This document shows positions 1-64,000 of a stretch of DNA of 64,000 nucleotides, in pieces (the first letter of the stretch is position 1; each line of letters opens with the position of its first letter). The notes beneath the pieces were generated by a model, which ran no database searches, was not told the DNA's origin, and saw nothing but the letters and a program-made list of their open reading frames with translations. Source of the stretch: the human T2T-CHM13v2.0 reference genome, Homo sapiens; the NCBI RefSeq assembly GCF_009914755.1, contig NC_060926.1; one strand, written 5' to 3'. Position numbers and translations under genes: made by a program.

Positions 1-250
1 CTTGTATATATTTATAAGGTACATAGAGATGTTTCAATACATATATGTATAGTGATCAGATAAGGGTAGTTAGCACAACCATTATCTCACACATTTATCA
101 CTTGTTTTGGAAACATTCAGTATTCTCCTTCTAGCTACCTGAAACAACATACAATATACTTTTGTTAACTCTAGTCATCCTACAGTGCTATAGAACACTA
201 GAACTTATTCCTCCCATCTAGCTTAATCTTATTTCCCTTAACAAATCTCT
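1..250 (-). mobile_element. L1MA-type LINE-1 3' end fragment
   Basis: Resembles the reverse complement of the L1MA 3'UTR (gtcatcctacagtgctatagaacactagaacttattcctcc). Confidence 0.75.
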
Positions 251-283
251 CTGAAGTGGCCATTTTGCATTGTGAGCTAATAT

Positions 284-350
284 TCTCTCTCTCTCTCTCT
301 GTCTCTCTCTCTCTGTCTCTCTGTGTCTCACACACACACACACACACACA
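284..350. repeat. (CT)n(CA)n compound microsatellite
   Basis: Seen directly. Confidence 0.95.
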
Positions 351-825
351 GAATTGATACACTTCTATTTTTAATATGTCTCCTGGGAGTCTCATATGTC
401 TAAATTCTGTTTCATTTTGTAAGAAATGCTGACTGAGACCCAGTAAATTGATTTCCTAACCAACAAGGAATAGCTAACAGCTGTTTGAAAAACGCAGTCC
501 TAATAAAATTTGAATGTTCCAGTGGGCTGTAAAGGGTTAAAAGGGTTAATGGACCCTAAAGGGTTAAAGTGAGGCACTGTGCCCTAATCTGGCCACATTC
601 CCATCATGGGCATTATATATCAACGGGTGATAACAGGACTGAGTTCTCTTTCCAGTCCTTAGATATAAAAGGGAGACAGCAATTAGGAAGAAAGAGAGTT
701 ATAGGAAGTGGTAGGAATTGAAGAGAAAGTAGAAAAGATCTTAACTCTACCTTATTAAAGTTTCATGATCCAATTACAAAATAGATGTTTTATTTTCTAA
801 ACTGGCATTTTGGTTTGTGATAACA

Positions 826-868
826 CCACACACACACACACACTCTCTCTCTCTCTCTCTGTCTCTCT
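826..868. repeat. (CA)n(CT)n microsatellite
   Basis: Seen directly. Confidence 0.95.
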
Positions 869-1056
869 ATTTTTGCAGCTCTCTTCAGAATTTTCTTTAG
901 GGACCCTGATAAATATACGTGATATATTTTTAAAAATTGAATAATGGAAGGATTAAGACCTGGGGCCCTAATAATCAATTAAAAGATAATCTGATCATGT
1001 CTTTGCATTTTATAGGTGCTGCTTTATATTCTAATTTCTAATATTTTTCTTTCAAG

Positions 1057-1187
1057 GAAGCTTACAGGTTCGCTATCACCTAAACAAGGAAGAAACCCAT
1101 GTATTCACCATTGATGCAGATAACTTTGCTAACAGAAGGATGCACCACTTGAAGATTAACCGAGAGGGAAGAGAGCTTACCATTCAG
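1057..1187 (+). CDS. CNTNAP5: CNTNAP5 coding exon (probably exon 20 of 24), laminin-G domain 4
   Basis: ttttctttcaag| acceptor, CAG|gtacct donor. 131 nt, translates (G)SLQVRYHLNKEETHVFTIDADNFANRRMHHLKINREGRELTIQ, LamG-like and in frame with the next exon. Exon number is from recall. Confidence 0.93.
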
Positions 1188-1414
1188 GTACCTTCCTTAC
1201 TTTCTCCTGCTTCAGCCAATGTGCCTTGGCTACTCTATCAAACTTTTCTAAGCTTCTACCCCATGCCAGTGTAGTGCCTAGTGCTGGAAACATAGTTACA
1301 AATCACACTTGCCCCCAGACTTGGAAGAACTAGGATAGTGGTTCTCAAGATGTGCTTCCCATGTCCCACCAGTATCAGCATCACTTGGGACCCTGTTAGA
1401 AATGCAGATTCTTG

Positions 1415-2118
<704 letters not shown>

Positions 2119-2879
2119 TCAGGTTTGCCAACCGCTGGGCTGCATTAAAGTGAGGAAGACGCATGGGCAAAGAGGAAATCATAATAGGCTGTGGGAAGGC
2201 ATGTGGTGGAAGCAGGCACAGGTGATACTGAAGAGGGTGCTGATCCCACCTGGGCATCAGTACTTACTTCCTGGAAGAAGTTAGGAGTAAGCTGAGTCTT
2301 GAAGATGAGTAGGAGTTGGCCACAGGGAGGAGGAGAGTGCTCAGGAAGAGGGTCCATGTGAGCGCAGGCTAAAGCTGTCTGAAAGCATGTTGTGTGGGAG
2401 GCACCCCATGAGATCTCAGTGGGCTCCATATAAAGGGCCAGCAGCAGATGATGGCAGAGCCCAACAGAGAATAGACAGAGTCCAGATCATCCCCTTTAAA
2501 ATCATGACCCTCAGCAAGCCCTTGCATCTGCCTATCAATCACTCCATGTTTTTTAATCTGTTCTCCTGTTCTCCTGGTTGACCATTTTACACTCTCTCCT
2601 CTTTACTTATACTGCTAACAATTGCCAGTTTGTCTTAACTCTGAGCAGATGACTTTGCTTTCTTATTTCTTGTAAGAATTTACACTCTTACATTCAGAAG
2701 AGAATATCCGCACATTCTCAAGAGCACATTACCTACCTACCACATGTGTGTTTGCACTCTCTCTCCCTCCTGAATAGTTCATGGTTCTAGCTAAGGCCTG
2801 ACCTTGCTACCTGTGGGTCAGATCTGATACCCTACTGAAGAAAATCACTCTAGCATTCTCCTTCCTCCCTCCCTTTCAT

Positions 2880-4445
2880 CATTTATTCCAGCTCTACTGA
2901 ATGGCTCCCCAAAGCCTAAAACAAATAATTATTACATGCATTAAGAACTAATATACAGACAACAATAGCTAAACAAGCAAACAAGCCAGCATATCTCTGG
3001 GTAAAGAGAGGAAACCTTTCTCTTATCTGACTTCTTACAGTGTTCCATTCTCTTTGTCCTTTTCTTGCCCGAATTTTTGGAAATGTTGTTTATATGCTTG
3101 TTCTTCATATTTTCCCTACCTTTTTCTTATACCCATACCGAAAAGGTATTGCCTCTGCACTGCAGCAAAATTGTACTTCTCAAGGCATCATTGTGCTTAC
3201 CTGGCAAAATCCAGTGGTCATGTCTCAGTGTTATCTTTCCTTGTCCTCTCATTGACAACTGACATAGGGATTCCTTCCTGTTCTTGCAACTTGACCTAAG
3301 TCTTTATTGCTTGCCCAATACAACTCTCGCCTGTTGATCCTTCTGCCTGTGTTAGTTGCTCACTCTTGTCTCTTTTGTTGGTTTCCCATCATCTCTCAAA
3401 ACTCTACCCCAAGGAACTCTCAGAACGCCCAAGGACTCCAGCTTCTGCTTTTGATCTACACTCACTCCATACTCATCTCATTCGATCTCACATCTTTAAA
3501 TTTCATGTACATGCTGATGAATCAATCCTGAATGTGTATCTAACACTAATCCTGTCCCTGGATTCCAGACCTTATACCAACTACCTACTGGGCATATCTA
3601 TATGAATATCCGTTAGGCATTGGAATATTTAAGTAAATAGTTAAAATTGACTTATTAGGAAGTTCTCCTGAAACAATGACCTCATCCCCTGCAAGCATGT
3701 CCCAGTTAGTGGCAGCTTCATTTTTCAAGTCCATAGTTTCAAAATTGTGGTATTCTCCTTTTATCTCTCCTTCTCTTACATGCAGCATCTCGTGGATCAA
3801 CAGCATCTACCTTTCCCCAAGCCACCCTTGCCCTTTGCTTGGATTATCACTGTTTACAGTTGCCTTTTGATTGACATCTCCCTGCTCCTCTTTAGGTTCC
3901 CTGGCTGTCTATCCTCAACATAGCAGTCAGAGTGATCCTGGTGAAGGAATAGATCCTGGCATTCTTTTGTCCAAACCCTGTCAATGATTTCCTTTCTCGT
4001 ACAGAGAAAAAGTCAAAGGTCTTCCAGTGGCTTATAAGGATCTCCATTATCTGACACCCCTGCTCATTTCTGGTTGCTTCTCTAACCTCATCTGATTATA
4101 TGCCCTCTGGAACTCTAGTTGTGCCACTCTGGCCTCTTTGCTATTTGCAGAGCCCTTGGACTCACTGCTTTGCCTAGGATGCTATTCTTTATATATACTC
4201 ATGTCCAGTTCTTGTACTTCCTTCTGCACTCAAATGATTCAAAAGGTCATTCTCATTGAGGCCATCTCTGATCAGCTTATTTAATAGAGCAACCTATTTC
4301 CTTGACGTCAACCCTACACCCCCCCTTATTCTTGCCTGCATTATTTTTTTCTCTCAGCACTTAACTTCCAATACAATGTATTTACTTATCAAATTTTCTG
4401 TCCTGTCTCCCTCCTCTAGAATGTAAGTTGCCTGAGAACAGAGGA
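2880..4445 (+). mobile_element. L2 LINE remnant
   Basis: L2-like text throughout, ending with the 3' motif ctagaatgtaagttgcctgagaacagg. Boundaries approximate. Confidence 0.7.
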
Positions 4446-5425
4446 GGGTCGTTCTGAGCAGACGTGCCAAAGGAAAATCATGGCAGGGGAGATGGGAGGA
4501 CTATGTATGAGTCCCTGGTGGATTGCACTCAAGCTGTGCAAAGTCAGGCACATGGCTAATGGGATCTTAGTCTCCTCTTCTTACAGGTGAACTGTAAAAT
4601 AATGAGGACTCTTTCTGGGAATAGCACCATATGCATAGTCAGAGTAGAGCCTGGAAGAAACCAGTAGGATATGGCTAGCCTGAAAAAGTGAGAATGAATG
4701 GGGAGGGCTCCCTAGGAATGGGAAGGGGACTGAACAAATGGAGCTGGAATTAGCCATGGGTGAAGTAAGGAGGGATCTCTAAAGGATGGTCATAGAAATA
4801 AAGTCCTACTGAAGTCCCAGTGTTGGCTTTTGCTCACCCCTGCAAGATGGGATTATCAATCGTCCATGTTGGTTGCAGCTAACTGTTCAGCTGCCCTCTC
4901 CTCCCCAGGACCACATGTTTTGTCAGACTGCAATCCTTGCCCAGGAAAAGCTCTCTGCCCACAACTAAATGAGACCAGGTCAGAATTATGGGACAATGGG
5001 GACAGTGGTGGCCCTAAGGACAAACAGAGAGAAAGGGGGAGAAATGGAAAATGAGTTCCTGCTTCCTATTAATGTTAATCTTGCACAGCAAGTTCCTGAG
5101 CAGGTTTCATTTGTTTGCTTGTTTGCAGCAAAGAATTTGGTGAGAAAATCTCTGTGGGGAGATAAATACCTATAAAACGCTGTATACAGTTTCCCAGGGA
5201 GAAGACTTGTGTGAAAACCCTTATTTCACAAAGAAGAAAGAAAGGGGTATTTTATGTGCGTTGTGGGCAAATTAGCGAGACCTGTCTAATCTCTCCTGAG
5301 AGAAAATCTCAGAGGGGGGTCTGCTATCTGTATGCATTTTTTCAAGCTATTTCCAGATGGGATCGTTTTATGCTTCTTACCTGCAGACCTCTGCTGATGT
5401 GCCTTTGTTTTCTGTTTTCCTGCAG

Positions 5426-5513
5426 ATGGACCAGCAACTTCGACTCAGTTATAACTTCTCTCCGGAAGTAGAGTTCAGGGTTATAAGGTCACTCACCTTG
5501 GGCAAAGTCACAG
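5426..5513 (+). CDS. CNTNAP5: CNTNAP5 coding exon (probably exon 21)
   Basis: ttttcctgcag| acceptor, CAG|gtatgt donor. 88 nt, [29 protein letters not shown](E), phase 0 to 1. Confidence 0.93.
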
Positions 5514-5819
5514 GTATGTTGTTCTAGTTCATACCTTTCCAGTGGGCTTTATTAAAATAAATGAATGCATAATTTTCATTAGGGTGTTTAAGGATTCAGG
5601 TCTGGAGCCTTTTGCTCCCATAATATCTGAGATCTGAAACCAAGATTTCTTATTCAGAAAATGCCAAGATGTATCTGTGGCAGAAATAGGCAATGCATTT
5701 CTATCTACTTTATAAAAACTTGCAAGAGGTAAAATACTAAAATAATTTAGCAGAATACTTAAATTTTTACTTAATTTTCAAATATATTTTTAAGTTTTAC
5801 TTAATTTTAACTTAAATGT

Positions 5820-6370
5820 ATGAGTGCATACATTAAGGATTTGAGCAACTCAATAGTTCATCAAAAATTTTAAAGGCATTGTAATTTCCTATTATAATAG
5901 TGAATCTTTTTTTTTTTCTATTGGAAGTTCTGTCAATTTTCACTTTATATATGATGACAGTATTCATTACATGCATACAAGATAGAAATTTTTTATCTAC
6001 TTGATGAAGTGAACATTTTATCACACTTAAGTGACCTTTTTAAACTTTAGTAATGTCTTTTTATGCTTAAATTTATTTTGCCTATTATTAATATGCCTAT
6101 TACAACTTTGCTTAACTTAGTGTTTGCCTGGCCTCTTTTCTCATTCTTTTTCTTTCAATTTTTCCTTTTCTTTCAGCTTTGTAGGTGATCTTGTGAAGAA
6201 CATACTGCTAGATTTTATTTTTTATACTCAACTGTCCATCCATTTTTTTTATAATGGCAAATGTAGGTCCTTCTACATTGTGGGGCTACTTGTAAAGTTG
6301 GATTTTGTTTCTGCTACCCGATTTCCTATGTATCCAGCTCTTCCTGTGATTCTATCATATTCTTTCTGAC
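5820..6370 (-). mobile_element. Old L1M fragment
   Basis: T-rich, degenerate antisense L1 ORF2-like text; similar fragments continue at ~7050-8130. Confidence 0.55.
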
Positions 6371-7022
6371 TCTCTCTCTATCACAGTACAATGCAGAAAA
6401 CATTAATAACTCAATGCATGGTAAGCAGAAATACATTTAACACGTAAGTTAGTTGCTTACAAGATTGTTGTAGTACTTACAGTGTGGGTTCTTTTTGGGG
6501 TCTTTTGGAATGACTTCCTCGTGCCCCATACTGTATGCAAATTCACAGGTAGAAGGAGGAGGTATCTGAAAAATGGCTGTGGAAAAAGCATCACGGGCCC
6601 CTGCTTTTGCTTGCCAGTAGAAAGAGCTGAAAAGGCATAAAAATGATTCTTGCTACAGCCCTCAAGCTTCATAAAGGGTTTATAATTTCCAGATGTAATG
6701 TTGATCCAGAAACCTAGCTGAAGTAGGGTCAAAAAAATGTCCATTTTAGTTCCCCAAATAGCAGTTGGAAGAACCAATCAACACTGATCCCTGATTGAGT
6801 TTATTTCTGATTCCATTCACAGTCCTAATAATAATCATTTTTATATTTTTCAGATACTGCTTATTTTTGATTTATTAATATAGACACTAGTTTATACATT
6901 CCTCATTTCTTCCTGTATCTCAGACTTTTCTATCTTCTGCCAGGCTTTATTTCCTTCTTTTTAACTAAATTCTTTTGAATTATTTTCTGTTTAAGGTTCC
7001 CTTCATTATACATACATATACA

Positions 7023-7025
7023 TAT

Positions 7026-7060
<35 letters not shown>

Positions 7061-7062
7061 TT
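7023..7062. repeat. (TTTA)n tetranucleotide repeat
   Basis: Seen directly. Confidence 0.95.
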
Positions 7063-7167
7063 TTCCTGAACAAAAGTTTTATTTTACCTTTAATCTTGGA
7101 AGATAATTTTGCTAGATCTTCAATGCAATATTGAAGAATATTTTCTCTCAGGTACTGAGAAATCAGT

Positions 7168-7382
7168 CAGAGGTGTAACGGAGCCAGTGGCACTGGCCTT
7201 TAAGAACCAGGTATACATGTCTCTCCCCAACTCTGCATCCTTCAGTGGTGGCAGGATGCCAGCTTGAAATCAGCTGTAGTAGGAGGGTTTACACTGTGGA
7301 TATCAGAAATGCTAAAAGCCAGGACTTTCCCTACCTCTTCCTACTGAAGAGCCAGTTTCAAAGACTCACTGGCACATCAGTG
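7168..7382. mobile_element. MER63A-like hAT MITE
   Basis: tctctccccaactctgc...agcttgaaatcagc...tttacactgtgga...gagagccagttt...gcacatcagtg resembles MER63A. Confidence 0.6.
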
Positions 7383-8141
7383 TCCTCTTGTTTTCTGGCT
7401 TCCCCGGTTGCTACCAAGAAGTCCGCTGTCCATCTGTCCTGCTATTGAAGGTGCTCTGACCACCTCCATACCTACTACTTACAAGTTGATTTAAAGTCAT
7501 CCTTTTTTCTTTGATGTTTTGCAGTTTTGTCATCACGTATCTGCTTGTAGATTTCTTTTTAAAATATCTTACTTGATATTTTTATGTTTCCTGTTCGCTA
7601 TGTCATATGTATCTATGTATCCAGTTCCTATTTATTATTCATATGTATCTGTTCATCAGTTCTTAAAAATTCTCAACATATCAAATCTTGCTTCCTCCTA
7701 TTCTATCTACTCAATTCTTCTAGATCTAAATTATATGAACTTAGACTTGCTAATTCTATCATCATATTTCTTACCCTCTTTTTATAGCTTTCATTCTTTG
7801 ATATAACATCTTGCATTCTGGGCAATTCATTTGGCTTTAGCATCACATTCACTAGTCCTCTCCTTATTTAGGCCTAATCCCATTCAATGAATCATTTCTT
7901 ATTGATTTCATCTTTCATTTCTAAAAATAATATTTTGTTCTTTTTGAAGCATGGCTATTAATAAAGATAATTTGTTGTCTCTGTTCTTTTGTTTGTTTCC
8001 ATCTTTTTATGTATTTAGGCATTTCATTAATAGTTATTAAACATTTTGTCTCTGATAATTCCAACATCTGAAGTCTGTGAGGGTCCCAGTCTGTTACTAG
8101 CTGTTTTCTAAATTTTTCCTGTGGTAACTTGTTTCCTTATG

Positions 8142-8142
<1 letters not shown>

Positions 8143-8176
<34 letters not shown>
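8143..8176. repeat. (TG)17 microsatellite
   Basis: Seen directly. Confidence 0.97.
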
Positions 8177-8180
<4 letters not shown>

Positions 8181-8755
8181 CATGTGCGTTTGTTCATATT
8201 GATTACAATTAATTTGTGACAACTCTAAGGATCAAAAATTAAGACACTCTCCTCAAAATAAGATTTTTTTTTTTTTAACTTCTGCCAGGTGCCAGGAGGT
8301 ACTACCAATTTAGGACAATTTTAATTTCTCACTTTTTTTTTCTGAACAGAGAAGAAATATAAATTTGAGCTCCATACCTGAATGAGATCAGTCTTCTGGT
8401 TGAAGTCTTAGCGGAAATGTTGTTACTATTAATATCATTAACCAAATTAAAACACCCTTAGAAAGAGGGAAAATGTGGGCTTACGGACCACAAAGCCCAG
8501 ACCTTTTTCATGGCCCCTGCTCTGTGTAATGGAAGTTCCAATAATACCCTCTTGTTAAAAATGAAAAAAAAAATCCTCATTAAATCTTACCACTGTGTAT
8601 AGCATTCATATGACCCTTCACACTTTTAGCTAAGCCAACAATAAGGCTGGTGAATTGAAACTTTACAGCAAGGTACTACAGACAACTTGTTATTTTATTT
8701 CTGGTGCTTTGTAATTATCAGGTAGAAAAGAACTGTTAAGATTGAGGAGGAATAC

Positions 8756-9172
8756 TGTATTAGTCCATTTTGGCATTGCCATAAATACTTGAGACTGGGT
8801 AATTTATAAAGAAAAAATGTTTAATTGACTTATGGTTCTACAAGCTGTATAAGAAGGATGATGCTGTCATCTGCTCAGCTTCTGGAAAGCCTCAAGAATC
8901 TTAAAGTAATGGCAGGAGACAAAGGAGGAGCAGGCATGTCACATGGTCAGAGCAGGAAGAAGAGCGAGGAGGAAGGTGCCACACAATTTTAAACAATTAT
9001 ATCTCACCAACTTACTCACCATTGCAAGGACATCAACAAGAGGATGGTAGTAAACCATTCAGGAGAAATCCTCCCTCATGAGCCAATCACCACCCACCAG
9101 GTCCTACCTCCAACATTAGGGATTACAATTCAACATGAGATTTGAGTGAGGACACAGATACAAACCATATCA
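8756..9172 (-). mobile_element. MSTA-type MaLR solo LTR
   Basis: tgtattagtccatt...aaaccatatca termini; 5-bp TSD AATAC at 8751-8755 and 9173-9177. Confidence 0.9.
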
Positions 9173-11599
9173 AATACCCAATAAAATGTCTTCATTGTTC
9201 TAAGAATGGGAGACATCTGCTCACTGGGCTGCCTTCCCATTTGAACTGCCGTTGAACAGATGGAAGGATTTTGACCAACACTTAACCTTAACACTCTGGT
9301 CTATGAAAGTTCCCTAGCAGAAGGTAAAGGGAGACAATATGAACATTCAGGCTTATTATTTAGAAAGGACGCTAATCCTGGGGGACCTTTGGAACAAGGA
9401 AACCAAACCCTATGTATCAGAAATAGAGTAAAGTAGGGATGGAGAAAACAGGAAGAGATGGTATTAAAATGGCTACATGGAATTAATGATAAATGCAACT
9501 GAACTTCACAATTTTAGAAAAGATTGCTTTGTAGGACATTTCCAACTGTAAATCAAACACTAGAAAGCATTTTTCATGGTAGATATGAAAAGAAAACATA
9601 CGTAGTAAATCTAGTGTCTCAGTTTTCTTCAGTACCATCAATAGCATTTCATTGCAAAGCAAAAGCAAGTTTGTTCATTTTCTTTTTGTCTGAGAAAGGA
9701 AAAATTCCTTACTAAAGAGGACTGTGGTTTAGTACATACTCTATACCAGCCACGGTGCTACAGATACTGTTATAAATAAAGCAGTTTTTTGTTTGTTTGT
9801 TTGTTTGTTTCCTGAAGGTCCCCATGATGTAGATACTGGCCCATGAAAAATAGCAGATTTAATTGTGTACATTAAAACTTCACTGTTGGTTCTCTAAGAA
9901 TGTTGATGCTCAAATCCATCAAGTTACGGGATATTGCAAGGTTTATTCTTTGGTTTACTGACATTTCTTAACTTTCAAGAGAGATTACTTGGTTCTGGCC
10001 TATTGCATCAGTGAATTTAAGAAAAATAACATTAAAAGAGAGAGAGAGCACATATTTAGGGAAGTAATCCATTTGGAAGAGATAATGTTTCTGGAAACTT
10101 GCTTATTTCATTTGAAAGTATAGATGTGTATGCCTCAGATTCAAACATAGTGTGCTTTATCACTGTTATTTCTAAGTCTCTGTTTAACTTGGCCCTGTCA
10201 CAAGAGCGTAGACAGCCAGGCAGACATAGGAATTGAAAAAACTTGAAACTTCTGAAAGAAACTCTGCCTTTTTTGTTTTTAATTTATTTTTTTTCTGGTC
10301 CTGTTGTCCCCTTCTTTACTCTTCTAAAATATATCAAGAAAATTTGATTTCAAAACAAAAACTACTATTGTTTGGTGAAATTAAGAATTAAGTTATTATT
10401 ATTATCTCTTCTTAAAGAGGACTTCTTGCCAATCTGCAGAATTAAGAAGTAGCTACTTTTTAAACATATGGAAACAGGTTAAAGTTTAGGTGGAAAAGAA
10501 TTATAGTACTGCCTTTAAACTATTGCTACCAAATTCTGAAGAGACATTAAAATGGAATTTGCACTCATGGCATGCTGATAGCATTATTTTTTTATGCAGC
10601 CAACGTTTGTTAATCTCCTACTTGCCAGTTTGATAGGCCTAAGCTCACACCTGACAGAGGCATTATTCTTCTGCTCCAATGGCTGTTTGCCCATCTAGAT
10701 TTCAATATTTACTTGCCTCAAAAAAAATACAGAAATTGAAAGAATTTCTTCTCAAGATGCATAAAATTTACAGCTAATCTGTAAATTGCAGAGCTATCTG
10801 TGAGCACTTACACATGATTTTGACATGTTAAAATGAGTTCTGATTGCATCTATAGAACAGGGTTCTTTAATTCTCCCCAATCCCTCAGGTTTAAACTTTG
10901 AGCCTACTGTGTCTTGTCCAACATTACAGTATCATTGAATGAAAACCCTGAATGCTTTCACATAAAATCACTTTACAAGCATCTTGCAGAGGTTGAATTA
11001 TGGCTGCCATTTATAGAAAGCACAGAAGAATTTATGCATATAAATAAAAGGTGTGTACTTCAAAATTCTCACTTTGGAAGACTGAACTCTAATTCCTTTT
11101 TGATTTTGGACACAGAGCCTTCTTATGATTCAAATCTGGGAGTCAATGCTAAACCAGGAAGCAAAATTCTACAGTGGAAGATGCTCAGCTTTTTGGAGAC
11201 AAATTGACCCATGTTTGCATCTCTCATGTAGTTAACCATTGTGTGACCTTGGTGAATTTATCTAACCTGTTTATGGTTCCTTATTGGTAAAATGAGGATA
11301 GTAATACTTAATTCATTTAATTAATTCACAGAGCTGTGTAAGTATTTCTTGAAGCTTTATATGCAAATTACTTGGTATTTAGCATATACTCAAGAAATGT
11401 TGGCTTATTTTTTTCTTTACTTTCAAGGTTGTAGAAACGTAAAAGAGAACCATGAGGGTTTTTTTTTTTTTTTTTCTGTTTTCTTTTTTGTTAATGTGTC
11501 TGTCAAGGTGACTGTAAGTGTAACTTCCAGGGAGGTGCTCAACTGTGCTCCAAAAGAGCAATTCTGAACCATGGTGAGTCATACAGAATCTAGTGTGAC

Positions 11600-12150
11600 T
11601 CATTATCAATTAGCACTGTTTCAAGGGTGTATCAAACTCATACCAGCTTCAACAATAACAACAAAAGAGAAAACAATAGTTGGTGAAAATAGAAGTTTCA
11701 AGGTGTAAGATCTGCTTCAGGTACAGCTGGCTTCAGAATCTCAAATATTATGATTCGGGTTTTTCCAGTCTGTCTGTTTCTCACTCCACATTTGACTGCT
11801 TACCGCTTGGAGGTGCTTCATTTGCAGGCAAGATTTCAGTGGTAATGAAGGTGAAATCATCAACTCCAGGTTTAAGTAGCAGCAGTTCAACATTCCATGT
11901 GGAAAGAAAACCTCCCACTTTTAAAGTTCCAGAAAACTTTCCTTATGTTAAGTCATGGGATTGAGTTTTCAAGGACCAATCCCAGACCATGGCAGTGTTC
12001 AGGTGATTGGGATCTACTGCATGGCCATGGCCAAATTATTCACCCAGCTATGGCTGTGAAGAGAGTGGAGATAGTTCAGCGTTAATTGCATGGGTTGAAA
12101 ACAGGGAAAGGCTACTTCTCAGAAGCAAGTTGAGCTGTTCTTACCAGAGA
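11600..12150 (-). mobile_element. Old MLT1 (MaLR) LTR
   Basis: ctgcttcaggtacagctgg...cagaatctcaaa and ggaccaatc...attgg segments typical of MLT1J/K-like LTRs. Boundaries approximate. Confidence 0.5.
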
Positions 12151-13599
12151 AAGAGAAAAATCAACAATGATCTAGTAATGCCACCTCTTCTTCTCTTTTG
12201 CATTTTGCTCTCCCTTTTTTAAGAGGAGAGAAGAGGGTGCAGTTATAGCCATGGGCTAGGAATTGTGGCTCATTTGGGGAAAGGATTGTGCCGGTGTGCA
12301 TCAACAGTTCAAATATGTTGCGGTATGAAAAATAATAGTTGAGCTATGCTCTTTTAATAAATAAATGCATGTAATCTTCTTTAGAACAAGTTTATAGCTT
12401 CCAAAGTGACTCCTCTAAAAGATTATTTCATTTTAAATGCATAGGCTTCTCAAATTATATTTCATTTTGTTTATGGTCATACATAGTTCTTTAGTAAATA
12501 CTAAATCTCCAAACCACAGCCTTTTTCAGACTCAAATCCTCACATTGTGTGTAATTGCTTTATATTTTGTCCAGATAATTTTTAATGATACTGTCTGTTT
12601 GGGTAATAAAGTATTTTAGATTCGTTAATCTAATTTGACCTTCCGCATCATGAAATAAATGGTGTGTTTTAGAGCATCCTGAAATATCAGATGTCAGTAA
12701 TCATCCTAACTTCCCAAACACGCATGTCTTATATTTTCTACTTTGTAGATAACCAGCACTGAATTGCAACTGGGTTAGATGGGATTTTTGTTATTTTTTT
12801 CCTTTAACAATAACAAGTTACATTTTTTCCCCACAGAGAAATTCAGTAGATGATTTAGTTTCTCCTCATGCAACAGGAATGTGTGTTATCTTCTGATTTA
12901 AGATGCAATTTTATTTCTGTGTGTTAAATGAATCACCTCATGATAGCAGTGCCAGCGTGCTCCATGCTCTGCACTGCTCTGTAGAAGTTGTCTGTTTTTT
13001 CTAAGAGTGAAACCACTCTATGAATAGCATGCCCTTGAGTTACTCATTTTATATCGTCACTTGCCTGCTCTGTCTATACTAGTGACTAAAAAAATGAATG
13101 AAGTAAAAATATCAATGATATGTTGTTTCCAAATGCAGACTGTCTTCAGCTGGGAGGAGCTGTTAGTAATCTCCTTCTAAGAGGGGTGGCCTTCACGGAT
13201 TTGCCAGACATTACACATCTTTGCCTGACTGTGATAGTGAAGGATGTTTTGTGTGGTGGCCCAGAAGTCACATGACATGACTCTCATTGATATAAACTTC
13301 AAATTCGTTCTCAAGCAAAAACTATTGAGCATTACTATGGCCACACAATGTGTGAAACAAACAAATATAACAGCAAAAAAACTGTCCTTGTTCTAAAGAT
13401 CTTGCTTATCTTAAAAATTAATTCTTTCAAAGGAAAGTTATTTGGGTGGGATCTGTTGGTAGTATTAAAGTTTTTCAAGGTTTTGAAGTATCCCGTGTAG
13501 GCTATGCTAAATATTAGATTTTCTTCACTGTTACAAAATAATAGTACTAAAAATGGTATAATATTTATAGCATGCTAATACCAATAGTATCATAAAACT

Positions 13600-14220
13600 A
13601 GTAGTTACTGTTAGTATTATTATTTCATAATATCTTTCTGTATGCTAAATCTAAACTCGTTCCTTATGCTAATTTATTTTTCCCCTGGTCATTACCCAGG
13701 GAGATAAGTACCATTCTTATTTCTATTTTTATAGATGAGAAAATTGAGTCACAGAGGTTCAGTGACTTTCTCAATATCACATAACCAGTAAGTGTCTGGA
13801 TTCCAAGCTCCTAATAAATCCTGCCACAGTTTGGTTTTTAAGGAATGATATGAAAATTTCACACAATGCACAGTTCATTTTTCTGCTGAGAAGCTCTGCA
13901 TCAAAAGTTTGTCTTTTTAGACTTAATGGGCTTAAAAGTAGAGGTAGAGTGAGGGAGTCTTTAATCATGGAGAGAGGATGACACATTTCTTGTAAGTCAG
14001 GCTTTGGAATCAGCTCTGGGTTCAAATTATGACTTCACCACTGACTAATGTGACCTGGACAAATTACTAAATATTCCAAACTTCAGTCGTCTCAATTAGA
14101 ACACAGGTATATGTTATTATGACAATTATAATTCCAAAAATCTGGTGGTAATGCAAATGATGTGCCTAGGATGATGCCTGCCATTTAATAACAGCTCAGT
14201 AAGGTTTGTAACACCAGTAT
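13600..14220. mobile_element. Two MIR SINEs (- at ~13600-13830, + at ~14000-14220)
   Basis: ttttatagatgagaaaattgag and ctgggttcaaat...tgtgacctggacaa core motifs. Confidence 0.7.
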
Positions 14221-14431
14221 AATAATAATATAAGAAGCCACTTCATCCAACCTAGCATTTTCCCTTTTGGACTCTAATTGCCTTCCAGCTAAAGGTATCC
14301 TAGTCTTTATGTAACAAAGCTTAAATTTTACTCTTCTCTCCCACTCTAGGGGAATGAATGGATAAGGCAAGGTGTTAACATGACTTTAATTGATGATTGG
14401 TAAACAGTGGAGGTGGTAGTGTGGACAATAT

Positions 14432-14742
14432 ATTTTTATTTTTTTATTTGTTGTTCTTTTCTTTTTTTTTTTTGGAGATGGAGTCTCACTCTGTCACCCA
14501 GGTGCAATCTCCACTCACTGCAACCTCTGCCTCCTGAGTTCAAGCTATTCTCCTGTCCCAGCCTCCCAAGTAGCTGGGATTACAGGTGTGTGCCACCTCG
14601 CCCGGCCAATTTTTGTATTTTTAGTAGAGATGGGGTTTCACCATGTTGGCCAGGCTGATCTCAAACTCCTGACCTCCAGTAATCTGCCCATCTCGGCCTC
14701 CCAAAATGCTGGGATTACAGGCATGAGCCACCACACCTGGCC
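14432..14742 (-). mobile_element. AluSx-like element with short internal deletion
   Basis: Antisense Alu lacking the gctggagtgcagtg segment near 14500. Confidence 0.93.
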
Positions 14743-15249
14743 AATAATACTTTTGATAAAATCATCTGAAAAGAGTTAACTAGACCAAAACCCACCTGAA
14801 ATTATTTAAACTTATTTCCTCAGGAGTCAAGCTGCCTCTGATGGGTTATAATCATGTTATACTTTGTGAGTCAGTCAAGCTTAAAATCATCAAATCCAGT
14901 CCGATGCTTAAACACCCCAGACATTACCACTGTCCCTCTCCACTTCTCAGCATGGGGTAGTCATGAGGTTCCAAAGACAAGACCCCAGCCTCATTTACGG
15001 TTTTATCTTCCCTGCTACTGTATTGGCAGACACATATTACATGTTCTATAATGTATGTTGAAGGAAAACACACACAGGCACATGCATGCACACACATATA
15101 TGTATAATGTATAAATATTAGAACTGTGGTTACCTGAAAGGTTATCACACTACCCATGACTGGGCCCAATGTTGTGCAGCTAGCTGCCTCCCAGACTTGG
15201 ATGAGTATCTCCAGCTTCCTCTTACAATGTATTTTTCTCACGAATGTGT

Positions 15250-15480
15250 GTGGTAGTGAGATGGGAAATGAATGGGTTGGGAGTCAGACAGTGCTGAGCT
15301 CAAACCATAGAAAGGTTGCTTCTTAGCTCTGTCATGACTAACATCACCTCTCTGAGCCTTGGTTTCCTCATCTGTAAAGTAGGAGTAGTAATACTTGCTT
15401 TATTTATTTGTTTTGAAGATATGAGATAATGCCTGTGAAGTGTCTGGCGCTTAGTGGTATTTGAAAACAGCAGCTACTGT
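15250..15480 (+). mobile_element. MIR
   Basis: cctctctgagccttggtttcctcatctgtaaag core. Confidence 0.75.
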
Positions 15481-17530
15481 TAATAAGATCATACAACCAT
15501 GCTGCCTATTGATTTTCTTTGCCTGATATCCCTCTTCCTTGCCGATGGCTCTGCTATTGATTTGTTTGCCCTTTGCCTGGGGAATCTGGGCCAGTGTTAT
15601 AAATGTCAATGTTGACAAGGTAATGAAGTAAAAAGGATCCAAGCTAAGAGTAATGAACTCCCTGCGGCGGCCTTATAGGGACCCCTCTGAAGCTTGGTGA
15701 GAATGGAAGCACTGTATTGGCCAGAAGCTGAAAGAAACAAGTGGAACAAGCACAGATTAGAATTCTAGGTGCTTTCCCACACAGAAGGAGAGGGAATTGA
15801 GGCTCGAGGAGTGTTGTGTGGCCACTGGTTACTCATTTAGTCTACCAAGATTTTATTTTTGCAGGATGCCATTAATGATAATAAATTGAGTTTTAAAACA
15901 GATTAACATAACGTAAAGCTCACTGTCACTTAGGAATGATTGTATATGCCATTTATCCATTTCTAAGAATGATTTGACCTGAATCTGTGTATTTTTCCTT
16001 TACACTTGCACAATTATCATTGCCAGTGATCAGTGTCAGAGCTAGGGTCTTGTGGTTAATATTCTAAAGTTCTCTGCCTTTTTCTTGATAAAGAATCACA
16101 TGGCCTGCTTCTTAGTGAGGAAAATAAATAAGTAAATCATTCTACCTAGGAAATTCTAGTTTTAGTTAATTCCCTTAAAATCAACTGCTGCCTACTCTAA
16201 TCAACTCTAATCAATCATATATAAGACTTGAATATATGCCTTATCTTTCTCACTTATTTTCTTACCTTTTTCTTCAAAATGATTCCATAGAATATAAGCC
16301 TTGCACAGAGCATGCCTCCCATAAAAGATAAACATTATATAAATATTTGGAATCAGTAAATTGCTCCCTAACATTGTTTGTAGATAATTCATTGAATGCA
16401 TTATTGAATACCTATTATATACAAGGTGATATAATAAGAGAAAATATGAAAACTTTAAAGAAGTAAAGCCTATGGATCTTTGTTCCCAAAGTGATAAAAC
16501 AAGTATCTGTGAGGATAAGACATTTATTTAATTAGGATATAAATAGTTTTGATAAGTGCTTTACAGATGGAGTGTGCTTAATATTCATAAAAAGAAGAGA
16601 TCATTTCTAGCTGAGATGACCCAGAATGTTATTGTGTGGAAGATCACCTTGACTTTAGTCCTGAAGCACAGGTTTGACCTCAATAGATGGAGTACATTCC
16701 AGGAAGGAGGAATGGTGTGAACCAGGTAAGACTGTAGGAAAACAAAGATAGTAGGATAGAAACAGTAAATAGGCCATCTGAGAGGGTTTCATACATGCAG
16801 CAGAGTAGAGGGAGACAAGGGAAACAAGAACAGTCCATTGGGAGAATATTACAGAGGACATCCAGTGCTCTGCAAAGGCATTCAGAATCTATTGTGTAGA
16901 GAGGAGAGAGCATGGAAAGGAGCTCTCGTGGTCAGAGCTGCTGTTATCAGACTCTCTTGTTAGTAACAAGCAAGATAGAGGAAAGAGAGACTGGTATGCA
17001 GGCTATGCTAATGCCTAACCTTTGGATACGAAAGAGATAGCAATGGAACAGGGGAGCAGGTGCAGGTGCAGTTTGTAAAATAAGAATTGGAAGATTTGGG
17101 TAATTCACTGGGTAGGTGGGTGGCAGAGTACCCAGGGAAGGAATGGAGAGGACAAGAGGAAAGGAAATTACAGCAGATTTTTCCAGTCATTACAGAGGGA
17201 AATAAATTCATTCTGGTCTGGCCTGAGCCTGAGTTTACTGACTTGGGGCATAAGTTACAATGGATTATAAAGCTGATACCTTACCCTCTTCCTTTGAGCC
17301 AGCTGTCCAGTCCTGCTCAGCTGCTTCTGGATTTGAGAAATCCCTGTCATCAAGAACAGGGGGAAGAGAAGTGGATTGGATTGCTGTGAGGAGAGTCCAG
17401 TTGGGGGCCTTCACTGTGGCGATGTCCACAGTAGTCCACAGCTGCATGGGACAGATCTCTCCCAGCCTTGAATTTTTTACCATTGCCTGACTTGTATTTC
17501 TTATCTGTGTATGTAGCTGCTTCCTTGGGA

Positions 17531-17800
17531 AAAGTGTGGTCCTTGAAGGCAGGAACATTTTGTTGTCAATATTCTTATCACTCCCACTTTGAAACATGGG
17601 CCTTTGTGCTTTGTCTATGCTTCTATGTGTTTCATAATACACTTCTTCTGATTAGTAATGCATCACAGGTGGTAGACATGTTTTCAATTCAAGGGGGAAA
17701 TGCTTGCACTCCTATTCCTGATTTTAGGATCCCTACTAGTGTGACCAGTCATGCTAGTCTACTCAAGACTGCGGGATTCCCAGGGATGTGGGATTATAGG
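17531..17800 (+). repeat. 270-bp direct repeat, copy 1 (donor)
   Basis: Identical to 22961-23230 except at 17542 and 17796. Confidence 0.98.
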
Positions 17801-17848
17801 TCCTAAAACTGAAGCAGTCTTAGGAAAACCAGCACAGCCTGTCGCCTA
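17737..17848. mobile_element. MER81-like hAT-Blackjack MITE
   Basis: 112 bp with degenerate TAGGGTGACC...GGTCACCCTA termini (tagtgtgacc...gtcgccta) and the internal cccagggatgtggga...taaaactg motif. Confidence 0.7.
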
Positions 17849-18457
17849 AGCCACACTCAGTTCAGGGGTTTTGAATAGTTTAATGGAACTGGACCCAGGG
17901 CTTTGAATGCCAGATGAACAACTGAGTTTCATGCTTTGCCTAGCCACAGCTGAGTTCAGGGGCCAACATCCCTGAGGATATGCTGTGGTTTGAATAGGTG
18001 AGGTTAGAAAGGAGCGAGAATGAACCACTCAGCCCACTGACCAGCACTCACTGAGTCTCTGCCGGGGTGCAGCATAGAGCACCAGGTGTGCTGAGATGAC
18101 AGGAGGGGGGTGTGGGATTGTTTATTCCCTTAAATATTCAGTGCCCTGGGTGGAAACCCAAAATTGTGTGCAAGCAGTAATTACAGAACAATTGATCTTT
18201 AAAGCATGGAACTTGTATTCAAAGGGCATCATTAAAAGACTAGAGAAAGGAGAAATCAGAAGTAAAACTATGTGTAACCAAGGTCCTGTTTCCCTACTGA
18301 TTTTGGGTGGAAGGCCAGATCTTCTCTATGAAGGATGACACACTCTGTCTAGCGTATGCAGAGATGCTGTCTTCATCAGAGAGAAGTCCTGCAAATATGC
18401 ACATTTCAGATGCAGATCACATCAGCTGCTTTAGGTCTGTGAACAGGAAGTTCCATA

Positions 18458-18811
18458 TGTGTACGTCTGTTCTCACACTGCTAATAAAGATATACTTGAG
18501 ATTGGGTAATTTATAAAGAAAAAGAGGTTTAGAAGACTCACAGTTCCACGTGGCTGGGGAGGCCTCACAATCATAGCAGAAGGTGAAGGAGGAGCAAAGG
18601 CACATCTTACATGGAGGCAGGCATGCAGTGCAGAAGGGGAAAAAGCCCCTTATAAAGCAATCAGATCTCATGTGAACTAACTCACTATCACAAGAACAGG
18701 ATGGGAGAAACTACCTCCATGATTCAATTCTCTCCCTCCCAAAATACATGGGGATTATGGGAACTACAGTTTAAGATGAGGTTTGGTTGGGGACGGAGCC
18801 TAACCATATCA
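18458..18811 (-). mobile_element. THE1 (THE1C-like) solo LTR
   Basis: gttctcacactgctaataaaga...gactcacagttccacgtggctggggaggcctcacaatca...aaccatatca. Confidence 0.9.
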
Positions 18812-18830
18812 ATATATATCATCCATTCTC

Positions 18831-19121
18831 TTTTTTTTTTTTTTTTTTGAGACTATCTCCTTCTCTTGGCCAGACTAGAGTGCAGTGGCATGATTTTAGT
18901 AACCTGTGCCTCCCAGGCTTAAGCAGTCCTCCCACCTCAGCCTCTCAAGTAGCTGGGAAGACAAGGTCATACTGCCAAGTACAGCTAATTTTTGTATTTT
19001 GTATAGAGATGGGCTTTCACCATGTTGCCCGGGCTGGTCTTGAACTCATGGGCTCAAGCAATCTATGTGTCTCAGTCTCCCAAAATGCTGGGATTACAGG
19101 TGTGAGCCACTGTGCCCAGCC
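18831..19121 (-). mobile_element. AluJ
   Basis: Diverged antisense Alu with J-type segments (ggcttaagcagtcctcccacc, gggctcaagcaatc). Confidence 0.9.
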
Positions 19122-19339
19122 TGTATGTGCCAATTCTAACAAGAGCTTACTTTATATTGGGAGCTGCAGAGGTTACTTTGGCTTGAGGTGGGAGATAGGG
19201 GCTTTGGTCATGTGTGTGGGTAGAGTGCTTCTCAAAACATGAGTGAAACTTTTATACACGGAGACACCAAGCTAAGCTTTCAGAGTTTAATATGGAATTT
19301 CCAGTTTAAATTATCTTCTTTATAACTCTGGGTATAGCA

Positions 19340-20150
19340 ATGTTTTTTTGTGTGTATACATGTATATGTATGTCCATGTGTGGTGATGTACATCCTGGTA
19401 CAGGTATGTATGTGTACGCATATGTGTATGTTTGCATTTGTCCATGTGTGTACACATATTGGTACATGTACACATATATTCGTGCGTGGGTTTGTACATG
19501 CATGTATATGCATATGGGTGCATGCTTGCATATGTCCATGTGTCCACATGCATAAACACGTGTGGGCAACTGTGTGCTATAACTGTATTGTATATATGTA
19601 TATCTGGATATCTATGTTTCTGCGTAGTTGTGTATATACATATGTCTGTGTGTGTACAGGCACATGTATATGTGTGTGTGTAAATGTATGTCTATGCTTG
19701 CAAATGTACATGTACACATATGTTTCTTTCTGTATAGTGTCTGTGAATACATGTACATGCATGCCCATGCACGTGCATATGTGTATGCATGTGTGCATGC
19801 ATGTTCCACTCTGTGTGTATATGTGTATGTGCATATCTGTCATGTATGTCTGTGTGCATGTACATGTGTGTACCTATATGTGCATATTTCTATGTATATG
19901 TGTATTTGAATATCTGTACATGCATGTCTGTATGCATGCACATGTGTAGTCCTGTACACATGTATGTCAGTGTTTTGCATGCATATGTATGTGTGCATTC
20001 ATGTTTCTCTCTGTGTGTATGTGTATGGGAATACTTGTACATGCATGTCTCTGTGTGTGCATTTGTTTGTATGTGTATGTGCATATTCCTTTCTGTGTGT
20101 ATGTATGTATTCATATCTGGACATGCATGTCCATGTGTGTGCCCATGTGT
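19340..20150. repeat. ~800-bp degenerate alternating purine-pyrimidine (TG/CA/TA) block
   Basis: Seen directly. It generates all the Cys/Val/Met/His-rich ORFs in this region. Confidence 0.95.
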
Positions 20151-20760
20151 TTTGCTTCTTTTCTGAGTAGTCACATTTCCCAATTTGCTTTTTCTCTGTT
20201 ATATCATGTGATCTCTCATTCTTGCTAGAGGCTTTACTCATGCTTCTGATGATCTTGGACTGTGCTCATGTTTCAAAAGGAAGTGTCTGGAATGCATTGC
20301 CTTGGAGCCACCCTGAAGAGTAGGGCTGGGCCTTTAGTTAGATAACTCCAATGTCTTTATCTTTAGCTCATTTATCTTGGGACAGGCACATTTCCTATAA
20401 AAAAAACTTTCCCATCGCTTGCTTAGAGAGAAAGAGGTTCTGAAAGTCGTAGTGCAGACAAGAGCTGGTGGATGTCAGGGTCTACTAGGTAAAAGTCCCT
20501 TTATGTCTCATTTTTTGGTGAGCACCCTTGCCTCATCTATCAACATTACTCTCACCTACCTGTAATAACCCCTCAGTCTCATAGCACTTCTTTATTCATT
20601 TTCCAAGCAGTATAGTTATTTGGGGGATATAAAGGGTACTTTTTCGAACTATTTTCTGTTTCTCTAAGATTGCTTTACTTGCGAGAGAATTGCTGTGAAG
20701 CTGGCTGGGAAAGAACAAAAGACTTTTGGATGCTAAGTCTTCTAAATGTAGAACCCACTC

Positions 20761-21173
20761 ATATCAGTCAGGGTTCAACCAATGGAGCATGACTAGTAGG
20801 AGATAATATATTGAGATTTATTGCACAGAATTGGTTCATGCAGTTATGGAGGCCAGGTATGATGTCTGAAATCCACTGGGTAGGCCATCAGGAAGTGCAG
20901 CTGGAACTCTCAGGCATGAGTGGAAGTTGCTGCCCCTAGGTGGAATTTCTTCTTCTTTGGGAAGTCTTAAAAGCCATTCTGCTCATAAGGTCTTGCAATT
21001 GATTGAATGAGACCCACACAGATTATCTAGGATAATTTCCCTTACTTAAAGTCAACTGATTGTGGATGTCATTCACGTTTACAACATACCTTTACAGCAG
21101 TACTTGGATGAGGGCTTGATTGAATAAGTAGGGACTATAGCCTGCTCAATTTGACACATCCTCAGACCATTAT
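20761..21173 (-). mobile_element. MLT2D-like ERVL LTR
   Basis: tatcagtcagggttcaacca...gattgaatgagacccacacagattatctaggataatttcccttacttaaagtcaactgattg. Confidence 0.8.
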
Positions 21174-21185
21174 AATACCCTCTCT

Positions 21186-21308
21186 TTATTTTTTATTGAA
21201 GTGAAACGCACATAAAATTAACCATTTTAAAGAATACAATTCAGAGGCATTTAGTATATCCACAATATTTTGCAACAATTGTTTCTATCTAGCTCCAAAA
21301 CATTTTCA

Positions 21309-21344
<36 letters not shown>

Positions 21345-21752
21345 CTCAGTACCCATTAAACAGTCACATCTCATCTTCACCCCTCCTCTTAGCTCCTGGA
21401 AACCACTAAGCTGCTTTCTGTCTGTATTGATTTACCTATTTGAGATATTTCCTATAAATGGAACCATACAATTTGTCACATTTTGTATCTCACTTCTTTC
21501 ACTTAGCATAGATTTGATATTTATAATATTGCAGCATGTAACAGTACTACATTCCTTTGTATGGTTGAATAATATGTTGTATGCATATGTCAGGGTGTTT
21601 TTTAAAAAATCTATTGTTCTTTGATGAACATTTGAATTGTTTCCATATTTTGGCTGTTGTATAAATAGGGCTGCTGTGAACATGTGTATATATGTATTTA
21701 TTTAAATACCTGTTTTTAATTATCTTGGGCATATCTCTGGGAGGGGATTTGT
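21186..21752 (-). mobile_element. L1MB 3' end with embedded (CA)17 at 21310-21343
   Basis: Antisense L1 3'UTR (cataaaattaaccattttaaag...); the minus-strand ORF gives L1 ORF2 C-terminal-like MFTAALF. Confidence 0.85.
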
Positions 21753-22889
21753 TGCCTTTTGAAAGCCATTAACACGCGAGGGCTAGCCCAGTGGAATCAA
21801 TCAAGGAAATTGTATATTACAAACTGTGCTTCCCACACTCTTACCATTCTCCTTGTCAAAACAAAGAGATACTTAAAGATGATTCTGGTTGGATTTATTC
21901 TTTTAATTATCCTACATTTGTGTATCCAAGATCAGGGATGCCACACTTTACCCTATCAATTCTCAAATATAAGTTAATGAGGATAAGGATAATCATGGGG
22001 TAACATCCCAAGGTTATTCTCTAATATGTGGTTCAAGGAGATTTTGTTAACAACTAGACTTGGGGCAAGTGGTGGAATTGGAGGCAGGAGTGTCTCTGCA
22101 CTCATAGAGCACTGTGACAGTGAGCAGCTGCCTTACATCTCTTGGTTGCAAATCTATCCTCTTTGAAATGTCAGAGACTGCCAGATGATCTTTGGAGTTT
22201 ATTCTAGTTTTGAACATTATATGATTTTGTGATGCATGAAAATGTTATGAACTTTGGCTTTGAAAATTCTGATGTCAAATCTGACCCCAAAGTCATATTT
22301 CATGCTACTTTTTAAAAGGGGAGAAAAAGAGAATTGAAACCCAATTTGCTGACCCAAATTGATAAATTTCTGGGCTGCAAGCAAACCTACTTTTCAGTAG
22401 GTGATGAAAAAGAAATTGAGCTTGATGATATTTACAGTTAAAACAGTAACATGCACTTAATAATCACATGTAAACACAAGTGTGAATATCTTATGATATT
22501 TTATACTTTTATCCTGTGGAATTCCAAACTCCCCCTGCTTACCTCACCGGGAGGCATAGTTCCTTACCTTTATAACTGACACCTGTGCATGTACTGACCA
22601 CATGTCCTGGGCTTCCCATGGAAGTGCTCCTTTCATTGACTGCTGGCTGCAAACACATACCCAGCCACTTTGACTGTTAATGAGCTCTCATTCTCATTTG
22701 AAATATATCATTACTTCTGTGTGTGGTCATCCTGGATACTCTTAATCTTTTTCCTTTTTCTTGGCATAGTGAAAAAAATATGGAATTTGGAGTCTTATGC
22801 CACCAACTTCCATTGTAGTCTGGACTCTGAAGTATGGTTGTTAAGTGGACCCTGAAATCTTTTTGACAGAAATTCCTAATTTATAGTAC

Positions 22890-23370
22890 TGTGGTGACTG
22901 AAGCTGTGTAAGCTCTTAGTTCCAACTTTGAGTCCCAGATTCCTTCAACCTGCCCCTCCTAAAGTGTGGTCTTTGAAGGCAGGAACATTTTGTTGTCAAT
23001 ATTCTTATCACTCCCACTTTGAAACATGGGCCTTTGTGCTTTGTCTATGCTTCTATGTGTTTCATAATACACTTCTTCTGATTAGTAATGCATCACAGGT
23101 GGTAGACATGTTTTCAATTCAAGGGGGAAATGCTTGCACTCCTATTCCTGATTTTAGGATCCCTACTAGTGTGACCAGTCATGCTAGTCTACTCAAGACT
23201 GCGGGATTCCCAGGGATGTGGGATTCTAGGCCTCAGTTTTCTTATCTGAAAACCAGGAATCATCATAGCAACCTACCAGAGTTGCTCTGAAGATTAAATA
23301 GCTGTGTATGTATGTATTATATGCTTTTACACATACCGCTTAGTGCACAGTGACTGCTAAATATTTAGGT
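22890..23370 (+). mobile_element. MIR interrupted by copy 2 of the 270-bp repeat
   Basis: Left flank tttgagtcccagatt...cctaaagtgtggtctttg; right flank ctaggcctcagttttcttatctgaaaa...gaagattaaat. Confidence 0.65.
22961..23230 (+). repeat. 270-bp direct repeat, copy 2 (recipient)
   Basis: Offset 5430 bp from copy 1; 253-bp perfect core. Confidence 0.98.
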
Positions 23371-23699
23371 GCCATATGGAGGCAATTATAGCTGGGGAAT
23401 CTGAAAATGAGGATGAAAGAAGGAACTCCTGTGAAATTCATTCTAGAAAGAAAACTTGGCAGAAAAGAAACTTCACACCTCCTATTCTCTCTGTTTTACC
23501 ACATTTTCATTCCTGGCATGGGAGACCCCGTGTACAGCCTGGTCTTGCAGAGCCAGGCCCTGTAAAGTCAGGCAGTGGAGGTGGAATGGGACAGACAGGC
23601 GAGTCCAAGACCTGAAAAGCCAGGATTGTTTTTTGTTTTACTTTATCTAAAATGCAATGAGAAGTCATCAATGATTTTTTTTAAAGAAGATTGGTTTCT

Positions 23700-24827
23700 T
23701 TTTCTTTTTTAATAATTTTAACTTTTATAATATTTTAGATACAGAGGGTATATGTGCAGGTTTGTCACTTGGGTATATTGCATGATGCTCAAGTTTGGGA
23801 TATGATTGACCTCATCACCCAGTATTGAGTATAGTATTCAACAGTGAGTTTTTAAACCCTTTCTCCCTTTTAATAGTCCTCAGTGTCTATTGTTGCCATC
23901 TTTTTGTCCATCCTAATGTTTAGCTCCCACTTATTAGTGAGAACATGCAGTGTTTTGTTTTCTGTTCCTGTGTTAATTCATTCAGGATAATGACTTCCAG
24001 CTGTATCCATGTTGCTGCAAAGGACTTGATTTCATTCTGTTTTATGGCTGCATAGTATTCAATAGTGTATATGTACCACATTTTCCCTTTCCATCCACCA
24101 TCGATGGACATGTAGTTCGATTCCATGTCTTTGCTATTGTGCATAGTGCTATAATGAACATATGAGCACATGTGTCTTTTTGGTAAAACAATTTATTTTC
24201 TTTTTTAATATATACCTAGTAATGGGATTGCTGTGTTGAATGGTAGTTCTGTTTTAATATCCTTGAGGACTCTCCAAACTACTTTCCACAGTGGCTGAAC
24301 TAATTTGGATTTCTACCAACAGTGAATAAGCTTCTTCTTTTCTCCAAGCCTCATCAATGTTTGTTGTTTTTTGACTTTTTAATAATAGCTATTCTGATTC
24401 ATATGAGATGGTATCTCATTGTGGTTTTGATTTGCATCTCTCTAACAATTAGTGATGTTGAGCATTTTTTCATAAGTCTGTCACTTGTACGTCTTCTTTT
24501 AAGAAATGTCTGATCATGTCCTTTGCCCTTTTTTTTTAGTAAGGTTAACTGTTTTTAGCTTGCTGATTTAAGTTTCTTATAAATTCTGAAAATTAGACCT
24601 TTGTCAGATGCATAGTTTGCACATATTTTCTCCCATTGTGTAGGTTGTCTATTTACCCTGTTGATTTCTTTTGCTGTGCAGAAGCTCTTTAGTTTAATTG
24701 GGTTACATTTGTCAATTTTTGTTTTTGTCACAATTGCATTTGAGGATGTGGTCATAAATTATTTGTCAAGTCTAATGTCTGAAATGGTGTTCCTAGCTTT
24801 TCTTCTAGGATTCTTATAGTTTGAGGT

Positions 24828-24860
<33 letters not shown>

Positions 24861-25262
24861 GAGAGAAAGAATCTCGCTTTGTCACCCAGGCACCCAGGCT
24901 GGAGTGCAGTGGCAAAATCTCAGCTTACTGCAACCTCTGCCTCCCAGGTTTCAAGTGATTCTGCTGTTTCAGCCTCCCAAGTAGCTGGGACTACAGGCAT
25001 GCACCATCATGCCTGGCTAATTTTTGTATTTGTAGTAGAGACGGGGTTTCACCATGTTGGTCTCCAACTCCTGACCTCAAGTTATCCGCCCGCCTTGGCC
25101 TCCCAAAGTGCTGGAATTACAGGCTTGAGCTACCACACCCAGCCTTACATTTAATCTTTAATCCACCTTGAGTTAATTTTTGTATATTGTGAAAGGTAGG
25201 GGTCCAGTTTCATTATTCTACGTATGGATAGTCAGCTATCCCAGTGCCATTTATTGAATATG
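23700..25262 (-). mobile_element. Old L1PA (L1PA15/16-like), 5'-truncated, interrupted by an Alu
   Basis: Minus-strand ORF2 remnants (MWYIYTIEYYAAIKQNEIKSFAATW; [20 protein letters not shown]); 3'UTR near 23700. Confidence 0.9.
24833..25144 (-). mobile_element. AluS inside L1
   Basis: T28 tail, full dimer, small tandem duplication cacccagg x2. Confidence 0.93.
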
Positions 25263-25894
25263 GAGTGAGATAGGATTCTTAAATATAGCATTTTCCTTGT
25301 GTTTTCCTAGAGAGCTCTTTTCTAAGCTCTTTTCTAAATTTTATGCTTTTGATTTTAATGTAAAATATTTTTGTAGGCATTCACTCAAGTGCTCCTTTAT
25401 GATATAGCTGGTGTTTATTGATTAAACTAAAATGCAAACACACTTCTTGTCTGTTAGTGCTAATGCCAATAATTGCTATGATAAAAATAGTAGCAAGTGC
25501 TTTTGGGTTTTATTATTATTTCAGATAAGGTTTGTCCTCTGGATCAGTGATTTTTTTTTGTTTTTATTAAAGTATTTGAGTGATTTAAACCAAGACAGTA
25601 TTATCGCCACTGTTATATGTGCTAGGATGCTGGGAATAAATATTTCAAAGACAGTCACATACTGTCATTTTTTAGAAGAATTACTGAGTTTTAGTCAACT
25701 GGCATTTATTTCACCAAAGCTATTTATCCAACTCTATTGACTTATATCTGTAAATTCTATAGGGGTAGAACTTTGGGAGTATTAGAAATAATATACATAG
25801 ATTTTAGGAGAATAGCTCTTTAGATTTATTATTTTTATCCTGATTTGAGAGGTGAGAAAATCCATGTTCAGTATCTTGTCCAAGCTTTCTCTAG

Positions 25895-26340
25895 TACATG
25901 CTATTGGTGCTCTATCATAGCCCCTGACTTTACCACTTCAATACCAGCTCAGTTACAACCTCCACACTTGAAATTTTGCTAAAATCTTTCTCTGGTCATA
26001 GAAGCTTGTTTTCCCTATCTATATGGCAATCCGGAAGTGCCCAGGTTTTGCTTCCTCCTGGGAATTATCTTCAGCCAATTATAATGTGAGCTGATGCATT
26101 AATATCTTAGCTCCCTCACCATCCATAGAGATAAGTCTGATTGTGTTCTTCACTGGCTCCTGGAGTTTTCCTAGTGAGTTTAAGCTCTCGTTGTCCAGTG
26201 CTGGTTGGTTCCCTTAATGTTTCCTTCCCCTCCTTATCTCTGCCACCACCCTATCAGTGCTTTCTTCACTTCTCAAATAAACTACTTGCACTCTAATGCC
26301 TGCCTTGGTATCTGCTTCAGAGCAAATTTAAACTGTAACA
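25895..26340 (+). mobile_element. LTR16-like ERVL LTR
   Basis: ccggaagtgc motif and 3' end tcaaataaactacttgcactc...tctgcttc...aaactgtaaca. Confidence 0.7.
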
Positions 26341-26775
26341 GTCACCATCCATTCGTCAATTGGTTGACGTGGTGTGCAAAGCCAGATTTGCTTGATGCCA
26401 ACAATATGTTTATTCCACTATGTGATGTAGCCTTAAATAAAAGGCATATAAGGCAGAAACCCCATTTCGTAGAGCTTCTAATTTTATATAGACAATACAT
26501 TAGTGCAGGAAGGTTGAAGGAGTAATAAAAAGAGCTGAATCAAAGTAAAATGCTAGCTGAAAGACTAATTAGAACAGCCTTAGTCATAAGCTGGTAAGTG
26601 TATAGAGACATACATGGGTGGGGAGTCTCCTTCTACCGACAGACATGTTAGATCTTAGAATATAGTGTATAAACAAGTGCTGTGTATTTACCATGTGCCA
26701 GGCAATGAGCTAAAAAGAGCTTTACCTTCATTATTACATTTAATGTTCACAAAAAAAGTATGTGGTAGAATCTAT

Positions 26776-27250
26776 TGTGGTGTATTAAACCACCTCATAA
26801 TTTAGTAGCTTAAACCAGTATCCATTTTATAATATCTCACCATTTTGTGGGTTAGAAAGTTAGGCGGATCCTACTAGAGTTCTTCAGCTACTTGTGACAT
26901 TGACTAAGTCTCAGTTGCTAGGTGATATATGGCTAGTGGCTGGGATAGTCTGGAGGATCTAAATGAATTTGCTCACATGCTGGGTGCCTTGATGGGGATA
27001 TCTGGGGGCTGAGCTCAGTTGGCCTTTCTTGCTCCATTTAGTCTGAGGACCTCTCCACAGTCTCTCTAGTAGGCAGAAAGTACCAGCCCTCTTGAAAGCT
27101 AGTCTCAGAACTGGCAGGGAATAATTTTCAATGTGTTCTAGTGGAGAAAGCAGTCACAAATCAGCTCAGATTCAAGAGGAAGGGAAATAGACCCCATCGC
27201 TCAGTGAAGGGCGTGATGACGATGATGATTACTGTCCTTTTTGATCTACA
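26776..27250 (-). mobile_element. MLT1 LTR inserted into a MIR
   Basis: aaaccacc...ttagtagcttaaac...tctcaccattttgtgggttaga; MIR halves on either side. Confidence 0.65.
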
Positions 27251-27559
27251 ATATGCAGGCACTATATTCATCCCCATTTTATAAATAAGAAAATTGAGCC
27301 CAAAAGATATCATGTAATCTGTCCAAGGATACAATGTTAATGTTGAACCCTGGAAGTCTGATTCCTTGGTGATAAAAACCTGTTCTAAAGGGGAAACTGT
27401 GTACATATTTAATTGAAGGCAGGTGTAGAGAAGAAGAAAGTTTATTTGTTAGAAGAGAGTTGAGGCAGGGACTGCCTATCCAGCATTCAATATTCACTAT
27501 CTTTTTCTTAATTAAATACAGTGGTGTTTATGGTTTGTTGTTTTTGTTTTTGAGGAAGT

Positions 27560-27965
27560 AATATTCCCAATTAGAAACAGTACATTTCCTAGCCTCCATT
27601 GAGTTAATAATGGCCATGTGACATTGTCCTGGACCATGTACCAAAAGCAGAAGTCACAAGAGTTTTCCAATTGGCCCGGCTTCACAATTATGGGCCCTTC
27701 ACCGTCCCTGCTTTCTTCTCCCTGGAACATAGGGGTGATGGCTAGAGCTTTTAAAGTCATTAAGGCTATCTAAGGCTACAGTCTATGGAGAGGGAAGTAT
27801 AAGTCTAGAAAGAATTCTGGGCCTCTGATGATCTAGAAGCAAGATACCAACCTTGGACTGCCTAATATCAGACTTCTCATTAACCTCAAATGAAATAAAC
27901 TCTGATTTTCTTTGAGCCACTGTTTTCTTCTTGATATATGCAGTCAAATGTAAATTTAACTTATG
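27560..27965 (+). mobile_element. MLT1J/K-like LTR
   Basis: atttcctagcctcc...ggccatgtgac...tgagccactg...tgcagtcaaatg. Confidence 0.6.
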
Positions 27966-30289
27966 AGGATGATTTATGTTTTTGTACTTTCTGGAATCAG
28001 ATGGAGAAACTGGGAAGGAAATGCTACAATTATAGCAAAATCAACAGCTGTACTAGAAGAACAATGATATAAATTTCCAAGAACTGATGACTCTGTGAGC
28101 TGGACAATCCCTTAGGGGTTCCTTGCCCTACAGAAAAGTCAGTGGATGAATTTATGTTTGCTCACATCTGGGTCACTGAAACCAGTTTGAGCTCCATTAT
28201 ACTGGCAGCCACCTCATCATGTAGCAAAGAAAAAAATTCAAGAGACAAAACAAGAAAGTATAACATGAGTTCTGAAGCAAGAGCTCTAGATAAAGAATTC
28301 TGTAGGAGGCAGAGAAGGGACCGTTCTCTTTAAACTGAGCTGGGCGGGAGGTTTTCTGCAGGTGGAGGCTTCTGGACTGGGCCAAGCCCTACAGGTGAGT
28401 GCTATACTGTAATTGTGGCATGCTTGCTTGAAGAGCTAAGCAGGCAACCTTTATGCAGACACAATATCCAATGTTTTGTTCTCAGTTCGACCTCAATTAG
28501 TATTTACCGAATTGAATTTGTGGTGTGATTTGAAGCGGGCTGCAAAACACACTAGTTCCAAAATGCCTCCTATACAGAAATCCCAGAAATATGTTTTTTC
28601 TTTGCATGAAGGCGTTGAAGACTTTTAAAATATAAATATGCTGTCTTGAAGAAGAGCACAGTAAGCGATCATCACGCATTATTACCTTATTAGGTTGCCA
28701 GTCAGTTAACAACTTGTTTCATTAGGAAGGAAGGGTGTTTGACTCTCTGGGATGGGCAAAGTTTGCTGAAGAAGGTTAATAAGTTCGGGGGGAAAATGAT
28801 TGCTAAATTATGAAAAACGTGTATAGAATATAATTTAAAGATTCATTCACTGGGAGCATTAACAATTACAAAAGGAAGCCAGTGTACCATCCTACAGGCT
28901 GGGACTGGGTTCACAGAGGCTGGGTTCAAATCTCAGCTCTGCCACTTTCTGGCTGCTATTTTGGGCACCTTATTTAATGTCTTTTGTTTCCATTTCTTTG
29001 CTTTAAAATGGGCAGAGTAACACAGAAGATGGTCCAGTGTCATCAGGCCCTTAAAGCAGAATTTAGTGCACATTAGAGATCGATTTGTGAGAAATATTAT
29101 GCAAACAGTCTTCATTTTACTCAGTACAGCAGGATGGTAAAACTGACCACACAAGCTGAAACTGGGTAAAGCGATCTTAATAAGAACTATGGTAGTTCCA
29201 TGACCTTTAAAATTTGTCATCAAAGCAGTGTGTTGTCTTTCCATGTCTTAATGCTACTGTATGCCATTTCTCTGCATGATGGTGTACTTAACCTGGTGGA
29301 AGCTCCATAATTAGTGTCTCCTAGTATTATTATGGAGCAATAACTACAAAGGGCATCCTGAGTGGAATGTAATATTGCCTTGTAGTATGAGATAACCTGC
29401 TACAGGTTAGAATCAGAATGCAGGAGACTTGGCACTAAAAAACACAGAAAGGCAAGTAGCACTGGATACTGTATATAATGGTCACCTGTGGGACCATTCT
29501 TTTTTTAGGCTGGACTCCAGTCCCAGAGAATAGTTCCACTTTTCCAAATTGATAACAGCCAAATTTAGGTCATTCAACTTAGGCTCTCTGGATCTTTATA
29601 GAGGCCAGTATACGACTCATCAGAAATAACTGACTTTTAAATTGTAAAAAGTGTATTTCATAAAAATGTATATGATAAAATTACATATATATATTAGACA
29701 TCAGAATATGTATAGCAGTTAGATATAACTCATCAAAAATGACCACATTTTAAACACATACATCATATGTGTTTTATTACATATGTGTTAAAAAATCTCA
29801 CTTGGCTTTCAAAGATGGGCTTACATGTGTGTAACTGACTGTTGGTTGCCTACCCAGCATCCATTTTGACTCCCTTTCCTTTACCAAGAGTGCTGTTACT
29901 TGTTTTAGAAAGACTTTTAACAAATAAAATTTGCAATATGCTTACATCTGTAATAAAAAGTAGATAATATTAAGTCACTGAAGATGCCCAGTATGGCTTT
30001 TACATTTTTTTGGTGTTCTTAACTTCACAACTTATAATTCTTCATTGGAGTAGGATATATTTCTATGATTAATTTTAAGCTTTGCTAAAAAACCTCTCTT
30101 GGAATATGCAGTACCCTTGTCTTGCTCATTTCCTTTAATAAAGTAAACAACATAGCTGTAAACCAGTACACATGAGTCATTTATTCTGACTCCACATCAA
30201 GTAAATAATGAACAACCTAGGAGGAATTATTTTTGTTTCTTTCAGTCCCAAAGAAATGAGATTTTATATCAACGTGCAAATCCTGCTGT

Positions 30290-30606
30290 TTTTTATTTTC
30301 TTTTTTCTTTTTCTTTTTTTTTTTTAAGACAAAATCTTGCTCTGTCACCGAGGTGGGAATGCAATGGCCTGACGATGGCTCACTGCAGCCTCGACCTCCA
30401 AGTTTCAAGTGATCCTCCCGCCTCAGCCAACTGAGTAGCTGGGACTACAGAAACACACCACCACACCTGCCTAATTTTAAAATTCTTTATAGAGACGAGT
30501 CTTGACATTTTGCCAGGGCTGGTTTTGAACTCCTGGGATCAAGCAATCCTCCTGCCTTGGCTTCCCAAAGTACTGGGATTATAAGAGTGAGCCACAGCAC
30601 CTAGCC
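30290..30606 (-). mobile_element. AluJ
   Basis: Antisense diverged Alu (cactgcagcctcgacctcc). Confidence 0.9.
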
Positions 30607-31098
30607 TTCAAGTCCCAGTCTTAATGCCAACAAAGTGATTTTTATATAAAAATAAGCAGAATTGGCATTAGGAGTATAATACCTAGGAGTTTTAAATTTG
30701 GTTATGTAGCTAAGGTTTTACTGATTCAGCACTCACTGTCTTACATCCATCCAGGGGCCTTTACATAATGCATGTTATCAAGAAACCCAATTAAAAAGTG
30801 AAAAATTAATTTAGCCAGGTAGTTAGTGTTCAGTTGAAATAATGAATTCTCAAATGGTAGAAGGTTTGTTTACTGAATTGACTTGGTTATATTTTTTTTA
30901 CTTCTTGTATCATTAATATCTACCTATCATCTATCTATTTCTTCATCCTTTTATCTGTCAGTATGTGTGCATTTTTATATAAGAAGACTCATGGAAGACC
31001 TGTGAAGTGCCAGACCTTATGCAATGTCGACCCATTTGATCATTCAAAAACATTTATTTCCCAACTTCTGTGTCCAAGGTACTTTGCTAAGAAGTAAC

Positions 31099-31387
31099 AC
31101 CAGGTATGGTGGCTCACATCTGTAATCCCAGCACTTTAGAATTCTAAGGTGGGAGGATTGCTTGAGCCCAGGCTTTTGAGACCAACTTGGCAACATAGTG
31201 AGACCCTTTCTCCACAACAAATTTTAAAAAGTAACCAGGTGTGGTGGCATGTGCCTGTAGTCCCTGACACTGGGTTGGCTGAGGTGGAAGCATTCTTGAA
31301 CCTGGGAGGATGAGGCTGCAGTGAACCATGATCTTACCATTTCACTTCAGCCTGGGTGACAGAGCAAGACCCTGTCTCAAAAAAATA
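31099..31387 (+). mobile_element. AluJ within an antisense L2
   Basis: ggaggattgcttgagcccagg, J-type; flanks are L2-like. Confidence 0.9.
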
Positions 31388-32293
31388 GAGAAATAGGTGG
31401 TTAGTTACAAGCAAAACAGGAACCCTTTCTTCAAGAAACTGATGATCTAGAGTGGTACATAAAGGAAGACTTGATAACCACACACATGGACACACATGCA
31501 ATTATGAAGTTAGTGGAAGAATCAGAAGGGAAATCAACTGTTTTTAGTGATAGAGAATAAGACAGTGGGAGGAGGGAGGGGTGCTCCTTAGGAAGGTGCC
31601 CAAGGAAGTCCTCTGTGAGGAAAGGACTTTCAGTCTGGCACCTGAAAAAAAGGAGCCTGTCATACAATGCTTGGGGGAAGGCCAATGGGCACTGTGAAGA
31701 GTCGGTGCATGGGCCATGCCTTGTAAGGCTTGTGGAGTCACTGTAAACAGAACAGACATCGTGATGTGTGGCAACCGGGCTTGCATTGCCATTCCGGTTC
31801 CATATCAACAGTTCATTTAGTTTTAGGTATCAAAATGCTGAGAATAATGAAGAGGAATATTCCCTGTGCACTCCTGGCAAAGTTGTAAGAAATATTAATG
31901 AAGTTCTAATCAGAACTTGGTTTGCTTCATCAAAGAGAGCGTTCTGGATAACATGTTGTGGATGTAAATGTAAAAGTAAAGAAAATATGTTTATCAAGGT
32001 CAAGAATGAAGAAGTTTGAAATGCATGCACACACACACACACATACATGAATGTCACTGATTAGATGCCATTATTGTTGATATTAAGAGATATTTATTTT
32101 TTCATTCACTAATTTATTTTACTAATATTGGCTTGACACTTACTCTGTATTGGACACTGTGTTCTGGTTGATGTGAATGAAGTCTTGAAAAGGACAGCCT
32201 TTCTTAAAGCAAGAAGGGGAGGACAGACAAAATGGCAAAGCAAAGGCAGCCTAATAGAATTAAGCAAAATGCCTTAGGAATATGGAAGTTCTT

Positions 32294-32591
32294 TTTTTTT
32301 TGGTTTCTTTTGAGACAATTTTGCTCTTGTCACCCAGGCTGGAGTGCAGTGGCCCAATCTCAGCTCACTGAAACCTCTGCCTCCTAGGTTCCAGTGATTC
32401 TCCTCCCTCAGCCTCCCAAGTAGCTGAGATTACAGGTGTGCGCCACCATGTCCCGCTAATTTCTGTATTTTTAGTAGAGACGGGGTTTCACCGTGTTGGC
32501 CAGGCTGGTCTCGAACTCATGACTTCAGGTGATCCACACGCTTCGGCCTCCCAAAATTCTGGGATTACAGGCATAAGCCACCGCACCTGGC
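32294..32591 (-). mobile_element. AluSq/Sx-like element
   Basis: 19-bp TSD ta(g/a)gaatatggaagttctt at 32275-32293 and 32592-32610. Confidence 0.95.
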
Positions 32592-32822
32592 TAAGAATAT
32601 GGAAGTTCTTAACTTGCTTTAACTCCTACCTATCTCTTCAGTGTCATCTTTTGCCTTATTTCAGACAGAGTTAACTTCATTTTTCAGTGTCTTAAACGTG
32701 ACACACTACTTCTCTCTTTACTTTGTAAAGGTTTTGTTTTGTGCCTGAAACATGTAACCATCTTCTATTCATCATTTAAGCCTTTATTTGAATATATTTA
32801 TTCCAAGCAATCTTTTTTAAAT

Positions 32823-33003
32823 CAGTGTTTCTCAAAATGTGTTCCACGAACCATCTATATCATAATTACCTGAAAATGTGTTCTTTAAATTGCAGGTTTT
32901 TGCACACATCCCCAACCACACCCTCTGAATGAGTAGGGAACCATAAATATACATGTTAGTACATTTTCCTGAAAGTTCTTTTGCATTCTCAGTTTGATCA
33001 CTG
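32823..33003. mobile_element. MER5-type hAT MITE
   Basis: cagtgtttctcaaa...agtttgatcactg termini. Confidence 0.65.
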
Positions 33004-33687
33004 TTACCCTAGATTTGTCAGGGGTCTCTTTTATGTTTCCATGGACATAATGATCTCCCTCTACTATAAGATTTATTGCCTGAAATCTTTGCTGGTCTGC
33101 TAAATTAATCCACCAATATGATTGAAAGCTCACAGAGATAGGAGGAATGTGTTTGCTAGTCATTGTAAGTCCACTATCAAACATGGAGCTGTGTCTAGGT
33201 GGCCAATAATTAGATGTATGTTTTGCAGAGCAGGTACAGAAGTTATCCAGGTCATAAAGGGACAGAACAGTCTTCCAGGCAGAGAGAATCATGTCTGAGC
33301 AAGTTAGCTCAGATCATACACAGCAGACAGGTTGGATGTGTAGCTGGGAGACTGGGTGTTAGTGAGTGAATGGCTGTTAAGTCAGGCTAGAGAAATAAAA
33401 TTGTGTTTAGCTTATGAACAATCCATACCTACAGAAAAGTGTCAAGCATAGCATAATAGAAAAAAAAGGGTAGAGGGGGCCTATGGCCATGAAACCTAGG
33501 TTTCAGGCCTGAATTGGCCTTGGACTGATTAATTTACTTTAAACAATTACTTGACCTTATGTGTTTTGTCTTTCCAAACTGGAAGTTGTGTATAATTGTC
33601 TCACTTTCTCACTTTATAAGGAAAAATATTTACATAGGACATACAAATGAGCATACTAAGATAAACATAAAAGCAGTAAGCAAATGC

Positions 33688-33690
<3 letters not shown>

Positions 33691-33733
<43 letters not shown>

Positions 33734-33736
33734 TGT
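33691..33736. repeat. (GT)18+ microsatellite
   Basis: Seen directly. Confidence 0.97.
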
Positions 33737-34639
33737 AACTAAATTTGACAATCCTCTTTCAGGATTGAAAGATTTATTTATTTCTTGGATTTTGGGTCCT
33801 CCTTGTAGTTAAGTTTTCAAACTGTTTGTCCCTTACCTGAAAGCCACAATGAACTCCAGAGGGAAAAATTTTTACTTGTATATACTTCTCATACCTTCCA
33901 TTAACATTGATTCTGCTTAACTATATTTTACCTTGATACAACATTTTACTCTTATAAGCCCCTGTTGTATGGGTCTGTATGGTTTTGTGTTGTTACACTT
34001 CAGAATTCAAGTGTCATAAGTAACTTTTCACACATAGAAAATGTCATGTTACAATCCAGAGCAATGTCTGTTTTTAGCGAATTTCTGATCTTTTCGTGTT
34101 TCTTTCATATAAAAAAACACACATACACACACAAACCTGCCTGCACAAAATTATCCTGGATTCATTCTATCACTCTCTTCCTGTAAAACAATTGCGAATG
34201 TGTAAAGTGTTGTGCATTCTGAGGCTACACTTGACTCTTTGCTACTTTCTCTGGCATCACAGATCTACTAGATTTAATAGAGGAGCATAGCTTTACTTAC
34301 AAGAAATAAAGGTGTTTGCAAAATAATGTAGAAAGTCAAATTTTAAATGCCCAAAAACGTTAGTTTAAAATAAGTTAACTAAGTCATTCAAAATTTGAGT
34401 GCTACATTTGTTCAATTGTGAATCAGTAGTAAATGGAAATGTAGTAGAGTTCCACAGCAAGCATATTAGTATCTACACCATAGTTCTAAATGCAACAGTA
34501 CTTGGGCATGTTGAGGGGCACTGAAGCCAGGCAACAGAGCTTGGAACTGATGAATAGTAGGAGGAGTAAAAGATTTTACTATTACTGCTAACTACCACTC
34601 CCCCCGGCCTCCTCCTCCTAACAGTATGCTTTCATTATG

Positions 34640-34930
34640 GCGATATGTTAGTCAAAGGATGAACATTTAGTTAGACTGGAGAATAAGTTCTGGAGAAAAA
34701 ATTCAAGGGACCTATTGTGCATCATGGTGACTGCAGTTAATATATTATATATTTGAAAATTGCTGACAGTAGATTTTAAGTTTTTTCACACCACACACAA
34801 ATGGTATATAAGGTGATCCGCCATGTCACGTTAAACATCTTGACTTAGCCATTCTACAATGTATGCATATATCAAAACATCATGTTGTGCAATATAAATA
34901 TATACAAAAACCAAACAAATACATAAAACA
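34640..34930 (+). mobile_element. L1MA 3' end
   Basis: gttagactggagaataagttc...catggtgactgcagttaata...gccattctacaatgtatgcatatatcaaaacatcatgttg, A-rich end. Confidence 0.8.
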
Positions 34931-36954
34931 CCAAAGCTGCATTAATGGTTATTGAGCTATAAATTTGATTTATATTATTGTATTTATTTCTGACATAATT
35001 CATGTGGTAGGTACTATTATCCCTATTTTATAGGGGATAACATTGAAGAAACATGGAAACAGATATCATATGGGCAAGTTCATGATTCATCAACTTAGGT
35101 AGACCTAATTTCCAACCTGTACCTATCAGCAGCTCGTGCTGTTTTTACATCACCCTTGGAGGACATGGGGCTAAAATCAAAAGAGAATCAAGAACCTTAT
35201 TTTGATGATATTTAAAATGTATTGAGTGACAGAAACTAAGTCAATTTCAAATAAGACATTTGGATATGCTGTTGTTTTTTCTTTCCAAGATGCCTTTGGT
35301 TTCTTAAGGCAGTGACAAGACTTTTGAACATTGTAATTCTTTTTTTGGATAAGATTTTTATGTTAGTAGAAAATCTTGGGAAAAATGAAACAGGGAACAC
35401 TGGTATTTTTCAGTGGTGTCGCCTTTGCTTGCATTCCCATTTTGTCAGCTTTTGAGGAGCCATATTCACTATTAAGTTTGTCTTCAACATCCATTCTCTA
35501 ACACAGCACATGAAACAGTCCCCTTATCTAACTCCACATGAATCTAATGTAATTTTAACCTAAAAACAGAAAAATGAATTAGGAAATACATTTGTCTTTA
35601 ATGTAATACAGAGTTCAGTGAATTCTGTGAGGCACTTAACCAAAATAACTTGTGCTTTCCTTAGTTTTTGCAACCCATTTTTTAGATAATTTATGTAAAA
35701 TTATTTTACTCTATACAGGAGATATTTTGGAGGGTTTTTTTTTTGGAGGCTGCATTGCTTAAATACAGTTTGGCATTTAAAATCATAAAGACTTGGGTTT
35801 AAATCTCAACCCTGCTACGTGATCTTCAGTACATCTTTGAACTTCTTCGAGTCCTAGTTACTTCATTTGTAAATTTTGAAGGTTGAGAACACATATCCGG
35901 AAGAACTTTTGAGGGGAATAGAAATAATTCTTCGACAACAATTATTGCAGTTGTATGTAGCTACTCAGTGAGTGGTGAATGTTGAGTATTTTGCAGCTTT
36001 AAAAGTATTGTTTTTATCAAATTATTATAGCATACTACATATCAGTTAATGCTATTATAAGAAACTAAAATCATTTAGAACCTTTCTAACTTTTGTCTTA
36101 TTTTTGTTTTTTTTCCTCTCCATCTATGTAAGAATCTGAGAAATCATGATCTCGAGCATCATGCAGAGCATATTTTCTCCTATCAGGGATTCTTGTTCTT
36201 TGCATTTCTTTTCAGAAACACCTCAAGGTTTCTGTCCTTATAGTACATCTGGAAGAAGCACACTTCCCTAGAGATAGGGCTTTATTTAAAACATCTCTTC
36301 ATTCAAGGTGAGAATGTCATTTGCTGGCATTTCCCCCGACTTATCAATGTGCCTATTCTTACATCTGGAGTATGTCATGACAGTCACTATAGTGATGTCC
36401 TCCAAGGACCTGGACACTATGTAGGCTTCTTTCCCACTGAGTCCTGGGAATGAGAGCTGGCAATGTTGACTTAGATCCTTCAGGCAGAACTACAATGACT
36501 TGCCATTTTCCATGTTCTGAAATCCTACAATGCAAAAACCTCATGATAGTTTATGCTCCTCTTCCCTTGTCTTCTGCCTCTTCCTCTAAATATTTCTGAT
36601 CTTTAACTCTACCACCAATCTGTAGCTAATGCATATTCTGAATTGTATCTGGGTACAGTGAGTTCTGGTGCCACCAGCAAAAAACATCTAGTCCATTAAA
36701 GTTTTTTGTGAGATGCTTTATGTGGGACACAGTCTTTTAATGCTCATCATACCAAACAAACATATGTGATCCTTTCATGAATAAGTAGCAAATATATACC
36801 AATGCTGTAGGAGATTTATTTGAATATTTGGAAGATAGAAGTTTTCTCATACATCTCAGAGTCCTTTTATATTTGAAGAAGTGACACTTCACATTATTAT
36901 TGGATTTTCATTATCATTTTTGGGAAAGTTCTCACAAAATCTCAGACCTGAAGT

Positions 36955-37479
36955 TGTAGACAGAATTATAGAGCACAAAGATGTCTGTGTCCTAATCCTC
37001 AGAACCCAAGAATACATTAGGCCATGTGTCAAAGAGGAAGTAAAGTTGCAAAAGTAATTAATGTTGCTCATCAGCTGTATTTGAAACAGGAAGATAATCC
37101 TGTATTATCAGGATGAATTCAGTGTAATCAAAAAGGTCCTCAAAAGTGAAAGAAGGAGATAGAAGAGAATTATAGGTTGAAGTAAGTATGAAAGAAAGGC
37201 ACAGAGAAATGTAACATTGCTTGCCTTGAAATAGAGAAGGAGTCTACAGAAGCCATGGGATGTGGGTGGCTTCTAGAAGCTAGAAAAGGCAAGGAAATAT
37301 AATATTCCCCAAGAGTGTCAAGAATTAATGCAGCCTTGCTGATACTTGATTTTTAGCCCAATGAGATCGATGGCAGACTTCAAACACACAGAACTGCAAG
37401 ATAGCACACTTGTGTTTTAAGCTCTTTAAAGTCATTTAAGTTTGTGGCAATTTGTCACACCAGCCACATAACAATACAC
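36955..37479 (+). mobile_element. MLT1D-like LTR
   Basis: aaagatgtc...cctaatcctcagaacc...ctagaagctagaaaaggcaaggaaa...gtttgtggcaatttgtcaca. Confidence 0.85.
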
Positions 37480-38629
37480 GATTTGATTTTTTTATGTGAA
37501 AAGACAGAGATGATAAGTTGGCTCAGTTTACATGGGTGTTGATGGAGGAGAGTAAAATTAGAGCAAAACTTAGAAAAGGCATTATTAAAGGAGGTTAATT
37601 TCTCATTTTCCTCCATATCCTTATCATATCTCTTAATGTTGCCAACATAATGCATGCTTATAGATCAGTGGAGGCTCTTTGACCATTTATGAATCAAAAT
37701 AAAATTATAATCTATGCCAGTAGATGAGAGAGTCCCTACTGCCTTTCAGAAAACAAACACATTATCTTAATAAATAACCATCTCGGTACGTGAAGACTAT
37801 TACACCTTAGGAAAAAAGATGGCTCATTATGCATTGCAGTTTTATATAATTGCATCATAGCAGTTTGTTCAATTGACTCTTTTAAGAAAAAGAAATGGAA
37901 TACTGAGTAATCTTACCACCAATCTTGAAGAAAACAAGACATTTGATCTTGCTATGAATCCCAAATTATTGCATGTCCATCTTTTATAAAGTCTCAAAGA
38001 TACTTTAGGAAGTTGAATGCTGTCTGCTGTCATAAAAAACCCATGCACACCAATCAGTTCCATGGACAGAACCAAGCAGGTGGAAATCTTGAATAGAAGG
38101 TCAGTCTACACAGGTGGCTTAAAATAATTTACACAATAAATCTTTGGAAGGACAACATTGACTTCTAATCCCTCTACCTCTTTATTTTTTTTCTCTTGCT
38201 ACATTTTTGAGTGAAGTGTTGTAATGAACATCATAGGGTGCTTGCACTAATCACCAGTATCCAAAGATAAATGATGATGCAGATAATGATACAAATTTTA
38301 TAAAGCACCTAAAATACAGAACAGATTTATTGTCTTTGTTACAGTTCATAAAATACATGAATGAAAATTTAGAAGTTGGGGAAAATTTTTATCTCAAAGC
38401 AGAAATGGCCCTGACAATTTTCTATGAAATGTAGTTGATATATTGATGCTTGCATTGGGAGTGGAGGTGGGGAAAGGAGATAAAGAGAGATAGATAGGGG
38501 AGGGTTTTCTTTACTCAAACAATAACAAGGTAATTTCTGTAATTTTAGATACTACTCAAAGAGGACCCAGCATATAATTTGGAAAAAACAAAAAAAGTAA
38601 AGGACTTCTGATTATCTTTTACATTGCAG

Positions 38630-38848
38630 AGAATCTTGGTTTGGATTCTGAAGTTGCTAAAGCAAATGCCATGGGTTTTGCTGGATGCATGTCTTCCGTC
38701 CAGTACAACCACATAGCACCACTGAAGGCTGCCCTGCGCCATGCCACTGTCGCGCCTGTGACTGTCCATGGGACCTTGACGGAATCCAGCTGTGGCTTCA
38801 TGGTGGACTCAGATGTGAATGCAGTGACCACGGTGCATTCTTCATCAG
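38630..38848 (+). CDS. CNTNAP5: CNTNAP5 coding exon (probably exon 22), end of LamG4 and stalk
   Basis: ttttacattgcag| acceptor, CAG|gtacac donor. 219 nt, (E)[37 protein letters not shown]...ESSCG...HSSS(D). Contains the GFxGC motif that ends LamG domains. Confidence 0.95.
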
Positions 38849-39247
38849 GTACACTCAAGAGCATGCACAAGGGAGCTTCTGTCACTAGCACTACTTTTTG
38901 TGTCTTCAAGAAGCTTCCAGATTAAAGAGTTGGCTAATGTGACTCAGTTTTTACTTTGTATAATAACAGGTGGCTAAAAATTATGACTGATATTTCATGG
39001 GTGATTTTATACATATTTGATGTAGTTTTATTTTTAATATGATGAGTAATTAAAACTAAATGCATAGTTGTGTACTTTGCTTATTATGCACGTATATAAT
39101 GCATTGTGTATGTGTGTGTGTGTGTTTGTATACATAGTCACTACTGTTGAAGTGGATACTGCTCCGAGAATTGAGGTATTTAGAGAACAGGGAGGCAGCA
39201 AGCTGGTACCTGAACTAACATGATAATTCATGTGATTAAAATAAACC

Positions 39248-41192
<1,945 letters not shown>

Positions 41193-41309
41193 CCTTTCTT
41201 AAAAGTAGAAAAAACCCACAGCACCATCATCCATACATTCTCTGCTTCACTACCCTCTAAGTGCCTTTTCTATCTTTTCTTAGTCACTGTCATTTTGGGT
41301 GTCTGAAAA

Positions 41310-41874
41310 TGTATCTGGGATTTTGTCTTAATCAGGTATGATAAGGTGACAGGCATGAGATGATTGCCTTTGAAAGAAAAGTTTATTTCTTACAGTTCTC
41401 AAGAAAAAGAGATACATTCTACCACTCAGAGCCACATGGAGAAGTGCTAGGGTTGGTCAGGAGGGAGAAAGAGAAAGGGGAAAGTGTGGTGGGGTGGCTG
41501 TGTTGCAGCTTCCATGGGAAGGAATGGGGTGAACCAGGTAGGCAAGCTTGAGCCAGTTAGAATTGGATAGTTTGAATAATGTGGGCAGGATCTGCGCTAC
41601 AGGGGTGGTCTCTAGTTATCTAATACCTAATACTTGGCCTTGAGTGATTTAAGGCAAGAGAAATACTGGGTTGTGAATGTGAGTTAGATAAATGGATTAG
41701 TGTGGGAGATGGGCTCTGGATTGATTGGTTTGTGTATAAAATGCATGCTTGCAGGCCTATTGTTTGCTATCTCTAGGAATCAGCTAGCCCTGAGAGGGGC
41801 AGTGTCTCCCTGGCCAGCAAGATCCTCAAGATGTCAAAGCATCATAAATACTGATTAAAAAAATGACTAATACA
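41310..41874 (-). mobile_element. MER68-like LTR
   Basis: Ends ccagcaagatcctcaagatgtcaaagcatcataaa...taataca, the reverse complement of the MER68-family 5' end; ~565 bp. Confidence 0.7.
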
Positions 41875-43124
41875 CTGAGATAAAACCAAGACATCAACAT
41901 GTATCAACAAGTCAATATAATATAGATAGAAACAGTGATAGTGTCTTCATTCTGATTATGCTTTAAAGTGGTTTGTATATGGGTGAGGGAGTATTATCAG
42001 ATTTTTCTAGGATGCTTTTTCTAAATCCATGGGATATATATTTTGTTCAGATTTTGCTGCTAATATTGGTATGAAATATGGGTTTTGCAAGTAGTGGTGA
42101 TGAAGAGGCTAGGTCTGAGATGTTTGATAAAGCTCCCATTTTACTATGGTATTGTTTTACCCTCCCCTTGCTTCCCAGCACACACTAAGAACAATAATGG
42201 TAGGTGTTGAAGGGTTCTGGACCACAGTAATTTTCTATTACAGGCACAATTCCCCCAGCAGTGGTCTACGATAGGTCATGATGTGTTAGTAGGAAGATAA
42301 AAGGTGGGACATCTTATTGCATTAAACAAGTCTAGGAGATTTTAATATCTTGGGAAATATATTGAGAAACACGCACTCTCTTTTATATGGCAGGACTCTT
42401 AGCCAAGACTTTTAGCCTGAGATCTGTAGTGCCCAGTCCAATATTTTGTAAAAATTGAGAAATAAATTTTTTAACAAATTTGGTAACCTGAGTAGGATAT
42501 TTAAATATTTCTATCTATCTACTCTTCCAGCAATGTATTGCCCACTCCTTTACTGTTTTATGTTTCACCATTTTATTCTTCAAATATGATTTTGAGTTCT
42601 TTCAGGTAATTCTTGTGATTCTCCTGTTACCTTATTCATCACACATCTTTTAAGCAGCTACTTAGTGTTAACTTCCATAGTTAGTGGAGATAACAAAAAA
42701 TAAGAAACATTTAACGTCCCTAATTTTAGAAATCTGTAAAGATGATGGAAGGCAATGGTTCAGGGAATTAGGGTGTGTCATTGGATGCCCGGCACTATAT
42801 CATAATACAGTGTGAGCAATGCTAAAGGAAAAATATGAACAGAGTTTTGGGTTGTATGGAACCAAGAAAAGGCAGTAAATACATTTTAGATGAACTAATG
42901 ATAGATTTATAAATAATCTGGTCATGGCAATGCTTAGGGAGAAGGGTTTGCAATGTTCAGAAGACAGAAGCCCATTACAAAAGGAAATATGTAAGTTAAA
43001 ATTCAAATTTCTGGTACAGTGTAGCATATTTAGTAATCAGTGAAAACCCCTCACAGGTAAATCATTAGGTGCAAGTGTAGAAGTCCAACATATTTCAGTA
43101 ATGAGGAGTTCTTATGGAATGTTA

Positions 43125-43392
43125 GCTCTCTCTCTATCTCTATATATACATAGATATTTCATAGAGATAGATACAGATAGTTGCTCAATGTCTATCTATA
43201 TTATTATAGTATACAATAAATTCTATTCTATAAGAATAGATATATAGATATAGATATGTATGTATAATATATACATAATATATAGATATAGAATATATAA
43301 AATATATAGATCTTGATCTATATCTATAATTATATCTATATCTATATTTATAGATCAAGATCTATATATATGATATAAATAGATAGATACAT
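43125..43392. repeat. AT-rich (TA/TAGA) low-complexity region with internal palindromes
   Basis: Seen directly. Confidence 0.9.
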
Positions 43393-43843
43393 TTAAGCTG
43401 AGTCATTCTTTTTTTGAGAGGGGGATTAAAACTAAAAGATAGCTCTAAAATTGTTAAAGACAATTTAGACACACTGTGAAGAGAGAAGTACTATTGAAAT
43501 AAATGAATAACTACCCCAAGGGTTACTTTGCCGAAGGTGTCCATTAAGCATGGATATAGGCATGGTATTTTTAACTTTTGTAGTCATGTTACTGAAGCTG
43601 TCATCATACTAGATCTGAAGTATTTTATTTGTAGCTTTAATAAATATTAGTTAGAATTAACAAGCTGGGTTAATATATATTAATGTATCATTAGCAAAAT
43701 TTGCTAGAAATGGGGAAATCTGTTGTGAAATCAATGTTAAGTAATAACCAAGGTTATTATTTTGGTTAATAATGTTAAAAGTAGTACATAGACTCAATAA
43801 GGGAGAAACCATTGTAAGTCGGAGTAAGAAAAAAAAGCCATGA

Positions 43844-44168
<325 letters not shown>

Positions 44169-44219
44169 AGAAAAAGGTCATGATCTAATAAACCATAATG
44201 GATGATTCAGATTTGAATA

Positions 44220-45252
44220 CAGTCATGTACCATGTAAAGATAATGGTCTGCATAGACAGTGGTCCTATAAGACTATAACGGAGCTGAATAATTTCTATGA
44301 CCTAATGAAGTTGTAGCAATCATAAGGTCCTAGTACAACGCCTTATCCACATGTTTGTGGTGACTCTGGTATGAACTTACTCCTCAATAAAAGCCTCAGG
44401 CATTTTCTTCAGGAAATAACTCAGAAGAAGGCATTGTTATGGTAGCATGTGGTACCTCTTGCATATTGTTGGCCTTGAAGACCTTTCAGTGGGACAACAT
44501 GAGGAGGTGGAAGACAATGATATTAACATCATGAATCCACATAAGCCTGATCTACTGTGTATGTTTGTGTCTTAGTTTTCAGGAAAAAAGTTTAAAAAGT
44601 AAAAAATAACAGTAAATAAATTTAAAAATAGAAAAAATCTTCTAGCAAAAGGATATAAAGAAAGAAAATATTTTTGTATAGTTGTATGATATTTGTGTTT
44701 TAAGTGTTATGACAAAGAAGTAAAAAAGTTAAAAAAATAAAAAGTTCACAAAGTAAAATAGTTATAGTAAGCTAAGGATAATTTATTATTAAAGAAAGAA
44801 AAAAAGTCAATAAATGTAGTGTAGCCTAAGAGTAAAGTGTTTATAAAGCCCGTAGCAGTGTAGAGTAATGTCCTGGACCTTCACCACTTACTCACTGACT
44901 TGCCCAGAGCAACTTCCAGTCCTGCAGGCTCCATTCATGATAAGTGCCCTGTGCAGGTGTAGCATTTATTTAAATCTCATATTTTTACTCTGCTCTTCCT
45001 ATGTTTAGATATGCTTAGGTACACATATACTCACAAATGTGTTATAGTTGCTTATAGTATTCACTACAGCAACATGCTATACAGGCGTGTAGCCTGGGGG
45101 CAATAGTCTATACTACATGTACAGCCTAGGTGTGTCATAGGCTGTACCACCTAGGATTGTGTGAGCACACTCTATGATTTCCACACAACGACAAAATTGC
45201 CTAATGACACATTTCTCAGAATATATTCTCACCATTAAGCTACACATGACTG
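44220..45252 (+). mobile_element. Tigger3b-like Tc1/mariner non-autonomous element
   Basis: TA|cagtcatg...catgactg|TA inverted termini with TA TSD; internal Tigger3-like text. Confidence 0.9.
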
Positions 45253-45576
45253 TATTTATAAAGAAGCAGGAGGCATTTTAAGTAGGTGGAGTAGCACAGG
45301 GATAAACAAGAATAACAAGCACAGTGGACAGTGTGATACAGGAGATCTAATAACTAAATATTTTGAATTTCCTCTCTTCCTGTCTCCCTCCCTCCCTTTC
45401 TTTCTTCTTTCTTTCCTCCTTGTCTTCTACCCATCTTTTACCATACCTCATCCCCTCTCTCCCTCCCCCTTTTATTGACTCCTCTGATTTCTCATTTTCC
45501 TTCTCTTTATCTGCCCGCTCTCTCTCTGTCTCTAACACCCACTATCATCATTATCACCCCATCGTTATCAATTGGT

Positions 45577-45579
<3 letters not shown>

Positions 45580-45619
<40 letters not shown>
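45580..45619. repeat. (AT)20 microsatellite
   Basis: Seen directly. Confidence 0.97.
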
Positions 45620-45622
<3 letters not shown>

Positions 45623-46099
45623 CTTCTCCATGTATGTATGCATGTATGTAGGTCATCCAGGTGTACAGAGATGATTAATAATATCAATTTCCAACTCCAA
45701 GTTTTTTCCACCAGACCCACCTTATCAATGTCACCAGTTCTGAATACCTGCTCCATGGCCAGCACCTTCTTTAATTACAATACCCTTCCCATTTGACCCC
45801 ATCAGCCTCTCTCTCATGTTGATTTGTTTCTGCTCCGATTTCAAGAGTCCTAGGAAAAGGCCACCCCTGGACACCACAAATGGCATAAACTACCACACTC
45901 CCTTCACTTGAAGACACAATAAATACTTACCAAACATCTTTCACGTGTGTCTCCACATGGCTGTGTGGCAAGTGCTGTAGTATGAAGAATTGCGTGTCTT
46001 GGTTTTTTCATTAGCAAGCTTGAGGTCCCACTCGTGAGACTAGGATGTGCATGTTTATACACATAAATGTGTATGTAATTAATAGTAAGCAAAATTATA

Positions 46100-46730
46100 A
46101 GAAGAAACAAGATTTAGTGAGCACTTACGTTGTATCAGCCACTGTTGTAAAAACAAGTATATTAACTTGTATAATTCTTACAAAACCTTTTAAGGCAAAG
46201 ACTATCATTTTTACCATTTGACAGAGAAGAAAGTTTAAATGACACCTGACAGGACTAATGATGTCATATGGGGGCTTGAGTTCTGTTGCTGCCTGCACAT
46301 CACCAATCTTGATATTTTTCAAGCAGCAGAGAGGAGTAATAGAAAGACTCTGAGTGCAGTAGTTGGATAGCTTTGGTGTGAATTTTGCCTCTTTCATGAA
46401 TGATCTGTAGGACTTGGACATGTTATTTGATTGTTTCAATCTAGTTTCCTTATTTGCCAAAGGGGAACAACAATACTCATGTTGTAGTCATTTTCCAATG
46501 ATCAAATGATACAACAATAATAATCATAGTGGCTACTTATAAGTGTATAGTAGCCACAAGGTCCTGAAAATTTAGCATGCATTATATACACACATATAGG
46601 TATTACTACTCTCCTTTAATACATGTGCAAATTTATATTTAAAAAGAGGTCTTCCTCAATGTCACCAGACCAACAAACAACAGAGCAAAGACTCAGATTA
46701 AGGCCTGCGTACCCTTAAACTTGATGCTTT
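46100..46730. mobile_element. Cluster of MIR fragments
   Basis: ccatttgacagagaagaaa, ttggacatgttattt...agtttccttatttg motifs. Confidence 0.55.
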
Positions 46731-47227
46731 TTCTTATATCATATATGGTACTGTACACACAGTACAATTTCTCTCTCATCAGTGAGGCCTGCTCCTGAAG
46801 GTGTTAATTCTCCAGCACTTTTGTTCTTTACTGTCAATAAACTCAGGATCCTTTTGCATCTGAAGAAAACTCTCAAGCAGAGCAGGGCATCATGCATAGG
46901 AATAGGAACTGTCCAGCTAGGCAACAGGGGACATTAGGAGCAGGGTGAGGGCATGTGGACAGGATACCACCATCCTCTGTTTTAACCCCTTATCTTACAA
47001 TTTGCACATAAACAAACAGGGCCATTGAACTATGGGGTGTGAGCAGTGCACTTCAAATGCTTTCTGCTTGTGCATGTTTTTTGAGTTCCTTGCAACATAT
47101 CAACTCACAACTATTTGAGGGCACCTGGTGTAATGCACAGGTGTGTCATTCCAGGTGGGCCACACTGTAGGCTTCTTGCCAGTGCTTTGAGTGAGAAGTA
47201 AAGTCCCATGTCTTTTACTCCTTTCAG

Positions 47228-47299
47228 ATCCTTTTGGGAAGACAGATGAGCGGGAACCACTCACAAATGCTGTTCGAAGTGATTCGGCAGTCATCGGAG
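47228..47299 (+). CDS. CNTNAP5: CNTNAP5 coding exon (probably exon 23), juxtamembrane
   Basis: ttttactcctttcag| acceptor, GAG|gtaaac donor. 72 nt, (D)[23 protein letters not shown](G). SDSAVIGG is typical of Caspr proteins just before the TM helix. Confidence 0.95.
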
Positions 47300-49852
47300 G
47301 TAAACAATTCATTGTTGTTGAATGCAAAAAGACATAAACGATCCTGTATTCTGGAGAAAGTTATCTGAAGCTTTCCTTAATTATGGCCATCCAGCACTCA
47401 GAGCCCCCTACATTACCTGCAAGACTGTGGGCTTTTCATGAGTGGTCCTGTGTGCTGAATGATCAAAAGCACCCTCTGCCGACACCAGCAGCTCTGCGGA
47501 TTCATCTTGCCTCTGATTCATGAGGCAGCTGAGCACTGAGTCAACAGCTGGAGCATTTACTTACAGACAGCAGCTCACATTCTGCTCATTTCATACAGTT
47601 TTCACTGTTTCTAAAATGCAAACAAAGCAAACCAATAAAACTAAATTCGGGGAAGAAGCCATGTTGGGGCAGACAATGGGTGAAGCCGCAGTCCTGTGGA
47701 GTATTCCCCACCAAGTGATTTGGGTTAGGTCTAATGAGCAGGGTGAAGACCACAGAACTGTAGTTGCAAATCTCACTGCACATATGGTTACAGATGCAGA
47801 CCTTGTCTGCTCTGCTGTGAGCTCAGCTCTCCTGCTTTTCCATTTTCTCATTGCCTGTTGGCCTCCCCACTTTTTTATTCTGCTTCAGCTTGGCTTCCTC
47901 CTGCTGTGGCTTGATTTTTCCATCTGGGTCTACCAACACAGAATGATTCCCAAGCTTTGCTTCATGTAAGATGCCTGTGAAAGACCAAACTCATTTCTAT
48001 CTGAGAAACATAACCTTAGCAGGTGCCGCCATCCCTGCCTTCTGGAAGCCTAGATGAACTGATCCTTGGCAGATGGCGTTTTCCTTTTAAAAACCTGCAG
48101 TACCTCTCCATTTAGCTTATATTTAATGAGCCTTGCTATGGGTCAGGCTCTGTGCTAAGTAGAGGAATATGGGGATGAATGAGCCAGCGAGGAGATGGGT
48201 AAACAGACAACAAGACAACCAGTGAAGTCTGTTCTGAGGGAGGAGGTACAAATGGCTATGGGAGCACAGAGGTGCACTCCTGAGAACATGAAGAAAGGAA
48301 AACCACGCCTTTCCTTAAGGAAGTTCCTAAAACTTCTGACCTGAATTTTTGCTCCAGAGAAGCTGGACCACCTTAATTTTTGTTTGGCATAGAGAAATGT
48401 GGGAAAGAATTTTGTGCCTATTTCTCTTTCAATAATTTCCCATTTGACAAGTGGAAAAAGAAAGACTTTTGTGACTGCTGACTCCTCTCCAGCTATTTAC
48501 GTGCTCTATGAGTCTCTTTAAGGACAGGGAAGTCATCTGACCCCCTAGGAAAATTCCTGGAGGCTTGCACAGCTGCTGACTCTGACTATCCCATGCATTG
48601 AAGGAGTAGGAACCAGTTTCCTATTTCATCTCTTAATGCAGCATCCCACTCATGGGAATCACTCACTACCACCCAGTTTATTCATAGACTTGCTAACTTA
48701 GATGATTTTACTCTTACTTGTTCTAACATAGTTGTAGAAAATGCCACAAAATGATTTAGGAACATATATTTATAAAAATAAATCTTAATCATGGCCTCAG
48801 TTCTAAAAAAAATTGGTGGAAGACATGCAATCCATTTATGAAACTTACAAATGTCCATGCTTCTGTAAATCATAATTCATTATGCCCAAAAATAGCTTTC
48901 TGAAATAGACACTTTTCCTCAATATCTCCTCTCCTTAGAAAAATGAAACAGCAAAATATAGAACTTATTACAAGTAAATTCTTTGCTTATCATACATATT
49001 TTTAAATATTTTCATGCTGAAATACTACATTCATGCAGAGACACATCTGCCGCTTCCATGTTTTCACTATTCCTTTATTGATATTGCCTTTCATGTTCCA
49101 AGAGCCTTCCTGGCAAAGGTAGGGGTGAGACCCTAGGGTAAGCAAGAATAGCTTGCAACATAATCCAGTTAAATCACACACAGTCAGAATAAAGGGGAAT
49201 CTGATGGGTCTGGACAGAGGTTTGCCATCTCAGTTGACTTTGAGTTTCTCAAGAACAGAGGCATCTTGTCACTGAATGAGCCTTAGTTTAACAGAGTTCA
49301 GAGCAGTGTAAAAATGTTCTAAATTTATAGCGATCATTTCATTATTAATGAAAATGTTTTAGCAAAACAAACGTAACATAAAACAAATTTACATCAGGAG
49401 AGCATGTGTTAAGATGTGAGATATTTAAGTACCATTTTCTAAGATGCTAAAGTAACTCTGAAATACTTAGTTGTGAGGTGACAAAAAAATGGGCTAATTA
49501 CAAATGATTCTGACACATTATTTATAGCAGACTTGAAAAATTTACAAAGAAACCCCTTGCTAGTCCAATTCCATATGTATAAGATGGTATTCTCAGTTCT
49601 TTAAACAAAACCTTCTATGGTTGAAAGTGTCTCTCGCCCCCAGTTAGTCTGAAAGAAGGAGGTTTTATAGTAATTGAAGACAGGGCCTTTCAGCAGGTCT
49701 TTATTTCTGGGCAGGTGGCAGAGTTGCATTTGTGTGATTTGTTTTGTTTTGCTTTCTCTCCTACGCATTCCCCTCATCTGGAGGGAATCCACTCTCCTGA
49801 GCAGATGACTCATGACGATTTCCTTCTCTCTTTCCTTCCCCTTTCTCTCCAG

Positions 49853-50049
49853 GGGTGATAGCAGTGGTGATATTCATCATCTTCTGTATCATCGGCATCA
49901 TGACCCGGTTCCTCTACCAGCACAAGCAGTCACATCGTACGAGCCAGATGAAGGAGAAGGAATATCCAGAAAATTTGGACAGTTCCTTCAGAAATGAAAT
50001 TGACTTGCAAAACACAGTGAGCGAGTGTAAACGGGAATATTTCATCTGA
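49853..50049 (+). CDS. CNTNAP5: CNTNAP5 last coding exon: TM helix, 4.1-binding-like juxtamembrane segment, class II PDZ ligand
   Basis: Long pyrimidine tract then ccag|. (G)[64 protein letters not shown], recognised as the Caspr5 C-terminus. TGA at 50047-50049. Confidence 0.96.
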
Positions 50050-50892
50050 GAAACTGCAGGGTTCCTACTACTCTTTTTTCTTGTTGTTCAATTATCTCCT
50101 CCCCCTCTTCTCTCCTGTCTTTTGATTTGGTCATTCTCTTTATTTTCTGCTTGCCATGTCTTTTCTGGAACATACTTGCATCCACCACAGCATCAATTCC
50201 CTTGATCCAGCCCAAGAGACCAGGCAGCCATGGCCACTGCCTTCCTCTCTGATGAACCTATCGGGTGAAAACGACCACTCAAGAGACTGACTTCGCCATT
50301 CAAGACAAGGAAGAGACACATGTGTGCACTCCTGCATGTTCAGTTCTGTACTTCCAGTTTCTAAAATGCACTGTTCAGTTTTCCAACCACTTGGTGGTTC
50401 AGGCTTGCTTTGAACCTGAGCTCTTAGGCACATGACGGTCATTCCTGACATCCTCCCCAGCTCAAGTCTATTCTTACCATAGAACCCAGGGCAGGGAGAG
50501 AAGAACCTAGAGGCCTGGTTTGCTTTGGTGGCATTGTAAAAAGAGTAAGAGAGGTTTGGTTTGTGGTGGTTTGCTTTCTTTACCATAAGCAATCCCTTGC
50601 CTTAACTCATCACCCTTTTTCACTATGACCCTTAGACCCTGAGTATTTTCAAATATATGATTGCTGATAGTAGTGACCAAAACTACTTTGTTCCTTTCTT
50701 ACCACTCTCTCCTGGGGCCGACACGTTGGGACAGCACACCATAGCATAAAGCTAGGGGATGCATGGAAATAGCAGCTTGAAACTAGGAGGTAACAAGAAA
50801 GCTTCTAGGAAGTAGATGTTCCATATCTTCAAAATGCCTCCTCCAATTTTGTAAGAATGCTAGCTAGGTATTCCTGGGATTATTATACTGAG

Positions 50893-50956
50893 ATATATAT
50901 ATATACACACACACACACATATGTGTATATATGTATATATATATGTGAGTATATAT

Positions 50957-50991
<35 letters not shown>

Positions 50992-51010
50992 CACACACGC
51001 ACACATATAT
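50893..51010. repeat. (TA)n/(CA)n compound repeat in the 3'UTR
   Basis: Seen directly. Confidence 0.95.
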
Positions 51011-51034
51011 GTTGCTGCAGCATAAAGAAATTGA

Positions 51035-51040
51035 AATAAA
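51035..51040 (+). terminator. Proximal poly(A) signal AATAAA
   Basis: First AATAAA after the stop codon, ~1 kb downstream. Confidence 0.55.
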
Positions 51041-54000
51041 AGTTTAAAATAGTACCCGGTTCAATGAAAGAGCCTAAACCATCTTAACTCAGCTTTAAAA
51101 CAAAAATTAAATCAGGAAAAAATGAAAAAAAAACTGCATGAAAGAAGAAAAATACCAAACAGAATTCTTCCCTTCCATTCACTCACTAAAGACCTGGTGA
51201 AGATAGTTAATTCAAATTTGCAAGTTTCACATTTTTTAACATCAAGCTATTCTCCAAGAAGTTTAGGATGCATTAACATAAGTGAAATGGTCACCTCTAG
51301 CTAACTAGCATTGCTTGATTTCAGAGGAGCCCTTAGGTTCTGTAGCATACCACATTTTCAAATCTGCTATACCCTATATACATAAAGACCCTTCCAAACA
51401 TCTTTTTATAGGCTTAAACTCCCAAAAGAGGTGGTGACAAATTTCAGGGTCTTTGTCCCTTTTGGTAACAAAGCATTGAAAACAGTCATTCCTTCAAGAA
51501 GGCACCTTGAGCTCATCCATGGGGTGGCGGTAAAGATCTTAATGATTTTTCTGTGGCAATATGCATCATTCTTTGTCCTGGGCCATCTTGGAGAAAAAGG
51601 TAAGGAGAAGACAATGTAAATGCTCCAAGATAGTGGAAATGCTCATGTAATGATTCTTAGGTGTGGAAAATACTTGCTGATTCTCTTTATGAGGCAGATT
51701 CAATTTAGAAAACAATGACCACAGCTCTATTTGCCATCCTTGACAGTTAGCAGACATTCCAACTTGTGCTTAGGGTACACTGTCTCTCGCCTCTCACAAT
51801 GAGGAACTTAGTTGCTTCATTCCATTTCAAACACAGCTTTTCTTTCAGTTTCAGAGCTTATGAGTTAAGGATTTAGTTTGCAATCATATTTCTCTATTTT
51901 AAGATGTTGTTTCAAATGCATATTCTCTCCTCGAAATTTTCTGTGGATTTGAGCTCAATCGCTTTATCATCTACATGATATCTTTTGGCTAGTACATTTA
52001 TTTTAAAGTGATTTTAACCATGATATCATTTCTCTCCTTTTAGTTTTAATAAGATGAATGATTCTTTAGTAAGATGAAGGATCTTTAAACACTGTTTTCC
52101 CCTGCCCTTTCCTCCCTTTCTTCAATTTTCATTTTTGAATTTTCTATTTCCATAAAAAGGCTATATAAATCAGCCTTTTGCTTGGCTATATATTCCTTTG
52201 TCCCCTGAAATAAAAGTCACCATGAAGTGTAGTAGGTTTAGCCTGAAGCAGCTCCAATAATGAAATAGAAAGGCAAAGGAAGGTATGAGTAATAAAGCTG
52301 GAACTCTTCATTATTCAATCTTTGAGCAGTGAGGACTATGTTTTGCTGACATAGTGCTAATAGAAGAAATGGAGACTAGCAAAGGCTAACTCAGAGTATT
52401 TGATTTTCTCATCTAAGTATATATGCTTGTAGATTGTCCTGTAGGATGAAGAATCTGTGAAGCTCTATCCTGACCACAATGGCACTACAAAATCAACTGG
52501 CATCTTCCTCACGTGTGTAGACTCCATGCACACTACATACCACAGACCTAAATGTAGATGCCAGGACAGTGCCGTCTACACGTCACTCCTATAAGTAGTC
52601 TCAGGGCTAAAGCAGAATTATTTTTACAGGGTTGAATTATTTCATAACCCCAGAGAACACTAACTTTCACTAGATATATATGAAATGCAAGTGATCCGTA
52701 CCCTCCAAAGTAGAATGTAATTTACAATTAGAAATCATGCTAACTCTGACTGTCTTTCCTCAGTGGTACCAAGATCTATGTAGTTTTATGTAATTGTTCA
52801 ATTGTGTGAGTGTTTTAATCCTTCTGCAATTATCATCTCGAAGGAGACTTTGAAAGCATCTTAATCTCTCTTTAACCATTTTTTTTTTCTTTTTCCTACC
52901 ACATTCAGGTTTCCCAACTACATGCTCTGGCCAACTGGGCCACCATGATCTCTTCCACTTAAATCCTCAGCCTTCAATAACTGCTGTTTACAAAAAGATC
53001 TTATGGAATATGGATCACTTTACAGTAAAGCCAAAAGTACTTGTGAAATTTCACATTTTAATGGAGCTGTTTCATTGATATTTTTTTCCACCAAACAAAT
53101 CTATTTATGTAAGCAACAGTATATTTGCTTACTCTAAAATATATTTATCCTACTGCATCATTTATTGCATATATAGCCTCAATTGCCATCTTTATGAAAA
53201 TTTGTCTGGAGAAATAGACATTTGTCATTTCTATAGACATATTTTTATGACTAACTTTGCCTCTTCTATTTACCCTCTGCTGTATGCAGAAGATTTTAAG
53301 GATCCTAGCGGTGATGTTTTAAAACAACTTTTTTCCTCTCCTTAGTAATAACAGAGATGGTATTAACTTGACTTCTACCTTTTGTCAGACTCATCTCCAC
53401 CAACGGGTAGCAAGAGCAGGATAGAACAAAATAAAGAGATTGTTTTTCTTTTTTCATTCATGAAGTATTTATGGAATGCCAATGAGTGCCGGGCTAGGCA
53501 TTGGGTGAACATATATAAATTACACCTTGTTTTTGCCCTTGGGGAGCTCAAAGTCTAGCTGGCAAGGCATGTATTGTTGCAACAGGGCCACACATAAAGT
53601 GTCCTAGAATGCAGCACAAGGTCCCGCACAATTATTTTTGTGAAGCATCTGCCAGACTGAAAGAAATGTAAATTTCTGGGAAATATCTGTTATTTTTTAA
53701 ATTACTGCTTCCACCTTCTGTAAGCTGTTTTGTTTCTCCTCCTCAAAGTAGATATCTATCAATGCATATAGATTTCTGTAGAAAGGGGTGGATTGACTTT
53801 TAGGAACAGTAAGAATAGATGGTCTCTGTCTCTGCCATACATTTGAGGAGGCTGAATTCTCTACATTCTTGTTTCGGGTCAGGTTGGGGGATTCCAAAAG
53901 TCTTGCCTCCCATGAGTTGGACCTAAGAGTGTCCACTTTGGCCCCTCTCCTTCCCTTTTCTCAGTTCTTCCACAGCCATGTGTTTATGACCTATTGCATG

Positions 54001-56427
54001 CCGTTGTTCTTCCAGATGTTCCTGAAGGTGGTTTGGTTGTCATCCAGCTCTTCCTAAAACCCTCCTTAGTCCTGATGAGCCATTTTGACTCTACATAACA
54101 TTTCTGAACCTAACTGAAGTCTACCCTTCCATCAGTAATTGACTAAAAAAATGTTGTCCATTTATGTGAGGTCTCACCTCTGAGCCTGAGTGAGTGTTTC
54201 CTGTCTTGAAGGTCATACTTGCTCCCTCTCTGCAGGAAGTTAATTCAGTTAGAAGAGTTGCACTGGGAGGGTGCAAGCACAGCCAACTTATCCAGTCCAA
54301 GATATCCAGGGAGATGAGGATGAGACCTGTTGAATTTTTTCTTAGGAAAGGAAAGGTCTTGACAGACTGTTCACCAACTGCCCTAGCTTCCTTTAAGCTT
54401 CCCCATAGCTACCATCCATCAAAACCTCATTGCAGCTGTAGCCTACCAAAAGGCCTTTGGGATACCTGTATGGTTCTGCCAGTCATTCTTCCTTAACGAA
54501 AAGGCTTGGACATACTTAGTCCTCAATTATCCTACAGGTCATGTATCGACTAAATAAATAAACTGACTTCATTGTTTCTGAAGATGGCAAAGGCGATTAA
54601 TGGAAGAAGATGCAGACAAACTCAAAACTTTCAGAAGTCTAGGAGGATAACTGAGTGCTATTTTCTGTCTCATGCAGTTTGAACATGTTTTCTTTAAAAT
54701 ACACATAATGTAATTGAATTATTTCTATATACTGTTCTTGAGTCTTTCTTGACCTCTTCTTTTATCCCCTCTTTCATAGTCTTGTTTGTGGAACCATCTA
54801 CTCTGCAGATTTTTATTGTCTCTAATTATCAGCTCTGCCTTCACAAATTCCAAATTTGAACCACCTAAAGGGGAAAAAATGCAACACACACACGCACGCT
54901 CACATGCACACTTTGTACAAATAGGGCTGTTATTCAACTTTTCTCTTGAACATTCTACATACATATCTGTTTGGTAGGGAGAGAAGCATTCCTCTTTTAT
55001 GTTGACAATTATTTGAATCCTTCATATAAGGTTTTAATAATTAACCGGTTTGCTATTTTTCAGTGATTATTTTATCTTATTTTGCACTAAGGTACTCTGA
55101 GGAAGAACAGAAAAGCACATTTTCTAGTGAAATATTGTACTTTGTAAGCTAGATGTCTGTCTTATGTAATGTTTATAGTCTACAAAATGGCTGAGCAGAC
55201 ATGAACAAAGGTTAATGCAAAAGTTGGTTTTGGTTTCAACCACACCTGCTGCGAACTTGACGAGGAGGAAGAGGGGCCAGTGGCAGTAATTGGTGGCCAT
55301 CTGAGGTGAGGAAGGAAATTGCTTCCACCATGAATCAGTGGTGGCAGCCTTTCCACTTTCATGGCTCCTCACTCAGGAGTCTCTTTAGTGCATTTGGATC
55401 ATTGTCTTACTCATTAGGGAAAGAGGCAATATCATGGGCTTTGCATGAATAATTCTTTACTCACATTTGCATGATTTTTTTTACCTTCCAACACTTCTTC
55501 AGTCACATTCTTTTTTTTCAATTTTTAAATTTTTTTTCAGGATTTTCTCAGAGTGCTTTAGAACTATTATTATAATTATCTAACCTGCCCAGGTTAAGCA
55601 CCCAGATGCAACTTTCAGGAAATGAAACTGTCAGAAAACTGCCCTAGGTCTATTATCAATCAGAGCCCCTGTGAGTGGAAGTCCTCAGATTCTGGAATCC
55701 ATCCAGTGTCTTTCTTTTCCTTCCATTCATCCTGACATGAATAAGCATAACATAACTGTAAGAAGGAGTGTAGTGTCCCAGCCCTGACAACGAGTACCGC
55801 CAGGGACCTACCATCTAACACCATCTGGGAACACTATTTTTTCTCAGTCCTTCCAGTTGACACAAGGAAACCCTTTATAAAATAGGACAAAATTAGGAGA
55901 TTAGTCCCAAGCCAAGACCAAAGGTGAAGATAATTGTGTTAGTGATTAACGCCTGGTCTTATTTTAACGAGTGTCATAGTCTTACATGCTTCAGATGCCA
56001 GAAATATCTTCAGAGAACGTGAACAAAGTGCTGGATATGAAACAGGAATAATGCATTCCTCTACGGACTCTTTGAAAGGCTTTCTCTTTCAAGAAACCTT
56101 GAAGGGAAAATATTAACGGGCATCAGCCTGGGCATACTTTCCCATCAGAGTCAGCCTCTATCACAAACATTTTACATGAAATATTCACCTAGTCTATTCT
56201 CTTTGAAAGGTAGTATCAACCTGTGTAACCTTGTCCTGCCTTAAATACTGTTGCAAAAAATACCAAACTTTGCTTAAAGCAGCATAGTTACATTGAGAAA
56301 GAGACTGCCTTTAGTGAGGACAAAGACCAAGAATTTTCTCTTTCTGAATCTGGCAGTTGACAGGCCTCCTGATATCCTGTGTTGCCTTGGACTAACATTT
56401 TCCTTAGTCACTAGCCTAGGGCAGAAA

Positions 56428-56487
56428 GGCAGCCATGTATAAATGAATACCCATGGCCATGTTCCAATATAACTTTATTTACAAAAT
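56428..56487. mobile_element. MER58A-like fragment
   Basis: gcagccat...taaatgaat...tggccatgttccaatataactttatttacaaaa. Confidence 0.55.
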
Positions 56488-56899
56488 CTAATTTAGTTCA
56501 TAGGTTACGGTTTGCTGATTCCTAAGATAGAGCATTACAGTGTCTGTTTCAGATGGGAAGTAAGTCTTCCTATGGCATGTTCAGGCCCTCCTTTTCAGGG
56601 AATGAGAAAGAGTGGGGAGGGTATTTCAACAAGTAATAAATTGCAGAATACCCTCCCCACAAAAATACACATATGTCAGACTCTTTATTATGGTAAAAGC
56701 ACAAAACAGGTCATCTTTTTGTGGAAATGCTGGAGTCTACCTTTTCCTTTTTATCTTCTGATTTTTGTTCCTAAAATAAAATCCCAAGTGATGTTGCCTC
56801 ATTCCAAGTCAGTTTTGTAGACCATGTAACATGTCTTAATACACTGTATGGGGAAAAAATAAAAGTTAGCCTTAGATTTCTTTGTTTTCTATGGTTATT

Positions 56900-57000
56900 G
56901 TTGTACAGAAGAAAGACAAACTGTAAATAATGTATATTTAATAAAGAGAACATTTTGTATGATTTTGTGTGGAAGACAAATGTGCCTTGCTGTGTTTTCT
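56900..57000 (+). terminator. Distal poly(A) site cassette
   Basis: AATAAA at 56940-56945. Three upstream TGTA (CFIm) motifs at 56902, 56922 and 56931. GU/U-rich downstream sequence (ttttgtgtgg...tgtgccttgctgtgttttct). Confidence 0.75.
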
Positions 57001-57599
57001 TGAGTTAATGAAGAGTCAAACAATTAATCCCTTAGCTCCCATTCTCAATCCTTAGACCATTAACTCACAGACAACATAACCTGTGGGGTTGCTGGAGAAA
57101 CACGAAACTCCCACTGGCTGGGTTTATTGATTTCAGCATGGCTAAAAGTGCTGTCCTGGGCTCCCTCATCGCTGAGCTGAGTTATCCCAGGCGACACGCC
57201 TGGCTCAAATGTGTACAAGAGCAAGCTCATTGATTCAGTCAATGTCAGCTTCAGTGTTCTGGAGCCACCTTGGTTTCAGCTACCCACGTGAAACTTCAGA
57301 CTCTCCTCCATCCTCATCAGTGCCCACTCACAGGAACTGTATTTATTCTGCCTCCTGCCCTACATCTTTTTCTTACAAAGGACCTTAACCCTATGTGTTT
57401 GAGACTAAACAAACACTGCTGTGAAACAGAACCCACTTCATGTGGTGCTTATTAAGCCTTCTATGTATGAGGTAGTCAGCACACACACACAGAAATTTAA
57501 AACGGACGGTAATTTCAACAGAAGAGAGACACTACCAGATTTACCCTTAAGTAAAACCTAACTTGGTTTATGGTCCTTTGGAGAAGGGACAATAGCAGG

Positions 57600-58420
57600 A
57601 TAGGAGAAGAGGAGGAGAGAACAGTTAGGGGCCATTTCAAAAGCCTGAGGGAGGGTGGTGCTGGCTTGGACTAGCACTGTAGTAGGAAAGATTCTAGTAG
57701 TAGCTGGGTCTGGACAGAAACAACAGGGATGGTGGATTGGAAAGAGAGTGTGTGGGGGAGAAAACAATCAAGAAAGCTTGGATTTGGGGCTTATGCACCT
57801 GAGTAGATTGGTGCAGAGTTTTTGTTTTATTTTGTTTTGGAAAATGGTGTCTGTAAAATGAGAAGGGTAGACAAGTTTAATTTCAGATTTTGTTAAATTT
57901 GAGGTTTAACTAGGCAGCAAGTATAGATGGAAGGTAAGTGGCTGGGTACATGTCTGCAGTTCAGCAGTGAGGTCTGGTTCGCAGACACTTGAGAGATGTG
58001 TATATGTGTATATGTCTACGTATGAATAGGTATATCCACACACACGGCCATGTGTGCATACACACACATGCACACAAGTTGGCATCATCTACGGCAGGAG
58101 TATAACTAGGACATAGGTCTAGAAACAATGGATGTTCTAGAAGGATAAGCTACACAAGGGAACCTGTAAAGGTGCACTGAAGGACGAGGAAAACCAGGTG
58201 AGTCAGTTGGAGCCCTGACTACAAAGTGCTTCATCAGGAGGAAGCAGAGAGTTATTAGATGCTACTGAGAAACTAAGACAGGTGAGAATAAATAAAAGCC
58301 ACAGGCCTAGCAAGATTAAGGCACTGATGACCCTTTCTAGAGCCATGTAATGAAGAAGTTGGGAGAAAATATGATTGGAGTCAGCTGAAAAGTTGGTGAA
58401 GCGCTGGGGAGGCGTGGAAC
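57600..58420 (-). mobile_element. L2 remnant
   Basis: gtggtgctggcttggactag..., attagatgctactgaga...gcactgatgaccct motifs. Confidence 0.6.
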
Positions 58421-59029
58421 AAGGCTCAGGGCCTATGAGCAGTAGAGACGCGTGAACATCAGAGCCTGGAAGACTGGGGCTCAAATAACATAAAACCCCT
58501 TTCCCTAATTTTGTGATTTGAAATAAATTAACCAATGTAACCCTTATATTTTGCAGATAAAAATTGGGAAACAAAATAAAACCAAACCAAAACAACTTCA
58601 CAGATCCTGAGGATTGAATGAGATCATGCACACTCACCAACCATGGAGATTACATGGTCAGGGGCTCTCTACAATGCTGTGTGTCATTACTTAATTTTTT
58701 CATCGTATTCTAATCTATAGGAAATAAACACACATATCACACAGAATCAAATAAAGTGAGGCATAGAAAAGGCAATCATGCTTAGTTCGGCATGAGGGGG
58801 TCAATCGTGATTTGTAAGCAAATCGGGCTAGAAATAAGTCTAATTCTGGCTCTGCCATAAATTAGGTCTGTGACCTTTAATAAATCATATGCCGAGAGCC
58901 TTTGAGATGTCTCCCTTGAAAGAAAGGTTGTGAACCTAAATAATGAAATGAATCAATTATCTTAAAAGAAATGTGATAATTTGTGACAGCAAAGAAATTG
59001 GCCTTACAGGCTTTTAGACAGAGTCATGA

Positions 59030-59346
<317 letters not shown>

Positions 59347-59953
59347 AGCATGTTAACTCTTTTAATTGGTAGCTGAGGGATAGTAAGTGGATAAGTGCCT
59401 TCTCATCTCGTCTCTGAGTTTCAATTCCTCGTCACTCAAAAGATTTTATTGTATTTTTTTGTTTTGTTTTAAGCTATTAAATTTGTGGTAATTTGTTACA
59501 CAGCAATAGAAAACTAATACAATCATATTCCTTAGCGGCCTCATCATCAACCTAAGCATGGTACCGCATAGGAATAACAGCATCTTCCTCATAAGGCTGT
59601 TATAGGGATACCATTAGTTTAATTTTGTTAAAGGCTTAGAACAGTCTGTGGTACATATATGAGTGTTTTTAGGTTGTCAAAAGGTGTTTAAACAATATTC
59701 ATATCCTCAGAAAAAATTTTAGCTTCTCTCCCTTCTTTTATCATGAGCTTGATTCTAGTGGCATAGCAGAATCAGAGTAAAACGGGAAGTTCATGAAGGA
59801 CTATGTTAGTTTGAGGTCTCTTTTTCATCCCTGCATTTGGTGTAGGCCAATGAATTAAAGGAGAAAAAGATGTCTTTTAGTCCAAGCAGACATACAGTAT
59901 GTGGGGGAAAAAAAAAACTAAAGTTATTTAAAAATACTCAAATTTGTAAACGA

Positions 59954-60269
59954 TGTCTTAGCCCATTCAAACTGCTATAACAAAATACCATAAACTGGGT
60001 GGTTTATAAACAAGAGAAATTTATTGCTTACATTTCTGGAGGCTGGAAGTTCAAGATCAGGGTGCCAGCAAGGTCAGGCCATCTGCTCTTGCATCCTCAT
60101 GTGGTAGAACGTGGAAGAGGGAGCTCTGTTGAGTCTATTTTACAAGAGCACTAATCCCATTCATGAGGGCTCCACACTCAGAAGGCCTCACTGTCTAATA
60201 CGCTCACTTTACAGGTTGGGTTTTCAGTGTATGAATTTTGTGGGGAATGCAAACATTCAGCCTACTGCA
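59954..60269 (-). mobile_element. MLT1A-like LTR
   Basis: tgtcttag...ctgctataacaaaataccataaactgggtgg...aaacattcagcctactgca. Confidence 0.85.
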
Positions 60270-60797
60270 AAGTCGGTATGCATTTATTTTAATTTTCATG
60301 GTGGTTCAAAAAGAAACTTCTCCTGGCCTCTTATCAGGTAAATAATCTCACAGTGCCTGCTCCTCTGAGCCAGAGGCCAGGCTGAAAAGCATTTTGAATG
60401 CATGAGAGCAATGGCTGAGCTCAGTCTGACACCAACACACAGGGGTTGCTGAGAGCCAAGTCCATGAATGTGAAATCCTTCCATGGGGAGGAAACAGGAG
60501 CCCTAATGACAGCGCTGACTGGTAGAAAAGGTAAATCCAGTTCAGCCATGTCCTCTGAAGCACTCCAACTGTTGGAAAGGGTCTTAGAGAATTCAAACCT
60601 GTCTTACAGCACATCTTTCACCTGCGTGGAGGAGAAATGCCATCAGCTGAAAGTGCACAAGAATGCTCTCTGTGAAAGGGCAGACATGGCAGCTCTCACT
60701 TTCCTGACACTTTGGTTTGGAGACTGTGACATCCTGTCCCTCTCTCCCAGGACCCTTGGTTGTGTGTGAAGCTCTTATTTAAGAAATACAGGCTTTA

Positions 60798-61166
60798 TTT
60801 CTATGAAGTGTTTAGAATAGTCAACGTCATAGAGACAGAAAGTAGAATGATGGTTGCCAAGGATGGCGGGAGGTGCAGGGGGTGGTAACAAAAAGAAAAT
60901 GAAGAGTCACTATTTGATGACTACTGAGGTTCAATTCCATCTTTCCGAGCAATTTGGGAAGATGCAAAGAGTTCTGAAGATGGACGGTGGTGATGGTTGC
61001 ACAACAATGTTAAGTGTACTTAATATCACTGAACTTGACTTCCTGCTAGCAAGGATTAAAAGAAAATTTTTTAAGAAACCACTGAACTATATACAAAAAA
61101 ATGTGCAAAGATGGTACATATTGTTATGTGTACTTAACCGCAATTTTAAAAAATTGGGGAAAAAAT
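60798..61166 (+). mobile_element. L1MB 3' end
   Basis: catagagacagaaagtagaatg...gttctgaagatggacggtggtgatggttgcacaacaatg; TSD-like aaatacaggcttta / aaatgctggcttta. Confidence 0.85.
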
Positions 61167-62312
61167 AAATGCTGGCTTTATGAAGAGAATTAGAATGAGT
61201 CAAATATCTTCATGAATGTACAATAGTAATAAATAAAATAATAGAATATTACCATTTTTGCAGATCTATTGTGTGTACAGTTCTTTATATGTTACCTCTT
61301 ATTGTCATAATAAAACCATCAGGGGCAATATTTTTCTCATTCTGTAGATAAGAACATCTAGCCTAAGAAAATTAAGTTGTTAAAAGTAATACATAGTCTG
61401 ATGTCACAAACACTTGAATTCAACATCCATTTGTTCATTATTATCAATGTGGCTTTGGGCAAAGCTCTTACCCTGTTATTCAATTTCTCACCTGGAAAAC
61501 TGGAATTTTTCTATTTTCAGGAAACAATACCTACTTCCCAGAATCATACTGCTGGCTAGTGGAGCTGGTAAATATCTAACACATTTTGGCTTAAACCACA
61601 CCTTGCTCAACCTAGGTGCTCCACAACTAATTCAAGTGATTCATTTTCACTGTAGTGCAACTGCTCTGTCCCAGAATTCTTCTGCTTAATGAAACTACAA
61701 AAAGCAAAAATCAACAACAAAAAACATCTCCCTCCAAAAACATAAAGAGATACTAAAGAGAGTTGGTAAAGGCCATTAATATGAAAATGAGGCTTTCTCA
61801 GGCGAGCTACACTGAACCAACCTTGAAACAGAGGCAGCAAGAGAGTGGGACACAGTACTGTTAGAGTCATTCCATGCCCACCAGCATTGCTTCCTGATGT
61901 GCCTACTCTCAGGACCAATCCTTGGTGAGTCGGGAGAGCAACTGGAATTTTTTTGTGGATGTCTAAGACGGTAAAACATTCCCTGGAGGAATAATATTTA
62001 CCTAAAGCTGGGGCCAATAGGAAACATCTTTTAGTACATAAACTTATGACCAAGTAGAAATCAAGTGCTCTCACCAGTAAACAGAGAGAACTTATTCAGC
62101 ACGCATGGCACCCATCTTGGAATCTCGAGGGTACATTCATGTAAGAGTTCACTCCTATCCTGCGGGTCTTCCCTTTGGGTTTCTGTGAAGGAGCTGGTAA
62201 GCTGGTAAGCTTATTGAGCAAACCCTATGATGCAACGTTAATTGAGAGCCTGCAGTGTGTTAGATGCTAAACATCCCATTTATGCTTTCTCTATTTAAAT
62301 TCTAACAAGCGG

Positions 62313-62476
62313 TAGTCACAGCTACTAGGGAAGCTAAGGTGGGAGAATCACTAAGGCCAGGAGTTGAAAGCTGAAATGATCTGTGATGACACCTGTGAAT
62401 AGCCACTGCACTCCAGCTTCGGCAACATAGCGAGAACCCCTCTCTAAAAAATAAACACACAAATAATTAAGTAAAT
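62313..62476 (+). mobile_element. 5'-truncated FAM (fossil Alu monomer, 7SL-derived)
   Basis: cctgtgaatagccactgcactccagc...caacatagcgaga; 16-bp TSD aaattctaa(c/a)aag(c/t)gg at 62297-62312 and 62477-62492. Confidence 0.8.
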
Positions 62477-62636
62477 AAATTCTAAAAAGTGGGCAAACTT
62501 AGAAATCAAGCTGCTAGAAGACAAATAGACAGGGATCAACTCAGTGTCTGTCTGCATATAGGTTCTTTAGCATTTTATTTGACATGAAACAATATCTTCT
62601 TATTTTATCATTCCTTAGAATGTGTGAAATGACTTT

Positions 62637-62951
62637 CTTTCTTTTTTTTTTTTTTTTTTTTGAGACAGAGTCTCACTCCGTTCCCCAGGCTGGAGTGCAG
62701 TGGTGTGATCTCAGCTCACTGCAACCTCCACCTCCTGGTTCAAGCGATTCTCCTGCCTCAGCCTCCTGAGTAGCTGGGATTACAGGCATGCACCACCATG
62801 CTCAACTAATTTTGCTAATTTTTGTACTTTTAGTAGATATGAGGTTTCGACATGTTGGCCAGGCTGGTCCCGCACCCCTGACCTCAGGTCATCAGCCTGC
62901 CTCTGTCTCCCAAAGTGCTAGGATTACAGGCGTGAGCCACCACACCTGGCC
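62637..62951 (-). mobile_element. AluSx-like element
   Basis: TSD tgtga(a/g)atgacttt at 62623-62636 and 62952-62965. Confidence 0.95.
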
Positions 62952-63506
62952 TGTGAGATGACTTTTTGTGTTAATATTGTAGTGTCTAATACTACTCTTA
63001 TTTTATATTATCCGTGAGAAACTACTCATTCCCTCCCTAATTCATTGACTCTTTAAACAAATGTTGGTCAGCCCTTTTGATGTATATTTTGTGTAAGATA
63101 ATGGGAATAATCACATAATAAGACGTGGCTTCTGCTTGCTAGGGGCCATGGTGATGTAGTGGAGGTCAGCAGGTGAGCAACAAGCCTGTATAGCAGGTGC
63201 TGTAGAGAATAACCCAGTGTTCTGATTAGCACATATGAGAGGGCACCTGGCTGAGGGAGCTGTTGTTCCAGCTGTGTCTCCCAGGCCTAGAGCATGATTA
63301 AAATTTAGGTGGAAAATAGTACTCAAGAGAGAGGAAGTAGCATTTGAAAGAAGACAATTCAGGAAATTGTACATAGCTCAATATAGGTTAGAATAAGTTT
63401 AGAAAATTGTTGTTTAAAAATGACAGACGGCACAGCAAAGACGGGAGAATGACCTTTTATATCAAAGTTTCCACTTATGGGCTAAGGGAACAAAGGCAAC
63501 AAATAG

Positions 63507-64000
63507 TGAGAGGTGAAGCCAGCTGGACTTCGTGGGTCAAGTGGGGACTTGGAGAACTTTTCTGTTTTACAAGAGGATAGTAAAATGCACCAATCAGCAC
63601 TCTGTAGCTAGGACTGTAAAACCCACTAATCAGCACTCTGCAGCTAGCCAGAGGTTTCTAAAATGCACCAATCAGTGCTCTGTAAAAATGCACCAATCAG
63701 TGCTCTGTGGCTAGCTAGAGGTTTGTAAAATGTGCCAATCAGTACTCTGTAAAAATGCACCAATCAGCACTCTGTGGCTAGCTAGAGGTTTGTAAAATGG
63801 ACCAATCAGTGCTCTGTGGCTAGCTTAGAGGTTTGTAAAATGGACCAATCAGCACTCTGTAAAATGGACGAACCAACACTCTCTAAAATGGACCAATCAG
63901 CAGGACATGGGTGGGACAAATAAAGGAATAAAAGCTGGCCACCCCAGCCAGCAGTGGCAGGCCACTTGGGTCACCTTCCATACTGTGGACGCTTTGTTCT
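63507..64000 (+). mobile_element. LTR12 (ERV9) LTR, runs off the window end
   Basis: Starts tgagaggtgaagccagctggact; tandem tgtaaaatgcaccaatcagcactc units; AATAAAA TATA-like box at 63927. Confidence 0.93.

What the first reader, a model, noticed from the sequence alone, without database searches (positions are those of the whole stretch)
17531..23230. Very recent 270-bp templated duplication with identifiable donor, recipient and microhomology junctions
Seen: 17531-17800 and 22961-23230 are direct repeats 5430 bp apart. They share a perfect 253-bp core and differ at only two bases, 12 nt from the left end and 5 nt from the right end. There is no poly(A), TSD or TIR, so this is not a transposon copy. 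Inference on direction: in copy 1 a MER81-like MITE (17737-17848) continues past the right boundary and L2-like text continues past the left, so copy 1 is the donor. In copy 2 the MITE is cut in half and the flanks are two halves of a MIR (…cctaaagtgtggtctttg / ctaggcctcagttttcttatctg…), with an estimated ~20 bp of MIR missing. The terminal mismatches fit imperfect microhomologies used in a switch-out/switch-back event (FoSTeS/MMBIR or synthesis-dependent repair). Zero core divergence suggests a lineage-specific or polymorphic event inside a neurodevelopmental gene.
Basis: partly seen in the sequence, partly recalled or inferred. Interest (0 to 1): 0.8.

Follow-up and report, generated by a model that had tools for sequence, protein, structure and literature searches.

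The report
Short copied DNA patch in intron
A stretch of about 260 bases in an intron of the human CNTNAP5 gene was copied and pasted 5.4 kb downstream beside an old SINE fragment, which looks like an ordinary DNA-repair scar with no sign of function.

Summary
Window 17531-17800 and 22961-23230 are direct repeats with 268 of 270 bases identical. The 253-base core is perfect, and the two mismatches lie 12 and 5 bases from the ends. These are the only two places found in the 3.1-Gb assembly, and the only pair above 90% identity in the window.

There is no target-site duplication, poly(A), terminal inverted repeat, coding remnant or known RNA.

Copy 1 as donor is supported at the right boundary only:
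- A degraded palindromic element spans the boundary in copy 1 (19 of 2000 shuffles reach its score).
- In copy 2 a MIR-family fragment starts exactly at the boundary (E 2.5e-8).

Best reading: a templated patch or dispersed duplication made during break repair or template switching, a known kind (class 2 templated sequence insertion, MMBIR-type). Identity only bounds divergence to 1.18% or less. That is compatible with a human-lineage event but does not show one, and polymorphism is untested. Interest is low.

The parts
17531..17800 (+). Copy 1 of the 270-nt direct repeat; inferred donor (template).
   Evidence: One of only 2 places in the assembly.
17543..17795 (+). 253-nt core that is identical in both copies. 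This is the part that was certainly copied. It has 1 CpG and 41.5% G+C.
22961..23230 (+). Copy 2 of the repeat; inferred inserted patch (recipient site). Its core is 22973-23225.
22961..22972 (+). Left junction tract: 11 identical bases, then the mismatch at 22972 (T; C at 17542 in copy 1). It is either recipient-native homeology used for annealing, or copied sequence carrying one substitution.
   Evidence: The chance of 11 or more matches out of 12 is 2.2e-6, so it is not coincidence. About 0.09 such sites are expected per 2 x 10 kb on both strands.
23226..23230 (+). Right junction tract: the mismatch at 23226 (C; A at 17796), then 4 identical bases. Probably native to the recipient.
   Evidence: The family-profile alignment starts at 23225 and matches the C at 23226. 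The chance of 4 or more matches out of 5 is 0.016.
17731..17867 (.). Degraded palindromic (MITE-like) element that spans the right boundary of copy 1. Arms are 17731-17772 and 17814-17867, with the axis near 17793. The copied core ends at 17795, inside the 41-nt spacer.
   Evidence: Arm-to-arm alignment score 12 against 7.29 +/- 1.41; 19 of 2000 shuffles reach it. The same test at copy 2 gave 1832 of 2000. The inner arms were also found by the repeat finder. As a hairpin it is not unusually stable (z = -0.87).
23225..23362 (+). Fragment of a large interspersed repeat family (MIR SINE by recall, inverted relative to the + strand). It starts abruptly at the right edge of copy 2.
   Evidence: A profile built from 31 genomic copies hits at positions 154-273 of 312, E 2.5e-8 in the window. 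Alignment. The seed motif has 1446 genome matches against 0 for the control.
22860..22960 (+). Left flank of copy 2. It is unique sequence and not detectably part of the same repeat family.
   Evidence: Unique in the assembly at the sensitivity.

Best explanation
Copy 2 (22961-23230) is a short templated insertion, that is, a small dispersed intrachromosomal duplication. A break or stalled fork arose beside or inside an old MIR-family SINE in this CNTNAP5 intron. It was repaired by copying about 253-270 nt from a template 5.4 kb upstream on the same strand (copy 1, which stayed intact). The copy was then rejoined to the other side of the break, with loss of an unknown amount of original sequence.

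Shown:
- Two copies only.
- Sharp junctions.
- No transposition hallmarks.
- An old element continuous across the right boundary in copy 1.
- An old repeat cut off at the boundary in copy 2.

Inferred:
- An 11-of-12 homeology at the left junction and a 4-of-5 one at the right guided the switch out and back.
- Alternatively, error-prone synthesis left one error near each junction.
- The event happened in the germline within roughly the last 10 million years.

No function is expected. The site is about 12 kb and 15 kb from the nearest exons (hub annotation).
For: - The repeat and its two near-terminal mismatches are real.
- Only two places in the 3.1-Gb assembly. The flanks of both copies are unique at that tool's sensitivity.
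- It is the only pair above 90% identity in the window.
- No TSD of 5 nt or more, no A/T run, no poly(A) signal. No TIR.
- 0 Pfam families in the 11 scanned of 30 open frames of 70 aa or more. No Rfam family.
- Direction: the palindromic element across copy 1's right boundary is reached by 19/2000 shuffles, against 1832/2000 at copy 2. The MIR-family fragment starts exactly at 23225, at profile position 154, E 2.5e-8.
- Both differences lie within 12 nt of an end, P 0.0079 if placed at random. The copy-2 base at 23226 matches the family profile.
- This kind of event is documented. Class 2 templated sequence insertions have no TSD and no poly(A). They show microdeletion and microhomology, leave the donor intact, and experimental inserts measure 73-414 bp (PMC5110952, parts 1-2 read). 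MMBIR junctions show microhomology, templated insertions and raised point-mutation frequency (PMC4352052, passages). Germline templated insertions number about 100 per person (PMC8421209, passages).
Against: - The left flank of copy 2 is not detectably the missing half of the MIR-family copy (142/500, 450/1000, 381/1000). A simple 'insertion into an intact SINE with a ~20-bp loss' is therefore not shown. The SINE may have been truncated earlier, which would weaken the boundary-coincidence argument.
- The left boundary gives no information on direction.
- The palindrome support is moderate (P about 0.01). Its family identity is untested, and its hairpin is not unusually stable.
- No empty allele, outgroup or read-level evidence could be examined. 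The age, the true microhomologies and the deletion size are all inferred.
Confidence: 0.7

Rival explanations
1. An older two-copy duplication whose interior was recently homogenised by gene conversion. On this reading the near-perfect identity says nothing about the age of the duplication.
For: The only differences sit at the two ends (positions 12 and 266 of 270). That is what a conversion tract covering the middle of an older, diverged pair would leave. The copies lie in cis, in direct orientation, only 5.4 kb apart.
Against: A conversion tract would have to reach within 12 and 5 nt of the ends of the homology, leaving almost no anchoring homology. There is no diverged homology beyond the ends. 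The base at 23226 fits the flanking repeat family rather than a diverged copy. An initial templated duplication is still needed in any case.
Confidence: 0.1
2. The patch was copied from RNA rather than DNA. Intronic CNTNAP5 pre-mRNA was reverse transcribed at a break, as proposed for class 2 templated sequence insertions (endonuclease-independent, LINE-1 reverse transcriptase acting in trans).
For: The donor lies in a transcribed intron on the sense strand of the same gene (hub annotation). The junction features match class 2: no TSD, no poly(A), short homologies, donor intact (PMC5110952). The insert size of 253-270 nt lies within the 73-414 bp reported for experimental inserts.
Against: Nothing in the sequence separates an RNA template from a DNA template. 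By my recall CNTNAP5 is mainly expressed in neurons, so germline transcripts should be scarce. A nearby cis donor in the same orientation is what DNA template switching predicts, whereas the published insertions came from distant loci.
Confidence: 0.1
3. The direction is reversed: copy 2 is the original and copy 1 is the inserted patch.
For: The left boundary tests favour neither copy. The left flank of copy 2 is not recognisably the interrupted half of a repeat.
Against: The palindromic element would then be a chance match between inserted and resident sequence (19/2000). The MIR-family fragment would end at the duplication boundary by coincidence.
Confidence: 0.06
4. Assembly artefact: copy 2 does not exist in the sequenced genome.
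For: None from any call. It is listed only because no reads could be examined.
Against: The copy carries two private differences and is embedded in unique flanks. By my recall, a 270-nt repeat 5.4 kb apart is far shorter than the long reads used for this assembly.
Confidence: 0.02

Closest known systems
Class 2 templated sequence insertion (polymorphism), TSI/TSIP, of Onozawa and Aplan
   Same: The donor is intact and there is one extra copy. There is no TSD, no poly(A) and no poly(A) signal. Short homologies occur at the junctions and sequence is probably lost at the target. The insert size is within the reported 73-414 bp.
   Different: The published cases were defined by donors in distant regions, often on other chromosomes, and were argued to be RNA-derived. 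Here the donor is 5.4 kb away in cis, in the same orientation. Polymorphism is untested.
MMBIR / FoSTeS templated insertions at rearrangement junctions
   Same: A template switch to a nearby sequence and back. There is microhomology or homeology at the junctions, and the base differences cluster at the junctions, as expected of error-prone synthesis (passages in PMC4352052; PMC8421209).
   Different: It is a single simple insertion with no larger copy-number change. No second template was found. The germline MMB-TIs catalogued by MMBSearch are inverted copies of templates within 100 bp. This one is direct and 5.4 kb away.
Synthesis-dependent microhomology-mediated end joining / polymerase-theta templated insertions
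   Same: A 3' end anneals at a short homology, is extended on a local template, dissociates and is joined to the other end.
   Different: The yeast templated insertions in the abstract listing (PMC11724301) are mostly about 5-34 bp, and by my recall polymerase-theta inserts are similarly short. This patch is about 253-270 nt.
LINE-1-mediated retrocopy (class 1 TSIP) or transposon copy
   Same: A single extra copy of unique sequence at a new site.
   Different: TSD, poly(A), poly(A) signal and TIR were all tested and are absent.
LTR pair of a retroelement (two direct repeats around about 5 kb)
   Same: Two direct repeats 5.4 kb apart at 99% identity.
   Different: No flanking TSD. By direct reading the repeat ends are not TG...CA. 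No retroelement domains in the 11 of 30 open frames scanned. The interior holds an Alu-like copy and simple repeats. One 'LTR' would continue into a palindromic element.

Membership tests
Class 2 templated sequence insertion (PMC5110952) | The inserted sequence is templated from elsewhere in the genome, and the donor locus stays intact | tested here: met
   Two copies only. Copy 1 is continuous with its flanks.
Class 2 templated sequence insertion (PMC5110952) | No target-site duplication of 5 bp or more, no poly(A) tract, no poly(A) signal | tested here: met
   The longest flank match is 4 nt. There are no A/T runs of 6 or more and no AATAAA.
Class 2 templated sequence insertion (PMC5110952) | End-joining marks at the junctions: microdeletion, microhomology, or non-templated bases | tested here: inconclusive
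   There is homeology of 11/12 at the left and 4/5 at the right. The repeat fragment on the right is cut off. Without an empty allele, the deleted sequence and the true microhomologies cannot be read.
Class 2 templated sequence insertion (PMC5110952) | Donor in a distant region; insertion polymorphic in people | not testable with these tools
   The donor is only 5430 nt away in cis, so 'distant' is not met in the authors' sense. No population data were reachable.
MMBIR/FoSTeS templated insertion | Microhomology at each template switch | tested here: inconclusive
   Same as above. At the right junction the unambiguous overlap is at most 1 nt (the T at 23225).
MMBIR/FoSTeS templated insertion | Raised point-mutation frequency near junctions | tested here: inconclusive
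   Both differences lie within 12 nt of an end (P 0.0079). Recipient-native homeology explains this equally well.
MMBIR/FoSTeS templated insertion | Replicative origin (stalled fork or one-ended break) | not testable with these tools
   This cannot be read from a single allele.
LINE-1-mediated insertion / retrocopy | TSD, poly(A) tail, TTTT/A target | tested here: not met
DNA transposon / MITE copy (the 270-nt unit itself) | Terminal inverted repeats, TSD, many copies | tested here: not met
   No TIR, no TSD, two copies in the genome.
MIR SINE (right flank of copy 2; family name recalled) | Significant similarity to a profile of family copies | tested here: met
   Profile positions 154-273, E 2.5e-8. 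The seed motif has 1446 matches against 0 for the control. That this family is the one called MIR rests on my recall.
MIR SINE (left flank of copy 2) | Significant similarity to the left part of the same profile | tested here: not met
   142/500, 450/1000 and 381/1000 shuffles reach the score. There is no nhmmer hit. Of 8 control copies, 6 passed at 4/1000 or lower; these controls were chosen from profile hits.
MER81 (palindromic element at 17731-17867) | Similarity to the family consensus | not testable with these tools
   No repeat library is available. The genome search found no other copies, but it is insensitive to old repeats. Only the palindromic symmetry was shown.
L2 3' end (left boundary of copy 1; family name recalled) | Similarity to a profile of family copies that runs across 17531 | tested here: not met
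   No nhmmer hit. Local alignment across the boundary is reached by 87/1000 shuffles, and the flank alone by 307/1000 and 813/2000.

The most novel reading that the evidence does not exclude
The insertion arose on the human lineage after the split from chimpanzee and may still be polymorphic. It would then be a datable natural example of a long (about 253-nt) cis template switch. On this reading the donor 5.4 kb away was picked by an 11-nt homeology, and copying stopped in the spacer of a palindromic element. With an empty allele in hand, both junctions and the accompanying deletion could be read exactly.
Probability: 0.35. Interest if true: 0.3.

Novelty: new member of a known kind. Interest (0 to 1): 0.15.

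Why it matters
It matters little in itself. The site is deep in an intron, about 12 kb and 15 kb from the nearest exons, and nothing coding or structured was found there. Small templated insertions are a documented class of germline variation. Its modest value is as a clean single-event example with an identifiable donor. If an empty allele exists in apes or in human haplotypes, the junction homologies, the deletion size and the near-junction base changes could be read directly. That would inform how long-patch template switching works.

Tried and rejected
1. LTR-pair reading: rejected. There is no TSD, the ends are not of LTR type, no Pfam domains were found in 11 of 30 open frames, and the interior holds Alu-like and simple repeats.

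2. LINE-mediated or transposon copy: rejected.

3. 'Left flank of copy 2 is the other MIR half': tried four ways and not significant. These were nhmmer with filters off and local alignment to the profile consensus with shuffles over three windows. Two competing, equally weak placements appeared (22875-22916 and 22963-22975). Neither can be trusted.

4. My own impression that the first 70 nt of the duplicate are themselves MIR-like: tested and rejected (277/1000, 301/1000, 225/1000).

5. L2-like continuity at the left boundaries: not significant for either copy.

6. Hairpin stability of the palindromic element: unremarkable (z = -0.87; 36 of 200 shuffles fold at least as well). I do not claim that a hairpin caused the switch.

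7. Second templates (a complex event): none found within 16500-24500, the window or the genome.

8. Single-sequence nhmmer of both contexts against the window plus 31 loci: only self hits.

9. Whole-genome searches for relatives of the palindromic element and of the flanks: only self hits. The tool is insensitive to old repeats.

11. Literature on this locus: a search for CNTNAP5 + human-specific + insertion listed 7 papers. Judged by title and abstract start only, none is about this site, and none was opened.


Full report
**1. The observation**

The repeat finder on 16500-24500 returns one high-identity family: 17531-17800 and 22961-23230, 270 nt, direct, 5430 nt apart, 99% identity. I read both regions and aligned them with 100-nt flanks. 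Identity is continuous across the 270 nt and disappears on both sides.

A script found exactly two differences, at repeat positions 12 (17542 C / 22972 T) and 266 (17796 A / 23226 C). The 253-nt core 17543-17795 is identical to 22973-23225. The 7 bases outside each end agree at 1 of 7 on the left and 2 of 7 on the right.

In a whole-window run this is the only pair above 90% identity. The other 9 direct families are Alu-like or tandem, at 60-90%.

A search of the whole 3.1-Gb assembly that holds the window found the 270 nt at these two places only. The flanks of both copies are unique at that tool's sensitivity. The tool warns that its counts are lower bounds and that it misses old diverged repeats. 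This excludes a young multi-copy family but not ancient relatives.

**2. What it is not**

- The longest flank-to-flank direct match over 26 x 19 choices of insert ends is 4 nt.
- Neither junction has an A or T run of 6 or more, and the insert has no AATAAA.
- The unit has no terminal inverted repeats (no inverted pair of 30 nt or more in 16500-24500).
- Of the 30 stop-to-stop frames of 70 aa or more overlapping 17400-23400, I scanned 11 in Pfam. None matched.
- No Rfam family reaches its gathering score in 16500-24500.
- The 5.2 kb between the copies holds an Alu-like copy (18830-19163), a TG/CA-rich imperfect repeat of about 0.8 kb (19331-20148) and a (CA)17.

So this is not an L1-mediated retrocopy, a transposon copy or an LTR pair.

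**3. Which copy is the original: the right boundary**

I aligned 17720-17795 with the reverse complement of 17796-17870. This gives arms 17731-17772 and 17814-17867 with score 12, against 7.29 +/- 1.41 for shuffles; 19 of 2000 shuffles reach it. The same test at copy 2 gives 6.0, reached by 1832 of 2000. The inner arms were also reported by the repeat finder.

The element is thus whole in copy 1 and halved in copy 2. Its axis is near 17793, and the copied core ends at 17795, inside the 41-nt spacer. As a DNA hairpin it is not unusually stable (-16.4 kcal/mol; z = -0.87; 36 of 200 shuffles fold at least as well). I therefore treat the coincidence of breakpoint and axis as noted, not as a cause. 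The name MER81 could not be tested.

At copy 2, the right flank belongs to a large interspersed family.
- A genome search with the flank found a 76%-identical relative on another chromosome (L006).
- A 26-nt stretch of L006 has 1446 genome matches (729 + 717) at up to 1 mismatch, against 0 for the reversed control.
- A profile built from 31 copies hits window 23225-23362 at profile positions 154-273 of 312, E 2.5e-8. It also hits 17 other places in the window at E up to 1.
- The alignment begins at 23225 and matches the C at 23226.

By recall this is the MIR SINE, lying inverted. An old repeat that is cut off exactly at the duplication boundary is what an insertion site looks like.

**4. Which copy is the original: the left boundary**

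Copy 2's left flank gives no profile hit even with filters off. Local alignments to the left part of the profile consensus are reached by 142/500, 450/1000 and 381/1000 shuffles.

The same test on 8 other copies in the window gave 4/1000 or lower in 6, 45/1000 in one and 163/1000 in one. These 8 had been picked from profile hits, so they are biased towards detectability. No left half lies elsewhere nearby on that strand.

So 'two halves of one MIR with ~20 bp missing' is unverified. Either a larger deletion accompanied the insertion, or the SINE was already truncated, or that half has decayed beyond recognition.

For copy 1, I seeded a second family with a short recalled motif (637 genome matches against 0 for the control) and built a profile from 30 copies. 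It hits neither copy's context. A local alignment that crosses 17531 is reached by 87/1000 shuffles. The flanks alone are reached by 307/1000 and 518/1000, and their last 50 nt by 813/2000 and 1627/2000. The left boundary therefore says nothing about direction.

**5. The two mismatches**

If two substitutions fell at random in 270 nt, both would lie within 12 nt of an end with probability 0.0079. Two readings explain this.

- (a) The terminal tracts are native to the recipient and merely resemble the donor: 11 of 12 at the left (chance 2.2e-6 per site, about 0.09 such sites expected within 10 kb on either side) and 4 of 5 at the right (chance 0.016). A repair end searching locally would then have picked this donor because of the 11-nt match. 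The agreement of 23226 C with the family profile favours this reading at the right junction.
- (b) All 270 nt were copied, and error-prone synthesis left one error near each switch. This is a recognised signature of MMBIR-type events (passages in PMC4352052; the primary paper by Carvalho et al. 2013 was seen only in that reference list).

Both readings belong to the same mechanism class, and I cannot separate them without the empty allele.

**6. Mechanism and its relatives**

The best-supported account is a templated patch.
1. A break or stalled fork arises at about 22972/23226.
2. A 3' end anneals 5.4 kb upstream.
3. About 253 nt are synthesised.
4. The new strand is released and joined to the other side.

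This matches the published class 2 templated sequence insertions in junction features, intact donor and size (73-414 bp in experiments; PMC5110952, parts 1-2 of 4 read). It differs in that the donor is local and in cis. Those authors favour an RNA template, which I cannot exclude here because the donor lies in a transcribed intron.

It also matches MMBIR/FoSTeS templated insertions. The germline set catalogued by MMBSearch, however, consists of inverted copies of templates within 100 bp (PMC8421209, passages). People carry on the order of 25-30 TSIPs and about 100 MMB-TIs, so the kind is common.

**7. Age**

Zero differences in 253 nt give a one-sided 95% upper limit of 3.0 events, or 1.18% divergence. 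Counting both mismatches gives 0.74%, with an upper limit of 2.33%.

With a recalled rate of about 0.5e-9 per site per year on each copy, these correspond to about 12 million years or less, and to a point estimate of about 7 million years. With a flat prior, my hand calculation puts the chance that the event postdates the human-chimpanzee split between about 0.26 (mismatches counted) and 0.8 (core only). Ongoing conversion would make any such date too young.

'Very recent' and 'polymorphic' are therefore possible but not shown. No outgroup, pangenome or read data could be reached with these tools.

**8. Verdict**

This is a real, clean, two-copy templated duplication of a known kind in deep intronic sequence. 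It has a probable donor and recipient but unverified junction details. One search for this locus listed 7 papers, judged by title and abstract start only. None deals with this site. Interest is low.

Noticed in passing
window 19331-20148 and 21310-21343: A TG/CA-rich imperfect repeat of about 0.8 kb (periods near 22-24 nt and many degenerate copies) and a perfect (CA)17 lie between donor and recipient. Tracts of this kind are known to impede replication (recalled). No link to the duplication was tested.
   Followed up: no
window 17793-17796: The copied core ends 2-3 nt from the symmetry axis of the palindromic element 17731-17867, inside its 41-nt spacer. The hairpin is not unusually stable. 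This is a single coincidence and was not evaluated genome-wide.
   Followed up: partly
window 63618-63817: Three tandem copies of a 66-67-nt unit at 82-88% identity (family D10).
   Followed up: no
window 13609-13836, 13985-14073, 15267-15469, 46110-46225, 27253-27368, 59572-59657 and others: Further copies of the same interspersed family as copy 2's right flank (MIR by recall). The profile gives 18 hits at E up to 1.
   Followed up: partly
window 1400-2052, 14505-14749, 18830-19163, 24854-25186, 30309-30606, 32289-32602, 39510-39829, 43844-44149, 59039-59353, 62634-62951: Alu-like copies in both orientations, 60-90% alike. One (18830-19163) lies between the two copies of the duplication.
   Followed up: no
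window 4165-4427, 32095-32197, 48096-48176, 53443-53525: Hits of the second family profile (LINE-2 3' end by recall), with E from 5.5e-6 to 7.3e-3.
   Followed up: no
window 22875-22916: A weak, non-significant resemblance to profile positions 111-154 of the MIR-family model. It ends exactly where the right-flank fragment resumes, at position 154 (142/500 shuffles). If real, the insert would be about 308 nt and would include 44 nt of unknown origin (22917-22960). It cannot be told from noise here.
   Followed up: partly
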